In this document: positions 1 through 32,000 of the stretch, piece after piece | How positions within the stretch are numbered: position 1 is the stretch's first letter | How the letters are laid out: the number at the start of each line of letters is the position of its first letter | From: Robiginitomaculum sp. | Lineage (GTDB): Bacteria > Pseudomonadota > Alphaproteobacteria > Caulobacterales > Maricaulaceae | Reading direction: 5' to 3' | NCBI GenBank assembly: GCA_965224735.1 | Contig: OZ245059.1 | Span: 2,361-34,360 of the forward strand | DNA length: 32,000 nt | Program-made: the position numbers and the translations under genes | Notes under the pieces: generated by a model | Databases searched by the model: none | Told to the model about the DNA's origin: nothing | The model's input: the letters and a program-made list of their open reading frames with translations, nothing else

Positions 1-385
1 AATTGGGGGCAAAGGCAAAATTATGCGGCATAGCATTTTCAGATCCAAGTGCGCGCGTGCGCCACGCTTCAAGTTCCACAAGTGATAAAAGTTTACTCTT
101 GTCTATATCAGCAGATGTAAAAGCCACTTCTATGCCTGCCCGAACTTCTGATTTATCTATGGTATAATCACCATTATTGTCAAAACTTGCAAATAAAAGC
201 GCGCCGATGCGCGGAACAAGGGCACTATCTGCGCTTAACTCAAACGCAGAAACATTATCCAATGTTTTAATAGTCCCTAAAGTTTTATCGCTAATATCAG
301 GCCGAGGTGTTCCAGTTACAATTTGCGCGCTTGCATTTAATCCAAGCAACAAACAACAAACAGCTCCCAATACAAATAGACGCAT
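1..385 (-). CDS. Secreted EF-hand calcium-binding protein, N-terminal part (gene runs off the window start)
   Basis: Open-ended, so absent from the ORF track. Reverse-strand ATG at 385-383 is followed by 128 stop-free codons. MRLFVLGAVCCLLLGLNASAQ is signal-peptide-like. FDNNGDYTIDKSEV fits the 12-residue EF-hand loop (D-x-N-x-D-x-T-x-D-x-x-E), and ADIDKSKLLSLVE is a second, degenerate loop. Confidence 0.55.
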   Translation of the reverse strand, partial: MRLFVLGAVCCLLLGLNASAQIVTGTPRPDISDKTLGTIKTLDNVSAFELSADSALVPRIGALLFASFDNNGDYTIDKSEVRAGIEVAFTSADIDKSKLLSLVELEAWRTRALGSENAMPHNFAFAPN

Positions 386-466
386 ATTTCTCTCGCAATT
401 TACTAAGCCTAAATTGACCGCCCGAGCGTTAAAACGCAAGTGAAAATAGCATAATATTATGTCCCC

Positions 467-1066
467 TTAGAAAGGACGCCGGCTTGCCATTGCAGCCGTA
501 ATCGTCCCATCGTCTAAATAATCAAGCTCGCCGCCAACGGGAACGCCGTGCGCAAGCCGCGTTACCTTCACTGCACATGCGCGCAGATGATCCGTGATAT
601 AATGCGCCGTGGTTTGCCCGTCTATGGTCGCATTCATCGCAAGGATGACCTCACTTACATTATCATCTGCCGCACGCATGATAAGCACGGCAATGTTTAA
701 ATCTTCGGGGCGAATACCATCAAGAGCTGACAAACAGCCCCCTAAAACATGATACCGCCCGCGAAAGGCTGCGGCACGCTCCATAGCCCAAAGATCACCA
801 ACCTCTTGCACAACACAAATTATGCTACTATCGCGCCCTAACGCTGAGCAAATATGACAAGGATCCATCACATCTATATTCCCGCATACTTGACATGGTT
901 TTATTTTCTCACCAGCCTGCGCCAAGGCATCTGAAAGAGGTATCAATAATTTCTCTCGCTCTTTGACAAGCGCTAGCGCCGCGCGCCGAGCCGAGCGCGG
1001 GCCAAGGCCTGGCAATTTTGCCAACAAACTGATTAACCTTTCAATTTCCGCGCCTTTGGCAGACAT
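467..1066 (-). CDS. recR: Recombination protein RecR
   Basis: [28 protein letters not shown] (HhH), C4 zinc finger [16 protein letters not shown] and a Toprim-like C-terminus. The track ORF was trimmed to the internal Met that begins the conserved N-terminus. Confidence 0.93.
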
Positions 1067-1223
1067 GTTCTCTCCGCATGTATGGTGATTCGCACAAAGC
1101 CTAATCCAGCACAAAAATACCCGCAAGTTTTCTTTAAATGTTGATTAACCTTGATAGTCGCCCAATTGGCTCAATATTTGCTTTGCCTTATTGTGAACAC
1201 AATATATTTTTAAGGAATGCACC

Positions 1224-1556
1224 ATGGTAGGACAGTATTTAGCCGCAATTATAATGTTTTTTCTCACCATCAGCTTCACAGCGATGTTTTTTCTACCGCC
1301 GCTTAAAATAAAACTACGAAGCGCATTGGTTAATTTCTATTGGGTTGGTGTCTGGCTATTCCTTGGCGGCATTACAGCAATGGCTGGCTCGCAGGCCGTC
1401 CTGAATATAATGGGCCTAAACATTAATACGATAAGTAACGCTGTAATTTTTGGAATTTCAACGTCCTTCGTGCTCTTCGTTATGTTCGCATGGGGGCGGT
1501 TGACCTTGAAAGGCCTTGCCATGGTCTCGGGTAAAAAAAATAAAATAGAAAATTAA
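1224..1556 (+). CDS. Small hydrophobic membrane protein, function unknown
   Basis: 110 aa with 3-4 hydrophobic segments. AAGGA lies ~8 nt upstream of the ATG. No family recognised. Confidence 0.45.
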   Translation: MVGQYLAAIIMFFLTISFTAMFFLPPLKIKLRSALVNFYWVGVWLFLGGITAMAGSQAVLNIMGLNINTISNAVIFGISTSFVLFVMFAWGRLTLKGLAMVSGKKNKIEN

Positions 1557-2614
1557 CCACCAGCAAGCGGCGGCAGTGCCAAAAAGTCAAGCGGCTCTTG
1601 CGTAACTGGTTTGCTCGGCACTGCACGGCTTGTAGAAACAGGCACGTCAGGGTTTTTTAAATTATCAGGAGCAGTTTGAAGGCGCGGTACAGATGTCATT
1701 TTGGTTAAATCATCATGGAGATTACCATAAAGAGATTGCTGCTTTGCAGTCGCTATATCTGGCCTAGGGATAGGCGCAGGCATCTGTCTTTGTGGCAGCA
1801 TATGAGCCAATGGCGCCCGCTGTTGTCTTGATGCTTGTTTCGGTTGAGGGTGTAGCCTCATTTGCCTTTGCATGTTTAGCGGGCGATCCATAGGCGTTCT
1901 GAGCGCCGCTGCTTGTTGTGCTCGCAGCATCATTTGTCTTTGTTGCTGTCTTTGAAGCTCCGCTTGCGTCACGCTTTTTTGACCGGGCGGTAAAGGTTGT
2001 TGTTGAGGATTTCCATAAATACGCGGTTTGCGCGGATCAATGACCCGTGTTTGCGGGCTTACTGGTTGCGGCAGTTTATAATTTGCAAAAACGGGTGCAA
2101 AAGCTTGCATGTTTCTTCGCATGGGCGCTCTTTTGAGCTGTGCTCTGGGAGCTGAAATTGGCTGGCGCCGCACTATCCTCCTAGAGCTTTGCTGCACAGA
2201 CCTTTGCGGCACAGAGCTTGGCTTTGGATGAGTTACCACAGGTGTGCCAACCCGAACCGTATGTGCTCCAGCCGCTACCGCACGGCTCATCAGGCGATCA
2301 ATATCCGTAGTGGATTGCCCGCTAATACTGATAGGGCTTGAAACTGGGGTTGCGATCTCAGAATTAAACTCGCATATTCCCGAGCGCGCTTGCACATTTA
2401 CACGTACAAAATTCCAACCTCGGCACTGAGCATCCCCTTGGCATTGTTGTTTACATTGCCAAGGTGAGGTCGCCGCAATTTTCAAATAGGGTTTGCCCGG
2501 GCGATAAGTACTCTGATCTGCGGCTTGTGCGTCAAAAGTCAGGAATGGAGCCATCCCAAATACCAGTCCAGATACCAGTCCAGATATAAGAGCAAAAGAT
2601 GTAAAACGGCTCAT
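1553..2614 (-). CDS. Secreted PAN/Apple-like domain protein with long P/Q/R-rich tail
   Basis: Signal peptide MSRFTSFALISGLVSGLVFGMAPFLTFDAQA. Cys pattern CKQQCQGDAQCRGWNF...GICEF resembles PAN/Apple. The C-terminal ~250 aa is low-complexity Q/P/R-rich. Start moved to the ATG at 2614, which is preceded by GGAGG. Confidence 0.6.
   Translation of the reverse strand: MSRFTSFALISGLVSGLVFGMAPFLTFDAQAADQSTYRPGKPYLKIAATSPWQCKQQCQGDAQCRGWNFVRVNVQARSGICEFNSEIATPVSSPISISGQSTTDIDRLMSRAVAAGAHTVRVGTPVVTHPKPSSVPQRSVQQSSRRIVRRQPISAPRAQLKRAPMRRNMQAFAPVFANYKLPQPVSPQTRVIDPRKPRIYGNPQQQPLPPGQKSVTQAELQRQQQRQMMLRAQQAAALRTPMDRPLNMQRQMRLHPQPKQASRQQRAPLAHMLPQRQMPAPIPRPDIATAKQQSLYGNLHDDLTKMTSVPRLQTAPDNLKNPDVPVSTSRAVPSKPVTQEPLDFLALPPLAGG
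2562..2585. repeat. 12-bp perfect tandem repeat x2 in the signal-peptide region of the PAN-domain gene
   Basis: ACCAGTCCAGAT x2 encodes SGLV x2. Confidence 0.9.
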
Positions 2615-2743
2615 AGCTACCTCCAAAAACGAATCAATTAGGAGCAGTCTTGATAAAAGGCCTTAGGAATGGGTTAATGCGATCCGTCTCCAGTTTCTCT
2701 AATATAAGTATATGTATAGTCTGCTATAGTTTGAGCCTAAATC

Positions 2744-3415
2744 TTATAGTGGCGCTGCAACCAACATAGCCCAGTAAGTTTGGTATGTGGTTTTGGGTTC
2801 ATAAACCAGGGCAATGCCAAATTCTGTAACATCAGCACGCAGTAAATTTTCGTTATGACCAGAGCTTTTTTGCCAAGCCATAAAAACTTCACCCCAACTT
2901 TTTTGACCTGTCGCTACATTTTCGGCCGCTATAGAAAATTCAGAATAACCCTGCCTTTGTAGCCGTTCGCCATGACCGGAACCATCACTACCCGTATGGG
3001 AAATTATGCCGTGCTTTGCCAAATCAGTAGCGTGAGTTTTTGACGCTGCGCTAAGTGCTGTATTTAAAACAACAGGCGAGCGACCATGCCGCGCGCGATA
3101 TGCGTTCAAATCAGCCAAGGCAATGTTTAAATTAAGCGGCGCGGGCGGCACGGAAGGAAATTGTGGGTTAGCACCAAAACCATTATTAAGGCTACAGAAC
3201 ATAATGGGTTTAGAAATATCAGCTTGCTCAACAACCGTGCCTCGGCATTTTCCGTTATCTGCCTTGCACAGCGCCGTACACGCTTCAAAAGAGCTTACTT
3301 CTATTTGTTTATAGGTTCCATCATCAGGAAAGGTACTCACACTGCTGTCACTGTTTTTCGCATAGACCCTCATGTCAAGAAAAAACATGAAAACCAAAAC
3401 AATGAACAGGCGCAC
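2744..3415 (-). CDS. Secreted CAP/SCP (PR-1-like) domain protein with N-terminal PAN/Apple-like Cys module
   Basis: Signal peptide, then CTALCKADNGKCRG...FCSLN. The CAP-type region follows: YRARHGRSPVVLNTALSAASKTHATDLAKHGIISHTGSDGS...ENVATG...WQKSSGHNENLL. Confidence 0.7.
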   Translation of the reverse strand: MRLFIVLVFMFFLDMRVYAKNSDSSVSTFPDDGTYKQIEVSSFEACTALCKADNGKCRGTVVEQADISKPIMFCSLNNGFGANPQFPSVPPAPLNLNIALADLNAYRARHGRSPVVLNTALSAASKTHATDLAKHGIISHTGSDGSGHGERLQRQGYSEFSIAAENVATGQKSWGEVFMAWQKSSGHNENLLRADVTEFGIALVYEPKTTYQTYWAMLVAAPL

Positions 3416-3680
3416 CTAGAAACTCCATAAGAATGTAGCCTCCCGTTCTTAATACTTTTCGTTAAATATAGATTAAAGTTCTCACTTTTCATAATTCTAT
3501 ACCAAAGCAGGTAGAAACGGCCAAGTCGCAAAAATTAGATGCGAACGAGCCTTAGAAGTGAACGGGCGGCGACGGCAGACTGTACACATAGTTACCTCTC
3601 CACAATACTCGCCAAAGGCATGGCCAGAGAACCAATAGTGCCAAAACCAATAGTAAAAGTCTAATCATCAAAACAATCCT

Positions 3681-4553
3681 TTATAGTATCCGTTTAATCG
3701 ACGTAATTACTCCTGTGGTTTGTGCAATACGCGCCGCAGCGTCTCTAAGCGGCTCTATCGCGACGCACATATGGTGTGCATTGGCGTGGAGCAACATTTC
3801 TCTATCGCCCATAATCCCCACATGCCCCGTCCAAAAAATTAGATCGCCGCGCACAAGACCTGTCAATTTTTCCGTGATTTCAACGGATGTACCAAGGGTT
3901 GTTTCTTGCATACCCGCATCGCGCGGCGCATCCAGACCGCATGCCCGTAGCGCAGTTTGCACTAAGCCCGAACAGTCAACTCCGTCAGGCGATACACCTC
4001 CCCATATATAAGGGAGGCCAAAATGTAACTCAGCCGCTTCAACAAAATCTGTTGGCTCTTGTCCAAGTTCTACAACATGGTTTTTATGCACATAGCCTAC
4101 ATCAAGCATTCTAATATAATCCCCCTCCTCGTCCTCCGCCAATAATTTTGCGTTCATTGGCAAAGAGGTGCGAATAGCGGATTTAAAATTTGCTTTCAAA
4201 AATGCGGGTGCACGCAAATTGCTGATGCGGTGAGTGGGTTCATAGCGGCTTGGCATGAGCGCCATTTTAGGCACATACCCCACATAGCCTTTTCTGTCCG
4301 CCTGCACTTCTTGACCCCATAGCCACGAACCGTGCAAATCATAAACATCAAATTCACTGCCGATAAGCAGCTGCGTTTCCATCATTGATGCATTCGCAGG
4401 TTTATTGTGTAGCGGCACGACGGGCATACGCACTTGGTAGCGCACGGCAGGAACATAGGTTTTCGCATCTACTTTGCCTTCAAGATACGCGGCAGCCACA
4501 TTTTCATTATAGGCATTTACTCTTGGATCAAGTTTGTTGTCTAATTTGCTCAT
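3681..4553 (-). CDS. NlpC/P60 (C40) family peptidase with N-terminal SH3-like region
   Basis: YIWGGVSPDGVDCSGLVQTALRACG (catalytic Cys) followed by GDLIFWTGHVGIMG...LLHANAHH (His). Confidence 0.85.
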   Translation of the reverse strand: MSKLDNKLDPRVNAYNENVAAAYLEGKVDAKTYVPAVRYQVRMPVVPLHNKPANASMMETQLLIGSEFDVYDLHGSWLWGQEVQADRKGYVGYVPKMALMPSRYEPTHRISNLRAPAFLKANFKSAIRTSLPMNAKLLAEDEEGDYIRMLDVGYVHKNHVVELGQEPTDFVEAAELHFGLPYIWGGVSPDGVDCSGLVQTALRACGLDAPRDAGMQETTLGTSVEITEKLTGLVRGDLIFWTGHVGIMGDREMLLHANAHHMCVAIEPLRDAAARIAQTTGVITSIKRIL

Positions 4554-4557
4554 TAGC

Positions 4558-4950
4558 TCACTTTAATGGCATGACCTTTCTCTGGTCAAGGCGTCTATCA
4601 AGAGTTTGCGCCGCGCGGCAAATGCGGGCGGAAAACGCCGCAAGATAGCGCGAGCCACCCGCTGTTCGTTTGACTAAGACAGAACGTTTATCTCGCAAAT
4701 CTGGGCCACGATCAACAAACCCGTAACCCGTTAAAGTATTAAGCGCACGTGTTATCACTGCTTTGGTCACATTAAGCTGCTCTGCAAGCGAGCGTACTGT
4801 GTGCGGTCCTTCTTCAAGATAAACTGTGGTCAAAAGCGCGAGCTGGCGCGTAGCAAGATCAGGCACATCTGCTAAAACCCCGTTTAAATTAACCTGGTGC
4901 CAAAGCGCAAGCGCTTCTTTGCGATTTAATTTTTCCTGGCATTGTTGCAA
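4558..4950 (-). CDS. MarR-family transcriptional regulator
   Basis: Winged-HTH sequence VRSLAEQLNVTKAVITRALNTLTGYGFVDRGPDLRDKRSVLVKRTAGG. It lies 4 nt upstream of the NlpC/P60 gene, so an operon is likely. Confidence 0.8.
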   Translation of the reverse strand: MQQCQEKLNRKEALALWHQVNLNGVLADVPDLATRQLALLTTVYLEEGPHTVRSLAEQLNVTKAVITRALNTLTGYGFVDRGPDLRDKRSVLVKRTAGGSRYLAAFSARICRAAQTLDRRLDQRKVMPLK

Positions 4951-5103
4951 AATTTACTCCCAAAACAAATCACTATGTATACTGATTCGCACAAAGGTGA
5001 TTCACTCGTCAAGGGGCGGAAGAACATTTACTGCCGATTAACCAATAAGAGGATTAGTAAAAAGAAGAAAGACAAAATTTATAGTAAAAGAGAATATGAC
5101 CAG

Positions 5104-6591
5104 TTACTTAAAGCCTGTATCAAGGTTGGCGCCAATGACAGAATACTCAATAGTGTGCGGAGGTCCTTCCCAGCCTCTTTTGACTTGGGAAAATATTATC
5201 CCAACTCTCTTACTGTCATCTCCAAGCGCAATATAACCGATTGGGGCTGCACCTAGTATATATGAAGGGTCATCATGTTTGAATTTTGCAATACGTTTTT
5301 TCCCCTTGTTCTTTGAGAGAAGAAAGACTGCGGATTGGCGTACCATTTTCATCTTCCACATACTTGTGCTCATCGCTATATCATTGTTTATAGTATAGGT
5401 AAGTATGTCAGACTTATGGTGAATATCACCCGTATTAAAATGAAAATCTTTGCTTGGAGTAATGCCATTACTTTGCATATTTTCGTATATCAGCGCTTGG
5501 TGGTCACGCCAAAAATTAGAGAAATCTGCATCCATGTCCATAGTTGCGGCGCCTTCGCCAGTTCGGAAGACATCCTTCCAAACAACTTTATCTGTTATTA
5601 AATCCTGAATAATTGTTTCAATATGAATTATGCCAGAAGGGCCAGTATCAAAAATAGAAATAAAAGCAATCTTCCCACTTGCATTATAACCTAACGGGCA
5701 AAACTTGTCCGTGATGAAAGGCCGTTGTTTAAACGATGACTTCAACGATGAAAAAGCTTTAAAGCTGGCTGCATCCATATTAAGACACTCAGGAGTGGGT
5801 GTTAATACTATTTTTTTAGTATTTTGGTTTTTAGTATCCTGTTGTGGCTTGATAAACGTTCTAGAGGTTTGATTAATGGATAAAGGTAACTTTATTCGCT
5901 TGTTTGGAGTGCCGGAAAAGGATTGGTCATCCCCATCGGCAAGAAAACTTACGGCTAAACCGTTGTTTGCTGTATTGACTTTAATATCTGTAATGTTATC
6001 GCCAAGAAATCGAGAATCTAAATGACTAATGAATGAAGTTCCAAGATTAATAGAGAATAGCCCTAAATGTGTAAAATGATTACCACCACCGTTAAGATCA
6101 GCGTGGGCATTGTTTATAAAGGGAGCAAAAAACATAGGCTCATTACTTTTGTCTACGCTTTGAATAAGGGTAATATTATCAGGCATCAGTAATATTCTAC
6201 CATAGTCAAATTCACCCCCACCAGTACCCTTATCAATTGTGTACACACCCGAAACATAGCGTGTCCCCTTTCGGTCAGTCCTTACCCGATCAAGGACGAC
6301 GGGCGTTACCTTTTGTTTGTCTTTTAAAAGGATTTGTGGCGGAAGTCCGTCAACGAGTGATTTTGTAATAAAGGCAGTGCGTTCTACCGCGCATTGTTCA
6401 CCGTGTTCACCGTTTATTTGCCAAGTACTATCTTTTCCAAGGCAATCAAATGTGGCCGTATTTACATCGGTTGAAACGCCCTGTCTGGATGCATGTGCGT
6501 CAGGATTTGCAACTTCTTGTTTTGGTTTGCAGGCTACAAATAGGCTTGCGCTAAGCAAGAGGCTCAAGGCGAGAGTAAGTTTTTGCATCAT
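5104..6591 (-). CDS. Large lipoprotein of unknown function
   Basis: 495-aa uninterrupted ORF. Lipobox in MMQKLTLALSLLLSASLFVAC. No recognisable domain. The region looks AT-rich relative to its neighbours. Confidence 0.6.
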   Translation of the reverse strand: MMQKLTLALSLLLSASLFVACKPKQEVANPDAHASRQGVSTDVNTATFDCLGKDSTWQINGEHGEQCAVERTAFITKSLVDGLPPQILLKDKQKVTPVVLDRVRTDRKGTRYVSGVYTIDKGTGGGEFDYGRILLMPDNITLIQSVDKSNEPMFFAPFINNAHADLNGGGNHFTHLGLFSINLGTSFISHLDSRFLGDNITDIKVNTANNGLAVSFLADGDDQSFSGTPNKRIKLPLSINQTSRTFIKPQQDTKNQNTKKIVLTPTPECLNMDAASFKAFSSLKSSFKQRPFITDKFCPLGYNASGKIAFISIFDTGPSGIIHIETIIQDLITDKVVWKDVFRTGEGAATMDMDADFSNFWRDHQALIYENMQSNGITPSKDFHFNTGDIHHKSDILTYTINNDIAMSTSMWKMKMVRQSAVFLLSKNKGKKRIAKFKHDDPSYILGAAPIGYIALGDDSKRVGIIFSQVKRGWEGPPHTIEYSVIGANLDTGFK

Positions 6592-6870
6592 TATTCCATC
6601 CTAATGGTTATGAATATGTGCGTCCAATAATAGATAATAACAAGATATTATCAATTAAAGAACTGCATAAATATTTGTTTTTATTTTAGGGTTTGTGATT
6701 TGAGCCATGTGGTAGCAACAAGGCATTATACTGGTTTCCCATATTGGCGATTAACCATCTTATTATGGCAATCTAACGCGGGCCTTTTTGAATAAGGAGT
6801 GATTATTTGCTTTATATTTATGAACGGCACGCCTATATATGCAAATCATGAGACCAATTCGGAGAGCCAT

Positions 6871-7653
6871 ATGGTAGAGCTTGCACTACCCAAAAATTCC
6901 AAAATCGGCAAAGGAAAGAACTGGCCCGCGCTAGAAGGGGCTAAACGCATGAAGACGTTCAAAGTTTATCGTTATAGTCCTGATGATGACAACAATCCCA
7001 CTTGGGATACATATGCCGTTGATTTGGACGATTGTGGTCCGATGGTTTTAGATGCCATGATTAAAATAAAAAATGAAATTGATCCAACGCTTGCTTTCAG
7101 GCGTTCTTGCCGTGAGGGTGTTTGCGGGTCATGTGCGATGAATATTGGCGGGCGTAACACACTCGCCTGCACCAAGGGGATTGATGAGTTTAAAGGCAAT
7201 ACAATTACCATATCACCTTTGCCGCATATGCCTGTTGTGCGTGATCTTGTCCCTGATCTTTCAAATTTTTACGCGCAATACGCGTCTATAGAACCGTGGC
7301 TACAAACCATAACGCCAACGCCGCAAAAGGAATGGAGGCAAAGTGAAAAAGACCGCGATAAACTCGATGGCCTTTATGAATGCATTTTGTGCGCGTCTTG
7401 CTCTACAGCGTGCCCGAGTTATTGGTGGAATGGGGATCGGTATCTTGGCCCTGCGGTTTTGTTACAGGCTTACCGCTGGCTTATTGATAGCCGTGATGAA
7501 GCGACGGGCGAGCGTCTTGACGAGCTTGAAGACCCATTCCGGCTCTATCGTTGCCATACCATTATGAACTGCACCAATGTTTGTCCCAAAGGTTTAAACC
7601 CCGCCAAAGCAATTGCAGAGATCAAAAAAATGATGGTGGCCAGAACTTTTTAA
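6871..7653 (+). CDS. sdhB: Succinate dehydrogenase iron-sulfur subunit
   Basis: Three Fe-S cluster motifs: [27 protein letters not shown] and [12 protein letters not shown]. Start set at the ATG at 6871 (MVELALPKN), with GGAGAG at 6861-6866. Confidence 0.95.
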
Positions 7654-7730
7654 AGCAAAGTATTTAATATCCACTTTTTATGTCTAACCCCCGTCTTCCA
7701 AACGGGTAGCTTTAGCGCAAATTGTAAGCT

Positions 7731-7955
7731 TATGACAGAAGGTAAACATTGCGTTTTTTATCATAGATATGACCTCGTATGATCAAAACAGTATCGCTAT
7801 AAGGTTTTGCAAGGCGATATCCGCTTGCGTGTCTGGGATATTATCCGTCAGCTCTGCAATGAAAACGGCGTTGATATTATCACTTAATATTATCAGGGGT
7901 ATTCTCTCGAAGGATGACATTCATATGTTTGTACCTGTCATATGTTTGTATCTGT
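7731..7955 (+). pseudogene. IS200/IS605-family TnpA (Y1 transposase) remnant
   Basis: Two frames carry the remnant, interrupted by stops: HCVFYHRYDLV*SKQYRYKVLQGDIRLRVWDILRQLCNENGVDII, then IIRGILSKDDIHMFVPV. This recalls the IS200 TnpA pattern ...YH.V...KYRYKVL.G....I...C......I..G.VS.DH.H.FVS.P. The 3' end is truncated. Confidence 0.6.
7922..7955. repeat. 17-bp tandem repeat x2 (1 mismatch) at the end of the IS200 remnant
   Basis: CATATGTTTGTACCTGT / CATATGTTTGTATCTGT. Confidence 0.85.
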
Positions 7956-8057
7956 AACGCCAACATTGGTTATCAGTAATGGTTTAGTTCTATTTTAGTC
8001 TGGGTTTATGAATTCACTACCGAATTTTTATAGGTGTTTTGTAATCATTAATTACTC

Positions 8058-8564
8058 TTAATCCGCACCTGTCACTGTTTTTAGATAAGCAATTATATTT
8101 TTGCGATCTTCTTCTTTTTTTAGGCCAAAGAAAGCCATTGTAGTGCCATGGACAAGTGCTTTTGGTTTTATCAAATATTGGTTTAAAATCTCTTCATTCC
8201 ACGTAATTCCAGAATCTTTCATCGCGGAGGAATATACAAATCCATCTGTGCTCCCTGCTTTGCGACCAAAAACGCCATGAAGATTTGGGCCAACGCGATG
8301 TTTAGCGCCCTGTTTTGTTGTATGACACGCGGCGCATTTTTTGAAAACTTTTTTGCCTAACTCTTCTGGTGTTGCAGCGCCTTTAGGCGCAGGCTGGTTT
8401 TTTTGTGCTTTTGTTTTTGACGCTTGGGGGGGCGTATGAGCCGCTGTATTTTGAACTTTTGGCGCCGGGCTTGGCGCTGGACTTTCTTTTTTAGAGCAGG
8501 CGCCTAAAGAGAAAAAACTACAAGCTAAAATAGCGATTGGTAATGTATGAGAGAGTTTTGACAT
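8058..8564 (-). CDS. Lipoprotein-anchored class I cytochrome c (mitochondrial/c2-like domain)
   Basis: Lipobox SLGAC, a P/A/K-rich linker, then GKKVFKKCAACHTT...GPNLHGVFGRKAG...TMAFFGLKK (CxxCH plus distal Met). Confidence 0.85.
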   Translation of the reverse strand: MSKLSHTLPIAILACSFFSLGACSKKESPAPSPAPKVQNTAAHTPPQASKTKAQKNQPAPKGAATPEELGKKVFKKCAACHTTKQGAKHRVGPNLHGVFGRKAGSTDGFVYSSAMKDSGITWNEEILNQYLIKPKALVHGTTMAFFGLKKEEDRKNIIAYLKTVTGAD

Positions 8565-8813
8565 GGTTTCTCCTGTGTTTTAACTGATGACGACAAAACG
8601 TCGTAAAGACCTACCCAAAAAACGTCAACAGTCCTGCTAAGGTAAGGCGGCGGCTTAAATTATATTTGGGAGCATGTGACATGGGAACCTTAAAACCAGC
8701 TATGCTATACATAATTGTTGCATATTCACCAAATTGCAAATGCATTTATCGCTAAATCCAAACAATGGCCAAACAATGGCATGAATAATGCTAGGACTGA
8801 TTGATTAACTGTT

Positions 8814-9716
8814 TAGTCCGACAGTGTGCTGGTGTTGTGTATAGTGATCTGTCAACCAAGGAGGTTTTATGGGACAAGTATTACACGAAAGCGCCAAGAC
8901 GACGTACATTACGAGAGCAGGGCTACAGCGATCGCAAGCTTCAACCCAAGCATTAGCCTTGCAATACGGGTTGAATGTGAAAACGATTGCGAAATGGCGC
9001 AAACGCGATTTCACGCATGATGTCGCGATGGGGCCAAAGAAACGATCTTCGAGAATGTTGAGCTGTAAGTGTTGAGCATTGAAGAGGAAGCTATGTGTGT
9101 GGCGTTTCGCCAGCATACATTACTGCCTCTTGATGATTGTCTGTATGCTTTGCAAGAGACGCTTCCTCATCCCTCCAGATCCGCTCTACACCGCTGTTAT
9201 CAGCGCCACGGTATAAGCCGTCTCCCCAACCCGAAAAATGACAAACCTGCAAAGAAGGTGTTCAAGACATATCCAATAGGGTATTTTCATGTTGATATTG
9301 CCAAAGTGCGCACAGAGGAAGGGAAACTCTACATGTTTGTTGGCATAGAGCGGACATCGAAATATGCATATGTTGAATTGCACGCGCGGCAAACGAAAAT
9401 GGTTGCTGCAGCATTTTTACGTAAGCTAATCACAACCGTGCCTTATAAAATCCACACCCTTCTTACTGATAACGGGATACAGTTCACCAATCGCAAACAA
9501 GATAAATATGCTGGCATACATATCTTTGATCATGTGTGTCACGAACATGACATCCAGCACCGCCTGACGAAAACCCAGCACCCTTGGACGAATGGACAGG
9601 TGGAACGCATGAACCGTACCCTCAAAGGCCTCACGCCTTACGAATATATTTGCAAAATATCTACAAAGGAGCCACAACGGTTTAACGTAAACCCATACCA
9701 GCACACTGTGGGACTA
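8814..9716 (+). mobile_element. Degenerate IS481-family insertion sequence
   Basis: Terminal inverted repeats TAGTCCGACAGTGTGCTGG (8814-8832) and CCAGCACACTGTGGGACTA (9699-9716), 18/19 complementary, enclose the transposase reading frames. Confidence 0.75.
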
Positions 9717-9746
9717 GGGTCAGGACTCATTAAAGCCAATATATAA
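8869..9746 (+). pseudogene. IS481-family DDE transposase, split by a frameshift with a probable internal deletion
   Basis: The HTH part (8869-9075, ...LALQYGLNVKTIAKWRKR) and the integrase-core part (9069-9746, ...LLTDNGIQFTN...HPWTNGQVERMNRTLK) are in different frames. ERMNRTLK joins directly to GLTPYEYICK, where family members normally carry ~30 more residues. Confidence 0.75.
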
Positions 9747-10173
9747 CGATTGCAGCGATACATATTGTTGAGAAAAAGGTGTGTGCGCACCTATCATAGC
9801 GTGTTGAGACACGTCTCCAGTCTTTGATCCTACCAAACATGTTTTGGGCCTTGTGCCGCTGTTTGTACAAAACCTTATCATATGGGATATGCTTTTTTCG
9901 ATTTCGGCGCGGGGGAATACACGGGGTGATATTGTGCGCGTATAATGCCTCCAAGAGCGCAACACGAAACCAATTTGAATCATAGCCTTTGTCGCCTAAA
10001 AGATGTTGCGCTCTTGGGAGTTGGTCAAGCAATAAACGTGTCCCCTTTATGGCCGCTCATTTGTCCCTCACTGAGCACCATGACAACAGGCCGCCCCGCG
10101 CCATCACAAACCGCATGGAGTTTTGAGTTCAACCCGCCTTTGGTGCGTCTAATACATCGGGGAACATCCCTTT

Positions 10174-10201
10174 TTTAAGCAGACTGGTTTAAGCAGACTG
10201 G
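10174..10201. repeat. 14-bp perfect tandem duplication in the IS5 transposase pseudogene
   Basis: TTTAAGCAGACTGG x2; the 14-bp length shifts the reading frame. Confidence 0.9.
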
Positions 10202-10301
10202 CTGCGGTTCTGTGGGCTTTGAGGTGGGTGGCATCAATTTGCAATTGTTCTGGCACACCATCAAATGTGCTGGGCGCGATAAATATTTTGTTGAATACGC
10301 T

Positions 10302-10325
10302 CATTTTACTCCCCATTTTACTCCA
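10302..10325. repeat. 12-bp tandem duplication in the IS5 transposase pseudogene
   Basis: CATTTTACTCCC / CATTTTACTCCA. Confidence 0.85.
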
Positions 10326-10398
10326 GCGTATAAATCGATTATAAAGTGTTTTATGAGGTCCATATTCTCGGGGAGCATCACGCCATTGGAGGCCTCGC

Positions 10399-10443
10399 TT
10401 GAGTACATGGATTTTGAGCGCATGGATCTTGAGCACATGGATA
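10399..10443. repeat. 15-bp imperfect tandem repeat x3 in the IS5 transposase pseudogene
   Basis: TTGAGTACATGGATT / TTGAGCGCATGGATC / TTGAGCACATGGATA. Confidence 0.85.
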
Positions 10444-10696
10444 ATGCCACTAATGACAGGCAAATCATCTACGCGCGGAACCCCGTGGGGTAAGGAAATA
10501 AGGCTTAATACGTGCCAGCTGGGACTTTGATAGATAAAACAAATCACTCATGATGAAAACTCCTTTGAATGCCAATCAATCACAAATCAAGCAAAATGGG
10601 AATCCCTAAAATTAATAGGTCCTGACCCTAAATAGAGTAAATAGGCTTTGTAAGCCTATTTACAAATGCCAACAATACGAATAGTTTGCAAAAATA

Positions 10697-12445
10697 ATGG
10701 GTAGGGTTATGATTATTAGGTTTTCTGGGATGTCTAAATTGATACGAACCGTATTGGCAGGGGTCGTTTTATGCGCTTGCGTCTTTGCGCAATCGATTGT
10801 CTATGCGCAAGCAAAGCGAGAGGGTCAAGCGGTACAAACGCAGCAACAACCTGAAGTGCAAAAGTTACAAGAAGCACGAGCGCCTCAAAAAACGGAAAAA
10901 GACACGGCAGTTGTTAGCACAACAAATATATCAATATATCAAGCTGCTCTTGAAGCGCGCCGGGCCGCGGATGAGGCGATTAATGAAGCGCTTCAGTCTG
11001 GCGATAGCGAAGCGCTCGACACTGCTTATACTTTGCGAAAATCTGCCGATAAAGCATTGGCGGACGCGGCAGTAAAAAAAGATTTACATTTAGAAACCGC
11101 TCTTAAGAGCGGCGAGGTGACGAAAATATCTCAGAAAAAGAAAAGTCTAATATCAACAAATCCAGACGATATTAAGGCAATGTTGCAAAGTATATTAAAC
11201 AAGGTAATCGGATGGTTAACCAGCGTTGCATTTTTGGCAATGATTGGTGCTATTGTTCTGGCCTATTTTTTAGCTCCGATCCTAACAAAGATATTAGAAA
11301 AACGCATCCCTCTTTTGCAAACCGCTCCCAAAAAGGATGTTAAGCTACGCATTGTTCGTCATTATTTATATGAAGCTCGCGAGCTGTTAAGGCCGATATT
11401 ACTGGTGGGGTTGTTGGCGCTTGGCGCTTTTGTTCTTAAAAATATTTCGATCTTTGGACAGGATTGGCTTGTAAAGTTAGCGCAGGGCTTAGCCGTGGTT
11501 TTCCTTCTTTTTAAAGCGATAAAGCAGTTTTTTAAAAACCCGCTTTTGCAAAAAATAACCATCTGGATTGCTATCCCGCTCGCACTCTTTATGGTGTTTG
11601 GGTATTATGATGATTTACTAAAGATCCTTAACACAACAACGATTATGAAAATGGGTACCACTCCCATCACTCTCATGACGTTTGTGCGGCTTGGTATTTT
11701 TAGTGGTTTGTTTTTCTGGCTAGGCGGGATATCAAATTCCAGAGGGCAAACGGCTATTCGCTCGCAAGAAACTTTGGATGTAGCCACGCGCGAAATTGCG
11801 GCGAAAATGTTTCAAATCCTGTTGTTTGTGATTTTGTTTGTGCTCATTCTAAGCTTCGCAGGTATTCCACTTTCTGGTCTTGTCATGATTTTCAGTGCTG
11901 TTGGCCTTGGCATCGGGTTTGGCCTTCAACCCATTGCTGCCAATTTTATTTCAGGGCTTATCATCTTATTTGACCGCTCGGTTAAGGCTGGAGATTATGT
12001 AGTGCTACCTGATGGCCAAGAGGGATATGTTGAGGCGATTAATATGCGCTCGACGATTGTTGAGACGACGGACGGTAAAGACATCATGGTTCCCAATGTT
12101 AAATTTATTGATGAGGCTTATGAGAACTGGACGCACAAAGATCCGCGTCAGCGCTATGAAGTTTATTTCAGCGTTTCTTTTAACACGGACATCGAAAAGC
12201 TTGAGGCGATTTTGATACCCGAAATATCAAAACACCCAAAAGTTTTACAAGAGCCGGAAAAGCCAGATTTGGAGCTTAGAGAATTTGGCGAATCTTGTAT
12301 AAATTTTGCTATAGAGTTTTGGTGTAGCGGCATTGATGACGGGGAGAATAAATTTACTTCAGATTTAAATTTTACGATTTGGCGCACCTTAAAGAAACAT
12401 GGTATTGCTATGCCGTTGCCACAACGCGAAATAAAAATGTTGTAA
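10697..12445 (+). CDS. MscS-family mechanosensitive channel (large, with periplasmic N-terminal extension)
   Basis: Signal or TM start, multiple TM helices, then the MscS core: GLGIGFGLQPIAANFISGLIILFDRSVKAGDYV...GYVEAINMRSTIVETTDGKDIMVPN. Alternative starts at 10709 and 10730. Confidence 0.85.
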   Translation: MGRVMIIRFSGMSKLIRTVLAGVVLCACVFAQSIVYAQAKREGQAVQTQQQPEVQKLQEARAPQKTEKDTAVVSTTNISIYQAALEARRAADEAINEALQSGDSEALDTAYTLRKSADKALADAAVKKDLHLETALKSGEVTKISQKKKSLISTNPDDIKAMLQSILNKVIGWLTSVAFLAMIGAIVLAYFLAPILTKILEKRIPLLQTAPKKDVKLRIVRHYLYEARELLRPILLVGLLALGAFVLKNISIFGQDWLVKLAQGLAVVFLLFKAIKQFFKNPLLQKITIWIAIPLALFMVFGYYDDLLKILNTTTIMKMGTTPITLMTFVRLGIFSGLFFWLGGISNSRGQTAIRSQETLDVATREIAAKMFQILLFVILFVLILSFAGIPLSGLVMIFSAVGLGIGFGLQPIAANFISGLIILFDRSVKAGDYVVLPDGQEGYVEAINMRSTIVETTDGKDIMVPNVKFIDEAYENWTHKDPRQRYEVYFSVSFNTDIEKLEAILIPEISKHPKVLQEPEKPDLELREFGESCINFAIEFWCSGIDDGENKFTSDLNFTIWRTLKKHGIAMPLPQREIKML

Positions 12446-12452
12446 TAAAAAA

Positions 12453-12528
12453 TGGTGCCGCATGGGTGACTTGAACACCCGACCCCCACATTACGAATGT
12501 GATGCTCTACCAGCTGAGCTAATGCGGC
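12453..12528 (-). tRNA. tRNA-Thr (anticodon CGU)
   Basis: Reverse complement GCCGCATTAGCTCAGCTGGTAGAGCATCACATTCGTAATGTGGGGGTCGGGTGTTCAAGTCACCCATGCGGCACCA folds as a 76-nt cloverleaf: 7-bp acceptor stem, anticodon loop TTCGTAA, T-loop GGTGTTCAAGTCACC and an encoded CCA. Confidence 0.9.
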
Positions 12529-12584
12529 ATGCTTAGAGTTTGCTCTTTATCGTATATTGTAATATTTGACAAGTATGGACTGGG

Positions 12585-14111
12585 TTAACTCTTTGTGTTT
12601 CCGAGCAAATTGGCGAGGCGTTTGGAGAGGTTTTCTTTGCTATCATTGCTGCTTGATACTCCAGGGTCATCTGGGCTGGGCGGTATGTCTATTTCAAGAG
12701 CTTTGGGTTCTTTTTTGTCAGGAATATTCGTTTTTTTGTCATTTTCAACGGTGGTGTTTACAGAGGCGGTATTTACAGATGAGTTTATTGGTGCGCGGCG
12801 TTGTTGATGTGTTTCAAGGCGAGGATGAATAAGTATGCCGTTTTCCCCATAAGACTTTATAAGGCGCCGCCAATCTTTTTCTGTATAAGCAAAGGCTGAG
12901 CCATTTGGATCTAGATCAGTCCAATCTGATTCTATGGGCGCAGTGCTTGCTCGGATTAACCAAGACTTAGCATCAACTTCATTGCCTAACAGTTCTTCTG
13001 CACTGGCGGCAAGCGTGCACAAGCGTGCAGATGGCTCCTCTTCGCGCAAAAGACCACCAAGAGATTGCAGAGCGCCAAGACCGTCCTGAGTGTGGAGCGC
13101 ATTTTCTGCTAGAAGGATGAGGCTTTCTCGGTGTGCTGGGTATGTTTTAACGAGGTGATTTACTCGTTTGGTTTGTACTTTCGTGCTCTCGTTTCCAAGC
13201 AAATCACGATATGCAAGACCAAGGGCTGGGTGAGGGGATCGGCTCCAAGCCTTTTCAAGTAGGCGTGCCGCTTTCTTATGATCACCGTTTTGTGCGAGCA
13301 GACGCGCGGCCAAAGCCGTGCCAGGGGCAAACTCTGGCTGAATGTCGGCGGCACGGCTCGCAGCCTCTAAAGCTGCTGTGTTTTCACTTGCTATCTCAAG
13401 GCTTGCAGCTTTCGCAGATAAAATAGCTACGCGCATGCGCCGCCCTTTGTCTTTATCAACATGTTTTCGTCTTTCTGCGAGTTTCAAAGTCTCAAGTGCA
13501 CCATCCCAATCATTACTTTGAATTTGCGCGTCAAATAAATTCTCAAAAGCCCATTGGGGTCCATTATAAGGTTCATAAGCAGCGCGCGCTGTTTTAATAA
13601 CACCTGTATAATCGCCTTTATTAAAAGCAATGCGCGCCAACCCGCGCAGACCCGCAACTTTGGTTCTTGGGTTATCAAGCAACGCCTTATAATGGGTGCT
13701 TGCGGACGTCTCTTCACCAGCGCTCTCGGCTGCTTTAGCGCTAATAAGCGCCGTTAGGGCGGGGCGCTGTAGGAGGTCGTGGGCTCTTTTTGCTTTTTTT
13801 AGAGCTTTATCGGCATCACCGTTCTCGCCTGCGAGAATAGCGTCTTCAATGGCATTGAGGCCGTTTTGTTCGCGCTTACGGCCAAAGCCCGTTTTCATTC
13901 TGGTTGGCAGTCGCCACAACCATACAGCAAGGGACCAAAGCCCTATAATAATGCCAATACAAACACTAATCCCAATAATAGTAACCTGTAATTTCGTCTT
14001 ATAGGTCTTACCAAGAATATCAAGTGTGACTATTTCGCTACTGCCAACATAGAGAAGCAAGGCTGCAAGAGCCAAAATTAAGACTAATGGGACAATAAGA
14101 TAACGAGCCAT
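12585..14111 (-). CDS. hemY: HemY-like TPR membrane protein
   Basis: Two N-terminal TM segments, then TPR-like repeats (HemY_N-type architecture). It lies immediately downstream of the Mic60-like gene, the usual alphaproteobacterial arrangement. Confidence 0.75.
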   Translation of the reverse strand: MARYLIVPLVLILALAALLLYVGSSEIVTLDILGKTYKTKLQVTIIGISVCIGIIIGLWSLAVWLWRLPTRMKTGFGRKREQNGLNAIEDAILAGENGDADKALKKAKRAHDLLQRPALTALISAKAAESAGEETSASTHYKALLDNPRTKVAGLRGLARIAFNKGDYTGVIKTARAAYEPYNGPQWAFENLFDAQIQSNDWDGALETLKLAERRKHVDKDKGRRMRVAILSAKAASLEIASENTAALEAASRAADIQPEFAPGTALAARLLAQNGDHKKAARLLEKAWSRSPHPALGLAYRDLLGNESTKVQTKRVNHLVKTYPAHRESLILLAENALHTQDGLGALQSLGGLLREEEPSARLCTLAASAEELLGNEVDAKSWLIRASTAPIESDWTDLDPNGSAFAYTEKDWRRLIKSYGENGILIHPRLETHQQRRAPINSSVNTASVNTTVENDKKTNIPDKKEPKALEIDIPPSPDDPGVSSSNDSKENLSKRLANLLGNTKS

Positions 14112-14141
14112 AAAGCACTCCTATTTAAATGTTTCTCGGCG

Positions 14142-15209
14142 TTATTTTTCTAAAAAAGCAATTTCTTTAATGGCTTTTTTCGCGGCTGTTCGCCAATCTG
14201 TTGCGATTGCTCGTACAGGCGGATTAAGACTTTCGATGAGTGATACGGCCTCTTTAATATTTCCATTTCGCACAAACTCTAATGCGGCATCAATACTTAC
14301 GCGCGGGTTAGGCGTTTCATTGTCACGAACTTTCACATGTTTGGCGAGCGTTCGTTGAAGCCAGCTTGGTTTTTCAGCAGCCAAAGCTTCCTGAGCGCTA
14401 ACAGTGCTGAGCATTTTTTCACGCGGGAAAGTTTCAATCAAGATAGTAAGAATTTCAGCCTTAGTTGGTTTCTCGGTTTGTTTGGGAAGCTCAATCGGTT
14501 TGCTGTCTGGAATGGGAAAGGTTGCGGCGGGTTTAGTGTTTTCCAGTGCGGCGAGTCTATCTTCAAGCGCAGAAAACATGTCCGTAGCTTTGCCCGTAGC
14601 TTCAAGTGTGTCAATACGGGTAAGCAGAGCAGAGAGATCAGGGCCGCTTTTACCATCTTTAGGCTTTAGAGTTGCTAGGGATTTAATATCTGATTTGAGT
14701 GCCTCTATTTCTTGTCCGTAATCGGGCGCATCTTCTAATGGCTTTTGCGCAGCAATTTCTGCCTTAAAAATTGTTAGCTCTGATGCAGTTTTAGTTGTGG
14801 TTTGTTTGTTCTGTTGTGTCTCGGTCTGCAAAGTTTTGATTTTGGCATCAAGTGCAACGATACGCTGTTCCGCTTTGCCTAAATTTGTTTGGTATTGGTT
14901 ACGGATTTGCGAAAGACTCGCTTTCAAAGTATCAACCGTATGATCTGATTTGTTTAAATACTTCATACCTCCAATACCCAGCGCTCCGCCTGCAAGCGCG
15001 GCTATGAGAGACGAAGTAAGCAATGTTGCGAAATCTATGCTTTTTTTAGTCTTGGGTTTTGCTTTTGTCTTGGGTTTTGCTTTTAAGGTTTTAGGGTGCG
15101 ATTTTTCAGTCAGTGGTTTTTCAGTCAGTGGTTTTTCAGTCAGTGGTTTTTGCGCAGTTTTATCAACCTTGTCGTTTTTCTTCTGTGTTATGTCTTCATT
15201 GCTCATCAT
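14142..15209 (-). CDS. Alphaproteobacterial Mic60/mitofilin-like protein
   Basis: Lys-rich N-terminus with PLTEK repeats, one TM (SSLIAALAGGALGIGGM) and a long coiled-coil region. The C-terminus (...IDAALEFVRNGNIKEAVSLIESLNPPVRAIATDWRTAAKKAIKE) resembles the mitofilin signature. Start set at the ATG at 15209, preceded by GGAG. Confidence 0.6.
   Translation of the reverse strand: MMSNEDITQKKNDKVDKTAQKPLTEKPLTEKPLTEKSHPKTLKAKPKTKAKPKTKKSIDFATLLTSSLIAALAGGALGIGGMKYLNKSDHTVDTLKASLSQIRNQYQTNLGKAEQRIVALDAKIKTLQTETQQNKQTTTKTASELTIFKAEIAAQKPLEDAPDYGQEIEALKSDIKSLATLKPKDGKSGPDLSALLTRIDTLEATGKATDMFSALEDRLAALENTKPAATFPIPDSKPIELPKQTEKPTKAEILTILIETFPREKMLSTVSAQEALAAEKPSWLQRTLAKHVKVRDNETPNPRVSIDAALEFVRNGNIKEAVSLIESLNPPVRAIATDWRTAAKKAIKEIAFLEK
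15049..15084. repeat. 18-bp perfect tandem repeat x2 in the mic60-like gene
   Basis: GTCTTGGGTTTTGCTTTT x2 encodes KAKPKT x2. Confidence 0.9.
15106..15150. repeat. 15-bp perfect tandem repeat x3 in the mic60-like gene
   Basis: TCAGTCAGTGGTTTT x3 encodes (KPLTE)x3 on the minus strand. Confidence 0.9.
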
Positions 15210-15307
15210 ATACTCCGCAACTAGCATACGCCTCACAACAGAGTTCTACAAGAACTATCGACACTCAAACATTGCGCAGTAGTACCGCAACACGCTATTG
15301 GGTGTTT

Positions 15308-16417
15308 ATGAATAACCATTTTAAACTAAACCCGAGTTATGTTCTCGGGCTAGAATCTTCATGTGATGAAACGGCAGCATCAATTGTGGCCCGCTATAGT
15401 GATGGGCGCACCGAAGTGCTTTCCTCAATTATTGCTACGCAGGTTAAAGAACACAGCCCTTATGGCGGGGTTGTTCCTGAAATTGCAGCGCGCGCCCACA
15501 TGCAAAAAATTGAAGGATTGACAAAAGACGCCGTAAAAAAATCTGGCCTTAAATTTTCAGACATTCATTCGATCGCCGCAACGGCAGGCCCGGGGCTCAT
15601 TGGTGGCGTGATAACGGGGCTCATGTGTGCAAAGGGGTTGTCATTATCATTAGGCATTCCCCTTATTGCTATCAACCATTTGGAAGGTCATGCACTTTCA
15701 CCTCGCCTAAGCGCGGCTTGTCCATTTCCTTATTTATTATTACTTGTATCTGGTGGACACACTCAGCTTTTAAGTGTGAACGGTCTTGGAGATTATACAC
15801 GGCTTGGCTCAACCGTAGATGATGCAGCGGGGGAAGTTTTTGATAAAACGGCAAAAATAATGAACCTTGGGTTTCCAGGCGGCCCAGCCTTAGAGCGCAT
15901 GGCTGCGTTTGGAAATGAGATGGCTATTGATCTGCCGCGTCCATTTAATGGAAAACCGCATGCAGATTTTTCTTTCTCTGGTCTTAAAACGGCGGCTGCG
16001 CGAGCCTATGCAAAATTTGAAAATATGTGCGAGCAAAATAAAGCAGACCTTGCTGCAAGTTTTCAAAAAGCCGTTACGGATATTATTTGCGATCGCAGCG
16101 CTAACGCTATGGGTATGTTTTTGGAAAAACACCCTAATGATTTACGCTTTGTTGTTGCGGGCGGGGTTGCTGCCAACACTGCTATTCGTCAAGGGCTTGA
16201 AAGATTGTGCCGCAATAAAGGCTTTACCCTTACTGCGCCACCGCTTATTTATTGTACTGATAATGCAGCCATGATAGCGCTTGCGGGCGCGGAGCATTTC
16301 GCAGCGGGTAATATTGATGGTCTGGACGCCAAGGCACGGCCGCGTTGGCCGTTAGATGCGCAAAGCGCGAAAGAAAACCCTGCCAGTGGATTTGGCAAGA
16401 AAGGCCCAAAATCATGA
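15308..16417 (+). CDS. tsaD: tRNA N6-adenosine threonylcarbamoyltransferase
   Basis: VLGLESSCDETAASIV, GGVVPEIAARAH, INHLEGH and LLVSGGHTQL. The track ORF's 65-aa N-terminal extension is antisense to the mic60-like gene, so it was trimmed. Confidence 0.95.
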   Translation: MNNHFKLNPSYVLGLESSCDETAASIVARYSDGRTEVLSSIIATQVKEHSPYGGVVPEIAARAHMQKIEGLTKDAVKKSGLKFSDIHSIAATAGPGLIGGVITGLMCAKGLSLSLGIPLIAINHLEGHALSPRLSAACPFPYLLLLVSGGHTQLLSVNGLGDYTRLGSTVDDAAGEVFDKTAKIMNLGFPGGPALERMAAFGNEMAIDLPRPFNGKPHADFSFSGLKTAAARAYAKFENMCEQNKADLAASFQKAVTDIICDRSANAMGMFLEKHPNDLRFVVAGGVAANTAIRQGLERLCRNKGFTLTAPPLIYCTDNAAMIALAGAEHFAAGNIDGLDAKARPRWPLDAQSAKENPASGFGKKGPKS

Positions 16418-17430
16418 GTCCAAAAAAGATGGATATTCAGTTTCAAAAATTTGGTGTTATTGGCGGTGGTGCTTGGGGTACGGCACTGGCGCAAACATTG
16501 GCCTGCGCTGGGCGCGACGTTACTCTATGGACATTTGAAAAGAACTGCGCAGAAGCGATAAACACCCAGCACGAAAACATCTTATATCTTCCAGGTGTTG
16601 CGCTTGATCATAACATAAAGGCTAGTTCACATTTCGCTGATCTAGGGAATGTTGACGCCGTTCTTGCAGTCGCGCCAGCTCAGCATATGCGGGCAACCCT
16701 TAAGGCCTTCGCCCCGCACGCTAAAAAAAGCTTACCAGTAATTTTATGCTCAAAAGGCATAGAGTTAAGTACGCAGAGCTTTATGACAGAAGTCTTGGCA
16801 GATGTGTTGCCAGGCTCAATTCCTGCCGTGCTTTCAGGGCCCAGCTTTGCCATTGATGTGGTGAAAGGCCTGCCGACGGCCGTGACGCTCGCAGTAAAGG
16901 AGAAAAAATTAGGAAAAGCGCTTGCTACGGCAATCGCATCGCCTAGCTTTCGGCCATATTTACGGGACGATTTACTCGGCGCAGAAATTGGCGGTGCAGT
17001 AAAAAATGTGTTGGCGATTGCTTGCGGCATGGTTCTTGGCAAAGGGCTTGGAAAATCTGCGCATGCATCATTGATAGCACGCGGGTTTGCCGAAATGACG
17101 CGGCTTGGCGCAGCGCTTGGCGCAAACCCTGAAACTTTGACAGGGTTGTGCGGCCTTGGTGATTTGGTGTTAACATGTAGTTCTGAGCTGTCGCGCAATA
17201 TGTCATGCGGTCTTGCGCTGGGTGAGGGGAAAAGCCTTGACGAAATTATGGGCGGGCGCACGGCAGTGACAGAGGGCGTCGCAACCGCGCCCGTACTTTT
17301 GAAATTGGCCAAAAGAGCGGGCGTCGAAATACCCATTTGCGCAGCTGTTGCAGCTATTTTGGCAGATAAGGTTAGCGTTGATGAAGCCATAGCAGGACTT
17401 CTAAGCCGTGAGCGTAAAGTGGAAGATTAG
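16414..17430 (+). CDS. gpsA: NAD(P)H-dependent glycerol-3-phosphate dehydrogenase
   Basis: FGVIGGGAWGTALA Rossmann motif, ...GAEIGGAVKNVLAIACG... The ATG overlaps the tsaD stop (ATGA at 16414-16417). An alternative start at MDIQ cannot be excluded. Confidence 0.93.
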   Translation: MSPKKMDIQFQKFGVIGGGAWGTALAQTLACAGRDVTLWTFEKNCAEAINTQHENILYLPGVALDHNIKASSHFADLGNVDAVLAVAPAQHMRATLKAFAPHAKKSLPVILCSKGIELSTQSFMTEVLADVLPGSIPAVLSGPSFAIDVVKGLPTAVTLAVKEKKLGKALATAIASPSFRPYLRDDLLGAEIGGAVKNVLAIACGMVLGKGLGKSAHASLIARGFAEMTRLGAALGANPETLTGLCGLGDLVLTCSSELSRNMSCGLALGEGKSLDEIMGGRTAVTEGVATAPVLLKLAKRAGVEIPICAAVAAILADKVSVDEAIAGLLSRERKVED

Positions 17431-17438
17431 GGCAAAAC

Positions 17439-17738
17439 ATGAGATTTATGATTTACACTACAGATAAAGAAGGCGCGGTAGATATTCGCATAGCCTACAG
17501 GGCGGCGCATCTTGACCACCTTTCTGAGAATAAAAAAGTAAAAGTCCTGACAGCAGGGCCATGGCTTGATGATGATAATGAAACGATGAAAGGATCGCTC
17601 ATAATTGTCGAAGCAAATTGCGTAAATTGTGTAACCAAATGGATTGGCCGCGATCCGTATGTTGTTGCGGGCCTCACAGGCAGCGCAAAGATTCATCCCT
17701 TTAATTGGGCAATTGGAGCGCCTTCGTCTTTTACATAA
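17439..17738 (+). CDS. YciI-family protein
   Basis: 99 aa: MRFMIYTTDKEGAVDIRIAYRAAHLDHL...GSLIIVEA...DPYVVAGL, typical YCII-related domain. Confidence 0.8.
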   Translation: MRFMIYTTDKEGAVDIRIAYRAAHLDHLSENKKVKVLTAGPWLDDDNETMKGSLIIVEANCVNCVTKWIGRDPYVVAGLTGSAKIHPFNWAIGAPSSFT

Positions 17739-18129
17739 CCCATGCCATCAAATGTCATAATGATAGAATAGGGTTGCTTTTGGTAAAAAGAATGCATTGT
17801 TGCGGGGAGCCACCAATCACCAATGCCGTCCGTAGCGGTTAGAATAACGGATCCTGACAAAGAATGTTCAAGGGTTGCAGAACTGCGGGTGATGGCATCT
17901 GCTGCTGCTGCTTCCATGCGCTTGATATGGCCGAGCACCAAATAGCCAAATTTAGTCGGGGTGAGGCGACCGTCTTCTTTGGTTAGCAGTGGCGTGCTAA
18001 AATTCTGCTCAAGGGTTTTCTACGCCTGCCGACTGTTGGCTGGCTGATATTCAACCTTTGGCCCGCGCCCGTAAGGCTACCTGTCTCTGCCACAGCAAGA
18101 AAGATAGGGTAATTCGACCAGTTTTTCAT
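17693..18129 (-). pseudogene. LysR-family regulator remnant (frameshifted, 3'-truncated)
   Basis: Reverse-strand ATG at 18129: MKNWSNYPIFLAVAETGSLTGAGQRLNISQPTVGRR. After a frame change near 18022-18030 it continues KTLEQNFSTPLLTKEDGRLTPTKFGYLVLGHIKRMEAAA...VILTATDGIGDWWLPATM. Only ~145 of the ~300 aa expected remain, and the remnant ends against yciI. Confidence 0.7.
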
Positions 18130-18228
18130 ACAAATATGCATATAACAGAGCGGTTAAGAGTCAATATAATTCCTTTTTGAATATTTCTCGTGGCTTCCAG
18201 AGCACATTTATTGGTTGTAAATTATATG

Positions 18229-18257
18229 TTGAATAAACCTTAATAATGTGTTATAAT
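18229..18257 (+). promoter_or_regulatory. Candidate sigma70-type promoter upstream of rhs
   Basis: TTGAAT (18229-18234), a 17-bp spacer, then TGtTATAAT (extended -10, 18249-18257). The predicted start site would fall within or next to the RBS GAGGGA (18261-18266), leaving a very short leader. Confidence 0.3.
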
Positions 18258-18274
18258 TTAGAGGGACGAATATT

Positions 18275-21200
18275 ATGTATCTGAGGAAATCATTTTTAGC
18301 AGGGCTTGTTATAAATTCTTTCTCTGTTGCTTCGACCGCATTTTCAGCTACACCGCCAATAATACAAATTTCAGGGCAAAGAACAACCACCTATGAAAAT
18401 ACTTATGAAACGATAGCACCGTCATCAACAATAACTATGGAAGATAATTCAGGGCATTCCCAGCCACGCACATGGCATTATGAGTTTGTTGGTGATTTTC
18501 AAATAGTTTCTGTGAACGGGCCAAGAGACGATGTGTTTAATAACACCAAAGTTGAGAGATTTGATGATGGGAAGGTTGAGGTTATAACCAATCCACTTGG
18601 CCATCAAAACCGGTTTAAGTATGATAACACCCGAAATTTAATTTCACATACAGACGCCAACGGCGTCATAGATACATTTTCATATGATGGAAAGCTTCTG
18701 GTTGCTTATACCTATGCCGCAGGTTCCGCTCTTTCAGGCACAACAAGGTTGGCATATAACGCTGATGGCAAAATAACTCAGATTAATTTACCCCAGGATC
18801 AAGTTATTAGAGACACTCTTGATGATGAGGGGAATTACACCGATAGAGCCTATACAATCATTGCTCAGATATTCCAAAAAACCAGCTCACAAGGTTTAAA
18901 CAGGCTTTTCAAAAGGAAGGTGGGAGATGGTGGTCGAAACTTACCGCGTGAATTAACCCCATCACACGCAGCGAGTTCTCAAGAAGTAGATAGTCAGGGA
19001 AGATTAATTAAAAGTTATGATTTTTTGGGCGGCATTACAGAATACCGCTATAATGAGTTCGGAAATTTATCAGAAATGAAGCCGGCAGGAGGGGCGGTCA
19101 CACGATTTGAGTATAATGGATTTAATGAGATAGTTCGCAAAAAAAGTACCGATCGGGGTGTAACAACATTTGAGTATGACCAAGCGGGAAACAAAACCAA
19201 GGAAGTTCGTGCAGGGGGTTTCATCATAAAGAGAAAGTATGATGCTTTAAACCGATTGACGAGAAAAGTGTTCAAGCAAAACGGAGTGGATAAAAAAGTT
19301 ACCCGATATGTCTATGATAAGTGTAAAAATGGGATTGGCCGTGTTTGCAAAATTTCGGATTTCAGTGGGGTCACTAAGTTTCGTTATAATCTATTAGGGC
19401 ATTATAAGGCGGTGTCTGTAAAATATGCTGGTGAGGCTAATTTTAACACGGTCCGGTATTTTTATGGCGATGCTGGGCGTCTTGATAAGGTGCGTTATCC
19501 AACAGGGCTAATTGTTAGATACAGGTATTCAGATGCTGGATTTGTTAAAAAAATTACGGGCAGGTACGATACTGGTGAGGATAGGCAAAGGTTTGTTATA
19601 GCCAAAAACATTGAATTTGATCCTTTGTCAGGACAATTAACAAAATTTGTTTATGGCAACGCAATCAAGACAAGGGTTAAGCTTAATAAGGAAGCTGATA
19701 TATCAAAATTGATTGTTCGTAAGGACGGGGTAGTTATGGATAGATCAACTTACAACTATGATAAAAACGGCAATATAACCCACATTAATCGCCTTGACCC
19801 TGAACAAAGCCAAAACTTTTCTTATGATGCTCTTGGCAGATTAGTGGGTGAACAGCGCGGTATAAACAGCCAACAATCAACGTCTGTGTCCTATAGTTAT
19901 GATGCGAGGGGAAATCGTATTCGCAAAACTGATCTGAAAAAAACCAAAACCTATACTTACTCACCAAAAACAAACAGATTAACCCAAATCAACAAACAGG
20001 CTTTGCTCTATGACGCAAGGGGTAATTTGCTTGAGGACCGAGGTGGTAAGCGTGCTTTTTCATACGATGTGACGGGCCGTATGACGGGGTATTATAAGCG
20101 CGGAAAGCTAAAGGCCCGTTATAGCTATAATGCTTTGGGTCAACGCGTTTCAAAAACCATTCACCGCCCTGCAAAGAAAAATGACACCTATAAAAGTCTT
20201 CATTTTTCATACACCCCACGCGGAAAGCTTTTATCTGAATTTGGCCAAAACAGCCGTAATGCACGAACATTTACCAGGGAATATGTCTGGCTTGGCAACA
20301 AGCCTTTAGCGCAAATTGAAAGAACCATTAATAAGAAAGGCAAAACCAAAAAAACCAACATATATTATCTGCATTCAGACCATCTCAATACCCCTCGCTC
20401 TGCTAGCAATCAAAATGGAGAAATTGTTTGGCAATGGAATAGTGATGCTTTTGGCGTAGGAAAAGCCAACCGTGATGTCAATAATAACGGTAAGAAAGTT
20501 GCCATACGTCTACGTTTTCCTGGTCAATATTATGACGTAGAAAGCGGCCTGTCATACAATCACCACCGGGATTATGATCCAAAGATCGGCCGCTATATTC
20601 AACCTGATCCCATTGGGCTGGGCGGCGATGTAAATCCTTATGCCTATGTGGGTAGTAACCCTTTGAGTTACAGTGACCCTAATGGACTAAAGACATGCAC
20701 AGGCAGTAGAATTCAACGCTCAGACAGTTACAACTGCGGCGGTATGAGTAACGTTGAGTGTTTTGGCAATTGCAGCGGTTTTGGTGGACTAGCAAGAACA
20801 ACGAGGGGTTTTTGTGACGAGGGTGGCTGTACCGTAGAGGGCACGAGAAGTACGAATACTCCTGGGCATACATATTTAACATCAAATGTCGTATGCCGCA
20901 ATGCAGGCCTGGTATCCAATGCACAGCAAAAAAACCTTATGGCATGGTTTACCGTACCAAAGTTTTTTCCTTATATTGTCGACGTGCGAACTGGCACAGC
21001 AGAGACAGAGTACTTTGTATCCCATCCTGATACTGGGGTGCCAGGGGGTTTTGTAACCTCAGAATTAACACCTGATGGACTGTCGGGCACAAATGAAACT
21101 GTTCTAGGCAAGCATATATTCCAAGGGACGGTAACCCGTACATTGACAACAGTGAATGGGCAGCTTGTAATTGCTACATTCGGGACTGGAACATCAGATT

Positions 21201-21304
21201 CTGAAACGATGGATGCCTTGAACACTTGGTTAGGGCCTGGTATATTTAATGCATTAGACAAACACGCCGCCGACCGTCTAAGACGAACTTTTTCAGGATG
21301 TTAA
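18275..21304 (+). CDS. RHS/YD-repeat polymorphic toxin with Sec-type signal peptide and unassigned Cys-rich C-terminal domain
   Basis: YD repeats run throughout (FKYDNTRNLISHTDANG, FSYDALGRLV, YSYDARGNRI, LLYDARGNLL, FSYDVTGRMT, YSYNALGQRV). RHS core: YYLHSDHLNTPRSASNQNGEIVWQWNSDAFG...RFPGQYYDVESGLSYNHHRDYDPKIGRYIQPDPIGLGG. PxxxxDPxGL motif PLSYSDPNGL has its DPNGL at nt 20675-20689. The N-terminus MYLRKSFLAGLVINSFSVASTAFSA is signal-peptide-like. Confidence 0.9.
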   Translation: MYLRKSFLAGLVINSFSVASTAFSATPPIIQISGQRTTTYENTYETIAPSSTITMEDNSGHSQPRTWHYEFVGDFQIVSVNGPRDDVFNNTKVERFDDGKVEVITNPLGHQNRFKYDNTRNLISHTDANGVIDTFSYDGKLLVAYTYAAGSALSGTTRLAYNADGKITQINLPQDQVIRDTLDDEGNYTDRAYTIIAQIFQKTSSQGLNRLFKRKVGDGGRNLPRELTPSHAASSQEVDSQGRLIKSYDFLGGITEYRYNEFGNLSEMKPAGGAVTRFEYNGFNEIVRKKSTDRGVTTFEYDQAGNKTKEVRAGGFIIKRKYDALNRLTRKVFKQNGVDKKVTRYVYDKCKNGIGRVCKISDFSGVTKFRYNLLGHYKAVSVKYAGEANFNTVRYFYGDAGRLDKVRYPTGLIVRYRYSDAGFVKKITGRYDTGEDRQRFVIAKNIEFDPLSGQLTKFVYGNAIKTRVKLNKEADISKLIVRKDGVVMDRSTYNYDKNGNITHINRLDPEQSQNFSYDALGRLVGEQRGINSQQSTSVSYSYDARGNRIRKTDLKKTKTYTYSPKTNRLTQINKQALLYDARGNLLEDRGGKRAFSYDVTGRMTGYYKRGKLKARYSYNALGQRVSKTIHRPAKKNDTYKSLHFSYTPRGKLLSEFGQNSRNARTFTREYVWLGNKPLAQIERTINKKGKTKKTNIYYLHSDHLNTPRSASNQNGEIVWQWNSDAFGVGKANRDVNNNGKKVAIRLRFPGQYYDVESGLSYNHHRDYDPKIGRYIQPDPIGLGGDVNPYAYVGSNPLSYSDPNGLKTCTGSRIQRSDSYNCGGMSNVECFGNCSGFGGLARTTRGFCDEGGCTVEGTRSTNTPGHTYLTSNVVCRNAGLVSNAQQKNLMAWFTVPKFFPYIVDVRTGTAETEYFVSHPDTGVPGGFVTSELTPDGLSGTNETVLGKHIFQGTVTRTLTTVNGQLVIATFGTGTSDSETMDALNTWLGPGIFNALDKHAADRLRRTFSGC
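20074..20816 (+). repeat. 743-bp direct repeat, copy A (inside main rhs)
   Basis: Line-by-line comparison with 22384-23126 (offset 2310) shows no mismatch. The first differences are at 20817-20818 versus 23127-23128. Confidence 0.9.
20690..21301 (+). other. C-terminal (post-DPNGL) putative toxin domain of the main RHS, 204 aa, no recognised family
   Basis: It lies after the autoproteolysis-type motif. It has 8 Cys, 6 of them in the first ~47 aa, and the final residue is Cys. Two further variant copies lie downstream. Confidence 0.6.
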
Positions 21305-21305
21305 T

Positions 21306-21782
21306 ATGATGAAAACTAAAATAATTTCTATACAGTATTTGATATTTATTTTACCTGTTATGCTTTTGGCTGGTTGTGGTTATGGCACGGCTCTTAAGTA
21401 TAAACTCGAAGCGCCTGTCAACTATAGGTTAAAAATAACTGCCGATACTTCGCAACAAGCGGAACTTGATCTTAGACAGGCATTTATGCAGGAAAACTTA
21501 CAACTTGTTCGATATCGCCCCTACGATGATATAGATAGAAGTTATTATATATTTCACAGCAGTAGCAATATACATGTCAAATTACTTAATAGTCGGGGCC
21601 ATAAAAGTGCCATTGTTGCAATATATCCCGCCCGGCTCGCCTCTGTTTCATCCAAACTAAGAGCGCAATTGGAACAACGCGAAGAGGCACTCCTGCGTAT
21701 AGAGAAACAGCTAAAACAAACCGATAGTTTCTCCAAATATATACCCTCAGAGTGGGAAAGGGAATACAATATTTATAAGTGA
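21306..21782 (+). CDS. Putative immunity lipoprotein I1 (cognate to main CT)
   Basis: The ATG lies 1 nt after the toxin stop (TGT TAA T ATG), with AGGA 8 nt upstream. Lipobox LLAGC. It is a member of a 5-copy paralog family in this locus. Confidence 0.7.
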   Translation: MMKTKIISIQYLIFILPVMLLAGCGYGTALKYKLEAPVNYRLKITADTSQQAELDLRQAFMQENLQLVRYRPYDDIDRSYYIFHSSSNIHVKLLNSRGHKSAIVAIYPARLASVSSKLRAQLEQREEALLRIEKQLKQTDSFSKYIPSEWEREYNIYK

Positions 21783-21797
21783 AAATTGGTGAGGGCC
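21779..21797 (+). repeat. Cassette junction motif J1
   Basis: GTGAAAATTGGTgAGGGCC, spanning the immunity stop codon and the start of the next cassette. Confidence 0.85.
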
Positions 21798-21864
21798 TGG
21801 CATATTTAATGCATTAGACAAACACGCCGCAGACCGTCTAAGACGAGTTTTCTCAGGATGTTAA
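21793..21864 (+). pseudogene. Toxin-tail stub R1 (last 23 codons plus stop of an rhs CT)
   Basis: GPGIFNALDKHAADRLRRVFSGC* is homologous to 21233-21304. An in-frame TGA precedes it, and there is no start codon. Confidence 0.85.
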
Positions 21865-21865
21865 T

Positions 21866-22363
21866 ATGATAAAAACAATTGTCCGCCTAAAATATTTGGT
21901 CTTTATGTTACCGTTCGCGCTTATGGCTGGATGCGGTTATGATACAGCACTTAAGTACAAAACCAAAGGATCTACCAGCTATAGGTTAAAAATAACTGCC
22001 GAGACCCCGCAACAAGCGGAACTTGATCTTAGACAGGCATTTCTGCAGGAAAACTTACAACTTGTTCGCCATCACCTCTACAATGATATAGATAGAAGTT
22101 ATGCTATCTTTCACAGCAGTAGCTATATATATGTCAAATTACGTAATAGTGAAGGTTTTAGAAGAGCCATTGTTGCAATATATCCCGCCCGGCTCGCCTC
22201 TGTTTCATCCAAACGAAGAGCGCAATTGGAACAACGCGAAGAGGCACTTCTGCGTATAGAGAAACAGCTGAAACAAACCGATAGTTTCTCCAAATATATA
22301 CCCTCAGAATGGGAAAGAGACTACATGCACACCCTCAGAACGGGAAAGCCGCCGCTACAATAA
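21866..22363 (+). CDS. Putative immunity lipoprotein I2 (no full-length toxin partner)
   Basis: Lipobox LMAGC. Paralog of I1. The C-terminus is altered by a 31-bp imperfect duplication (…WERDYMHTLRTGKPPLQ*). Confidence 0.65.
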   Translation: MIKTIVRLKYLVFMLPFALMAGCGYDTALKYKTKGSTSYRLKITAETPQQAELDLRQAFLQENLQLVRHHLYNDIDRSYAIFHSSSYIYVKLRNSEGFRRAIVAIYPARLASVSSKRRAQLEQREEALLRIEKQLKQTDSFSKYIPSEWERDYMHTLRTGKPPLQ

Positions 22364-22369
22364 GTATAA

Positions 22370-22388
22370 GTGAAAATTGGTTAGGGCC
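22370..22388 (+). repeat. Cassette junction motif J2
   Basis: GTGAAAATTGGTTAGGGCC, joined to rhs sequence at GGGCC|GTATGACGGGG. Confidence 0.85.
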
Positions 22389-23126
22389 GTATGACGGGGT
22401 ATTATAAGCGCGGAAAGCTAAAGGCCCGTTATAGCTATAATGCTTTGGGTCAACGCGTTTCAAAAACCATTCACCGCCCTGCAAAGAAAAATGACACCTA
22501 TAAAAGTCTTCATTTTTCATACACCCCACGCGGAAAGCTTTTATCTGAATTTGGCCAAAACAGCCGTAATGCACGAACATTTACCAGGGAATATGTCTGG
22601 CTTGGCAACAAGCCTTTAGCGCAAATTGAAAGAACCATTAATAAGAAAGGCAAAACCAAAAAAACCAACATATATTATCTGCATTCAGACCATCTCAATA
22701 CCCCTCGCTCTGCTAGCAATCAAAATGGAGAAATTGTTTGGCAATGGAATAGTGATGCTTTTGGCGTAGGAAAAGCCAACCGTGATGTCAATAATAACGG
22801 TAAGAAAGTTGCCATACGTCTACGTTTTCCTGGTCAATATTATGACGTAGAAAGCGGCCTGTCATACAATCACCACCGGGATTATGATCCAAAGATCGGC
22901 CGCTATATTCAACCTGATCCCATTGGGCTGGGCGGCGATGTAAATCCTTATGCCTATGTGGGTAGTAACCCTTTGAGTTACAGTGACCCTAATGGACTAA
23001 AGACATGCACAGGCAGTAGAATTCAACGCTCAGACAGTTACAACTGCGGCGGTATGAGTAACGTTGAGTGTTTTGGCAATTGCAGCGGTTTTGGTGGACT
23101 AGCAAGAACAACGAGGGGTTTTTGTG
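22384..23126 (+). repeat. 743-bp direct repeat, copy B (5' part of orphan 1)
   Basis: Identical to 20074-20816. Confidence 0.9.
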
Positions 23127-23629
23127 GTGAGGGTGGCTGTACCGTAGAGGGCACGAGACAACGTACGCCTCCTTCTGCTCCTGGACATATATATTCAACA
23201 TCAAATGTCGTATGCCGCAATGCAGGCCTGGTATCCAATGCACAGCAAAAAAACCTTATGGCATGGTTTACCGTACCAAAGTTTTTTCCTTATATTGTGG
23301 ACGTGCGAACTGGCACAGCTGGTGAAACAAGATATTTTGTAACGCACCCTGATACAGGCGTCCCAGGTGGTTATGTAACTTCAGAACTTTTTTCTGGCGG
23401 GCTGACAGGAAGAAATACAACTGTTGATAATTTGCATTTTTTTGCTGGCACTATCACACGTACACTGACAACAGTGAATGGGCAGCTTGTAATTTCTACG
23501 CTCGGTGTTGGAACATCAGATTTTGTGACGATAGATGCCATAAATAGTTTATTAGGCCCAGGTGTCTTTAATGCACTAGATCGGCATGCTGCCGACCGTC
23601 TAAGAAGGGCTTTCCCCGGATGCCAATAA
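22391..23629 (+). CDS. Orphan rhs C-terminal cassette 1 (last YD repeats, RHS core and a variant CT)
   Basis: 412-aa ORF that starts at an internal Met of the rhs frame (MTGYYKRGKLKARYSYNALGQRV...). It includes DPNGL (22985-22999) and a CT that diverges from the main CT mainly in its last ~100 aa. There is no N-terminal signal or shell. Confidence 0.85.
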   Translation: MTGYYKRGKLKARYSYNALGQRVSKTIHRPAKKNDTYKSLHFSYTPRGKLLSEFGQNSRNARTFTREYVWLGNKPLAQIERTINKKGKTKKTNIYYLHSDHLNTPRSASNQNGEIVWQWNSDAFGVGKANRDVNNNGKKVAIRLRFPGQYYDVESGLSYNHHRDYDPKIGRYIQPDPIGLGGDVNPYAYVGSNPLSYSDPNGLKTCTGSRIQRSDSYNCGGMSNVECFGNCSGFGGLARTTRGFCGEGGCTVEGTRQRTPPSAPGHIYSTSNVVCRNAGLVSNAQQKNLMAWFTVPKFFPYIVDVRTGTAGETRYFVTHPDTGVPGGYVTSELFSGGLTGRNTTVDNLHFFAGTITRTLTTVNGQLVISTLGVGTSDFVTIDAINSLLGPGVFNALDRHAADRLRRAFPGCQ

Positions 23630-24090
23630 TAAATAAAATGCTTGCTCTACGGAACTTTGCCTTCATGCTAACCTTTGTGTGTATTTCTGGATGCGGGTAT
23701 GATGTGGTCTTACAGTACAAAGCGAAAGCATCTGTAGGGTATAGATTGACAATCACCTCAGATACACCTCAACAGGCATCATCCTTTGTTAAACAAACAT
23801 TTTTGTCGGAAGACTTGGAACCCGTCCATCATATTGAATTTGATACAGTCGAAAGGTCTTATATCTATCACAATAGTAGTATGATAATGATCACATTAAA
23901 TCTCGATTTTAAAACAGCAAATATTGCAATATATCCTGCCCGGCTTAACTCTGTTTCATCCAAGCGAAGAGCACAATTGAAACAACGTGAAGAAGCAATA
24001 TTACGTATAAAGCAAGTGCTGGAGAAGTCCGATAGTTTCACCAAATATATACCCTCAGAGTGGGAAAGAGAATACAATATTTATAAGTGA
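23620..24090 (+). CDS. Putative immunity lipoprotein I3 (cognate to orphan 1; most divergent paralog)
   Basis: Lipobox CISGC. Conserved family blocks IYPARLNSVSSKRRAQLKQREEAILRI and DSFTKYIPSEWEREY. An alternative start at 23638 (MLALRNF...) would avoid overlapping the toxin stop. Confidence 0.7.
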   Translation: MPIINKMLALRNFAFMLTFVCISGCGYDVVLQYKAKASVGYRLTITSDTPQQASSFVKQTFLSEDLEPVHHIEFDTVERSYIYHNSSMIMITLNLDFKTANIAIYPARLNSVSSKRRAQLKQREEAILRIKQVLEKSDSFTKYIPSEWEREYNIYK

Positions 24091-24105
24091 AAATTGGTTA
24101 GGGCC
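24087..24105 (+). repeat. Cassette junction motif J3
   Basis: GTGAAAATTGGTTAGGGCC, joined to rhs sequence at GGCCTGGTAT|CCAATGC. Confidence 0.85.
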
Positions 24106-24503
24106 TGGTATCCAATGCACAGCAAAAAAACCTTATGGCATGGTTTACCGTACCAAAGTTTTTTCCTTATATTGTCGACGTGCGAACTGGCAGACAAGGT
24201 TTTACAGAGTACTTTGTATCCCATCCTGATACTGGGGTGCCAGGGGGGTTTGTAACCTCAGAATTAACGCTTGATGGACTGTCGGGCATAAATAAAACTG
24301 TTCCAGGCCGGCATATATTCGCAGGGGAGGTAACCCGTACACTGACAACAGTGAATGGGCAGCTTGTAATTGCTACATTCGGGACTGGAACATCAGATTC
24401 TGAAACAATGGATGTCTTGAACACTTGGTTAGGGCCTGGTATATTTAATGCATTAGACAAACACGCCGCCGACCGCCTAAAACGAGTTTTTTCAGGATGT
24501 TAA
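24102..24503 (+). pseudogene. Orphan rhs CT fragment 2 (last ~130 codons only; ORF from the ATG at 24135)
   Basis: Homologous to 20906-21304 of the main gene: (GLVSNAQQKNL)MAWFTVPKFFPYIVDVRTG...FSGC*. It has no RHS core or DPxGL, and a TAG lies just upstream in frame. Confidence 0.8.
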
Positions 24504-24504
24504 T

Positions 24505-24978
24505 ATGATAAAAAACTATATAACTCAATCGCGGTATTGTACCCTTATTGTGGCCTTCTTTCTGGTAGGATGCGGTTATGATACAATACTTAGGTACAAA
24601 AACGAAGTGCCTGTCAACTATAGGTTAAAAATAACTGCCGATACCCCGCAACAAGCGGAATTTGATCTTAGGCAGGCATTTCTGCAGGAAAACTTACAAC
24701 TCGTTCGCAATCACCTCTACAATGATATAGATAGAAGTTATTCTATCTTTCACAGCAGTAGCCATATATATGTTCAATTACGTAATAGTGAAGGTTTTAG
24801 AAGGCTTCTTGTTGGGGTATATCCTGCCCGGCTCACCTCTGTTTCATCCAAACTAAGAGCGCAATTGAAACAACGCGAAGAGGCAGTCCTGCGTATAGAA
24901 GAAAAACTAAAACAAACCGATAGTTTCACCAAATATATACCCTCAGAGTGGGAAAGAGAATACAATAAGTATAAGTGA
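24505..24978 (+). CDS. Putative immunity lipoprotein I4 (I1-type)
   Basis: Same TGT TAA T ATG coupling as I1. Lipobox FLVGC. Family blocks are conserved. Confidence 0.7.
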   Translation: MIKNYITQSRYCTLIVAFFLVGCGYDTILRYKNEVPVNYRLKITADTPQQAEFDLRQAFLQENLQLVRNHLYNDIDRSYSIFHSSSHIYVQLRNSEGFRRLLVGVYPARLTSVSSKLRAQLKQREEAVLRIEEKLKQTDSFTKYIPSEWEREYNKYK

Positions 24979-24993
24979 AAATTGGTTAGGGCC
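24975..24993 (+). repeat. Cassette junction motif J4
   Basis: GTGAAAATTGGTTAGGGCC, followed by TGGTATATTTAATGC (toxin tail). Confidence 0.85.
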
Positions 24994-25060
24994 TGGTATA
25001 TTTAATGCATTAGACAAACACGCTGCTGACCGTCTAAGACGAGTTTTCTCAGGATGTTAA
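24989..25060 (+). pseudogene. Toxin-tail stub R2
   Basis: GPGIFNALDKHAADRLRRVFSGC*, 72 nt, homologous to 21233-21304. Confidence 0.85.
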
Positions 25061-25061
25061 T

Positions 25062-25559
25062 ATGATAAAAACAATTGTCCGCCTAAAATATTTGGTCTTT
25101 ATTTTACCTGTTATGCTTTTGACTGGATGCGGTTATGATACAGCACTTAAGTACAAAACCAAAGGATCTACCAGCTATAGGTTAAAAATAACTGCCGATA
25201 CCCCGCAACAAGCGGAATTTGATCTTAGGCAGGCATTTCTGCAGGAAAACTTACAACTCGTTCGCCATCACCTCTACGATGATATAGATAGAAGTTATGC
25301 TATCTTTCACAGCAGTAGCTATATATATGTTCAATTACTTAATAGTGAAGGTTTTAGAAGTGCCATTGTTGCAATATACCCTGCCCGGCTCGCCTCTGTT
25401 TCATCCAAACTAAGAGCGCAATTGGAACAACGCGAAGAGGCACTCCTGCGTATAGAGAAACAGCTAAAACAAACCGATAGTTTCTCCAAATATATACCCT
25501 CAGAGTGGGAAAGAGACTACATGCACACCCTCAGAACGGGAAAGCCGCCGCTACAATAA
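25062..25559 (+). CDS. Putative immunity lipoprotein I5 (I2-type, mosaic)
   Basis: Lipobox LLTGC. It has the same derived C-terminus as I2. The signal-peptide segment ILPVMLL matches I1 rather than I2. Confidence 0.65.
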   Translation: MIKTIVRLKYLVFILPVMLLTGCGYDTALKYKTKGSTSYRLKITADTPQQAEFDLRQAFLQENLQLVRHHLYDDIDRSYAIFHSSSYIYVQLLNSEGFRSAIVAIYPARLASVSSKLRAQLEQREEALLRIEKQLKQTDSFSKYIPSEWERDYMHTLRTGKPPLQ

Positions 25560-25565
25560 GTATAA

Positions 25566-25584
25566 GTGAAAATTGGTTAGGGCC
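25566..25584 (+). repeat. Cassette junction motif J5
   Basis: GTGAAAATTGGTTAGGGCC, followed by TGGTATATTTGATGC (toxin tail). Confidence 0.85.
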
Positions 25585-25667
25585 TGGTATATTTGATGCA
25601 TTAGACAAACACGCCGCAGACCGTCTAAGACGAGTTTTCTCAGGATGTTAATATGATGAAAAATTAG
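25580..25667 (+). pseudogene. Toxin-tail stub R3 plus truncated I1-type immunity start (array end)
   Basis: GPGIFDALDKHAADRLRRVFSGC* is followed by ATG ATG AAA AAT TAG. I1 begins ATGATGAAAACT, and homology is lost at ~25663. Confidence 0.8.
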
Positions 25668-25785
25668 GAGCTACCCTAGATACCTAGTTCAAATACCTTT
25701 TAACCCATTGTTTTAGCTGCCTTAACTGTGTCAGTGGGTCTGGGGTGACAGCAATAGGGATGCGGCACTAAGAGTAAGAGCCCGC

Positions 25786-26268
25786 TTAAGTCAGGCTTGC
25801 GATCAGCCCCGCGCTTGCTATCTCTAGGAGATCCAAGGCGTGATCAAAACCATTCAACTCACCATGATAGGGATCAGGAACCTCGGTGAGGCCAGCTGTT
25901 TTATCTGCGTGCCCATAGCTTAAAAATAGCTTTAATTTCTGGCGGTAGGCCTGCGGGCAAGACATTTTTAAATCACGTAAATTAGTACTATCCATGGCCA
26001 GGATAAGATCGAATGTGCCAAAATCGAGCTTTTCTATTTTGCGGGCGGTTTGGCCTGCAAAAGAATAACTCCGGCGCTCGCCTGTCGCTTGGGCGCGCGG
26101 ATCAGGCGGCTCGCCTTGATGCCATGCGCCCGTTCCTGCACTGTCTATGCGAAGAGTAAGGCCCGCGTTTTTGGCAAATTTTCTAAACACAACTTCGGCG
26201 GTCGGGGAACGGCAAATATTACCAAGGCAGACAAATAAAACGGAGTTTGGCGCAGTGTCTCGCGGCAT
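25786..26268 (-). CDS. Low-molecular-weight protein tyrosine phosphatase
   Basis: P-loop VLFVCLGNICRSPTAE (CX5R-S) and the DPY loop VPDPYHG. It starts 2 nt after the response-regulator stop. Confidence 0.85.
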   Translation of the reverse strand: MPRDTAPNSVLFVCLGNICRSPTAEVVFRKFAKNAGLTLRIDSAGTGAWHQGEPPDPRAQATGERRSYSFAGQTARKIEKLDFGTFDLILAMDSTNLRDLKMSCPQAYRQKLKLFLSYGHADKTAGLTEVPDPYHGELNGFDHALDLLEIASAGLIASLT

Positions 26269-26270
26269 TT

Positions 26271-26816
26271 TTATTTTGGAGCGCGCTTGGCAAGAATACG
26301 TTGTAACGTGCGGCGGTGCATGTTGAGACGGCGCGCAGTTTCTGAAACATTCTTATCGCAAAGCTCATATATACGCTGAATGTGCTCCCATCGCACACGA
26401 TCTGCCGACATTGGATTTTCAGGCGGGCTTGGTTTGACATCAATTGATAGCAAGGATTTACACACATCATCTGCGTCTGCAGGCTTGGCCAAATAATCAA
26501 CAGCCCCGCTTTTAATGGCCGATACTGCAGTTGCAAGATTGCCATATCCTGTAAGCATGACCATACGGCAATCTGGGCGGTGCTCGTGCAGCAGCACAAC
26601 AATGTCCAGCCCGCTCCCATCATTAAGGCGCATGTCCAAAACGGCGAAGGCTGGTGGATTTGATTTAACGATTGCAGTTGCCTGGGCAATGCTTTGGGCG
26701 AGGACTACATCAAACCCGCGGGCTTCAAGGGCGCGCCCAAGCCGGATGCGAAACGCTTGGTCATCTTCTAAAACCATGAGTTTATTGTCTTGTGGTATTT
26801 TGTATTGTATGCTCAC
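26271..26816 (-). CDS. ActR/RegA/PrrA-type response regulator
   Basis: Receiver domain (LVLEDD...AVLDMRLNDGSGL...MLTGYGNLATAVSAIKSGAVDYLAKP) and the C-terminal Fis-like HTH NVSETARRLNMHRRTLQRILAKR, characteristic of RegA/ActR. Confidence 0.85.
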   Translation of the reverse strand: MSIQYKIPQDNKLMVLEDDQAFRIRLGRALEARGFDVVLAQSIAQATAIVKSNPPAFAVLDMRLNDGSGLDIVVLLHEHRPDCRMVMLTGYGNLATAVSAIKSGAVDYLAKPADADDVCKSLLSIDVKPSPPENPMSADRVRWEHIQRIYELCDKNVSETARRLNMHRRTLQRILAKRAPK

Positions 26817-26976
26817 GCCAAGCGACCTTCTAATATTTTATAATTATACTTAAAGTCTTTCACTATCCCAATTATGAGGTGACGTATAGGGCATAATTGT
26901 TGAATTATTGTGCAATCTAACACAGAGGCTGTACACCTAGCGATAAACCTTCAAAAGGCGCCTCTTTTTGGAATGC

Positions 26977-28566
26977 TTATATTTTGTTTTTGATCATATC
27001 TGCGGCGCGTTCTGCGATCATAATCGTTGGCGCATTTGTGTTACCTGAAACGAGTTGCGGCATGACCGACGCGTCGATAACTCGCAAACCTTTAAGGCCG
27101 TGAACTTTCAAAGTCGGCTCGACAACAGCCATAGCGTCAATACCCATTTTGCACGTTCCAACTGGATGATAAACTGTATCGGCGCGCGTGCGTATTTCTG
27201 TGCGCCAATCCTCATCTGACATGTCTTCGCTACTATAGAGCCGTTTGCCTTTAACAGGCTTAAACGCAGGAGATTTTACAATACGGTCAACCAGTTTAAC
27301 GCCTTTAAGAAGCACGTCCATATCCTCATCTTCCTCCAAAAATGCGGGGTCAATAAGCGGCGCGGCATATGGATCTTTGCTTGCCAGTTTCACACTGCCG
27401 CGCGACTTGGGACGCAGCACACAAACATGGCACGAATACCCATGCCCCCAATGGGATTTGCGCGCGTGGTCATCGACTATGCCCACAACGAAATGCGTTT
27501 GAAGATCTGGCACGTCTATATCGGGACTGGATTTATAAAACCCGCCAACCTCCGCAAAGTTGGACGTGAACATGCCTGTTTTGTGTTTTTTATACTCCAA
27601 CACGCCCTTAAGCGCCCGCCAGGCTCCAACCAATGAATACCCTAATGTATCTTTGCTTTTGGATTTATAAGAGATGATATAATCAATATGGTCGTGCAGG
27701 TTCTCTCCAACACCAGGCAGATGATGAGTGCACTTTATTTTATGCTTTGCCAGTTCATCTTTATCCCCAATCCCTGAGAGCATAAGCACTTGCGGAGAGC
27801 CAAAAACGCCCGCGCACAGGAGGACTTCTTTATTCACGGCAATAGTTTTACTGGTGCCGTTGACATTGTAATTAACACTAACGGCGCTGCCGTTTTCAAT
27901 ATTGATTTTTGTTGTTGTAGCTCCTGTGATGATGGTTAAGTTTGGGCGGCCTAGATGCGGCGTGAGGTAGGCTTTAGCCGCGCTATATCGTTGGCCATTT
28001 TTCTGGGTCACTTCATAACGTCCCGTGCCTTCAAATTGTGTTCCGTTAAAGTCATCGGTTTTAGGGAGCTGCATTTGCCTACAAGCATCAAGATAATGCT
28101 CCGCGATAGGATTAGGTGATTGTAGATTTGCCACATTGAGCGGGCCGCCTTGCCCGCGTAAATCATCCGCGCCAGTTTCCCTGTTTTCAGATTTTTTAAA
28201 ATAAGGCAAAACATTGTCCCAGCCCCAACCTTTGGCACCCATTTTCTCCCAATTATCATAATCGGACTTATGCCCGCGAATATAGATCATGGCATTAATA
28301 GAGCTCGATCCACCCAAAGTTTTGCCGCGCGGTTGATACCCTTTGCGGCCATTCAACCCCTTTTGCGGCACAGTTTCAAAGCCCCAATTTAACTTGCCAG
28401 GCTTTGGCATAAGCGCCGCCGCACCTGCTGGTACATGGATAAGAAAACTATCATCCTTAGGCCCCGCTTCAAGCAAACACACAGATATATTCGCATCTTC
28501 TGTCAAGCGCCCAGCAAGGGTACACCCCGCCGAGCCAGCGCCAATAATTATATAATCAAATTCCAT
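26977..28566 (-). CDS. GMC-family FAD oxidoreductase (choline/alcohol dehydrogenase-like)
   Basis: MEFDYIIIGAGSAGCTLAGRL, RGKTLGGSSSINAMIYIRG, ...YHPVGTCKMG... and NTNAPTIMIAERAAD. Start trimmed to the ATG at 28566. Confidence 0.85.
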   Translation of the reverse strand: MEFDYIIIGAGSAGCTLAGRLTEDANISVCLLEAGPKDDSFLIHVPAGAAALMPKPGKLNWGFETVPQKGLNGRKGYQPRGKTLGGSSSINAMIYIRGHKSDYDNWEKMGAKGWGWDNVLPYFKKSENRETGADDLRGQGGPLNVANLQSPNPIAEHYLDACRQMQLPKTDDFNGTQFEGTGRYEVTQKNGQRYSAAKAYLTPHLGRPNLTIITGATTTKINIENGSAVSVNYNVNGTSKTIAVNKEVLLCAGVFGSPQVLMLSGIGDKDELAKHKIKCTHHLPGVGENLHDHIDYIISYKSKSKDTLGYSLVGAWRALKGVLEYKKHKTGMFTSNFAEVGGFYKSSPDIDVPDLQTHFVVGIVDDHARKSHWGHGYSCHVCVLRPKSRGSVKLASKDPYAAPLIDPAFLEEDEDMDVLLKGVKLVDRIVKSPAFKPVKGKRLYSSEDMSDEDWRTEIRTRADTVYHPVGTCKMGIDAMAVVEPTLKVHGLKGLRVIDASVMPQLVSGNTNAPTIMIAERAADMIKNKI

Positions 28567-28600
28567 TTTTAAAAATATCCTTGGTTTTGTAATTGTAGGA

Positions 28601-29197
28601 TTATGCCTTTGCAGGCACGCCAATACAGCGCACAGCATCTATGCCAGAGGCGCGGCTTGATAGCAAAATGGAACTGCGGGCGGGCACCATAGGGTCACGA
28701 ATATAAAACCCTTGCGAGCCCTCTTTCACAACCATCGCCCAATGGGTTTTACGCGAGGCAAGATCAAACTTCACCAAAGGATAATACCCTGCCGCAAGAC
28801 AAGCACGAATAACTTCATCATCTTTACGATTATAAAAATAGGTTTTGGCAATGCCGCCTGTCGCTTTTTCAAGGCCGCTCCAGACCAACCAACCATCCTT
28901 AGTAAACCCGCTCACGGATTTAAGCCTGTTGGTCAAATCACCTGGGTCTGTGCGAAAACCAAGATTAACCAAAGCCATAGCTACAGATGTGACAAGGCAG
29001 CCATCACTTTTAAGGCTCTCGCCTGTGCCGCCTAAAGATTGCTGCGCCCAGCGTTTGTCCGTTTGCAAAAATTGAACTTTATCAGGCAGAGCATAGTTTG
29101 CGTGTGCAAAGGAATGCGGGGCGGGCAATGGAGGCGGCGTTCTGGCACATGCGCTTAAGCTCATGCCGAGCAAAGCCAATATGATTTGTCTTTGCAT
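28601..29197 (-). CDS. Lipoprotein with papain-like (C39-like) cysteine peptidase features, tentative
   Basis: MQRQIILALLGMSLSAC lipobox. Candidate catalytic Cys in LKSDGCLVTSVAMAL and His in RKTHWAMVV. The start may instead be at 29254. Confidence 0.45.
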   Translation of the reverse strand: MQRQIILALLGMSLSACARTPPPLPAPHSFAHANYALPDKVQFLQTDKRWAQQSLGGTGESLKSDGCLVTSVAMALVNLGFRTDPGDLTNRLKSVSGFTKDGWLVWSGLEKATGGIAKTYFYNRKDDEVIRACLAAGYYPLVKFDLASRKTHWAMVVKEGSQGFYIRDPMVPARSSILLSSRASGIDAVRCIGVPAKA

Positions 29198-29311
29198 AAT
29201 TTTTTGTGGCAAACTCTTTTGTGATGCTTTTTTTAGTCCCATATTTAGTCCCATACACCTTTGTAGCGCACAAAGGCTAAAATTGTATTGAAAAGCGTAG
29301 CAGTTTTAGGC

Positions 29312-29347
29312 AATTATAAGGGTAGACTGAATTATAAGGGTAGACTG
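29312..29347. repeat. 18-bp perfect tandem duplication (x2)
   Basis: AATTATAAGGGTAGACTG occurs twice, ending one nucleotide before the gshB stop codon (29349-29351) and upstream of the peptidase-like lipoprotein gene. Confidence 0.9.
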
Positions 29348-29348
29348 G

Positions 29349-30296
29349 CTAACTTTTCAGGCGTCTCTCAACCGCGTCCCAACAGAGGGCCGCAGCATCC
29401 ACGCCCGTAAAGCGTTTAAGTTCTTGCACGCCTGTGGGCGAGGTCAAATTTATCTCGGTCATTTTATCGCCGATGACATCAATGCCGACCAATATCTGCC
29501 CGCGCTCCTTAAGCATGGGGCCAATGGCGGCGCATATTTCCAAATCCATTTTAGACATCTCGATAGGCTCGGCCACGCCGCCAACATGCATGTTGGAGCG
29601 GGTTTCGCCCTTTTGCGGCACGCGGTTAATGGCGCCCGCTGGCTTGCCGTCAATTATAATGATGCGCTTATCACCGTTCTGTACGTCTTTGAGGAAAGCC
29701 TGCGCAATAATTGGCTCGCGCGAGGCGCTAAAAAACATTTCCAGTAAAGACGTGTAATTGCTATCGTCCTCTTTGACTAAAAACACACCCGCGCCGCCAT
29801 TGCCGTATAGCGGCTTTATGATAATGTTTTTATGCTTTGCGCGAAAACCATCAATCATTTGTTTGTCACGAGTGATCAGCGTATCGGGGATAATATCTGG
29901 ATACTCAAGCGGGATGATTTTCTCGGGGCAAGAGCGCACCCACTGCGGGTCGTTAGCAACCAGAGTATCGCCTCTTAGCATTTCCAAAATATGCGCTGCT
30001 GTAATATAGCCCATATCAAAGGGCGGGTCTTGGCGCATCCAAACCACGTCGACATCTTTGGCAAGGTCTAACAAACCTTCGTCTTCAAACTGAACATGAT
30101 TACCAAGTTTGCGCTGCACGCGCATACGCCGCGCCCGCGCCTGCACTTTGCCTGCATTATAGGCGAGCTGCTCGGCCCCGTAAGAATATAATGTATAGCC
30201 CCGCGCTTGCGCCGCTTCCGCCAGCGCAAAGGTCGTATCGGCATTGATATCAACGCCTTCCATAGGATCCATCTGAAATGCAATTTTTAAACTCAT
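29349..30296 (-). CDS. gshB: Glutathione synthetase (ATP-grasp)
   Basis: MSLKIAFQMDPMEGVDINADTTFALAEAAQARGY..., IIKPLYGNGGAGVF and ...RSNMHVGG...GIDVIGDKMTEINLTSPTG. Start trimmed to the Met at 30296. Confidence 0.93.
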   Translation of the reverse strand: MSLKIAFQMDPMEGVDINADTTFALAEAAQARGYTLYSYGAEQLAYNAGKVQARARRMRVQRKLGNHVQFEDEGLLDLAKDVDVVWMRQDPPFDMGYITAAHILEMLRGDTLVANDPQWVRSCPEKIIPLEYPDIIPDTLITRDKQMIDGFRAKHKNIIIKPLYGNGGAGVFLVKEDDSNYTSLLEMFFSASREPIIAQAFLKDVQNGDKRIIIIDGKPAGAINRVPQKGETRSNMHVGGVAEPIEMSKMDLEICAAIGPMLKERGQILVGIDVIGDKMTEINLTSPTGVQELKRFTGVDAAALCWDAVERRLKS

Positions 30297-30497
30297 GCCC
30301 TTAATGTGGGGTAAGCACGCCCCTAAATCAACGCCCAAATTTCACAATTATGTGAGGGATAGCTGGTTCAATTTAGGGGCTGCTTAGGGGATGCGGGCAC
30401 TTAGGGTTGAGTTTTGAATAAGCCTTGCTACTTTGTATATTTATACCATATATATGGACAAAGAAAATATATGCACAAGGAAATCAAGGGGACTTAA

Positions 30498-32000
30498 TAT
30501 GAAAAAAACACTACTCTTAAGCTTATGTGTGACGGTATTCGTAGCTTGCCAACCTGTAGAAAAAGCGCCTGATATAAAGGCAAATGTAAAAACTGCTTAC
30601 CAGCTTAATAAGGAAGCTCCAATGGAATATAAAACGCCTGGGCAAACGGATGCAGACCATTTGTGGCTTGAAGCTGTAACGGGCGCAAAGGCTCTCGCCA
30701 AAGTGCGGCAGTGGAATGAGCGCTCTGCTAAAATCATGCGAGGAGAAACCTATAAGGCAATGAAGGCAGAACTCTTGGAAGTTTACAATTCGCCTGAGAA
30801 AATTGCATATGTTAAATATCGCGGTGGGTTTGCTTATAACTTTTGGCAAGATAAAGATCATATTAAGGGTCTTTGGCGCCGCACGACATTAGCCAGTTAT
30901 CACACGGAGGATCCAAAATGGGAAACCATTTTAGATTTTGATGTCTTAGCGAAAGACGAAAATAAAAACTGGGTCTATAAGGGTACAGATTGTCTTGGCC
31001 CTGATTATAATCGTTGCATAGTTTCGCTCTCCGTTGGCGGGAAGGATGCTACTGAGCGCCGTGAATTTGACATTGTTAGTAAATCATTTGTTAAAGGCGG
31101 GTTTTTTCTGCCAGAATCCAAAGGTGGCACGGCATGGGTTGATAAAGATCACCTCTTGATAGGCGTAGATTTTGGAGCAGGGACGATGACAGATAGCGGT
31201 TATCCAATGGTGTCAAAGCTTTGGACTCGCGGCACGCCACTCTCAGATGCGCGCGAACTTTATCGCGGCCAGAAAGAAGATGTAGGCGTATGGCCTGCCA
31301 CATTTGAAAATGACAATGGCGAGGATGAAATTTTGGTTGTTCGGGCACCAACCTTTTACGATACAGAATATTATTGGGTTCCAAAAACTGGTGATCCAAA
31401 AACTGGTGATAAAGCCTGGACACCCATAAAAATTCCCGTGCCTATTAAATCCAACTTTGGTGACCAATATAAAGGGCAACTTTTAGTCACGTTGCAAGAA
31501 GACTGGCCACACAGCAAGGGCAATGTTTTTAAATCGGGTGCTTTGGTTTCGTTTTCCCTACAAGACTTTATGGTAACTGGAAAAATTGACACTGTCCACG
31601 AAGTCATTACGCCAACACAGCGCCAGTCCATAGAAAATGTTGTGGCTACAAAATCGGCTGTGCTTCTTAGCCTGTATGAAAATGTTTCGGGTTCTGTTTC
31701 GGCGCTGGACTTCTACAAAGGAAAATGGACGAAAGCCAAGTTAGATTTCCCAGAAAACGGGAATGTATCCATTGTTAGTGCCAATTCTAAAGAGGATGTT
31801 GCATTTATCGAGACAGAAAGCTTTTTGTCACCAAATACGCTTTGGGCAATTGATACAAAGAGCATGAAGAGTGAAAAACTAAAGTCTCTCCCCTCTTGGT
31901 TTGATAGTCGCTCTATGGCTGTTGAGCAGTTTGAAGTGGCTTCAACAGATGGCACTAAAATTCCATATTATGTTGTACACAAAAAAAATATGAAACTCGA
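30498..32000 (+). CDS. Prolyl oligopeptidase (S9A) family lipoprotein, N-terminal ~500 aa (continues past window end)
   Basis: Open-ended, so missing from the ORF track. ATG at 30498 with AAGGGGA upstream, and lipobox VFVAC. The frame is stop-free to base 32000. Sequence: DHLWLEAVTGAKALAKVRQWNERS...YVKYRGGFAYNFWQDKDHIKGLWRRTTLASY...WVYKGTDCL...FEVASTDGTKIPYYVVHKK, typical of the POP N-terminal/propeller region. Confidence 0.8.
31381..31410. repeat. 15-bp perfect tandem repeat x2 in the prolyl oligopeptidase gene
   Basis: CCAAAAACTGGTGAT x2 encodes PKTGD x2. Confidence 0.9.

Follow-up and report, generated by a model that had tools for sequence, protein, structure and literature searches.

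The island described here is a chromosomal polymorphic-toxin locus in a Robiginitomaculum-type alphaproteobacterium (its source is a marine Robiginitomaculum). The locus type itself is an ordinary, familiar layout; its toxin family, toxin fold and immunity family are essentially undescribed. On balance we favour the reading that the encoded polymorphic toxin works independently of a T6SS and attacks the envelope, where a lipid-linked molecule is its probable target, and that lipoproteins facing the periplasm neutralise it. A small RHS/YD shell would cross the inner membrane by means of its Sec signal rather than being loaded on a T6SS spike. Beyond the DPxGL core motif lies a 204-aa tip, a Cys-rich linker followed by a toxin domain of ~150 aa, which would act within the cell envelope, where its pocket may bind a hydrophobic molecule linked to lipid and would probably cleave it or alter it chemically (candidate targets being an undecaprenyl-linked precursor, phospholipid or LPS). 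Five lipoproteins, tethered toward the periplasm, would bind and neutralise their cognate tips, guarding against toxin in transit as well as toxin from siblings.

Within the window (the whole 32-kb stretch of DNA analysed here), the island occupies positions 18275–25667, and its elements (Table 1) lie at the coordinates first given for them or a few bases away. As a preliminary description had it, the island sits between yciI, a YCII-family gene (17439–17738), and a minus-strand operon encoding an LMW-PTP (25786–26268) and a response regulator (26271–26816). Upstream of the island, a LysR-type regulator is present in fragments. The promoter-like matches before rhs read ATAACA-17-TATAAT and TTGAAT-17-TATAAT with TG, and a candidate ribosome-binding site, GAGGGA, lies 8 nt ahead of the ATG.

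Table 1. Features of the toxin/immunity island, in window coordinates.
Feature	Position	Strand	Remarks
Two sigma-70-like promoter matches	18142..18257	+	Consensus match only; upstream of rhs
Main rhs gene, intact, 1009 aa	18275..21304	+	Pfam and TIGR03696 matches
Sec-type (SPI) signal peptide, aa 1-24	18275..18346	+	Read off the sequence: MYLRK, hydrophobic core, AFS/A
743-bp direct repeat, perfect, copy A	20074..20816	+	Repeat family D6
RHS-associated core, aa 738-805	20486..20689	+	TIGR03696, E=6e-24
Cys-rich linker of tip, aa 806-859	20690..20851	+	Low-confidence model
Toxin core domain, aa ~860-1009 (~150 aa)	20852..21301	+	Predicted START/Bet v 1-like helix-grip
Immunity candidate 1, 158 aa	21306..21782	+	Lipobox LAGC; starts 2 nt past rhs stop
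Toxin-tail stub 1	21786..21864	+	Last ~25 codons, in-frame TGA; repeat family D4
Immunity candidate 2, 165 aa	21866..22363	+	Lipobox MAGC; 92.7% identical to candidate 5
743-bp direct repeat, perfect, copy B	22384..23126	+	Repeat family D6
Long orphan rhs-CT cassette	22384..23629	+	ORF 22391-23629, 412 aa
Immunity candidate 3, 156 aa	23620..24090	+	Lipobox ISGC; overlaps stop of long orphan
Short orphan toxin fragment	24102..24503	+	ORF 24135-24503, 122 aa; repeat families D3, D5
Immunity candidate 4, 157 aa	24505..24978	+	Lipobox LVGC
Toxin-tail stub 2	24983..25060	+	Repeat comparison
Immunity candidate 5, 165 aa	25062..25559	+	Lipobox LTGC
Toxin-tail stub 3	25574..25651	+	Repeat comparison
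Truncated sixth immunity start	25653..25667	+	ATGATGAAAAATTAG; right edge of island

The ORF and the TIGR03696 core agree with the earlier account of a 1009-aa YD-repeat/RHS protein with a DPxGL motif and a 204-aa C-terminal part. Pfam matches comprise RHS_repeat (E=1e-36, 8 stretches) and RHS (E=5e-7). The core end reads ...QPDPIGL...SDPNGL, in which DPIGL and DPNGL are autoproteolysis-type motifs, and the tip starts at K806 right after it. At the N-terminus, MYLRKSFLAGLVINSFSVASTAFS/A shows the n/h/c pattern typical of a Sec signal, which is kept in a 77%-identical homologue (locus L001). PAAR, VgrG and other T6SS genes were absent from the scanned or Pfam-annotated ORFs of the 32-kb window. 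The original observation of a Sec signal outside any PAAR/T6SS context thus holds for the window, but the signal is less exceptional than was first implied, because RHS proteins are already catalogued under ‘T2SS/Sec-dependent’ toxins (Zhang et al., 2012, Table 1).

Neither the toxin tip nor the immunity lipoproteins had a sequence match in Pfam, NCBIfam, PHROGs or the PDB, in line with the earlier view that they fit no known family, and no confident match to a described toxin/immunity pair emerged from these searches or from the structure search with the toxin core. The tip is no orphan sequence: it belongs to an uncatalogued, widespread tip family, for which an exhaustive profile search, counted in 50%-identity clusters, recovered at least 257 representatives with a cut-off of E ≤ 1e-3 and 73 with the stricter E ≤ 1e-10. 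In 120 of 148 matches no more than 25 aa separate the domain from the C-terminus, and in 41 a DPxG(L/T/W/Y/F) motif stands upstream. The toxin part of the tip is confined to aa ~860–1009, and conservation of the linker (cysteines 808, 821, 829, 833, 847 and 852) is limited to close relatives. Conserved core residues are H865, Y867, C874, P895, N940, T942, H947, R955, N983, D995 and the terminal C1009; across the family H865, P895, G925, N940, H947 and N983 are invariant and Y867, C874, R955 and D995 nearly so. Among the 8 Cys of the tip, C874 is kept in 96%, while a terminal Cys is found in 61 of 93 complete domains. The polar conserved residues alternate along strands and are spaced i, i+4, i+8, i+12 on the long C-terminal helix, a periodicity that makes H865, Y867, N940, T942, H947, R955, N983 and D995 the putative lining of a sheet–helix pocket, in the pattern expected of one.

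An AF2 model of the toxin core, built on a 34-sequence alignment (pLDDT 92.5, pTM 0.84), has a beta-alpha-(alpha)-beta5/6-long alpha topology; the fold is assigned, as a high-confidence prediction, to the START/Bet v 1 helix-grip type. Foldseek against the PDB returned 26 matches at E ≤ 1e-3 (best E 1.7e-5; TM-scores up to 0.61), overwhelmingly START/SRPBCC helix-grip proteins and including Bet v 1/PR-10, PYR/PYL and AHSA1-like proteins; lachrymatory-factor synthase and the TcmN ARO/CYC cyclase fell just under the cut-off (E about 2e-3). The topology of the model and every top structural match tie the domain to this superfamily, but profile comparison relaxed to E ≤ 10 connected the core with no SRPBCC family in Pfam; the domain has its own invariant polar set and conserved Cys pair, and is nearly always the C-terminal tip of a secreted toxin carrier. 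Since most START domains are binders rather than enzymes, catalysis by the tip is a guess. It might instead extract, sequester or mis-deliver a lipid or lipid carrier in the same compartment, or perturb the membrane, the lipoproteins then blocking its pocket or membrane-binding face. Most START/Bet v 1 structural matches are ligand binders or carriers (PMC13525633), and BteO, as outlined in PMC12541434, offers a precedent for a non-enzymatic envelope effector. We nevertheless consider such a mode rather unlikely for the modelled fold, since the His/His/Asn/Asn set is invariant and Tyr/Arg/Asp near-invariant across ~25–40% identity, which resembles a catalytic site, or one that binds metal or phosphate, more closely than a generic hydrophobic pocket.

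Directly downstream of rhs, five ORFs of 156–165 aa, all with a lipobox, match the five paralogous lipobox proteins reported previously. Their mutual identity is 54–93%; the lipobox, with its Cys at residue 23–25, is invariant among them and followed by CGY(D/G), and it is kept in 13 of 13 clusters of the immunity family. Candidate 1 is presumed to be the cognate immunity for the main tip, candidate 2 has a C-terminus lengthened by a ~33-nt internal duplication, and candidate 3, at ~54% identity to the others, has diverged furthest. That the antidotes are all membrane-tethered lipoproteins points to attack on a rival's envelope.

The preliminary description saw here a main rhs gene followed by orphan CT/immunity modules, and RHS domains, orphans, stubs and paralogues are indeed all present, as are the 412-aa and 122-aa orphan ORFs and the truncated sixth immunity start; the three tail stubs were found too, although their length is nearer 78 nt than the 72 bp given. 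The long orphan joins the final 208 residues of the RHS shell/core to a complete variant tip, whose core is 77% identical to that of the main tip (the Pfam TEN_YD-shell match on this orphan reached only E=0.09). The short orphan is not a complete domain alone, because its start falls after the H865/Y867/C874 strand. Repeat families within the island are 68–100% identical, so its structure is not due to chance. The 743-bp repeat has zero mismatches at an offset of 2310 (100% identity), and at the tip this identity turns sharply into divergence between main gene and long orphan. As a homologous-recombination substrate, the repeat could allow the expressed tip to be swapped. Orphan cassettes and supernumerary immunity genes would serve as a reservoir for diversification, and a GGGCC(T/G) microhomology that recurs probably marks where new cassettes were joined. 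Stop codons in the stubs, the truncated sixth gene, the fragmented LysR-type regulator and an in-frame TAA in a homologous small toxin of another Robiginitomaculum MAG would suit a decaying relic whose main gene has lost secretion or activity and whose array drifts. We find this very improbable: the main ORF (1009 aa), the long orphan (412 aa) and the five lipoprotein ORFs are intact, the signal, core motif and invariant residues are kept, a promoter-like site and ribosome-binding site precede rhs, and the perfect identity of the 743-bp stretch implies recent gene conversion or duplication rather than drift.

Classical rhs loci of E. coli, Salmonella, Serratia and Dickeya undergo C-terminal displacement and carry orphan CT/immunity arrays, as Jackson in 2009 and Koskiniemi in 2013 are said to have described. 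The window shares with them a YD-repeat shell, a core ending in DPxGL, a variable tip with a small cognate gene behind it, downstream modules of core fragment, tip and immunity gene, and a long identical repeat allowing tip replacement. It differs in its Sec signal, the lack of a PAAR, VgrG or EagR context, its small shell (1009 aa), a tip predicted to be START-like rather than nuclease, deaminase or ART, and immunity proteins that are lipoproteins rather than cytoplasmic. Toxins of envelope lipids or lipid carriers with exported immunity include colicin M/Cmi, TelC/TipC and the T6SS Tle phospholipases with their Tli lipoproteins. By analogy, these would share with our favoured reading an extracytoplasmic toxin and membrane-tethered or periplasmic immunity, but the folds are unrelated and contact with lipid II or phospholipid is here conjectural. 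A START-like tip also has a precedent in a one-line computational mention, for Bacteroidota, of a START-like helix-grip tip (Burroughs, Nicastro & Aravind, 2025; eLife, PMC12419801). As far as that brief mention goes, the likeness lies in a helix-grip as proposed lipid-directed toxin tip and in lipoprotein immunity partners (LP+Imm-Jellyroll and LP+Imm-BamE there); the carrier there is a lipobox plus cystatin-like protein rather than RHS, TpsA or portal, the phylum is another, the families are compared by description alone, and the window's immunity family matches no named Imm family. Also comparable are the signal-bearing, T6SS-independent YD shells that carry polymorphic tips next to immunity genes: the Sec-RHS proteins of Zhang et al. 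(2012), WapA, the X. perforans RHS bacteriocin Bcn-A, obtained from culture supernatant (PMC7259588), and bacterial teneurin-like proteins, whose shells bear TTR/FN-plug/NHL/TIP modules (PMC13018210). The window protein carries a tip family other than those of Bcn-A, WapA and the teneurin-like proteins; it also lacks the teneurin-type modules and the accessory ORFs that Bcn-A requires, and unlike WapA (B. subtilis/S. suis) it is Gram-negative.

The carriers and neighbours of the family elsewhere bear on the site of action. Carriers include RHS proteins (16 of 44 scanned), TPS/TpsA proteins adjoining ShlB-type TpsB, SpvB/TcdB-RHS (TcB/TcC-like) proteins and HK97-type phage portals. Sec signals also occur on unrelated full-length carriers (P0071, P0118, P0116, P0018), and a minimal architecture of signal peptide, linker and toxin is found in P0018 and at locus L012. 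In all loci examined a small gene lies directly 3′ of the toxin gene, and in every context examined this next gene bears a lipobox, signal or TM anchor; three sequence-unrelated families are involved, each exported or anchored. Together with the tip cysteines, these Sec signals, the minimal form and the anchored neighbours lead us to infer envelope action. The portal fusions sit badly with purely periplasmic delivery, and they suggest entry alongside injected material, as would suit a tip working in the target cytoplasm, e.g. a two-His nuclease or RNase, with the lipoproteins in another role or intercepting it before entry. The two histidines are invariant, and some PR-10 proteins have been claimed to act as RNases. 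RNase A-like chemistry was predicted for several two-His tips including Ntox43, the P. aeruginosa RhsT C-terminal domain, which likewise combines an alpha+beta structure with two conserved histidines and rides on RHS carriers of the Sec-signal and TcdB/TcaC types (Zhang et al., 2012). Cytoplasmic action seems to us quite improbable all the same: the downstream genes are exported or anchored in three unrelated families, the conserved Cys pair and Cys-rich linker suit an oxidising compartment, no Pfam nuclease or Ntox model matches the toxin, and Ntox43, set apart here by description, is reported as anti-eukaryotic, without adjacent immunity genes and absent in alphaproteobacteria (Zhang et al., 2012).

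Most improbable, in our judgement, is an RHS whose target is a eukaryote, either host or grazer, as with Tc-type BC components or RhsT, and with the lipoproteins as accessory or surface proteins. It would accord with P0116, an SpvB/TcdB-FG-GAP-RHS fusion, and with exact gene copies in the very fragmented assembly GCA_044240345.1 (contig numbers >11 million), which may be host-associated. The window RHS, however, lacks SpvB/TcdB domains and has no TcA-like gene nearby, the pairing of toxin with small exported protein recurs with TpsA/TpsB and phage carriers, and orphan tips each with a variant paralogue, stubs and surplus paralogues are a signature of toxin/immunity diversification. As for mobility, a 77%-identical Sec-RHS and lipoprotein pair sits elsewhere on a complete Tn3-family transposon with 52-nt terminal inverted repeats.

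The RHS island is ordinary in its architecture; its tip family, widespread yet missing from the catalogues, is predicted to adopt an unusual fold, and its lipoprotein family is tiny and undescribed. The preliminary description had listed a 1009-aa RHS protein, five lipobox paralogues, two orphan cassettes, toxin-tail stubs and the start of a sixth immunity gene, and the ORF map, repeat analysis and sequence reproduced this inventory (see table). The main gene matches Pfam RHS_repeat (E = 1e-36, 8 stretches) and TIGR01643 (E = 8e-29, 7 stretches), and its aa 738–805 match TIGR03696, the RHS-associated core (E = 6e-24). This core is closed by QPDPIGL...SDPNGL, a DPxGL-type motif and predicted autoproteolysis site, which sets the tip as K806–C1009. 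The five downstream paralogues (imm1–imm5, numbered in gene order) share 54–93% pairwise identity, and each of the three stubs repeats the final ~25 codons of the toxin. The long orphan begins with 743 bp (22384–23126) that are 100% identical to 20074–20816 of the main gene; the two proteins are the same throughout the core and part at aa ~848. A YCII-family gene on one side and, on the opposite strand, an LMW phosphatase and response regulator flank the island; the ORF map confirmed these flanks, originally named as yciI and an LMW-PTP/actR operon. Gene order and repeats also agree with the textbook rhs layout with orphan CT/immunity modules that had been proposed, a layout shared with classical rhs loci. 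We regard it as highly probable that the island is an RHS/YD-repeat polymorphic toxin locus with immunity genes.

Features of the RHS toxin island, by window position
Feature	Position	Strand	Description
main rhs	18275–21304	+	intact ORF, 1009 aa
imm1–imm5	starts at 21306, 21866, 23620, 24505, 25062	+	156–165 aa, paralogous, downstream of main rhs
long orphan	22391–23629	+	412-aa ORF, between imm genes
short orphan	24135–24503	+	122-aa ORF, between imm genes
truncated sixth immunity start	25653–25667	+	ATGATGAAAAATTAG

The RHS was also said to have a Sec-type signal in place of a PAAR/T6SS context, and this holds: the protein has no PAAR/VgrG Pfam match, and no T6SS-like genes were found in the 32-kb window among ORFs that were scanned or had precomputed Pfam matches. 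The island's neighbours in the window are housekeeping genes and IS fragments. The RHS thus differs from T6SS-delivered Rhs effectors, which have an N-terminal PAAR/VgrG-interaction domain or vgrG/eagR neighbours, features absent from the 32-kb window. It differs likewise from the BC component of Tc toxins in lacking a SpvB/TcdB_mid propeller, although one carrier of the same tip (P0116, a 2234-aa SpvB/TcdB/FG-GAP/RHS fusion) has SpvB/TcdB, and from teneurin-like proteins in lacking any of the TTR/FN-plug/NHL/TIP modules. Signal-peptide RHS toxins are a catalogued class (Zhang et al., 2012, Table 1). For bacterial teneurin-like shells (PMC13018210), exit from the producer and entry into the target have been noted as a gap, and the recovery of the Xanthomonas perforans RHS bacteriocin Bcn-A from supernatants (PMC7259588) shows that released RHS toxins exist. 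With its 1009-aa shell and 150-aa tip, the present system is small enough to be practical to study, and offers a tractable model for the delivery of signal-peptide RHS/teneurin-like cargo without a T6SS.

Neither the tip nor the immunity proteins can be assigned to a family by sequence, as had been anticipated: there is no Pfam, NCBIfam, PHROGs or PDB sequence match for either. Profile searches of the kind proposed as a check gave no family match for tip or lipoproteins. For the tip region this covers Pfam and NCBIfam scans of all eight island ORFs, Pfam on 44 full-length family members, Pfam at E<=10 on 34 domain-only sequences (SRPBCC-clan models START, Bet_v_1, Polyketide_cyc and AHSA1 included), PHROGs, and phmmer and profile searches of PDB sequences. 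A word-indexed homology search with the 204-aa tip returned only 3 proteins, and the impression of a near-unique tip was overturned when 1.84 billion representatives were searched exhaustively with a profile, which gave 257 matches at E<=1e-3, 73 of them at E<=1e-10. The conserved unit is the last ~150 residues (RHS aa ~860–1009), and the Cys-rich stretch at aa 806–859 is a lineage-specific linker. The core motif reads GH-DY..N.VC ... SRF.VP ... PGG.V.T..DGL...N.TT..H.F.G.V.R ... T.G.G ... N...GP.IF..D ... PGC-end, with H865, P895, G925, N940, H947 and N983 invariant and Y867, C874, R955 and D995 conserved in more than 90% of the family. In 120 of 148 matches no more than 25 aa separate the domain from the C-terminus, and an RHS-type DPxG motif stands upstream in 41. 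Its carriers include RHS shells, a TpsA protein with an adjoining ShlB-type TpsB and HK97-type phage portal proteins; several full-length carriers begin, like the window RHS, with a Sec signal, and a minimal form consists of signal peptide, linker and toxin. Judged from its C-terminal position, the upstream DPxG motifs, the varied carriers and the Sec signals, the domain behaves as a predicted polymorphic-toxin tip.

Close relatives of this toxin/immunity set occur almost exclusively in the Robiginitomaculum group (Maricaulales, Alphaproteobacteria). A search of 185,579 species-representative genomes with the alignment of close members matched a single one, another Robiginitomaculum MAG with only a toxin-tail stub and an orphan lipoprotein, and tblastn against curated plasmid and phage collections found no match.

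Structure prediction and Foldseek, also proposed at the outset, gave helix-grip matches for the tip core. A first AF2 run on a 5-sequence alignment reached a pLDDT of 51.8, and that model was therefore left out of the fold search; a second run, trimmed to the conserved core and using 34 sequences, reached pLDDT 92.5 and pTM 0.84. The model of the core (E15-24, H32-42, five strands within E62-122, H127-155) starts with a strand and one or two short helices, continues with five strands in an antiparallel meander and ends in a C-terminal helix of 29 residues; this predicted order fits the helix-grip arrangement, beta-alpha-alpha-beta6-alpha with a long C-terminal helix packed on the sheet. Against the PDB there were 26 matches at E<=1e-3 (best E 1.7e-5; TM-scores up to 0.61), the great majority of them helix-grip proteins: Ara h 8 and other PR-10/Bet v 1 allergens, PYR/PYL abscisic-acid receptors, AHSA1-like and other START-superfamily members, with lachrymatory-factor synthase and the TcmN aromatase/cyclase just past the cut-off (E about 2e-3). 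On this model, the tip core very probably has the START/Bet v 1/SRPBCC helix-grip fold; the likeness is at the level of fold only, with no sequence-family link at E<=10. Conserved polar residues are spaced i, i+2 on strands (H865/Y867; N940/T942), and on the C-terminal helix the conserved residues N983, G987, F991 and D995 fall at i, i+4, i+8, i+12, the pattern expected if, as we infer from their spacing, they line a pocket between sheet and helix. The catalytic domain of Rieske oxygenases is a helix-grip with a 2-His-1-carboxylate site, which the two His and the Asp on the long helix of the tip may recall, an analogy we offer as a lead.

Polymorphic-toxin tips are a proven source of new enzymology, having yielded deaminases (base editing), ARTs, (p)ppApp synthetases and lipid II phosphatases. 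A tip that combines the START fold, an invariant polar pocket and obligately exported immunity proteins would extend this list by a new fold and, probably, by a new target in the envelope. The catalogue of Zhang et al. (2012) contains no helix-grip tip and names Imm65 as the sole lipoprotein immunity protein. A one-line mention in Burroughs et al. (2025; PMC12419801) describes a START-like helix-grip tip on lipobox-cystatin carriers in Bacteroidota, with lipoprotein immunity, and a 2026 review of bacterial START proteins (PMC13525633) repeats this case as the only toxin-tip example. Compared by description only, those toxins have an N-terminal lipobox and a cystatin-like carrier, whereas the carrier here is a Sec-signal RHS. 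No experimental characterization of the present tip family, or of any START-fold interbacterial toxin, is apparent in the searchable literature.

The immunity candidates had all been described as predicted lipoproteins, and each of the five carries a lipobox (LAGC, MAGC, ISGC, LVGC or LTGC) at residues 20–25, with the Cys at 23–25. All have the positive N-terminus, hydrophobic core and lipobox [LVI][ASTVI][GAS]C by which we recognized lipoproteins, and are thus predicted bacterial lipoproteins. They match none of the named immunity families (Imm*, SUKH, SmpA_OmlA/BamE-like) in Pfam, NCBIfam, PHROGs or PDB sequences. Their family comprises only 13 clusters among 5.8 billion proteins; all members keep the lipobox followed by G-Y, and C-G-Y is invariant across the alignment. 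The same adjacency of toxin and lipoprotein, the latter with a putative immunity role, recurs in other loci (L001, L002/L012, L003, L017 and L018). Downstream of distant toxin relatives lie at least two other families (L007~L011 and L009~L010~L020), each protein with a lipobox, signal peptide or membrane anchor. A single broad immunity superfamily was rejected, as HMM and hhalign comparison showed no homology between the window lipoproteins and the distant anchored proteins (probability 0.2%). Two of the paralogues, imm2 and imm5 (22300–22363 and 25496–25559), contain a ~33-nt imperfect internal duplication (ACCCTCAGAATGGGAAAG / ACCCTCAGAACGGGAAAG) that changes the usual ...EYNIYK end to ...DYMHTLRTGKPPLQ, with the ancestral stop and tail still just downstream.

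Four independent observations point to action in the envelope: Sec signals on unrelated carriers of the tip; the eight cysteines of the tip (the RHS shell has a single pair), among them the conserved C874 and a terminal Cys that 61 of 93 complete domains possess; the lipobox in every immunity protein of the window family; and the anchored products downstream of distant relatives. We consider envelope action probable. That the tip is a lipid-directed enzyme is possible, at a little below even odds. In the scheme we envisage, the polymorphic toxin would be delivered independently of a T6SS, its START-like tip would work on a hydrophobic and probably lipid-linked substrate, either in the periplasm or at a membrane face, and the periplasm-facing lipoproteins would neutralize it by binding the tip. 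In its most far-reaching form, the proposal would amount to a hitherto uncharacterized class of interbacterial toxin: the lipid-binding START/helix-grip fold used as an enzyme with a His/His/Asp(+Asn/Arg/Tyr) pocket, working from the periplasm to destroy or modify a lipid-linked envelope intermediate (undecaprenyl-linked precursor, phospholipid or LPS), reaching its target by several T6SS-free routes (Sec RHS cocoon, TpsA/TpsB, phage portal fusions, bare signal peptide) and countered by dedicated lipoprotein or membrane-anchored immunity. In this full form it is speculative and rather unlikely; the envelope-target hypothesis is coherent and testable.

The array itself bears marks of its assembly. 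The same sequence, TATAAGTGAAAATTGGTTAGGGCC, follows every immunity gene, and the next element joins at GGGCC(T/G): the toxin tail three times, the RHS core at 20074 once and the toxin middle at 20906 once. Each join coincides with a short identical stretch in the main gene, and the basic 557-bp unit of tail stub and immunity gene is tandemly duplicated. With three tip variants and five immunity variants, the locus is a natural panel for cognate versus non-cognate specificity. The perfect 743-bp repeat, as read from the sequence, would permit a 2310-bp deletion fusing the expressed shell to the orphan tip. Just such a 1011-aa product (P0012), exactly as predicted from the deletion, is encoded on a contig from a short-read assembly of the same locus and population (L006 8614–11649; ENA ERZ25083849 NODE_1305), and might represent a real recombinant subpopulation. 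The simpler explanation is assembly collapse, since a perfect repeat of 743 bp would make assemblers merge the region, and the main tip, imm1 and imm2, absent from that contig, survive on separate small contigs (L004, L005) of similar coverage. As repeat collapse could account for the fusion, we do not accept it as proof of tip switching. A partial 642-aa protein from a Robiginitomaculum sp. MAG (NCBI MEE9272585.1), 100% identical to RHS aa 1–642, likewise ends inside the repeat, as expected of a short-read contig.

Elsewhere the module is mobile. On a Logan contig (L001 1–8176; SRR24957188), 52-nt terminal inverted repeats (92% complementary) bound a complete Tn3-family transposon that encodes tnpA, a resolvase and a PRiA4_ORF3 protein. 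As cargo it carries a Sec-signal RHS of 1016 aa, which shares its tip with the window RHS and is 77% identical to it, and a lipoprotein of the window immunity family. This Tn3-borne copy and the phage portal fusions show horizontal spread of the module. The Tn3 inverted repeat was absent when searched for in the window, where the island is not obviously carried by a transposon. Directly upstream of rhs, two short ORFs (17693–18141, minus strand) are fragments of a LysR-type regulator, with the HTH ‘LAVAETGSLTGAGQRLNISQPTVGRR’ and a portion of the substrate-binding domain; the regulator gene seems broken, and is possibly a scar of island insertion or the island's lost regulator. IS remnants lie ~8 kb upstream, comprising an rve integrase-core ORF (9069–9746, plus strand) and a DUF4096 IS4/5-type transposase fragment (10149–10547, minus strand). 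Two further stretches, 1553–4553 and 5104–6591 (both minus strand), hold a series of ORFs with secreted-protein-type domains (PAN_4, CAP/SCP, SH3+NlpC/P60), adjoining a MarR regulator, and a 494-aa ORF without a Pfam match, in the window's lowest-GC patch (0.38–0.40).

Among the relatives, two loci (L020 1174–4477, IMG/VR UViG_3300027997_000102; L010 3533–6054) have an HK97-type portal C-terminally fused to the toxin domain, with between one and three small membrane-anchored proteins in tandem behind it; the three anchored paralogues in L020 mirror the window array. Downstream in L010 there is also a displaced fragment of 113 aa from the portal C-terminus; here C-terminal displacement has affected a structural gene of a phage. 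A small signal peptide–linker–toxin gene in a Robiginitomaculum MAG (L012 5121–5999; GCA_002732685.1) has an in-frame TAA after codon 51, and the same stop recurs in several independent assemblies (L002, L013, L014), followed by an intact lipoprotein immunity gene; it may be either a pseudogene retained with its immunity gene or a case of read-through. In Robiginitomaculum NORP227 (L017), a 332-aa signal-peptide protein (771–1769) has a Gly-rich linker and an unrelated C-terminus ending ...PPGC, with a toxin-tail stub and orphan lipoprotein immunity gene downstream (2793–3266), the lipoprotein ending ...FLPGC; these endings may point to a local group of small toxins, secreted through Sec, with a common C-terminal PGC. 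Finally, a JGI contig (L018 2761–6306; 3300026519) carries a 200-aa N-terminally truncated toxin copy (P0016) and its lipoprotein, preceded by a DUF6973 protein and two small unannotated ORFs, which may form a further toxin/immunity set of that island.

Follow-up and report, generated by a model that had tools for sequence, protein, structure and literature searches.

In Rhs proteins, autoproteolytic cleavage at the end of the core, after a DPxGL motif, is established. The closest described systems to the locus analysed here are the Rhs/YD loci with orphan modules of C-terminal region (CT) and immunity gene (Zhang et al. 2012, PMC3482391). These share with it the YD repeats, the Rhs core, the DPxGL motif, a variable CT with an adjoining immunity gene, orphan cassettes carrying the 3' end of the core, and a main CT that recombination can replace. 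They differ in that the carrier here is short (1009 aa) and has a Sec signal only (the 'T2SS' class), without PAAR, VgrG or a T6SS context; in that the toxin domain falls into none of the catalogued Tox-/Ntox families; and in that the junction lies inside the toxin domain rather than at DPxGL. Lipoprotein immunity was exceptional in that survey, Imm65 being the only case (PMC3482391); the putative immunity proteins here are lipoproteins. A second point of comparison is a one-line computational mention of a 'START-domain-like helix-grip' toxin tip on Cystatin-like/lipobox carriers (Burroughs, Nicastro and Aravind 2025, eLife, PMC12419801). Compared by description rather than by sequence, that tip is alike in that a helix-grip domain takes the place of the C-terminal toxin, in its predicted lipid target and in its membrane or periplasmic immunity proteins; it sits on a Cystatin-like carrier with a lipobox, whereas an Rhs protein carries the domain here. 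That report does not cover Rhs, TPS, Tc-like or portal-linked carriers, nor the Cys pattern or the conserved residues (PMC12419801).

The locus lies in a 32-kb window, the whole stretch of DNA that was analysed (32,000 nucleotides), and comprises the following features.

18275..21304, plus strand: main Rhs/YD polymorphic toxin gene, 1009 aa (Pfam and NCBIfam profile matches)
20675..20689, plus strand: DPNGL, where the Rhs core ends and the toxin tip is expected to be released by autoproteolysis (sequence read)
20690..20857, plus strand: Cys-rich linker, CT 1-56, with Cys at 3, 16, 24, 28, 42 and 47 (sequence, linkers of relatives)
20858..21301, plus strand: toxin domain, CT 57-204, predicted helix-grip (START/Bet v 1-like) (HMMER family, conservation, AF2, Foldseek, Cys covariation)
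21306..21782, plus strand: I1, putative cognate immunity lipoprotein, 158 aa, lipobox LLAGC at Cys24 (signal peptide)
21793..21864, plus strand: toxin 3'-end remnant (GPGIFNALDKHAADRLRRVFSGC, then stop) between I1 and I2 (translation, blastn repeats)
21866..22363, plus strand: I2, extra (orphan) putative immunity lipoprotein, 165 aa, near-identical to I5
22384..23629, plus strand: orphan 1, the last 205 Rhs-core codons, linker and a divergent toxin-domain allele; ORF 22391-23629 (blastn, 92% overall)
23620..24090, plus strand: I3, putative immunity lipoprotein cognate to orphan 1, 156 aa
24102..24503, plus strand: orphan 2, truncated toxin allele; ORF 24135-24503, 122 aa, start MAWFTVP (89% identity to main)
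24505..24978, plus strand: I4, putative immunity lipoprotein after orphan 2, 157 aa
24986..25060, plus strand: second toxin 3'-end remnant (LGPGIFNALDKHAADRLRRVFSGC, then stop) (translation)
25062..25559, plus strand: I5, extra putative immunity lipoprotein, 165 aa
25574..25651, plus strand: third toxin 3'-end remnant (WLGPGIFDALDKHAADRLRRVFSGC, then stop), followed by a decapitated immunity-gene start (MMKN, then stop), the end of the array (blastn, translation)

The main gene encodes a protein with YD/RHS repeats, recognised by Pfam RHS_repeat (1e-36 over 8 stretches), Pfam RHS (4.9e-7) and NCBIfam TIGR01643 YD_repeat_2x (E=7.7e-29). The Rhs-associated core, TIGR03696 Rhs_assc_core, matches at aa 738-805 (E=5.9e-24) and ends in DPNGL (aa 801-805), which leaves a CT of 204 aa (nt 20690-21301). 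This CT consists of a Cys-looped linker of about 56 aa and a toxin domain of about 148 aa. The N-terminus carries a Sec-type signal peptide (MYLRKSFLAGLVINSFSVASTAFS, followed by A at the cut; about nt 18275-18346). Pfam found neither PAAR nor VgrG in the protein, and none of the 19 neighbouring ORFs scanned in the window is a T6SS component, so the gene does not have the hallmarks of a T6SS-delivered Rhs effector.

Downstream, five paralogous small ORFs, two orphan toxins and three toxin 3' remnants form an array of putative immunity genes and orphan CT/immunity modules. I1 matches nothing in Pfam, NCBIfam or PHROGs; a signal peptide and an invariant C-G-Y are seen in seven homologues. I3 is the most divergent paralogue (54% identity to I1). 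The Rhs-core part of orphan 1 is 100% identical to that of the main gene, and the homology of orphan 2 to the main gene begins at LVSNAQQ, so that strand 1 and part of helix 1 are missing. A signal peptide ending in Cys was present in all 12 readable genes lying 3' of Rhs-type/C-terminal-Cys toxins (I1 to I5 of the window, and L003, L004, L009, L011, L014, L015 and L016). Most have a canonical lipobox; that of L015 (AEYGC) is non-canonical.

The CT holds Cys at positions 3, 16, 24, 28, 42, 47, 69 (in NVVCRNAG) and 204 (the last residue), all where a preliminary description of this DNA had placed them. This is an enrichment over the preceding 805 aa, which contain two (Fisher p = 8e-5). The linker has low pLDDT in the model; its disulfide loops likely include a CTGSRI...C loop and an FC-x4-C hairpin, and the CTGSRI-x-C motif is also found in L004, P0072 and P0101. 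In all 38 Rhs-type relatives the linker has an even count of Cys (0, 2 or 4). Within the toxin domain, Cys69 occurs together with a C-terminal Cys in 56 of 96 domains and, where the C-terminal Cys is lacking, with a nearby Cys in a C-x5-C arrangement in 32; both Cys of the pair are absent in four, and a lone Cys is found in four, at least two of which are apparently cut short. Because the partner of Cys69 switches position and the two are lost together, Cys69 is best read as half of a structural disulfide and not as a nucleophile. Judging from this covariation, which suggests that the two residues lie close together, Cys69 at the end of strand 1 is probably disulfide-stapled to the last residue, Cys204. 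The preliminary description had pictured a disulfide-bonded protein working outside the cytoplasm, and the even linker counts, the covariation of Cys partners, the Sec signal of the carrier and the lipoprotein nature of the putative immunity genes all speak for it. One study (PMC5792426) provides a precedent in periplasm-acting T6SS effectors that need DsbA of the target cell.

A profile HMMER search of 1.84 billion representatives recovered 257 relatives of the toxin domain at E<=1e-3 and 72 at E<=1e-10, the 257 being clusters at 50% identity. In most of them the domain ends at the C-terminus of its carrier or a few residues from it. About 41 of 152 relatives are Rhs carriers with DPxGL. Other carriers include a TPS/FHA (CdiA-like) protein (P0106), a Tc/SpvB-like protein of 2234 aa (P0105) and phage-portal-linked proteins, and the domain is also found as a stand-alone protein with a Sec signal and as orphan cassettes. 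The 204-aa region matched no family in Pfam, NCBIfam or PHROGs; the toxin domain and 42 relatives likewise matched none in these libraries or in PDB sequence searches, where neither a single-sequence nor a profile query found a relative. The earlier statement that the domain carries no known toxin motif or family signature therefore holds: it represents a widespread family absent from curated libraries.

In the phage-linked subfamily, the domain and a small downstream ORF sit inside phage/GTA-like head-morphogenesis modules (terminase, portal, protease, capsid). The N-terminal part of these proteins resembles the C-terminal end of an HK97-type portal, and one member, P0078, looks like a fusion of portal and toxin, to judge by its N-terminal sequence. 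The small proteins downstream lack a signal peptide, a finding that, taken with the CdiA-like carrier, would allow for a target accessible from the cytoplasm. These relatives, as distinct from the window locus, recall the MuF-type phage-head polymorphic toxins (Jamet et al. 2017, PMC5576092) in pairing a toxin with a small ORF within head modules, but their N-terminal part is portal-like rather than MuF.

The helix-grip fold consists of a curved beta-sheet around a long C-terminal helix and normally encloses a pocket for a hydrophobic ligand. An AF2 model of the toxin domain, built on a 43-sequence alignment, predicts this START/Bet v 1/SRPBCC fold with high confidence (pLDDT 89.1, pTM 0.83): its elements (E21-30, H38-47, H60-62, E68-72, E79-87, E93-98, E106-116, E119-129 and H133-161) follow the beta-alpha-alpha-beta5-long alpha topology of that superfamily. 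Foldseek returned 55 matches in the PDB at E<=1e-3. The best 50 of these are either START/Bet v 1/SRPBCC-type proteins or functionally uncharacterised structural-genomics proteins (TM 0.26-0.58); Ara h 8, Bet v 1, PYR/PYL receptors, norcoclaurine synthase and the StfQ ARO/CYC cyclase are named among the matches listed. TM-scores against solved START proteins are moderate, mostly 0.4-0.56, and the SRPBCC models of Pfam (Polyketide_cyc, AHSA1, Bet_v_1, START etc.) were matched by none of 42 family members at E<=1. Structure prediction and Foldseek, which had been suggested as checks, thus identified a known fold but no known toxin family, helix-grip being the fold of no established toxin family. 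Compared with the superfamily as represented by PYR/PYL, PR-10 allergens, AHSA1-like proteins, polyketide cyclases and norcoclaurine synthase, the domain is predicted to share the fold and the order of secondary-structure elements. It differs in having no detectable sequence relationship, six strands instead of seven, an external disulfide staple, a polar constellation of its own (H, N-x-T, H-x-F-x-G-x-x-x-R, N, D), and a context of secreted weaponry rather than cytosolic binding or biosynthesis.

Residues conserved in the toxin domain are H60, Y62, C69, P90, G120, N135, T137, H142, G146, R150, T163, G165, G167, N178, F186 and D190. Seven of them form a polar set (H60, N135, T137, H142, R150, N178 and D190) kept at 93-100% across 96 divergent domains (fractions of 0.99 for H60, 1.0 for N135 and H142, 0.96 for R150, 0.99 for N178 and 0.93 for D190). 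The conserved polar residues occur at alternate strand positions or at i/i+4 on the helix, and so occupy a single face of each strand or helix; this periodicity suggests that the polar face lines the pocket.

How the three toxin copies came to differ can be read from their DNA. Main gene and orphan 1 are 100% identical from 20074 to the codon of CT43 (D versus G), which confirms the late divergence described previously but corrects the count of identical codons past DPNGL from 43 to 42. The divergent patch reported after this point (TRSTNTPGHTYLTS versus TRQRTPPSAPGHIYSTS) is present, identity resumes through ...IVDVRTG, and the differences are concentrated in CT 103-204, all as described. Between the two copies dS rises from 0.06 upstream to about 1.0 in CT 103-204, with a step at about 20995. 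The corresponding dN/dS of about 0.2 in CT 103-204 indicates purifying selection overall, and hence no signal of positive selection for the proposed immunity surface; for orphan 2 versus the main gene dN/dS is about 1. The view of the copies as alleles of one toxin family stands, and their differences avoid the conserved core: 10 of 11 allele-variable strand residues lie on the face opposite the conserved residues. What has to be given up is diversification as the cause of the late divergence, the jump in dS being the pattern of a recombination mosaic of old alleles. A contig from a related strain, L001, is the exact main/orphan 1 recombinant: it is identical to the main gene up to about 20990 and to orphan 1 afterwards, and the CT tail of the main gene, I1, I2 and the head of orphan 1 are deleted. 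Since the first third of the toxin domain is common to the alleles, the recombination junction falls inside the domain and not at DPxGL.

The lipoprotein neighbours, the Sec signal and the lack of T6SS genes nearby together suggest a periplasm-acting, probably lipid-directed toxin. We propose, with confidence somewhat better than even for the explanation as a whole, a releasable helix-grip toxin tip that acts in the periplasm, is neutralised by lipoproteins and switches alleles by recombination. In this scheme the tip would be released from the Sec-exported Rhs protein of a Robiginitomaculum-like marine alphaproteobacterium, reach a target cell, and fold and oxidise in the target's periplasm. 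Its pocket would there bind a lipid or a lipid-linked molecule of the envelope, for example a phospholipid or a polyprenyl-phosphate-linked precursor, and the toxin would most likely attack it chemically, unless blocked by the cognate periplasm-facing lipoproteins (I1 to I5). Alleles switch by homologous recombination inside the domain, with the conserved N-terminal third (linker, strand 1 and helix 1) as homology arm; the variable C-terminal 100 aa would form an allele-specific, outward-facing surface read by the immunity protein. Toxins of the Colicin M/ColM and TelC types likewise act in the periplasm, attack a lipid-linked cell-wall precursor (lipid II) and are counteracted by immunity proteins of the envelope. 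They are unrelated to the toxin here in fold (ColM fold, Lipocone) and in catalytic motifs, and the analogy is a functional one to the proposed mechanism.

The pocket need not be catalytic. A non-enzymatic lipid binder or membrane perturbant might sequester or extract an essential lipid (undecaprenyl phosphate, quinone or phospholipid) or insert in the inner membrane and dissipate the proton motive force, and both the lipoprotein putative immunity proteins and the disulfides would fit such an envelope site. START/Bet v 1 proteins, moreover, are mostly binders and carriers rather than enzymes (Foldseek matches; review PMC13525633). We nevertheless consider this unlikely, as seven polar residues (two His, two Asn, Arg, Asp and Thr) so strictly kept across the family are more typical of catalysis or polar head-group recognition than of a greasy pocket, and stoichiometric sequestration is a weak means of killing. 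RNase activity has been claimed for some PR-10/Bet v 1 proteins, and an enzyme acting in the cytoplasm (a nuclease or RNase, or one modifying a small molecule), from which the lipoproteins protect only during export of the Rhs protein, would suit the signal-less small ORFs of the phage-linked subfamily and the CdiA/TPS-like P0106, a kind of carrier that often delivers cytoplasmic toxins. It would also suit the weak similarity of the second lipoprotein family to cytoplasmic phage-type proteins (hhalign E 4e-4, probability 35%). A protein anchored in the periplasm, however, has no means of neutralising a toxin in the cytoplasm, and all 12 putative immunity genes beside Rhs-type/C-terminal-Cys toxins are lipoprotein-like; the paired, covarying Cys point to an oxidising compartment, and no nuclease-like motif or family match was found for the toxin domain. 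A cytoplasmic enzyme is accordingly improbable.

The preliminary description had raised a Cys/His hydrolase on the ground that Cys and His residues are conserved in all three copies. This is true of the window; across the 96 domains H142 (100%) and C69 (96%) hold up, as does D190, but two of the three His then named, H112 of [ST]HPDTG and H192 of D[KR]HAADRL, are conserved only locally. Two His are invariant in the family, and a papain- or NlpC/P60-like peptidoglycan amidase in the periplasm, with Cys69 as nucleophile, would go well with lipoprotein immunity. Against this, the partner of Cys69 differs between subfamilies and is lost with it in 4/96 domains, Cys69 lies on the strand face opposite H60, Y62, N66 and V68, the predicted fold is helix-grip and not papain-like, and none of 42 members matched an NlpC/P60 or peptidase Pfam model. 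We reject this reading as very improbable. Equally improbable is that the region is no toxin but a structural plug, linker or cargo-less C-terminal extension of the Rhs cage. Toxicity of the domain is a prediction, and the cage has to accommodate a toxin in unfolded or compact form; yet carriers as unrelated as Rhs, TPS, Tc-like and portal-linked proteins have the same domain at their C-terminus or close to it, and the domain recurs as a Sec-signal stand-alone protein and in orphan cassettes and is followed by a small co-varying ORF in loci with a readable downstream gene, which together are the signature of a polymorphic toxin/immunity pair.

More tentatively, and less likely than not, the periplasm-acting toxin tip proposed here may be the founding example of a widespread family of helix-grip enzyme weapons, both interbacterial and phage-borne, that destroy or modify a pocket-held membrane lipid or polyprenyl-phosphate-linked envelope precursor from the periplasmic side. 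Such weapons would use a His/His/Arg/Asn/Asp site unlike that of any known lipid-targeting toxin, and one warhead would be mounted on Sec-exported Rhs, CdiA-like, Tc-like and phage portal-linked carriers.

New enzymology and antibacterial targets are to be found in abundance among polymorphic toxin tips. The domain described here is common though uncatalogued, and its fold, which normally holds lipids or other hydrophobic ligands, has so far been noted as a toxin in a single line of computational work. If the pocket truly holds an envelope lipid, this would be a new way to kill Gram-negative cells from the periplasm, and the substrate would point to a step at which such cells are vulnerable. 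The occurrence of relatives in phage-head modules suggests that secretion systems have toxin cassettes in common with virions or GTA-like particles. For Rhs biology, the locus shows allele switching in nature with unusual clarity: what separates the window from its sister strain L001 is exactly the main/orphan recombination that was predicted, and the junction inside the toxin domain points to the part of the toxin that may carry immunity specificity.

The locus qualifies as a genuine Rhs polymorphic toxin array. Its main gene encodes a 1009-residue Rhs protein with a Sec signal peptide (Pfam RHS_repeat, 1e-36; NCBIfam Rhs_assc_core, 5.9e-24), downstream of which lie two partial copies with other toxin alleles, orphan 1 and orphan 2. 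The array includes five putative immunity lipoprotein genes (I1-I5); I1 follows the main gene, I3 orphan 1 and I4 orphan 2.

18275..21304, plus strand: main Rhs gene; DPNGL at residues 801-805
20690-21301: the 204 residues beyond DPNGL (CT 1-204), comprising a Cys-rich linker (CT 1-56) and the toxin domain (CT 57-204)
22391..23629: orphan 1, the last 205 Rhs-core codons and the full C-terminal region
24135..24503: orphan 2, 122 residues, beginning at MAWFTVP
21793-21864, 24986-25060 and 25574-25651, with short versions at about 22357-22385 and 24086-24106: toxin 3'-end remnants behind immunity genes, comprising the last 5-26 codons of the toxin

The G+C content of the Rhs locus is 41.6%, against 45.3% in its flanks. 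A YciI protein encoded in the window is identical to one annotated from a Robiginitomaculum sp. MAG, which makes the host a marine alphaproteobacterium in or near that genus. The remnant after every immunity gene carries the toxin end …WLGPGIFNALDKHAADRLRRVFSGC*, and the array terminates in such a remnant joined to a decapitated immunity start (MMKN*). As direct repeats, the remnants can give rise to duplication or loss of cassettes, and they flank each immunity gene in the manner of cassette borders. Antisense ORFs of 96-97 residues, conserved between the two copies, cross the toxin domain of the main gene (20971-21261, minus strand) and of orphan 2 (24167-24460, minus strand), probably as a by-product of conservation on the sense strand. 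The main protein has no PAAR domain and no T6SS component was found among the 19 neighbouring ORFs scanned; delivery by a T6SS was rejected, as no gene or domain in the window supports it. Elsewhere in the window are the following features.

1553-4553, minus strand: a series of proteins that appear to be exported, comprising a PAN-domain protein, a CAP/SCP (cysteine-rich secretory) family member and an NlpC/P60 peptidase with SH3 domain
9069-9746: a 225-residue transposase/integrase core (rve) ORF about 8.5 kb upstream of the Rhs locus, which may be an IS fragment
14142-15236, minus strand: a 364-residue ORF with tandem peptide repeats (PLTEK three times, KAKPKT twice), a central hydrophobic segment and no Pfam match

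The preliminary description recognised no catalytic motif by eye in the region after DPNGL, and sequence searches of the 204 residues against Pfam, NCBIfam, PHROGs and the PDB likewise returned no match. A word-indexed homology search with the single sequence recovered only three related proteins, a second from a broad family alignment only four, on very short contigs, and a genome-collection locus search with alignment A1 only one partial locus (L009). The family becomes visible only by exhaustive profile search: HMMER against 1.84 billion cluster representatives identified 257 proteins at E<=1e-3, 72 of them at E<=1e-10. The shared unit is CT 57-204, about 148 residues, which in most matches reaches the carrier C-terminus or stops a few residues short of it. 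No Pfam match was obtained for 42 diverse members at E<=1, nor did the family profile match any PDB sequence. About 41 of 152 carriers are Rhs proteins with DPxGL, and two other full-length Rhs carriers (P0060 and P0107) likewise possess Sec signal peptides. Further carriers include a TPS/filamentous-haemagglutinin protein (P0106) and a 2234-residue SpvB/Tc-like protein (P0105), while stand-alone forms have their own signal peptide (P0007 and locus L003) and one subfamily is tied to phage head modules. At L003 the stand-alone toxin precedes a lipoprotein immunity homologue; its signal-peptide ORF (1750-1905) is in frame with the toxin ORF (1909-2628), with one stop codon between them (region 1750-2628) that could reflect a pseudogene, a sequencing error or read-through. 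This spread of carriers, with a small ORF directly downstream wherever the locus is readable, is characteristic of a polymorphic toxin/immunity pair. We are highly confident that this is a large family new to the catalogues.

Structure prediction, suggested in the preliminary description, points with equally high confidence to a helix-grip fold. A first AlphaFold2 model from a five-sequence alignment was poor (pLDDT 54), whereas a 43-sequence alignment gave a model of CT 40-204 with pLDDT 89.1 and pTM 0.83. The predicted topology is one strand, two helices, five further strands and a 29-residue C-terminal helix. Foldseek returned 55 PDB matches at E<=1e-3, the best 50 being START/Bet v 1/SRPBCC-type proteins and structural-genomics proteins of unknown function. 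Among the matches listed are Ara h 8, Bet v 1, PYR/PYL abscisic-acid receptors, norcoclaurine synthase, the StfQ ARO/CYC cyclase and MLL2253, with probability 1.00 nearly throughout and TM-scores of 0.26-0.58, mostly 0.4-0.56.

Alignment of 96 near-complete family domains, a check likewise proposed earlier, separated variable from invariant positions and revealed a core that includes H60, N135, H142, R150, N178 and D190.

Conservation over the 96 domains
Residues 60-120: H60 0.99, Y62 0.91, P90 1.00, G120 1.00
Residues 135-150: N135 1.00, T137 0.95, H142 1.00, G146 0.99, R150 0.96
Residues 163-190: T163 0.96, G165 0.99, G167 0.98, N178 0.99, F186 0.97, D190 0.93

On the strands conserved residues occupy alternate positions, as in H142-x-F-x-G-x-V-x-R150, and those on the C-terminal helix are spaced at intervals of four (N178, G182, F186 and D190). 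On the simplest reading of this spacing, all would point into the cavity that the sheet and the helix enclose. The conserved polar set (two His, an Arg, two Asn, an Asp and a Thr) within a fold that binds hydrophobic ligands suggests that the substrate recognised or cleaved is amphipathic (a lipid phosphate or head group, for example), though our confidence in the chemistry is low.

The toxin domain is the part that is new to the catalogues, the type of array that carries it being already known. Neither START nor helix-grip toxins appear in the catalogue of Zhang et al. 2012 (PMC3482391), which has a single family of lipoprotein immunity proteins and files many RHS toxins with a signal peptide alone under 'T2SS' export. 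The only precedent found is a single sentence on a START-like helix-grip toxin in Burroughs et al. 2025 (PMC12419801), repeated in a 2026 review of bacterial START proteins (PMC13525633); that toxin may belong to the present sequence family or to another. The nearest functional analogues are the lipid II-targeting toxins ColM and TelC, the folds of which are unrelated.

The eight Cys counted earlier lie at CT 3, 16, 24, 28, 42, 47, 69 and 204, a marked enrichment over the two in the 805 residues before the end of DPNGL (Fisher p = 8e-5). The idea of a Cys/His hydrolase did not survive comparison across the family, in which the Cys patterns of the 96 domains sort as follows.

C69 equivalent and a Cys within the last few residues: 56/96
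C69 and a second Cys five residues on (C-x5-C), C-terminal Cys absent: 32/96
both Cys missing: 4/96
lone C69: 4/96, at least two of them apparently cut short

The partner of C69 shifts site between subfamilies and C69 is lost only with its partner, and C69 therefore behaves as half of a disulfide, not as a nucleophile. It also sits on the strand face opposite conserved H60, Y62, N66 and V68, and the locally conserved H112 and H192 are not conserved over the 96 domains. Among 38 Rhs-type relatives the linker from DPxGL to the domain contains no Cys in seven, two in 30 and four in one, never an odd number; the CTGSRI...C loop of the window linker recurs in L004, P0072 and P0101. Given the C69 pattern and the even linker counts, the eight Cys most plausibly form four disulfides; judged from sequence, the pairs are likely to be 3-16, 24-28, 42-47 and 69-204.

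Each of I1-I5 encodes a signal peptide with a lipobox, the Cys of which is invariant and precedes G-Y, and homologues lie downstream of the toxin in L003, L004 and L009. A second, unrelated-looking lipoprotein family follows C-terminal-Cys toxins in L011, L014, L015 and L016; the L015 toxin sits on a visible Rhs C-terminus, and those of L011 and L014 run off their contigs. All 12 genes found downstream of Rhs-type or C-terminal-Cys toxins encode a signal peptide ending in Cys, with a canonical lipobox in most and a non-canonical AEYGC in L015. A periplasm-anchored protein neutralises toxins only in the envelope. Lipoprotein immunity and the disulfides therefore place the action of the Rhs-type toxins, with moderate confidence, in the periplasm or at the periplasm-facing membrane surface, in keeping with the disulfide-bonded, extracytoplasmic protein envisaged from the Cys alone. 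Periplasm-acting effectors that depend on the DsbA of the target cell offer a precedent (see PMC5792426). At L009, in a Robiginitomaculum sp. MAG (JAESQN010000024.1), all that stands before the immunity gene is a toxin remnant of 27 residues; this lipoprotein (2793-3266) ends in KPFLPGC and a nearby secreted Gly/Asp-rich protein of 332 residues (771-1769) in EPPGC, both echoing the C-terminal PGC of the toxins.

The phage-linked subfamily (L005 6001-7228, L006 6001-7240, L007 6001-7246, L012 4732-5818, P0078 and P0062) has the C-x5-C pattern and ends in ERHHG. Toxin and small leaderless ORF lie within HK97/GTA-like head modules, between terminase/portal and protease/capsid genes, and an IMG/VR viral contig carries one of the copies. 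Neither these relatives nor their downstream ORFs matched PHROGs. Read by eye, their N-terminal part is similar to the C-terminus of a portal protein, and P0078 (482 residues) has the appearance of a direct portal-toxin fusion; the subfamily may be a portal-borne counterpart of MuF toxins. Since the downstream proteins (115-135 residues) have no signal peptide, these toxins may have a cytoplasmic target, although a membrane lipid reachable from either face would reconcile leaderless with lipoprotein immunity. Profile comparison finds the window lipoprotein family (alignment A5) similar neither to the second lipoprotein family (A9) nor to the phage-type cytoplasmic proteins (A10), and the weak similarity between the latter two (hhalign probability 35%, E 4e-4) is only suggestive.

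At the DNA level the main gene and orphan 1 are 100% identical from 20074 to the CT43 codon, confirming the long identical run described earlier, though over 42 codons past DPNGL and not 43. As also described, a single differing patch (20824-20875) gives way to renewed identity of 97-100% as far as about 20995, and variation is concentrated in the last 100 or so residues: from there to the stop identity is 50-80%, one conserved island excepted.

Substitution rates between window copies (Nei-Gojobori)
Main versus orphan 1, 205 Rhs-core codons: dS 0, dN 0, dN/dS n/a
Main versus orphan 1, CT 1-102: dS 0.06, dN 0.04, dN/dS 0.66
Main versus orphan 1, CT 103-204: dS 1.0, dN 0.20, dN/dS 0.2
Main versus orphan 2, CT 103-204: dS 0.09, dN 0.09, dN/dS about 1

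The copies are indeed alleles of one family, but positive selection was rejected as the source of the C-terminal variability between main and orphan 1, with dN/dS at 0.2 and dS saturated. The pattern is a mosaic and not one of rapid diversification: the C-terminal two-thirds of the domain come from an old, purified allele, which recombination has attached to an N-terminal part that is homogenised. For main against orphan 2, the ratio near 1 may equally reflect neutral drift, as this copy is an unexpressed fragment. The allele differences touch no family-conserved residue, and 10 of the 11 located on strands lie opposite the conserved face (binomial p about 0.006), consistent with the proposed immunity-contact surface, namely an outward specificity face read by the immunity protein.

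We therefore propose, as the best explanation of the locus, a periplasm-acting helix-grip toxin, probably lipid-directed, with lipoprotein immunity and intradomain exchange of alleles. Such an exchange is apparent in a sister strain, in which contig L001 (ENA ERZ25083849 NODE_1305, positions 1-4500, aligned with window 18816-25559) is 100% identical to the main gene up to about 20990 and to orphan 1 beyond, and lacks the CT tail of the main gene, I1, I2 and the head of orphan 1. L001 is the exact product of homologous recombination between main and orphan 1 within their shared stretch, with the crossover in 20875-20995 of the window, and as such a natural example of the replacement of an Rhs toxin tip by an orphan.

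Follow-up and report, generated by a model that had tools for sequence, protein, structure and literature searches.

Organization of the rhs locus

The array was analysed within a window of 32,000 nucleotides, the whole stretch of DNA considered, from Robiginitomaculum sp., an alphaproteobacterium. Judged from its sequence, it has the typical layout of an Rhs polymorphic-toxin locus, in which a main gene is followed by an array of orphan tips and immunity genes; the genes neighbouring the locus were tsaD, gpsA, yciI and that of an LMW phosphatase. The following features were delimited.

18275-21304, + strand: main rhs gene (1009 aa), with a YD-repeat shell, an RHS-associated core and a type-A toxin tip
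20074-20816, + strand: first copy of the repeat (R), 743 bp comprising the last part of the conserved core and the first ~42 tip codons, with exact identity to 22384-23126
20817-20877, + strand: short variable linker "a" within the main tip, 61 bp (delimited by pairwise alignment and a scan for exact blocks)
20878-20979, + strand: block S, a second stretch of exact homology (102 bp), which recurs in orphan 1 at 23197-23298
21306-21782, + strand: I1, predicted immunity lipoprotein (ORF and translation; lipobox LLAGC)
21783-21865, + strand: stub between I1 and I2, a remnant of a toxin tip's final ~80 nt (…WLGPGIFNALDKHAADRLRR.FSGC*); repeat family D4
21866-22363, + strand: I2, predicted immunity lipoprotein, 93% aa identity to I5
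22364-22388, + strand: stub/core junction, …GTGAAAATTGGTTA/GGGCC/GTATGACG (alignment of inter-cassette junctions)
22384-23629, + strand: orphan 1, repeat copy 2 (22384-23126) and a type-B toxin tip
23127-23196, + strand: variable linker "b" of orphan 1, 70 bp, the counterpart of linker "a"
23638-24090, + strand: I3, the predicted lipoprotein immunity partner of orphan 1 (ORF; lipobox ISGC)
24102-24503, + strand: orphan 2, a 5'-truncated type-A' tip without the first ~83 toxin-domain residues
24505-24978, + strand: I4, predicted immunity lipoprotein, part of a second pair paralogous to I1/I2
24979-25061, + strand: stub between I4 and I5 (alignment of inter-cassette junctions)
25062-25559, + strand: I5, predicted immunity lipoprotein, the other member of the second pair
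25560-25663, + strand: terminal stub, the right end of the array, a tip 3' remnant with ~12 nt from the start of an immunity gene (junction alignment)

The main Rhs protein was identical to P0123 (2,632,739-bp contig). A Sec-type signal (MYLRKSFLAGLVINSFSVASTAFS/A) was predicted at its N-terminus from hydropathy and sequence. The YD shell matched Pfam RHS_repeat PF05593 in 8 stretches (E 1e-36) and TIGR01643 (E 8e-29), residues 696-727 matched PF03527 (Pfam), and residues 738-805 matched the NCBIfam model Rhs_assc_core TIGR03696, the end of which was DPNGL (residues 801-805, nt 20675-20689). The cleavage motif PxxxxDPxGL was present (…NPLSYSDPNGL/KTCTG…) and was followed by the variable C-terminal domain, a type-A tip of 204 aa. 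With both YD repeats and a DPxGL-ended core, the gene belongs among the Rhs/YD-repeat polymorphic toxins.

No PAAR, VgrG or DUF1795 domain was found by profile search in the Rhs protein or in the 32-kb window. On the protein and the 32-kb window, a T6SS-delivered Rhs effector is not supported: the N-terminus was Sec-like, PAAR and VgrG were absent, and the window held no vgrG or EagR neighbours.

Toxin tips, orphans and predicted immunity

Neither the toxin domain nor the lipoprotein immunity family had a match in Pfam or NCBIfam. A search with the toxin domain recovered 157 representatives at E<1e-3, and relatives were located at the C-termini of Rhs, of an SpvB/TcdB/RHS (TcB/TcC-like) protein and of a TPS-domain (CdiA-like) protein. 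The predicted domain therefore appears to occur on several delivery scaffolds, as a modular toxin does. Apart from its paralogues, I1 had two metagenomic proteins as its only homologues, and the predicted toxin-immunity pairing recurred on an unrelated metagenome contig (L011). One distant relative of the toxin domain was carried by a TPS-domain protein, the CdiA-type scaffold.

The model of the toxin domain showed a helix-grip (START/Bet v 1-like) fold with conserved His/His/Asn/Arg residues, and a Cys pair (C69/C204) was conserved. All five immunity proteins were predicted to be periplasmic lipoproteins, which, together with the Cys pair of the toxin, suggests that the toxin acts in the periplasm.

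Both orphans lay downstream of the full-length rhs gene in the manner of orphan rhs-CT/rhsI modules, orphan 1 with I3 and orphan 2 with I4/I5. With 83% aa identity overall, and 72% for the variable part, tips A and B are by sequence comparison alleles within a single toxin family. Tip B retained 20/20 conserved toxin positions. The dN/dS of the orphan-1 tip against the main tip was 0.2-0.27, and values of 0.2-0.3 indicate that purifying selection has acted on tip B and I3. Orphan 2 was 89% identical (aa) to the main tip, with a dN/dS of ~0.96. The main rhs stop and the I1 start codon were 1 nt apart, the start of I3 was ambiguous (23620 or 23638), and I3 shared about 55% aa identity with I1/I2. 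The immunity genes were tandemly amplified with a 557-bp unit.

Orphan 1 had no signal peptide and no rhs upstream, and a 412-aa ORF started from an internal ATG (22391) that lies 7 nt inside the repeat. Orphan 1 might therefore be self-expressed from this codon and act intracellularly like a toxin-antitoxin system, and internal expression of an orphan Rhs as a toxin-antitoxin module has been reported in Salmonella (PMC7043789). However, such a product would be without a signal peptide, and the predicted periplasmic lipoprotein immunity and the C69/C204 pair would place toxin and immunity in different compartments. In addition, no promoter-like site scoring 10/12 was present between I2 and 22391, and the same ATG is internal to the main gene. 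Self-expression of orphan 1 was thus regarded as highly improbable.

The 743-bp repeat and its assembly contexts

The sequence-only reading had described a perfect direct repeat, and this was reproduced exactly: 20074-20816 and 22384-23126 were identical over 743 bp at an offset of 2310 with 0 mismatches, and the match could not be extended by even one base to the left or right. The content ascribed to the repeat was likewise recovered, namely the last YD repeats, the RHS-associated core through DPNGL and ~42 codons beyond. The other duplicated parts of the array were substituted, as had been claimed, with 75-96% identity throughout. Even assuming 96% identity, the probability of no difference in 743 bp was ~7e-14, so the perfect repeat is not due to chance. 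Across 247 repeat codons dS was 0, against ~1.0 in the variable part of the adjoining tip. Old, divergent tips (dS ~1) joined to an identical core fragment indicate that core and tip are evolutionarily decoupled, and an orphan core fragment identical to the resident core beside such tips is the pattern of the Jackson model. It was proposed that a recent recombination within the core may have brought the current tip onto the main gene, or that gene conversion may keep the core copies the same.

The sequences 3' of the repeat had been said to diverge, which held for the mismatches and for a part of ~70% identity; they were not unrelated, since a 102-bp exact block was shared. Past the repeat, 2 mismatches, 30 identical bp, an indel-rich stretch of 61/70 bp and the 102-bp exact block S were followed by ~70% identity. 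Further, the main-tip segment 20906-20996 had an exact match in orphan 2 (24102-24192), and 20906-20979 was identical in all three tips.

An artefact of the 2.63-Mb assembly, either a false duplication or near-identical copies polished alike, was considered as the source of the perfect repeat, since consensus polishing with multi-mapping reads can yield 743 bp of perfect identity. However, three independent short-read assembly graphs (k = 31, 55 and 127) branched at precisely the left boundary of the repeat: L005 (Logan, k=31) ended 30 bp into it, L004 (GCA_036478535.1, k=127) ended 127 bp into it, and L010 (ERZ25083849, k=55) ran from I2 into it by 55 bp and so carried the I2-to-R junction. 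L009 connected R to the main tip, and the right-hand contexts of the two copies differed. A few hidden SNPs may separate the copies, which would leave the interpretation unchanged. An assembly artefact was hence hardly credible.

The same data were inspected for the deletion junction that the sequence-only reading had anticipated, and no bona fide recombinant was found; the sole loop-less contig, L003 (ERZ25083849 NODE_1305), a short-read contig from the same population, is a probable de Bruijn-graph shortcut. Compared with the window minus the 2310-bp loop, it differed in 21 alignment columns, all within 23127-23196. In the ~70 bp past the repeat it followed the main-tip version and then orphan 1, with the crossover point inside block S, and its product was in frame and called as a 1011-aa gene. 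Such a contig could represent a genuine recombinant subpopulation, in which a crossover in the 102-bp block S would give a 1011-aa chimeric Rhs. However, every 55-mer of L003 was present in the unrearranged window (0 absent), which makes it a legal path through the parental graph; the a/b segment was a simple bubble, and S (102 bp) was longer than k = 55. Moreover, the same assembly held the loop: L010, which includes the I2-to-R junction, had 1.20x the coverage of L003 (304x vs 254x), where 1.24x would be expected if every genome kept the loop and ~0.4x if none did. The loop was accordingly estimated to be present in roughly 0.9-1.0 of genomes. Coverage noise was large (L012 at 1.39x vs about 1.04x expected, relative to L003), which leaves room for a recombinant minority of about 10% or less. 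Because L003 held no novel k-mer and the loop was present in the same assembly at about all-genome coverage, L003 is best read as an assembler shortcut and not a recombinant, and a true subpopulation behind it is very unlikely. A check for sister strains with alternative tips gave none in the searched collections.

Proposed tip replacement and comparison with known systems

Two direct, in-frame copies of 743 bp can undergo homologous recombination of the RecA type, with deletion of the loop. The arithmetic of the crossover given in the sequence-only reading was correct: a deletion of 2310 bp, an in-frame fusion and I3 directly downstream. Both copies had the same codon phase, and the crossover in silico gave an ORF of 1014 aa whose only stop was the terminal one; the homology, at 100% identity, has sufficient length for RecA recombination of the kind used in Salmonella-type switching. 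Recombination between the R copies would delete the rest of tip A, I1, the stub and I2 and would give tip B and I3 the promoter and signal peptide of the main rhs. Regarding the supposed switch of toxin and immunity, the geometry of the mechanism and its precedent stood. The tips being alleles by sequence, the switch would be between variants of one toxin, which may or may not share immunity. Loss of I1 and I2 with the loop could expose the deletion to counter-selection, unless I4/I5 provide cross-protection.

The view that the repeat is "positioned for" switching goes too far, as it implies design, and the 5' junction of orphan 1 had a microhomology of 5 bp, as is common where ends are joined illegitimately. 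The pentamer GGGCC (22384-22388) was common to the post-immunity stub consensus (TTGGTTAGGGCCTGGTAT) and to the core at 20074-20078. This microhomology makes an illegitimate join a better description of the start of orphan 1 than a clean homologous insertion, and the repeat may be a mere leftover of array growth. The 5' junction of orphan 2 had a 10-bp microhomology (GGCCTGGTAT) with the same stub.

It is therefore possible, if less probable than the reading preferred below, that the array is a fossil record and an immunity store, with I3, I4 and I5 selected as protection against the toxins of relatives and the repeat incidental and rarely or never used. All orphan 5' ends meet the same post-immunity stub through microhomologies of 5-10 bp, the signature of illegitimate joins. 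Orphan 2 is cut within the toxin domain and has the dN/dS of ~0.96 given above, five immunity genes stand against three toxin tips with another partial immunity cassette elsewhere, and real recombinants were not encountered. However, a repeat with dS = 0 beside tips with dS ~1 requires recent recombination or conversion within the core, the orphan-1 tip is fully intact and in frame, and switching has been demonstrated in the analogous Salmonella locus.

The preferred explanation, which we hold to be quite likely, is that of a typical Rhs locus whose orphan 1 has kept a core fragment, through which homologous recombination could swap the tip. With its anatomy and reading frame, an intact tip B and both repeat contexts seen across independent assemblies, the spare-tip design with a perfect core copy is real, yet it is already well described and is an ordinary case of a known system. 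That recombination takes place at the array, and that it would alter competitive specificity, are inferences.

A broader joint reading, which we consider rather doubtful, combines a T6SS-independent short Rhs, an undescribed periplasm-acting toxin domain, a new lipoprotein immunity family and retained I4/I5 that ease the switch. If it were true, a Sec-exported short Rhs would deliver a previously undescribed periplasmic toxin domain that is neutralised by a new lipoprotein family. The type-A I4/I5 downstream of the type-B cassette could then permit an A-to-B switch by a single deletion while the cell stays protected against unswitched siblings, so that the locus would not first have to be duplicated as in Salmonella.

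In Salmonella, recombination between main and orphan genes was demonstrated to switch the toxin through a repeat of 522 bp at 95% (Koskiniemi et al. 2014, PMC3967940). The recombinants retained a second copy of the locus (PMC3967940), so duplication came first. As in the rhs-main/rhs-CT-orphan locus of Salmonella Typhimurium LT2, a full-length rhs and an immunity gene are here followed by an orphan core fragment with its tip and immunity gene, direct and in frame. Shared-core recombination in LT2 joins the orphan tip onto the main gene, with loss of the main tip and immunity gene, and the geometry here is the same. However, the Robiginitomaculum repeat exceeds that of Salmonella in length and is perfect (743 bp at 100% vs 522 bp at 95%), the tips are alleles of one family and not different toxins, and two orphans and five immunity genes are present. 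Moreover, the Robiginitomaculum Rhs has a predicted Sec-type signal and no T6SS adaptor, and no bona fide recombinant was found for it, whereas recombination was observed in Salmonella.

In enterobacterial rhs arrays "core regions were always identical" in attached and dissociated tips, and excision and insertion by homologous recombination via circular intermediates were modelled (Jackson et al. 2009, PMC2935791). There too, dissociated tips are strung downstream of an intact rhs with core fragments of variable length identical to the resident core, and core and tips are evolutionarily decoupled. The present array differs in its alphaproteobacterial host, in a short rhs of 1009 aa and in the tandem amplification of its immunity genes, and the microhomology of the orphan 5' ends with a conserved post-immunity stub lies outside that model. 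Polymorphic toxins with silent alternative C-terminal cassettes, each with an immunity gene, are also represented by the orphan modules cdiA-CT/cdiI and rhs-CT/rhsI (Poole et al. 2011, PMC3150448) and by the mafB-CT cassettes of Neisseria (PMC4287609), where MafB likewise has a signal peptide and not a T6SS adaptor. CdiA and MafB use other delivery scaffolds, TPS and a DUF1020 N-terminal domain, respectively, and the likeness is one of architecture.

The 743-bp repeat and the array around it

The sequence-only reading had proposed a perfect direct repeat shared by the main rhs gene and the first orphan, and this was confirmed: positions 20074-20816 and 22384-23126 were the same at 743 of 743 positions, and the exact match could be extended in neither direction. 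The array holding both copies was laid out as follows.

Features of the rhs array (window coordinates, strand, description)
18275-21304, +, main rhs, 1009 aa (ORF listing, translation)
21306-21782, +, I1, predicted immunity gene (ORF listing, translation)
about 83 bp between I1 and I2, +, stub, tip 3' remnant
21866-22363, +, I2, predicted immunity gene (ORF listing, translation)
22384-23629, +, orphan 1, core fragment and tip
23620 or 23638 (two possible starts) to 24090, +, I3, predicted immunity gene
24102-24503, +, orphan 2, truncated tip
24505-24978, +, I4, predicted immunity gene
between I4 and I5, +, stub, tip 3' remnant
25062-25559, +, I5, predicted immunity gene
to about 25663, +, terminal stub, right end of the array

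The other duplicated parts of the array did carry substitutions, as had been claimed, all other segments being 75-96% identical. At the highest identity found among them, the probability of no difference in 743 bp was ~7e-14. Synonymous divergence was 0 across the repeat (247 codons), against ~1.0 for the variable portion of the neighbouring tips. A simple tandem duplication with uniform divergence afterwards was thus rejected as the origin, and on these substitution patterns the core copies are necessarily recent or homogenised, with the tips being old alleles shuffled in.

Short-read assemblies of the same population broke exactly where a two-copy repeat predicts. A Logan contig (L005, k=31) stopped 30 bp into the repeat and a contig of GCA_036478535.1 (L004) 127 bp into it; contig L010 of ERZ25083849 ran from I1/I2 to 55 bp into the repeat. 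These breaks provided two different left contexts of the repeat in independent data. The repeat is beyond chance and is not an artefact of one assembly.

The array was flanked by housekeeping genes, namely hemY-like, tsaD, gpsA and yciI on the left and LMW phosphatase, response regulator, GMC oxidoreductase and gshB on the right. A 536-bp non-coding stretch (17739-18274) separated yciI from rhs; two sigma-70-like sites lay in it just upstream of the rhs start (18142-18170 and 18229-18257, each 10/12, consensus-level hints), and its small minus-strand ORFs had no family match. A terminator scan within the array returned one weak terminator-like hairpin only, also a consensus-level hint. Farther left, an rve-integrase ORF and a DUF4096 transposase fragment were found at 9069-9746 and 10149-10547, and short-read contigs of the same population started or diverged at 9662/9714. 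L004 had ligA immediately to the left of 9714; at this point the window thus carries an IS-associated insertion or rearrangement.

Toxin tips, immunity genes and their junctions

The main Rhs protein contained eight RHS-repeat stretches and an RHS-associated core ending at DPNGL. Its first 25 residues (18275-18349) look like a Sec signal. PAAR, VgrG or chaperone domains were absent from the protein and from the 32-kb window, and the window held no T6SS genes. An exact-protein look-up with the main Rhs gave no match; the identical protein was found in the cluster table as P0123, on a 2,632,739-bp contig. The genome_contigs scan returned only relatives of 23-30% identity and the metagenome_contigs scan none, and neither contained a sister strain with another tip. 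A search with the orphan 1 protein gave matches of at most 65% identity, in the core half only.

The toxin domain was located at 20690-21301 (also at 23000-23626 and 24135-24500). Searches of Pfam, NCBIfam and PDB sequences with the 204-aa tip gave no match. A word-indexed search found three relatives and an exhaustive search 157 representatives at E<1e-3. Ten relatives were scanned against Pfam: six had RHS repeats (one of them also SpvB and TcdB), one had a TPS domain and three had no Pfam match, the toxin-domain match being at the C-terminus in all ten. By these matches the tip behaves as a modular polymorphic-toxin domain. Its conserved residues were H60, C69, N135, H142, R150, N178 and C204. 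An AlphaFold model built on a 41-sequence alignment was confident for residues 55-204, and Foldseek placed it closest, among PDB entries, to SRPBCC/START/Bet v 1-type helix-grip proteins at modest TM-scores; the modelled resemblance was taken as a lead and no fold was assigned.

All five predicted immunity proteins carried lipoboxes, with lipoprotein signal peptides (xxGC|GY). Together with the conserved Cys pair in the toxin, this suggests that the predicted toxin acts in the periplasm. The immunity family was nearly confined to the Robiginitomaculum genome, the exceptions being P0285 and a gene on an unrelated metagenome contig (L011), where a lipobox-bearing homologue followed a 64%-identical toxin tip.

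It had further been claimed that the sequences diverge just 3' of the repeat. This held in part: identity did drop to ~70% farther on, but the tips were not unrelated and more homology followed. The repeat was succeeded by two mismatches, 30 identical bases, an indel-rich 61/70-bp segment and a 102-bp exact block (20878-20979 = 23197-23298, main tip versus orphan 1), after which came one mismatch, 20 identical bases and the drop. Orphan 2 was exact over 20906-20996 (= 24102-24192). The 102-bp block lay within the toxin domain, was largely exact in orphan 2 too and had flanks with dS ~1; it could represent a second conversion or crossover tract permitting sub-domain swaps.

The main tip (A) and the orphan 1 tip (B) were 83% identical in amino acids, falling to 72% for the variable part. 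Tip B retained each of the 20 positions conserved across the domain family, and dN/dS was 0.2-0.3 for A versus B, likewise for I1 versus I3; by these signatures orphan 1 is an intact, selectively maintained allele. The orphan 2 tip (A') was 89% identical to A, with dN/dS of ~0.96, and lacked ~83 N-terminal residues, H60 and C69 among them. It looks like a decaying fragment.

The immunity genes formed a 557-bp tandem unit consisting of a tip 3' end and an immunity gene. Every immunity gene was followed by the same sequence, …TAAGTGAAAATTGGTTAGGGCCTGGTAT…, which from TTGG onward was the toxin-tip 3' end (…WLGPGIF…). Both orphan 5' ends (22364-22388 and 24083-24111) were joined to this conserved post-immunity stub, GTGAAAATTGGTTAGGGCCTGGTAT. 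At the I2/orphan 1 junction the stub ended after TTGGTTA and core sequence GGGCCGTATGACG followed, with 5 bp (GGGCC) common to both partners; at the I3/orphan 2 junction the shared bases were the 10-bp GGCCTGGTAT. Such microhomologies suggest recurrent illegitimate joins at one site.

A contig without the 2310-bp loop

One short-read metagenome contig had the structure that a search for switching would expect. NODE_1305 of ERZ25083849 (L003/L006, 26.5 kb, coverage 254) showed zero differences from the window over 10.4 kb on the upstream side and 6.8 kb on the downstream side, with the 2310-bp loop missing. It read as the main gene up to the end of the main-specific 61 bp that follow the repeat, crossed to orphan 1 within the 102-bp block and encoded an Rhs of 1011 aa. 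Its interpretation as a natural recombinant was dropped as the main reading after k-mer and coverage analysis. All of its 55-mers were present in the unrearranged window, the 61/70-bp segments formed a simple bubble, and the 102-bp block exceeded k = 55. Moreover, the same assembly contained the loop as NODE_163806 (L010, coverage 304), with the I2-to-repeat junction on it. The coverage ratio of L010 to the loop-less contig was 1.20; the expectation was 1.24 with the loop retained in every genome and ~0.4 with it in none. Since all 55-mers were parental and the loop contig had matching coverage, the loop-less contig is best read, from these data, as an assembler shortcut. Coverage was noisy (contig L012 stood at 1.39x relative to the loop-less contig, against ~1.04x expected), which leaves a slim chance that the contig is a genuine recombinant from a minority subpopulation of ~10% or less.

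Short-read assemblers can thus output exactly the expected 'recombinant' contig and fake toxin-tip switching at Rhs loci, so draft-assembly comparison cannot test switching at such loci.

Strain variation was also considered for the differences of contigs L009 and L010 from the window and was rejected, the differences clustering where the paralogues I2, I5 and P0128 differ. L010 had zero 55-mers absent from the window and L012 combined, and the differences probably arise where assembly-graph paths cross from one paralogue to another. P0128 is a truncated 83-aa I5-like ORF in a further partial cassette, which also comprised an immunity 3' fragment and a stub and was 94-96% identical to the window copies. 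It was found on separate contigs (L012, ERZ25083849 NODE_31424, 196-744; L007, 10606-11055) and, by the cluster table, on the 2.63-Mb contig outside the window. In L007 it adjoined the right flank of the window, a junction that may be chimeric.

Proposed tip switching and known main/orphan systems

An orphan core fragment would serve as a substrate for homologous recombination, through which the expressed gene could acquire the orphan tip. The proposed crossover was arithmetically correct, with 2310 bp deleted, the frame kept and I3 next. The in-frame fusion was likewise borne out: the copies shared codon phase, and joining 18275-20816 to 23127-23629 gave an ORF of 1014 aa whose only stop was at its end. 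The deletion would take out I1 and I2 and leave I4 and I5, which were 70% and 93% identical in amino acids to I1 and I2, respectively, and may preserve immunity to tip A.

The known reading of an orphan core fragment as a recombination substrate is the best supported. Recombination at this locus is what we infer, and its reading as toxin-tip switching is plausible and has precedent. In Salmonella, recombination between main and orphan genes was shown experimentally with a 522-bp 95% repeat (Koskiniemi et al., PMC3967940), where it was argued that duplication comes before recombination, so that the main immunity is kept. Core fragments of dissociated tips were reported to be always identical to the resident core by Jackson et al. 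[quoted passage not shown] (PMC3150448).

If switching occurs, a clonal population of this marine alphaproteobacterium could yield sublineages with a different toxin allele. Such diversification would be a path to kin discrimination and competition within the species, of which Salmonella is an established example. An Rhs main/orphan locus with a core repeat is an already known design, and its extension to a Hyphomonadaceae-type genome is of modest value. Beside the repeat, the more unusual aspects are the predicted Sec-type Rhs, the undescribed toxin/immunity pair and the microhomology junctions. The design is here paired with a toxin and immunity family described in no curated library and with a putative Sec signal in place of a T6SS adaptor.

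Follow-up and report, generated by a model that had tools for sequence, protein, structure and literature searches.

Rhs loci that carry orphan tip/immunity cassettes are reportedly found in Enterobacteria such as Salmonella, E. coli and Dickeya, and are said to have been described by Poole in 2011 and by Koskiniemi in 2013/2014. RHS toxins with a signal peptide are a recognised class, the "T2SS"-class polymorphic toxins of Zhang et al. 2012 (PMC3482391), and Imm65 was the only lipoprotein immunity family in that 2012 survey. In Neisseria, the lipoprotein MafA, whose role is unknown, is encoded beside the Sec-dependent MafB toxins (PMC4287609). A tip with a START-like helix-grip fold has been noted once, in a cystatin-type polymorphic toxin system with membrane-anchored immunity, and the lipid-directed toxins described in the same work have TM or lipoprotein immunity proteins (PMC12419801).

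The window analysed here, a stretch of 32,000 nucleotides from a Robiginitomaculum-like marine alphaproteobacterium, appears to hold a Sec-exported RHS polymorphic-toxin array in which five ORFs (I1-I5) would represent a new immunity-protein family. As in the enterobacterial Rhs loci, an RHS shell and a core ending in DPxGL are followed by a variable tip, with the putative immunity gene directly downstream; further on, orphan fragments are identical to the main gene over a stretch that would allow tip replacement, and there are extra immunity genes. The five ORFs most likely encode periplasmic antidotes to a new toxin tip that resembles lipid-binding proteins. This reading as immunity proteins rests on genomic context and is well supported.

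The RHS toxin gene and its tip

The gene upstream of the lipoprotein genes (18275..21304, + strand) encodes a protein of 1009 aa, which consists of a signal peptide, a YD/RHS shell, an RHS core and a tip, CT1. The N-terminus is a Sec-type signal peptide (MYLRKSFLAGLVINSFSVASTAFSA), and this signal-like N-terminus is kept in the RHS homolog at an outside locus (L005, 77% identical). The protein matches the Pfam families RHS_repeat (1e-36) and RHS and the NCBIfam model Rhs_assc_core (TIGR03696, 5.9e-24). Its core ends in DPNGL at about residues 801-805, where the variable tip follows. With repeats, a core that ends in DPxGL and a variable tip, the gene thus qualifies as an RHS/YD-repeat polymorphic toxin, and the tip would follow directly after the DPxGL self-cleavage site of the core. 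A T6SS effector-immunity pair was considered and rejected, because there is no T6SS gene in the 32-kb window and no PAAR or VgrG nearby, and because the RHS protein has a signal peptide of its own. The neighbours of the array are gpsA, a YCII-domain gene, a low-molecular-weight phosphatase and a response regulator.

CT1 (20690..21301, + strand, residues 806-1009) comprises a Cys-rich linker of ~45 aa and a 150-aa domain, a predicted helix grip, that ends in ...FSGC. In the AlphaFold model, residues 55-204 of the tip have a pLDDT of ~90, and the linker is unstructured. When this model was compared with the PDB by Foldseek, the top 50 matches were almost all SRPBCC/START/Bet v 1/PYR proteins, and 12 matches had E <= 0.001. 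The best match was 3q63 (E 2.3e-5, probability 1.0, TM 0.58 by target); these are moderate fold matches (TM 0.4-0.58), obtained with a model built from a 9-sequence alignment. The predicted topology is a beta-alpha-alpha-beta6-alpha helix grip with a long C-terminal helix, and we assign the tip a predicted START/Bet v 1-like helix-grip fold. The tip sequence has no Pfam or NCBIfam match at E <= 1, START/SRPBCC families included, and no match in PDB sequences, PADLOC or PHROG, and a search for an enzymatic motif or for catalytic or ligand residues in it found none.

The tip contains 8 Cys, including a conserved pair made up of that in NVVC and the C-terminal Cys, and it ends in an invariant Gly-Cys. 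From the number of cysteines, the conserved pair and the stand-alone versions of the domain that have a Sec signal (see below), the tip looks like a domain that acts outside the cytoplasm. Its predicted helix-grip fold fits extracytoplasmic action, where a lipoprotein could intercept it. In the mechanism that we propose, the Cys-rich linker would be followed by a disulfide-stabilised START/Bet v 1-like helix-grip domain whose most likely target is the envelope, where it would bind or act on a lipid or another hydrophobic molecule.

Five tandem predicted lipoprotein genes

The original prediction of five paralogous lipoprotein genes holds: there are five intact ORFs of 156-165 aa on the + strand, and full-length alignments give pairwise identities of 52-93%. 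Since they match the family profile with E-values of 1e-72 to 1e-88 (profile search, 5.8 billion proteins), their paralogy is not due to chance. I1 (21306..21782, 158 aa, lipobox LLAGC with Cys24) starts 1 nt past the toxin stop, and its AlphaFold model has a pLDDT of 85.6. I2 (21866..22363, 165 aa, LMAGC) and I5 (25062..25559, 165 aa, LLTGC) are 93% identical and are putative orphan immunity copies; the C-terminus of I2 is altered (..DYMHTLRTGKPPLQ). I3 (23620..24090, 156 aa from 23620, CISGC) is the most divergent copy. Its start is uncertain (23620 or 23638), and the public annotation uses a 141-aa start without any n-region. I4 (24505..24978, 157 aa, FLVGC) directly follows the orphan tip fragment CT3. 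All ten paralog pairs have dN/dS values of 0.32-0.82, so that all five copies evolve under purifying selection.

The five lipoboxes read as predicted, and each is followed by GY[DG]. They were assessed with a rule of the PROSITE PS51257 type (charged n-region, hydrophobic core, [LVI][ASTVI][GAS]C, Cys at position 15-35), and the strict regular expression was passed by four of the five (I1, I2, I4 and I5). I3 fails only through a Cys at -4, and its I-S-G-C is still a canonical lipobox. K or R is present within the first 8 residues of every copy, and the maximum 12-residue hydropathy is 2.1-2.7. Among the outside family members, 9 of the 13 checked pass the rule. The two most distant have an uncleaved N-terminal membrane anchor (TM helix) instead of a lipobox, and the Cys is absent from P0020, P0023 and the second paralog of locus L009. 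As family members without the Cys exist, lipidation itself is not essential. Each of I1-I5 would be made with a type II signal peptide, exported by Sec, lipidated at the lipobox Cys and cleaved there. The mature lipoprotein, which has 0 Cys as against 8 in the toxin tip, would be a small alpha/beta domain tethered to a membrane face in the periplasm, and the Gly at +2 would send it to the outer membrane by the E. coli rule.

The sequence blocks described as common to the paralogs were all found in I1-I5, and many of them (CGYD, YRL.IT, IYPARL, LRIK, DSF..YIP) are kept in distant homologs. The IYPARL..LRI block had been read as an amphipathic helix. The model does contain a helix here (a strand, then a helix at 116-137, pLDDT above 90), but amphipathicity is not borne out, as the muH of 0.32 is reached by 26% of shuffles. 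No significant structural neighbour was found for the lipoprotein model (best E 0.014). In Pfam, the only match at E <= 1 was DUF6527 (0.041), which is at chance level, and there was no NCBIfam, PADLOC, PDB or meaningful PHROG match. Imm65 and the other catalogued Pfam Imm families were rejected as the identity of I1-I5, because none of their profiles matches.

Layout and proposed growth of the array

According to the original prediction, three of the lipoprotein genes directly follow a toxin stop codon. We find that the start codons of I1 and I4 lie 1 nt beyond the toxin stop (TGTTAATATG) and that I3 overlaps the toxin end. This can be extended to I2 and I5, where TGTTAATATG likewise comes before the gene: in front of each lies a 79-nt relic of the 3' end of the toxin, which had been missed. 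One junction, the 3' end of the toxin tip ..GGATGTTAAT-ATG, is thus common to all five copies. Relic 1 (21786..21864, + strand) corresponds to the last 79 nt of the toxin gene, with the translation ending in ..WLGPGIFNALDKHAADRLRRVFSGC before the stop, and holds an AGGA Shine-Dalgarno-like motif and a TG-extended -10-like TATATT. Relic 2 (24982..25060, + strand) precedes I5. Relic 3, together with a truncated immunity gene start of 15 nt (ATGATGAAAAATTAG), follows I5 (25573..25667, + strand) and forms the 3' edge of the array.

Between I2 and I3 lies an orphan RHS fragment (22384..23629, + strand; ORF 22391-23629, 412 aa), which contains the last RHS repeats, the core and a divergent tip, CT2, and lacks a signal peptide. 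It is 100% identical to positions 20074-20816 of the main gene (~740 nt) and differs only in the helix-grip part; it joins the upstream relic at the microhomology GGGCC. The orphan tip fragment CT3 (24102..24503, + strand; ORF 24135-24503, 122 aa) matches positions 20906-21304 of the main gene, is joined at the microhomology GGCCTGGTAT, and has neither the conserved NVVC cysteine nor an export signal. Overall, the array junctions lie at microhomologies of 5-10 nt. The array may have grown by duplication of a unit made up of the last 79 nt of the toxin and the immunity gene, which would bring along a ribosome-binding site and perhaps a promoter, and also by illegitimate recombination where there was short microhomology. 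Through the identical stretch of ~740 nt, the orphan tip and I3 could replace CT1, I1 and I2.

It had also been proposed that the most divergent paralog follows the most divergent tip. This is indeed the case, with 52-54% identity for I3 and, over the common 122 aa, 77% between CT2 and CT1 as against 89% between CT3 and CT1. Distances between the toxin tips correlate with those between the immunity proteins (Mantel r 0.77, p 0.0004, 8 pairs), which is also to be expected of linked, co-inherited genes. The lipoprotein diverges faster than the toxin tip. The pairs would be I1 with CT1, I3 with CT2 and I4 with the truncated CT3, and I2 and I5 would be orphan immunity genes directed against related tips from kin strains.

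Homologs in other genomes

The immunity family had 11 matches among 1.84 billion representative proteins, and the toxin domain formed 7 clusters. Homologs that are generally unlinked to toxin genes would have argued against an immunity role. However, wherever the context of an outside locus could be read (L001-4, L005, L006/7, L008, L009 and L010), the homolog has this toxin domain or one of its relics directly upstream, although the independent loci are few and nearly all from one genus. The outside homologs start 1 nt after, or overlap, a toxin-domain gene or a relic of its last codons. The gap of 1 nt or the overlap is found in the window and in L001, L005, L006, L008 and L009, and the junction sequence is kept in every locus. 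The toxin domain itself is fused to RHS in L005, located on an ORF with a Sec signal in L001-4 and present as an orphan in L006/7 and L008. L009 has a stand-alone toxin domain with a Sec signal, followed by two tandem paralogs of the lipoprotein family, and in L010 only a toxin relic is left upstream of the homolog. The immunity gene thus tracks the toxin domain and not the delivery domain, which can be RHS, a bare Sec signal peptide or an orphan fragment, and the lipoprotein gene is retained where the toxin is truncated or has an in-frame stop.

Some further features of these loci were noted. L006 adjoins a DUF6973 gene, and the DUF6973 domain also occurs inside an RHS protein. One copy of the family is found in a Tn3-type context. 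A related locus contains fragmented RHS genes and an HNH nuclease-tipped RHS with a signal-like N-terminus, the immunity protein of which has no signal peptide.

Discussion

We consider it likely that the locus is a Sec-exported RHS toxin array with a new lipoprotein immunity family, in which the tip attacks the envelope and the membrane-tethered lipoproteins bind and block it. A more specific version of this mechanism is speculative and rather doubtful: the tip would be a non-enzymatic, disulfide-locked helix-grip protein that kills by capturing a lipid on which the envelope depends, with undecaprenyl-linked precursors, phospholipids and, for lipoproteins in transit, their acyl chains as candidates; RHS delivery would be Sec-dependent and T6SS-independent, and the lipoprotein would cap or occupy the pocket of the tip. 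If true, such killing between bacteria would be of a new type, and the system would offer a tractable way to study how RHS toxins with a signal peptide arrive at their targets.

The lipoproteins might instead protect the producer during export only, shielding its periplasm while the RHS protein folds and encloses the tip, with the real target in the recipient cytoplasm. The RHS and stand-alone versions all have Sec signal peptides, so that at some stage the toxin is present in the producer's periplasm in an unfolded, exposed form. However, the conserved tip cysteines suit an oxidising compartment and are awkward for crossing another inner membrane, and helix-grip folds bind hydrophobic ligands and are not known as cytoplasmic toxin folds in such systems. 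Less cleanly, the HNH-tipped RHS with its signal-like N-terminus has a signal-less immunity protein, a single example from a fragmented locus. Protection restricted to the export stage is, in our view, improbable.

Quite unlikely, too, is a role as an accessory factor that aids the tip in folding, release, outer-membrane crossing or docking, or activation. An obligate helper would also explain the tight translational coupling and the universal co-occurrence, no other gene that might confer immunity was seen at these loci, and BcpO in Burkholderia CDI loci is a comparable accessory case. The lipoprotein MafA beside the Sec-dependent MafB toxins is another precedent (PMC4287609). However, a helper is usually encoded by one conserved gene, and MafA is encoded upstream of its toxin. 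The lipoprotein described here diverges faster than the tip, is tandemly multiplied, outlasts truncated or stop-bearing toxins and travels with orphan tips, which is the signature of immunity, and a helper role would leave the system without any immunity gene.

Finally, we regard it as highly improbable that this is no toxin system and that the helix-grip domain and the lipoprotein are two parts of a module which handles or senses envelope lipids and is carried on RHS and secreted scaffolds. Most START-like proteins carry or sense lipids, the "toxin" labels once given to bacterial START proteins were withdrawn (PMC13525633), and no enzymatic motif was found in the tip. However, the domain is placed exactly where RHS toxins sit, after the DPxGL core, the array contains orphan tips, relics and tandem divergent partners, and the distribution is patchy and very rare (one Tn3-type context, one copy beside another toxin-type domain), unlike that of a housekeeping function.

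With the lipoproteins read as immunity proteins, the locus represents a new toxin/immunity family within a known kind of system, RHS polymorphic toxin arrays that include orphan cassettes, whose overall design and logic are already well known. If this is confirmed, a toxin domain and an immunity family that are both uncatalogued join the polymorphic-toxin repertoire; the locus provides a clear case of a lipoprotein-guarded RHS toxin, and is among very few indications of a START-like lipid-binding fold as an interbacterial weapon. As the same putative toxin-antidote pair occurs on RHS and on a bare signal peptide, it could serve to find out what the RHS shell contributes and by which route Sec-exported RHS toxins leave the cell. 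The array is also an unusually legible record of growth, with its fixed 79-nt relics, 5-10 nt microhomology junctions and ~740-nt identical stretch for tip swapping.

Comparison with known systems

Unlike the enterobacterial Rhs loci, this one encodes an RHS protein with a Sec signal peptide and lacks PAAR, VgrG and T6SS genes within the 32-kb window, the tip belongs to no nuclease or other known toxin family, and a 79-nt toxin relic accompanies each immunity gene. The immunity proteins are predicted lipoproteins here and cytoplasmic there. With the signal-peptide toxins, including MafB, it shares the signal peptide as the sole recognisable export signal, the polymorphic C-terminal tips and the downstream cassettes. 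However, the MafB immunity proteins are not lipoproteins, and the lipoprotein MafA is conserved and located upstream (PMC4287609).

The proposed encounter of an extracytoplasmic toxin with an exported, often lipid- or TM-anchored immunity protein is also known from T6SS amidase, lipase and pesticin-type effectors, from colicin M-Cmi and from the "Lipocone" toxins (PMC12419801). In contrast to these periplasm-acting systems, the delivery device here is a Sec-RHS protein and the toxin fold is different, and I1-I5 have no sequence or significant structural similarity to their immunity proteins. The tip shares its predicted helix-grip topology with START/Bet v 1/SRPBCC proteins. Compared by description with the START-like tip of the cystatin-type toxins (PMC12419801), it differs in that RHS or bare signal peptides take the place of a cystatin-like module as its carrier, in being disulfide-rich and in its invariant Gly-Cys end.

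The five lipoprotein genes

The main RHS gene (18275-21304, plus strand) encodes a protein of 1009 aa and is followed on the same strand by five lipoprotein ORFs of 156-165 aa, I1 to I5, with starts at 21306, 21866, 23620, 24505 and 25062. Between them are an orphan RHS fragment of 412 aa (22391-23629, plus strand) and a short tip fragment of 122 aa (24135-24503, plus strand). I1 to I5 align end to end with 52-93% pairwise identity, I2 and I5 being the closest pair and I3 the outlier, and their profile matches the database copies of these proteins with E-values of 1e-72 to 1e-88. Since dN/dS ranged from 0.32 to 0.82 in all ten pairs, the five genes are maintained as proteins. Analysed by region, dN/dS did not clearly indicate positive selection; a single pair exceeded 1 in the N-terminal half, on small counts.

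Each N-terminus has one or two K/R residues, a hydrophobic stretch and a lipobox (L-A-G-C, M-A-G-C, I-S-G-C, L-V-G-C and L-T-G-C) followed by G-Y-[DG], and the mature parts have a cysteine count of zero. A strict PROSITE-type lipoprotein rule accepts four of the five (I1, I2, I4 and I5); I3 fails solely because of an extra Cys at -4, and its start codon is uncertain (23620 or 23638). With intact ORFs, full-length alignment and a lipobox in each member, the five-paralog family of the original prediction is confirmed. The amphipathic helix that it also contained stands in part: the conserved C-terminal helix is present in the AlphaFold model, but its amphipathicity is not supported by the hydrophobic moment. 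Antisense ORFs within the lipoprotein genes were taken as by-products of the repeats.

The C-termini of I2 (22330-22363) and I5 (25526-25559) differ from those of the other copies and read DYMHTLRTGKPPLQ. They appear to derive from a partial duplication of the 3' end of the gene combined with a change of frame, and the vestigial original ending, AAGTATAAGTGA, remains 3' of both stop codons. The database protein P0024, a truncated I5-like paralog of 83 aa, is encoded on the same 2.63-Mb contig outside the window, which means one or more additional copies or loci in this genome.

In the AlphaFold model of the lipoprotein (pLDDT 85.6), a signal helix is followed by a beta-alpha-beta-beta-beta-alpha-beta-alpha arrangement. 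A Foldseek search of this model against the PDB returned nothing below an E-value of 0.001, and weak similarities to BamC-N and KA1 in this comparison were not adopted. In profile scans, the family fell outside every catalogued Imm family. Its most distant members have an uncleaved membrane helix in place of the lipobox; membrane tethering, rather than the lipid itself, seems to be what matters.

The toxin tip and its likely site of action

The main gene product is an RHS/YD-repeat protein whose RHS-associated core ends with DPNGL near residue 805, and whose last 204 residues form the tip (CT1). Scans of the tip and the lipoproteins with Pfam, NCBIfam, PADLOC and PHROGs yielded no meaningful match, and HMM searches of both against PDB sequences yielded none. 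Its first 642 residues are shared without any difference with a protein deposited for a Robiginitomaculum sp. MAG, and this genus (Alphaproteobacteria, order Maricaulales) is therefore very probably the source of the window. The N-terminus resembles a signal peptide (MYLRKSFLAGLVINSFSVASTAFSA), which a homolog of 77% identity from a different sample has retained.

Sec signal peptides are found on all full-length carriers of the tip domain. Eight cysteines are present in the tip: five in a linker of ~45 aa, two in the conserved C..GC motif at the start of the domain, and the Cys of an NVVC motif, which is conserved together with an invariant C-terminal Cys. Such a pattern points to disulfide bonding in the periplasm. 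AlphaFold models the tip as a helix-grip fold (pLDDT ~90 over residues 55-204), and its 50 highest-ranking PDB matches by Foldseek consist almost entirely of START, Bet v 1, PYR/PYL, polyketide-cyclase and other SRPBCC proteins (top match: E 2.3e-5, probability 1.0, TM 0.58 on the target). START, Bet v 1 and SRPBCC proteins bind lipids and other hydrophobic ligands. Membership of the tip in the START superfamily is based solely on the predicted fold. Its invariant polar residues are few (R100, N135, R150 and N178), and no catalytic motif was recognised in it. Taken together, the Sec carriers, the cysteines and the helix-grip model place the tip outside the cytoplasm, where it probably acts. 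A START-like helix-grip tip has been noted among cystatin-type polymorphic toxins (PMC12419801; mentioned too in PMC13525633), and the immunity proteins of the lipid-directed toxins in the former paper are all TM proteins or lipoproteins. We regard it as doubtful, and offer it only as a speculation, that the present tip captures lipids instead of acting as an enzyme and that this RHS toxin is delivered independently of a T6SS.

According to the immunity reading, which we consider likely, the lipoproteins would be exported, lipidated and held at a periplasmic membrane face, where they would bind the helix-grip tip and block its action on its envelope target. Alternatively, protection by the lipoproteins could be needed only during export, the target of the tip being cytoplasmic. 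We consider this unlikely: the tip cysteines argue against it and so, less cleanly, does a related HNH-tipped RHS with a signal-like N-terminus, whose immunity protein has no signal, the RHS genes being fragmented there.

Structure of the array

If the lipoproteins are immunity proteins, I1 would be the partner of CT1, I3 that of CT2 (the tip of the orphan RHS fragment) and I4 that of a CT3-type tip (the short orphan tip), with I2 and I5 as spare immunity genes. Repeat analysis and alignment extend the direct toxin-lipoprotein junction, predicted at the outset for three genes, to all five: each is preceded by the last codons of the toxin and a common junction, TCAGGATGTTAAT-ATG. The junction of I3 departs from this pattern: the toxin ends with GGATGCCAATAA and the canonical ATG is lost. 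Two 79-nt relics of the toxin gene's 3' end, one before I2 (21786-21864, plus strand) and one before I5 (24982-25060, plus strand), both encode WLGPGIFNALDKHAADRLRRVFSGC and a stop codon; a third (25573-25651, plus strand) lies after I5 and is followed only by ATGATGAAAAATTAG.

The relic start AAATTGGTTAGGGCC is located directly 3' of each lipoprotein stop codon (AAATTGGTGAGGGCC after I1). At two places it is spliced to deeper toxin sequence via short microhomologies, and the joints of both orphan fragments can be read to the base. The orphan RHS fragment is joined at 22379-22389, with its main-gene partner at 20069-20074, through the 5-nt microhomology GGGCC, and the short tip fragment at 24094-24111, with its partner at 20906-20915, through the 10-nt microhomology GGCCTGGTAT. 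Because both are joined at microhomologies, we infer that these junctions arose by illegitimate recombination.

The toxin-lipoprotein junction has an AGGA seven bases 5' of the ATG, and a TG-extended TATATT, a consensus match only, is found ~60 nt upstream of the lipoprotein starts in the last codons of the toxin. The promoter-like site, again by consensus match, spans 21218-21246 and is repeated at about 24417-24445, 24975-25002 and 25566-25593. The relics keep the TATATT as -10 element with the TG before it, whereas their -35-like hexamer belongs to the 3' end of the immunity gene before them; no such site is present at the CT2/I3 junction. The TG-extended TATATT might explain why relic and lipoprotein gene constantly travel together.

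The orphan RHS fragment matches the main gene at every position of a stretch of ~740 nt (20074-20816), and only its tip has diverged. Homologous recombination in this stretch could replace CT1, I1 and I2 by the orphan tip and I3. The expected product, an RHS that carries CT2 directly, is present in one short-read assembly (L014). As evidence of a real tip replacement it was rejected as undecidable: I1-I2 form a contig of their own with similar coverage in this short-read sample, and the repeat has probably collapsed in the assembly.

The array is flanked by gpsA and a YCII-domain gene on one side and a low-molecular-weight phosphatase on the other, and its G+C content is a few percent lower than that of the flanks. 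Rfam and tRNA scans gave no match inside it, and no T6SS-type genes were found within the 32-kb window. An integrase-core (rve) ORF (9069-9746) and a tRNA-Thr (12453-12528) are located 6-9 kb upstream, without an established link to the array.

Linkage and rarity outside the window

The lipoprotein family forms 9 clusters among 5.8 billion proteins, 4 of which come from this genome, and when 1.84 billion representatives were searched exhaustively with the profile, 11 matched. A genome scan yielded two loci only, both in Robiginitomaculum MAGs; a metagenome scan added no locus, and plasmid searches were empty. The tip domain is similarly rare (7 clusters). Homologs unlinked to toxin genes would speak against an immunity role; the opposite was found, as the same toxin domain or its relic is directly upstream of the homolog in all outside loci with usable context.

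In L005 (119-8109), a signal-peptide RHS protein of 1016 aa has the same tip and the homolog starts 1 nt later; the pair is flanked by a Tn3-family transposase and a resolvase, which gives it the look of transposon cargo. L009 encodes a 311-aa protein with Sec signal peptide, linker and tip domain; a lipoprotein homolog starts 1 nt after it, and a second paralog comes next. A similar stand-alone toxin gene with Sec signal precedes the homolog in L001-L004 (L001 7121-7999). In these four independent assemblies it contains an in-frame stop (L001 7274-7276) and the lipoprotein gene downstream is intact; the toxin may have been disarmed here and its immunity kept. In L006/7 and L008 the homolog comes after orphan tip genes, and the upstream remnant in L010 consists of the last codons only (..AFPGC-stop).

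Some of these loci have further features. In L006 (2761-4612, a Robiginitomaculum MAG), the tip-lipoprotein pair is just 3' of two small ORFs and a DUF6973 gene that stands alone; the RHS protein P0117 also contains a DUF6973 domain, and the site gives the impression of a toxin island with several cassettes. In L010, another Robiginitomaculum MAG, the family member itself ends in a toxin-type tail (..PFLPGC-stop) and is directly followed by an unrelated 178-aa multi-TM ORF, and a nearby 332-aa Sec-signal protein, whose signal peptide resembles that of the stand-alone toxin P0013, ends with ..PPGC-stop (the observation covers 771-1769, 2793-3266 and 3270-3806). This PGC-stop joint seems to be common to different cassettes in Robiginitomaculum; it could reflect recombination at this point, a constraint from the ribosome-binding site or a C-terminal Cys with a function. 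L016 (936-5209) and L017 (837-5272) (Photobacterium, Pseudomonas) contain related short RHS genes whose N-termini resemble signal peptides. Before each is a DUF6531/RHS-repeat gene, that of L016 itself with a signal peptide, and they may be split or fragmented RHS genes.

The co-variation of toxin and immunity protein expected from the original prediction was recovered: pairwise identities of tips and partners correlate (Mantel r 0.77, p 0.0004, 8 pairs), shared descent of the linked genes contributing to this value. The lipoprotein partner diverges faster than the tip. Since tip and lipoprotein are linked in every locus with usable context and equally rare, they constitute one mobile two-gene module independent of the delivery domain; judged from sequence, this is the behaviour by which toxin-immunity pairs are defined. 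The coupling to the toxin gene would also fit a lipoprotein that acts as a helper, a role that MafA may have for MafB (PMC4287609), but the tandem multiplication, the fast divergence and the persistence beside dead toxin genes do not, and we regard such a role as unlikely, slightly more so than protection during export. A non-toxic lipid-handling pair would agree with the tip fold but is very improbable given the position after an RHS core, the orphan cassettes and the patchy distribution.

Comparison with known systems

Read as a toxin-immunity locus, the array has the same architecture and logic as classic RHS polymorphic-toxin loci with orphan cassettes. No T6SS hallmark is found within the window, and the locus falls in the signal-peptide ('T2SS') class defined by Zhang et al. 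2012 (PMC3482391), whose survey contains one lipoprotein immunity family only. Lipoprotein immunity and a helix-grip tip are unusual features, although not unprecedented, and we see in the locus a toxin domain and an immunity family that are both new, within a known kind of system.

What the first reader, a model, noticed from the sequence alone, without database searches (positions are those of the whole stretch)
21779..25584. Every cassette is joined through one 19-nt junction sharing GGCC-centred microhomology with three sites in the main gene
GTGAAAATTGGTTAGGGCC (one copy has G for T) occurs at 21779, 22370, 24087, 24975 and 25566. It always begins 1 nt before the TGA stop of an I1-type immunity gene, or just after the TAA stop of I2-type genes. 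What follows differs between copies: rhs core sequence (joined at GGGCC|GTATGACGGGG, main-gene site 20074), mid-CT sequence (joined at GGCCTGGTAT|CCAATGC, main-gene site 20906), or the 72-bp toxin tail (main-gene site TTGGTTAGGGCCTGGTAT at 21226-21243). The junction read in the toxin frame gives ENWLGPG, compared with NTWLGPG in the main gene. The junction is therefore itself derived from the toxin tail. Cassettes of 1.24 kb, 0.40 kb and 0.07 kb all appear to have been captured at the same tail-derived sequence using 5-18 nt of microhomology. This looks like template switching or microhomology-mediated joining rather than random decay. A dedicated site-specific mechanism cannot be excluded.
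Basis: seen in the sequence. Interest (0 to 1): 0.65.

Follow-up and report, generated by a model that had tools for sequence, protein, structure and literature searches.

The report
Rhs toxin orphan-cassette array junction
The repeated 19-base "junction" is real. It is the seam between the end of an immunity gene and a leftover piece of the toxin gene's last 26 codons, copied along with the immunity genes in an ordinary Rhs toxin "orphan cassette" array, so it is a tidy example of a known process rather than a new capture mechanism.

Summary
In detail: the 19-mer occurs five times on the + strand at the stated positions, with 0 expected by chance. The three main-gene sites are also correct.

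- **What the locus is.** It is a Sec-signal Rhs/YD toxin gene (18275-21304) in a Robiginitomaculum/Hellea-like marine alphaproteobacterium. It is followed by orphan toxin fragments and five paralogous lipoprotein immunity genes.
- **What the 19-mer is.** It consists of the immunity stop codon, AAA, and the first 12 nt of a truncated copy of the toxin's last 26 codons (the "tail").
- **Not five captures.** Segments 20906-22388 and 24102-25584 are one 1483-nt segmental duplication that carries two junction copies each. In the three "tail" cases, homology simply continues for 79 nt. The divergent immunity gene Ic shares only its last ~77 nt plus the junction with the others, which indicates recombination.
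- **Two real microhomology joints.** One is GGGCC, joined to the core. The other is GGCCTGGTAT, joined to the mid-toxin region; it is the longest word shared by the tail and the gene.
- **No site-specific machinery.** I found no nearby recombinase, hairpin or dif-like site.

Best reading: serial C-terminal displacement by homologous recombination plus rare illegitimate joining, as already proposed for Rhs and T6SS loci. This is a new member of a known kind, of modest interest.

The parts
18275..21304 (+). Main rhs gene (1009 aa). It has a Sec signal peptide, YD/RHS repeats, a core that ends at ...SYSDPNGL (~20675-20689), and toxin domain CT1.
   Evidence: ORF list. Pfam RHS_repeat 1e-36 and RHS 4.9e-07. 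Translation.
20074..20816 (+). R1, a 743-nt segment of the core plus the toxin N-terminal part. It is 100% identical to R2. Its first 5 nt (GGGCC) are the microhomology of the junction-to-core joint.
   Evidence: Exact-match extension. Repeat family D6.
20906..20915 (+). GGCCTGGTAT in the main toxin. This is the microhomology partner of the junction-to-mid-toxin joint.
   Evidence: It is the longest shared word between the tail block and the gene.
21226..21304 (+). T1, the native toxin tail (WLGPGIFNALDKHAADRLRRTFSGC*). It is the source sequence of the orphan tails and encodes the C-terminal helix of the predicted toxin fold.
   Evidence: Structure model helix 127-155.
21306..21782 (+). Ia, an immunity gene (I1 type) encoding a lipoprotein with a lipobox.
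   Evidence: Toxin-immunity synteny is conserved in relatives.
21779..21797 (+). Junction copy 1 (G variant, which makes TGA in the toxin frame).
21786..21864 (+). T2, orphan toxin tail (79 nt). No start codon in the toxin frame.
21866..22363 (+). Ib, an immunity gene (I2 type). It equals the I1 type plus a 34-nt insertion at 22322-22355 that shifts the frame to an earlier TAA.
22370..22388 (+). Junction copy 2. Its last 5 nt (GGGCC) overlap the start of R2, forming an illegitimate joint to the core.
   Evidence: The same joint is present in L001 and L013.
22384..23629 (+). Orphan rhs fragment: R2 (22384-23126, identical to R1) plus toxin variant CT2. It has a 412-aa ORF starting at the ATG at 22391.
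23638..24090 (+). Ic, the divergent immunity gene. An upstream in-frame ATG lies at 23620. The last ~77 nt, including the junction, are of the common type.
24087..24105 (+). Junction copy 3. GGCCTGGTAT (24102-24111) is shared with mid-toxin sequence, forming an illegitimate joint.
   Evidence: The same joint is present in L001 and L014.
24102..24503 (+). Orphan mid-toxin fragment CT3. It is a CT1-like paralogue, and dN/dS against CT1 is 0.95.
24505..24978 (+). Id, an immunity gene (I1 type).
24975..24993 (+). Junction copy 4.
24982..25060 (+). T5, orphan toxin tail.
25062..25559 (+). Ie, an immunity gene (I2 type). It is 95.6% identical to Ib and carries an Ia-like signal-peptide patch.
25566..25584 (+). 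Junction copy 5.
25573..25662 (+). T6, the last orphan tail, followed by only about 10 nt (ATGATGAAAA) of an immunity gene. This is the end of the array.

Best explanation
This is an Rhs/YD polymorphic-toxin locus with a downstream array of displaced ("orphan") toxin fragments and retained immunity genes.

**The 19-mer.** It is one ancestral seam between the 3' end of an immunity gene (…AAG TGA AAA) and a truncated copy of the toxin's last 26 codons (TTGGTTAGGGCC…). The seam formed once by an illegitimate event. Since then it has travelled with the immunity genes in two ways. One is a 1.48-kb segmental duplication, or the import of an allelic block. The other is homologous recombination or gene conversion through conserved blocks: the core/R segment, a 100-nt mid-toxin block, the 79-nt tail, and the last ~60 nt of the immunity gene.

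**How the array grew.** The tail copy behind each immunity gene is homologous to the tail of any resident toxin of this family. A toxin-immunity-junction-tail segment can therefore replace a resident toxin's variable part by two homologous crossovers, one in the core and one in the tail. The old immunity gene is left behind its own tail. This produces the "0.07-kb cassettes".

**The two exceptions.** Twice the right-hand end was resolved illegitimately inside the G+C-rich start of the tail. One joint is at GGGCC with the core (leaving 1.24 kb of old gene). The other is at GGCCTGGTAT with the mid-toxin region (leaving 0.40 kb).

**Shown:** the anatomy, the duplication, the mosaicism, the two microhomology joints, and the absence of a recombinase, hairpin or dif site.

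**Inferred:** the order of events. I cannot say whether the donor was another strain (homology-facilitated illegitimate recombination), a sister chromosome (unequal exchange or template switching) or a circular intermediate. RecA dependence is also inferred.
For: - Five junction copies with 0 expected by chance.
- Rhs identity and the DPNGL core end.
- Tail homology runs from TTGG to the stop codon in all tail copies.
- 20906-22388 and 24102-25584 are both 1483 nt, 91% identical, with the same internal order.
- Ic is 68-71% identical to the other immunity genes overall, but about 97% over its last ~77 nt plus the junction. Ie is Ib-like with an Ia-like patch.
- Same-species assemblies differ in which tail and I2 gene follow Ia and Id (L012 has a novel tail with GAGCC; L001 and L013).
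- R1 and R2 are 743 nt with 0 differences, while flanking paralogous parts have dS of 0.07-0.4.
- GGCCTGGTAT is the longest exact word shared by the tail block and the gene.
- dN/dS is 0.28 for CT1 vs CT2 and 0.32-0.52 for the immunity genes, indicating functional divergence. It is 0.95 for the truncated CT3, indicating decay.
- No recombinase is adjacent, the site has no DNA structure, and there is no dif-like site.
- Independent tail-plus-immunity orphans sit behind unrelated genes in other Robiginitomaculum-type contigs (L011/L016 and L018).
- Literature: C-terminal displacement of Rhs tips (PMC2935791); effector displacement with retained immunity genes by homology-facilitated illegitimate recombination (PMC5361080); strings of immunity genes as remnants of former cassettes (PMC3482391).
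Against: - Both illegitimate joints fall within the first 18 nt of a 79-nt tail, 6 nt apart. This is mildly unlikely for random breakpoints (roughly 0.05 if confined to the tail). It hints at a local hotspot or at selection.
- GGGCC is not the best microhomology available. 7-mers are shared elsewhere.
- No truly independent relatives carry the junction, so the "formed once" claim rests on within-locus patterns alone.
- The perfect identity of R1 and R2 next to paralogues that are 7-18% diverged needs an extra assumption: recent gene conversion, or a conspecific donor with an identical core.
- The short-read contigs used for strain variation could be partly chimeric across repeats.
Confidence: 0.72

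Rival explanations
1. The tail-derived 19-mer is a recurrent capture hotspot. Each of the five cassettes was joined there independently by template switching or microhomology-mediated joining, using 5-18 nt of homology.
For: Two joints do use microhomology at adjacent positions in the same G+C-rich patch. All five units share the identical left side.
Against: Four of the five copies lie in one duplicated 1483-nt block. The three tail cases are continuous 79-nt homology, not joints at GGCC. The shared left side extends about 60 nt into otherwise divergent immunity genes, which points to shared descent or gene conversion.
Confidence: 0.1
2. A dedicated site-specific system inserts cassettes at the junction. 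Candidates are integron-like systems, recombinase-associated immunity arrays, or Xer/dif-like modules.
For: A uniform boundary sequence between cassettes resembles attC/attI or the conserved intergenic repeats of recombinase-associated immunity arrays. XerC/D genes lie next to some polyimmunity loci (PMC3482391). A trans-acting enzyme encoded elsewhere in the 2.6-Mb genome cannot be excluded.
Against: - No tyrosine or serine recombinase lies in the 32 kb around the array. The only integrase-fold ORF is an IS3-type transposase fragment 9 kb upstream, beyond housekeeping genes.
- The junction plus tail has no hairpin (z = +0.94).
- There is no dif-like site.
- The right-hand partners are joined at different offsets (after GGGCC and after GGCCTGGTAT).
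- The "site" is simply coding sequence of the toxin's C-terminal helix.
Confidence: 0.03
3. The tail persists because of selection rather than recombination mechanics. The last ~80 nt of the toxin gene would carry the immunity gene's promoter and translation signals. Deletions then prune orphan toxin DNA down to that boundary but no further. This could act together with the best explanation.
For: - Promoter-like TTGAAC-17-TGgTATATT lies in the native tails (21218-21246, 24417-24445). GTGAAA-16-TGgTATATT lies at junction copies 4 and 5.
- The toxin stop and immunity start (GGATGTTAATATG) are conserved across the family.
- Tail-only orphans with nearby left ends exist in two other lineages.
- The immunity genes are under purifying selection.
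Against: - Promoter-like hits are common in this A+T-rich region: 35 found against 21.7 expected.
- The -10-like element is lost at the two non-tail joints without consequence for the upstream gene.
- The organism is an alphaproteobacterium whose promoters may not fit the scan.
- This model does not explain why the left side of the seam is identical in all units.
Confidence: 0.25

Closest known systems
Rhs C-terminal displacement arrays (Jackson et al. 2009, PMC2935791) and orphan rhs-CT/rhsI modules (Poole et al. 2011, PMC3150448; Koskiniemi et al. 2014, cited from my own knowledge and via PMC5361080)
   Same: A full-length rhs gene is followed by fragments that keep variable lengths of core identical to the main gene, alternative toxin tips, and their immunity genes. 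The G+C content is lower than in the flanks. A long perfect direct repeat (743 nt) could fuse the main gene to the orphan by RecA recombination.
   Different: The toxins here are all variants of one family with a conserved C-terminal helix. A copy of that tail follows every immunity gene. As a result, most displaced units have no core at all, only 79 nt of tail. The Rhs protein carries a Sec signal peptide and has no VgrG or PAAR nearby. The host is an alphaproteobacterium.
Effector displacement with retained immunity genes by homology-facilitated illegitimate recombination in Vibrio cholerae T6SS clusters (Kirchberger et al. 2017, PMC5361080)
   Same: New effector-immunity modules are added at the 5' side. 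Old immunity genes, sometimes with the 3' end of the old effector, are shifted downstream. The model uses one homologous anchor plus one illegitimate end.
   Different: In that work the illegitimate end was inferred. Here two joints can be read at nucleotide level (5 and 10 nt of G+C-rich microhomology). Most events appear to need no illegitimate step, because the tail supplies a second homology arm.
Polyimmunity loci and recombinase-associated immunity arrays (Zhang et al. 2012, PMC3482391; Bacteroidales rAID systems, from my own knowledge)
   Same: Tandem same-orientation paralogous immunity genes with short conserved spacers. Their content varies between strains.
   Different: Those loci are not interrupted by toxin fragments and often sit next to XerC/D-like recombinases. 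Here toxin fragments are interspersed and no recombinase is adjacent.

Membership tests
Rhs/YD polymorphic toxin locus with orphan (displaced) C-terminal cassettes | Full-length gene with RHS/YD repeats and a core ending in the PxxxxDPxGL-type motif | tested here: met
   Pfam RHS_repeat 1e-36 (8 stretches) and RHS 4.9e-07. The sequence ...NPLSYSDPNGL precedes the variable toxin.
Rhs/YD polymorphic toxin locus with orphan (displaced) C-terminal cassettes | Downstream fragments carry partial core (near-)identical to the main gene, joined to alternative toxin tips | tested here: met
   22384-23126 is 100% identical to 20074-20816, and CT2 then diverges. CT3 is a fragment without core.
Rhs/YD polymorphic toxin locus with orphan (displaced) C-terminal cassettes | Each toxin tip is followed by a cognate immunity gene | tested here: inconclusive
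   A paralogous lipoprotein gene follows every toxin or tail. The same toxin-immunity pairing recurs in all relatives (L002, L003-L010, L019, L020). Protection was not tested and neither protein has a Pfam family.
Rhs/YD polymorphic toxin locus with orphan (displaced) C-terminal cassettes | Compositional trough relative to the flanks | tested here: met
   G+C is 41-42% in rhs and the array, versus 46-47% in the flanks.
Homology-facilitated illegitimate recombination product | Illegitimate joint at a short (about 3-10 nt), usually G+C-rich microhomology | tested here: met
   GGGCC (5 nt) at 22384-22388/20074-20078, and GGCCTGGTAT (10 nt) at 24102-24111/20906-20915. The 10-mer is the longest shared word. 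The typical length and G+C bias are from my own knowledge of the HFIR literature cited in PMC5361080.
Homology-facilitated illegitimate recombination product | Incoming foreign DNA anchored by one homologous arm (a transformation or HGT event) | not testable with these tools
   The same joints would arise from unequal sister-chromosome exchange, or from a microhomology-closed circle that integrates through R. No independent strains were available to tell these apart.
Integron-like or recombinase-associated cassette array | Adjacent integrase or tyrosine recombinase gene | tested here: not met
   The neighbours are tsaD, gpsA and YCII upstream, and a LMW phosphatase, a response regulator and a GMC oxidoreductase downstream. 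The only other candidate is an IS3-type rve ORF at 9069-9746. The rest of the genome was not available.
Integron-like or recombinase-associated cassette array | Structured (imperfect palindrome) recombination site at each cassette boundary | tested here: not met
   Single-strand DNA fold of 24940-25065 gives -6.4 kcal/mol and z = +0.94. 167 of 200 shuffles fold at least as well.
Xer/dif-type module | dif-like site (two 11-nt arms around a 6-nt spacer) at the boundaries | tested here: not met
   The relaxed pattern ATAA-N6-TTATGTTAA with up to 2 mismatches gives 4 hits in the window (2.3 expected). None lies at a junction or tail. Only this simplified consensus was tried.

The most novel reading that the evidence does not exclude
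The tail copy behind every immunity gene is not just debris. It would be a selected, portable homology arm, and possibly also a promoter. Because it matches the conserved C-terminal-helix coding sequence of any toxin in this family, a toxin-immunity-tail segment can insert precisely at the end of a resident toxin by RecA alone. The locus would then be a recombinase-free collector of immunity genes, integron-like in outcome but driven by homology. The G+C-rich GGGCCTGG patch would be its fallback microhomology site.
Probability: 0.2. Interest if true: 0.6.

Novelty: new member of a known kind. Interest (0 to 1): 0.3.

Why it matters
Displacement of Rhs and T6SS toxin tips with retention of old immunity genes is widely inferred, but its joints are rarely legible. 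This locus preserves them at single-nucleotide resolution. It shows one inherited seam, long homologous blocks that explain most of the repetition, and two clear microhomology joints. That supports the published "homologous anchor plus occasional illegitimate end" picture.

It also suggests a testable refinement. In toxin families with a conserved C-terminus, a toxin-tail remnant carried behind the immunity gene can serve as the second homology arm. That would let immunity genes accumulate without any illegitimate step.

Separately, the toxin-immunity family itself is uncharacterised. It has a predicted helix-grip/START-like toxin and a lipoprotein immunity partner, and so far is found only in Robiginitomaculum-type marine bacteria.

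Tried and rejected
- **GTDB genome scan with the five-immunity alignment.** No relatives were found. The peptide patterns were too specific to the window.
- **GTDB genome scan with the toxin alignment.** Only two Robiginitomaculum MAG contigs were found.
- **Metagenome scan for a 21-nt junction pattern.** 0 hits. The toxin alignment re-found one known contig. No independent junction-bearing relatives could be obtained.
- **L014 as a possible strain lacking the first cassette.** L014 joins window 20073 directly to 22384. I rejected this as evidence for a loop-less strain. The missing 2310-nt loop is a separate contig in the same sample (L013) at similar coverage (304x vs 254x), as expected when an assembler collapses the 743-nt perfect repeat.
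- **Codon-position test on the five tails.** The aim was to see whether orphan tails diverged under coding constraint. There are only 10 variable sites, 5 at third positions, so the test is not significant.
- **Promoter scan.** Suggestive extended -10 motifs lie in the tails, but the region is rich in such hits, so I kept this only as a hypothesis.
- **Translational coupling through an ORF covering the orphan tails.** No such ORF of at least 20 aa exists.
- **attC-like structure.** None.
- **dif-like site.** None.
- **Rfam scan.** Only a tRNA at 12456-12528.
- **Single-sequence structure prediction of the toxin.** Useless (pLDDT 33). An 8-sequence alignment was needed.
- **Origin of the seam itself.** Comparing the array's end (ATGATGAAAA|ATTAGGAGC) with immunity gene ends gave only a 6-nt TGAAAA coincidence.

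Full report
**1. Observation**

The 19-mer GTGAAAATTGGTTAGGGCC occurs on the + strand at 21779 (one mismatch), 22370, 24087, 24975 and 25566. It occurs nowhere else in the window, and none of 100 shuffles produced a match.

- its position relative to the stop codons of the upstream genes;
- the three kinds of downstream sequence;
- the three matching main-gene sites: GGGCCGTATGACGGGG at 20074, GGCCTGGTATCCAATGC at 20906 and TTGGTTAGGGCCTGGTAT at 21226;
- the toxin-frame reading ENWLGPG versus NTWLGPG.

Both non-tail joints are also present in independent short-read assemblies of the same species (L001, L013, L014). They are real.

**2. Anatomy**

- **Main gene.** 18275-21304 encodes a 1009-aa Rhs/YD protein (Pfam RHS_repeat 1e-36, RHS). 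It has an N-terminal Sec-type signal peptide and a core ending in ...SYSDPNGL. A ~205-aa toxin (CT1) follows.
- **Immunity genes.** Five paralogous genes follow: Ia 21306-21782, Ib 21866-22363, Ic 23638-24090, Id 24505-24978 and Ie 25062-25559. All have a lipoprotein lipobox.
- **I2 type.** Ib and Ie differ from the I1 type by a 34-nt insertion (22322-22355 in Ib, 25518-25551 in Ie). It shifts the frame to an earlier TAA.
- **What lies between the immunity genes:**
  - 79-nt copies of the toxin's last 26 codons (T2 21786-21864, T5 24982-25060, T6 25573-25651);
  - an orphan core plus CT2 fragment (22384-23629);
  - an orphan mid-toxin fragment CT3 (24102-24503).
- **End of the array.** After T6 come only ~10 nt of an immunity gene.
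- **Composition of the 19-mer.** It is the last base of the Lys codon, then TGA, then AAA, then the first 12 nt of the tail.

**3. Why this is not five independent captures**

(a) Homology between the orphan tails and the main-gene tail begins at TTGG and runs to the toxin stop codon. In three of the five cases GGCC is therefore not a breakpoint.

(b) 20906-22388 and 24102-25584 are both exactly 1483 nt and 91% identical. They share the order mid-toxin, I1 gene, junction, tail, I2 gene, junction. Four junction copies are thus two duplicated (or allelic) pairs.

(c) Ic is only 68-71% identical to the other immunity genes. Its last ~77 nt including the junction are 96-98% identical to theirs. 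Ie is Ib-like but carries an Ia-like signal-peptide patch. Homologous exchange or gene conversion is evidently active and spreads the block made of the immunity 3' end plus the junction.

(d) Same-species assemblies differ in which tail and I2 gene follow Ia and Id. One (L012) has a tail variant, with GAGCC, that is absent from the window. Chimeric assembly across repeats cannot be fully excluded for the order differences.

**4. The two real joints**

- **Junction to core.** The tail (…TTAGGGCC|TGGTAT) and the core (…GACGGGCC|GTATGA) share GGGCC. Rightwards the orphan is identical to the main gene for 743 nt.
- **Junction to mid-toxin.** The tail and the toxin share GGCCTGGTAT. This is the single longest exact word common to the junction+tail block and the 2.9 kb of gene upstream. 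About a quarter of shuffles have a word that long, so its existence is unremarkable. The breakpoint nevertheless sits exactly on it.

Both joints lie in the only G+C-rich patch of an A+T-rich tail. This is the signature of microhomology-dependent illegitimate recombination. Sequence alone cannot say whether it happened by homology-facilitated illegitimate recombination of incoming DNA, by unequal sister-strand exchange or template switching, or by closure of a circle that then integrated through the repeated core.

**5. Proposed history (inferred)**

- A minimal locus core-CT-tail-I-junction-tail arose once.
- A tail now follows the immunity gene. A donor segment CT-I-junction-tail can therefore replace a resident toxin's variable part by two homologous crossovers, one in the core and one in the tail. 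The old immunity gene stays behind its own tail. This gives the 0.07-kb units.
- Twice the right end was resolved illegitimately: first at the mid-toxin site, leaving CT3, and then at the core site, leaving R2-CT2.

Substitution patterns fit this history:
- CT1 versus CT2 has dN/dS 0.28 and dS 0.41, so these are old functional alleles.
- The immunity genes have dN/dS 0.32-0.52, so they are under constraint.
- The truncated CT3 versus CT1 has dN/dS 0.95, indicating decay.
- R1 and R2 have no differences over 743 nt, so this repeat is recent or has been homogenised.

That 743-nt perfect repeat could also mediate RecA-dependent deletion, fusing the main gene to CT2. This is exactly the path taken by contig L014. 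However, the loop is present at similar coverage in that sample.

**6. No site-specific machinery found**

- The neighbours are housekeeping genes (tsaD, gpsA, YCII; LMW phosphatase, response regulator, oxidoreductase). The only integrase-fold ORF is an IS3-type fragment 9 kb upstream.
- The junction and tail do not fold (z = +0.94).
- There is no dif-like site.
- The "site" is simply coding sequence for the conserved C-terminal helix of the toxin.

**7. Relatives**

TsaD places the organism near Robiginitomaculum (72-74% identity) and Hellea (66-69%), which are marine Alphaproteobacteria. The immunity and toxin families are tiny: 9 and 7 clusters among 5.8 billion proteins.

- Most relatives have a single toxin-immunity pair (L003-L010, L019, L020).
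- One pair is cargo of a Tn3-family transposon (L002).
- Two other lineages have a tail-only remnant in front of an immunity gene, behind unrelated genes.
  - L011/L016 reads …NQLLGPGVFDALDRHAARLLRVAFPGC*.
  - L018 reads …GSIFNALDVHAADRLRRSFPGC*, followed by a degraded immunity gene.

Keeping roughly the last 22-31 codons of the toxin in front of a displaced immunity gene therefore recurs. This could reflect crossovers in the most conserved segment. It could also reflect selection for expression signals: promoter-like TTGAAC-17-TGgTATATT lies in native tails and GTGAAA-16-TGgTATATT at two junctions. That evidence is weak because such hits are common here.

**8. Comparison with what is known**

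- The architecture is that of Rhs C-terminal displacement arrays (PMC2935791) and orphan rhs-CT/rhsI modules (PMC3150448).
- The mechanism proposed matches that put forward for T6SS effector displacement with retained immunity genes (PMC5361080). That paper explicitly invokes homology-facilitated illegitimate recombination and notes the lack of an integrase.
- Strings of immunity genes as remnants of past cassettes are also described in PMC3482391.
- What is particular here is the toxin-tail copy behind every immunity gene, and how legible the joints are.

**9. Verdict**

This is a new member of a known kind. The most novel reading still open is that the tail remnant is a selected portable homology arm or promoter, which would make the locus a recombinase-free immunity-gene collector. 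I give that about 0.2 probability.

Noticed in passing
window 18275-18355: The Rhs protein starts with a Sec-type signal peptide (MYLRKSFLAGLVINSFSVASTAFSA). There is no PAAR domain and no vgrG or T6SS gene within 32 kb. All immunity proteins are lipoproteins. This suggests a periplasm- or envelope-acting toxin exported by a route other than T6SS.
   Followed up: partly
window 20825-21301: The toxin domain has no Pfam family. An AlphaFold model built from an 8-sequence alignment (pLDDT 82.5, pTM 0.77) most resembles START/Bet v 1/PYR-PYL helix-grip proteins (Foldseek E about 1e-4, TM 0.5-0.6). The conserved tail forms the long C-terminal helix of that fold. A ligand- or lipid-binding fold would be unusual for an Rhs toxin.
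   Followed up: partly
window 20074-20816 and 22384-23126: These are a 743-nt perfect direct repeat. Recombination across it would delete 2310 nt and fuse the main rhs gene to CT2-Ic. Contig L014 shows exactly that path, but it is probably an assembly collapse.
   Followed up: yes
window 22322-22355 and 25518-25551: The I2-type immunity genes carry a 34-nt insertion. It looks like a diverged tandem duplication of ACCCTCAGA.GGGAAAG…, and it shifts the frame and changes the C-terminus (…DYMHTLRTGKPPLQ).
   Followed up: partly
window 22391-23629: The orphan core-CT2 fragment keeps an intact 412-aa ORF that starts at an ATG 2 nt after the junction. It could be expressed as a truncated Rhs-toxin, as reported for Salmonella orphan Rhs.
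   Followed up: no
window 25653-25675: The array ends with a tail followed by ATGATGAAAA(ATTAGGAGCTAC). This is only the first 10-22 nt of an immunity gene. TGAAAA is shared with the immunity gene 3' end, which suggests a microhomology deletion.
   Followed up: partly
L002 119-8109: A 77%-identical Rhs (1016 aa) and its immunity gene sit between a Tn3-family transposase and a resolvase. In a relative, this toxin-immunity pair is therefore transposon cargo.
   Followed up: no
L011 1348-1918 (= L016 2708-3266); L018 1433-1950: These are independent tail-only toxin remnants directly in front of immunity genes, preceded by unrelated genes. L017 shows the same unrelated 42-aa and 114-aa gene pair downstream of another toxin-immunity pair.
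   Followed up: partly
L012 1104-1190; L001 1976-2599; L013 686-705: Same-species assemblies differ from the window. One has a novel orphan tail with GAGCC after Ia. Ib and Ie occupy swapped positions in another. One has an Ie-like patch inside Ib. These are either real recombination variants or repeat-induced assembly chimeras.
   Followed up: partly
window 15045-15148: Short tandem repeats lie just upstream of tsaD: TTTAGTCTTGGGTTTTGC and its one-mismatch copy TTTTGTCTTGGGTTTTGC (18 nt x2), and TTTCAGTCAGTGGTT (15 nt, about 3 copies).
   Followed up: no
window 9069-9746 and 12456-12528: There is an IS3-type transposase (rve) ORF fragment, and a tRNA gene on the minus strand. G+C is 41-42% in rhs and the array versus 46-47% in the flanks, which suggests the locus was acquired horizontally.
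   Followed up: partly
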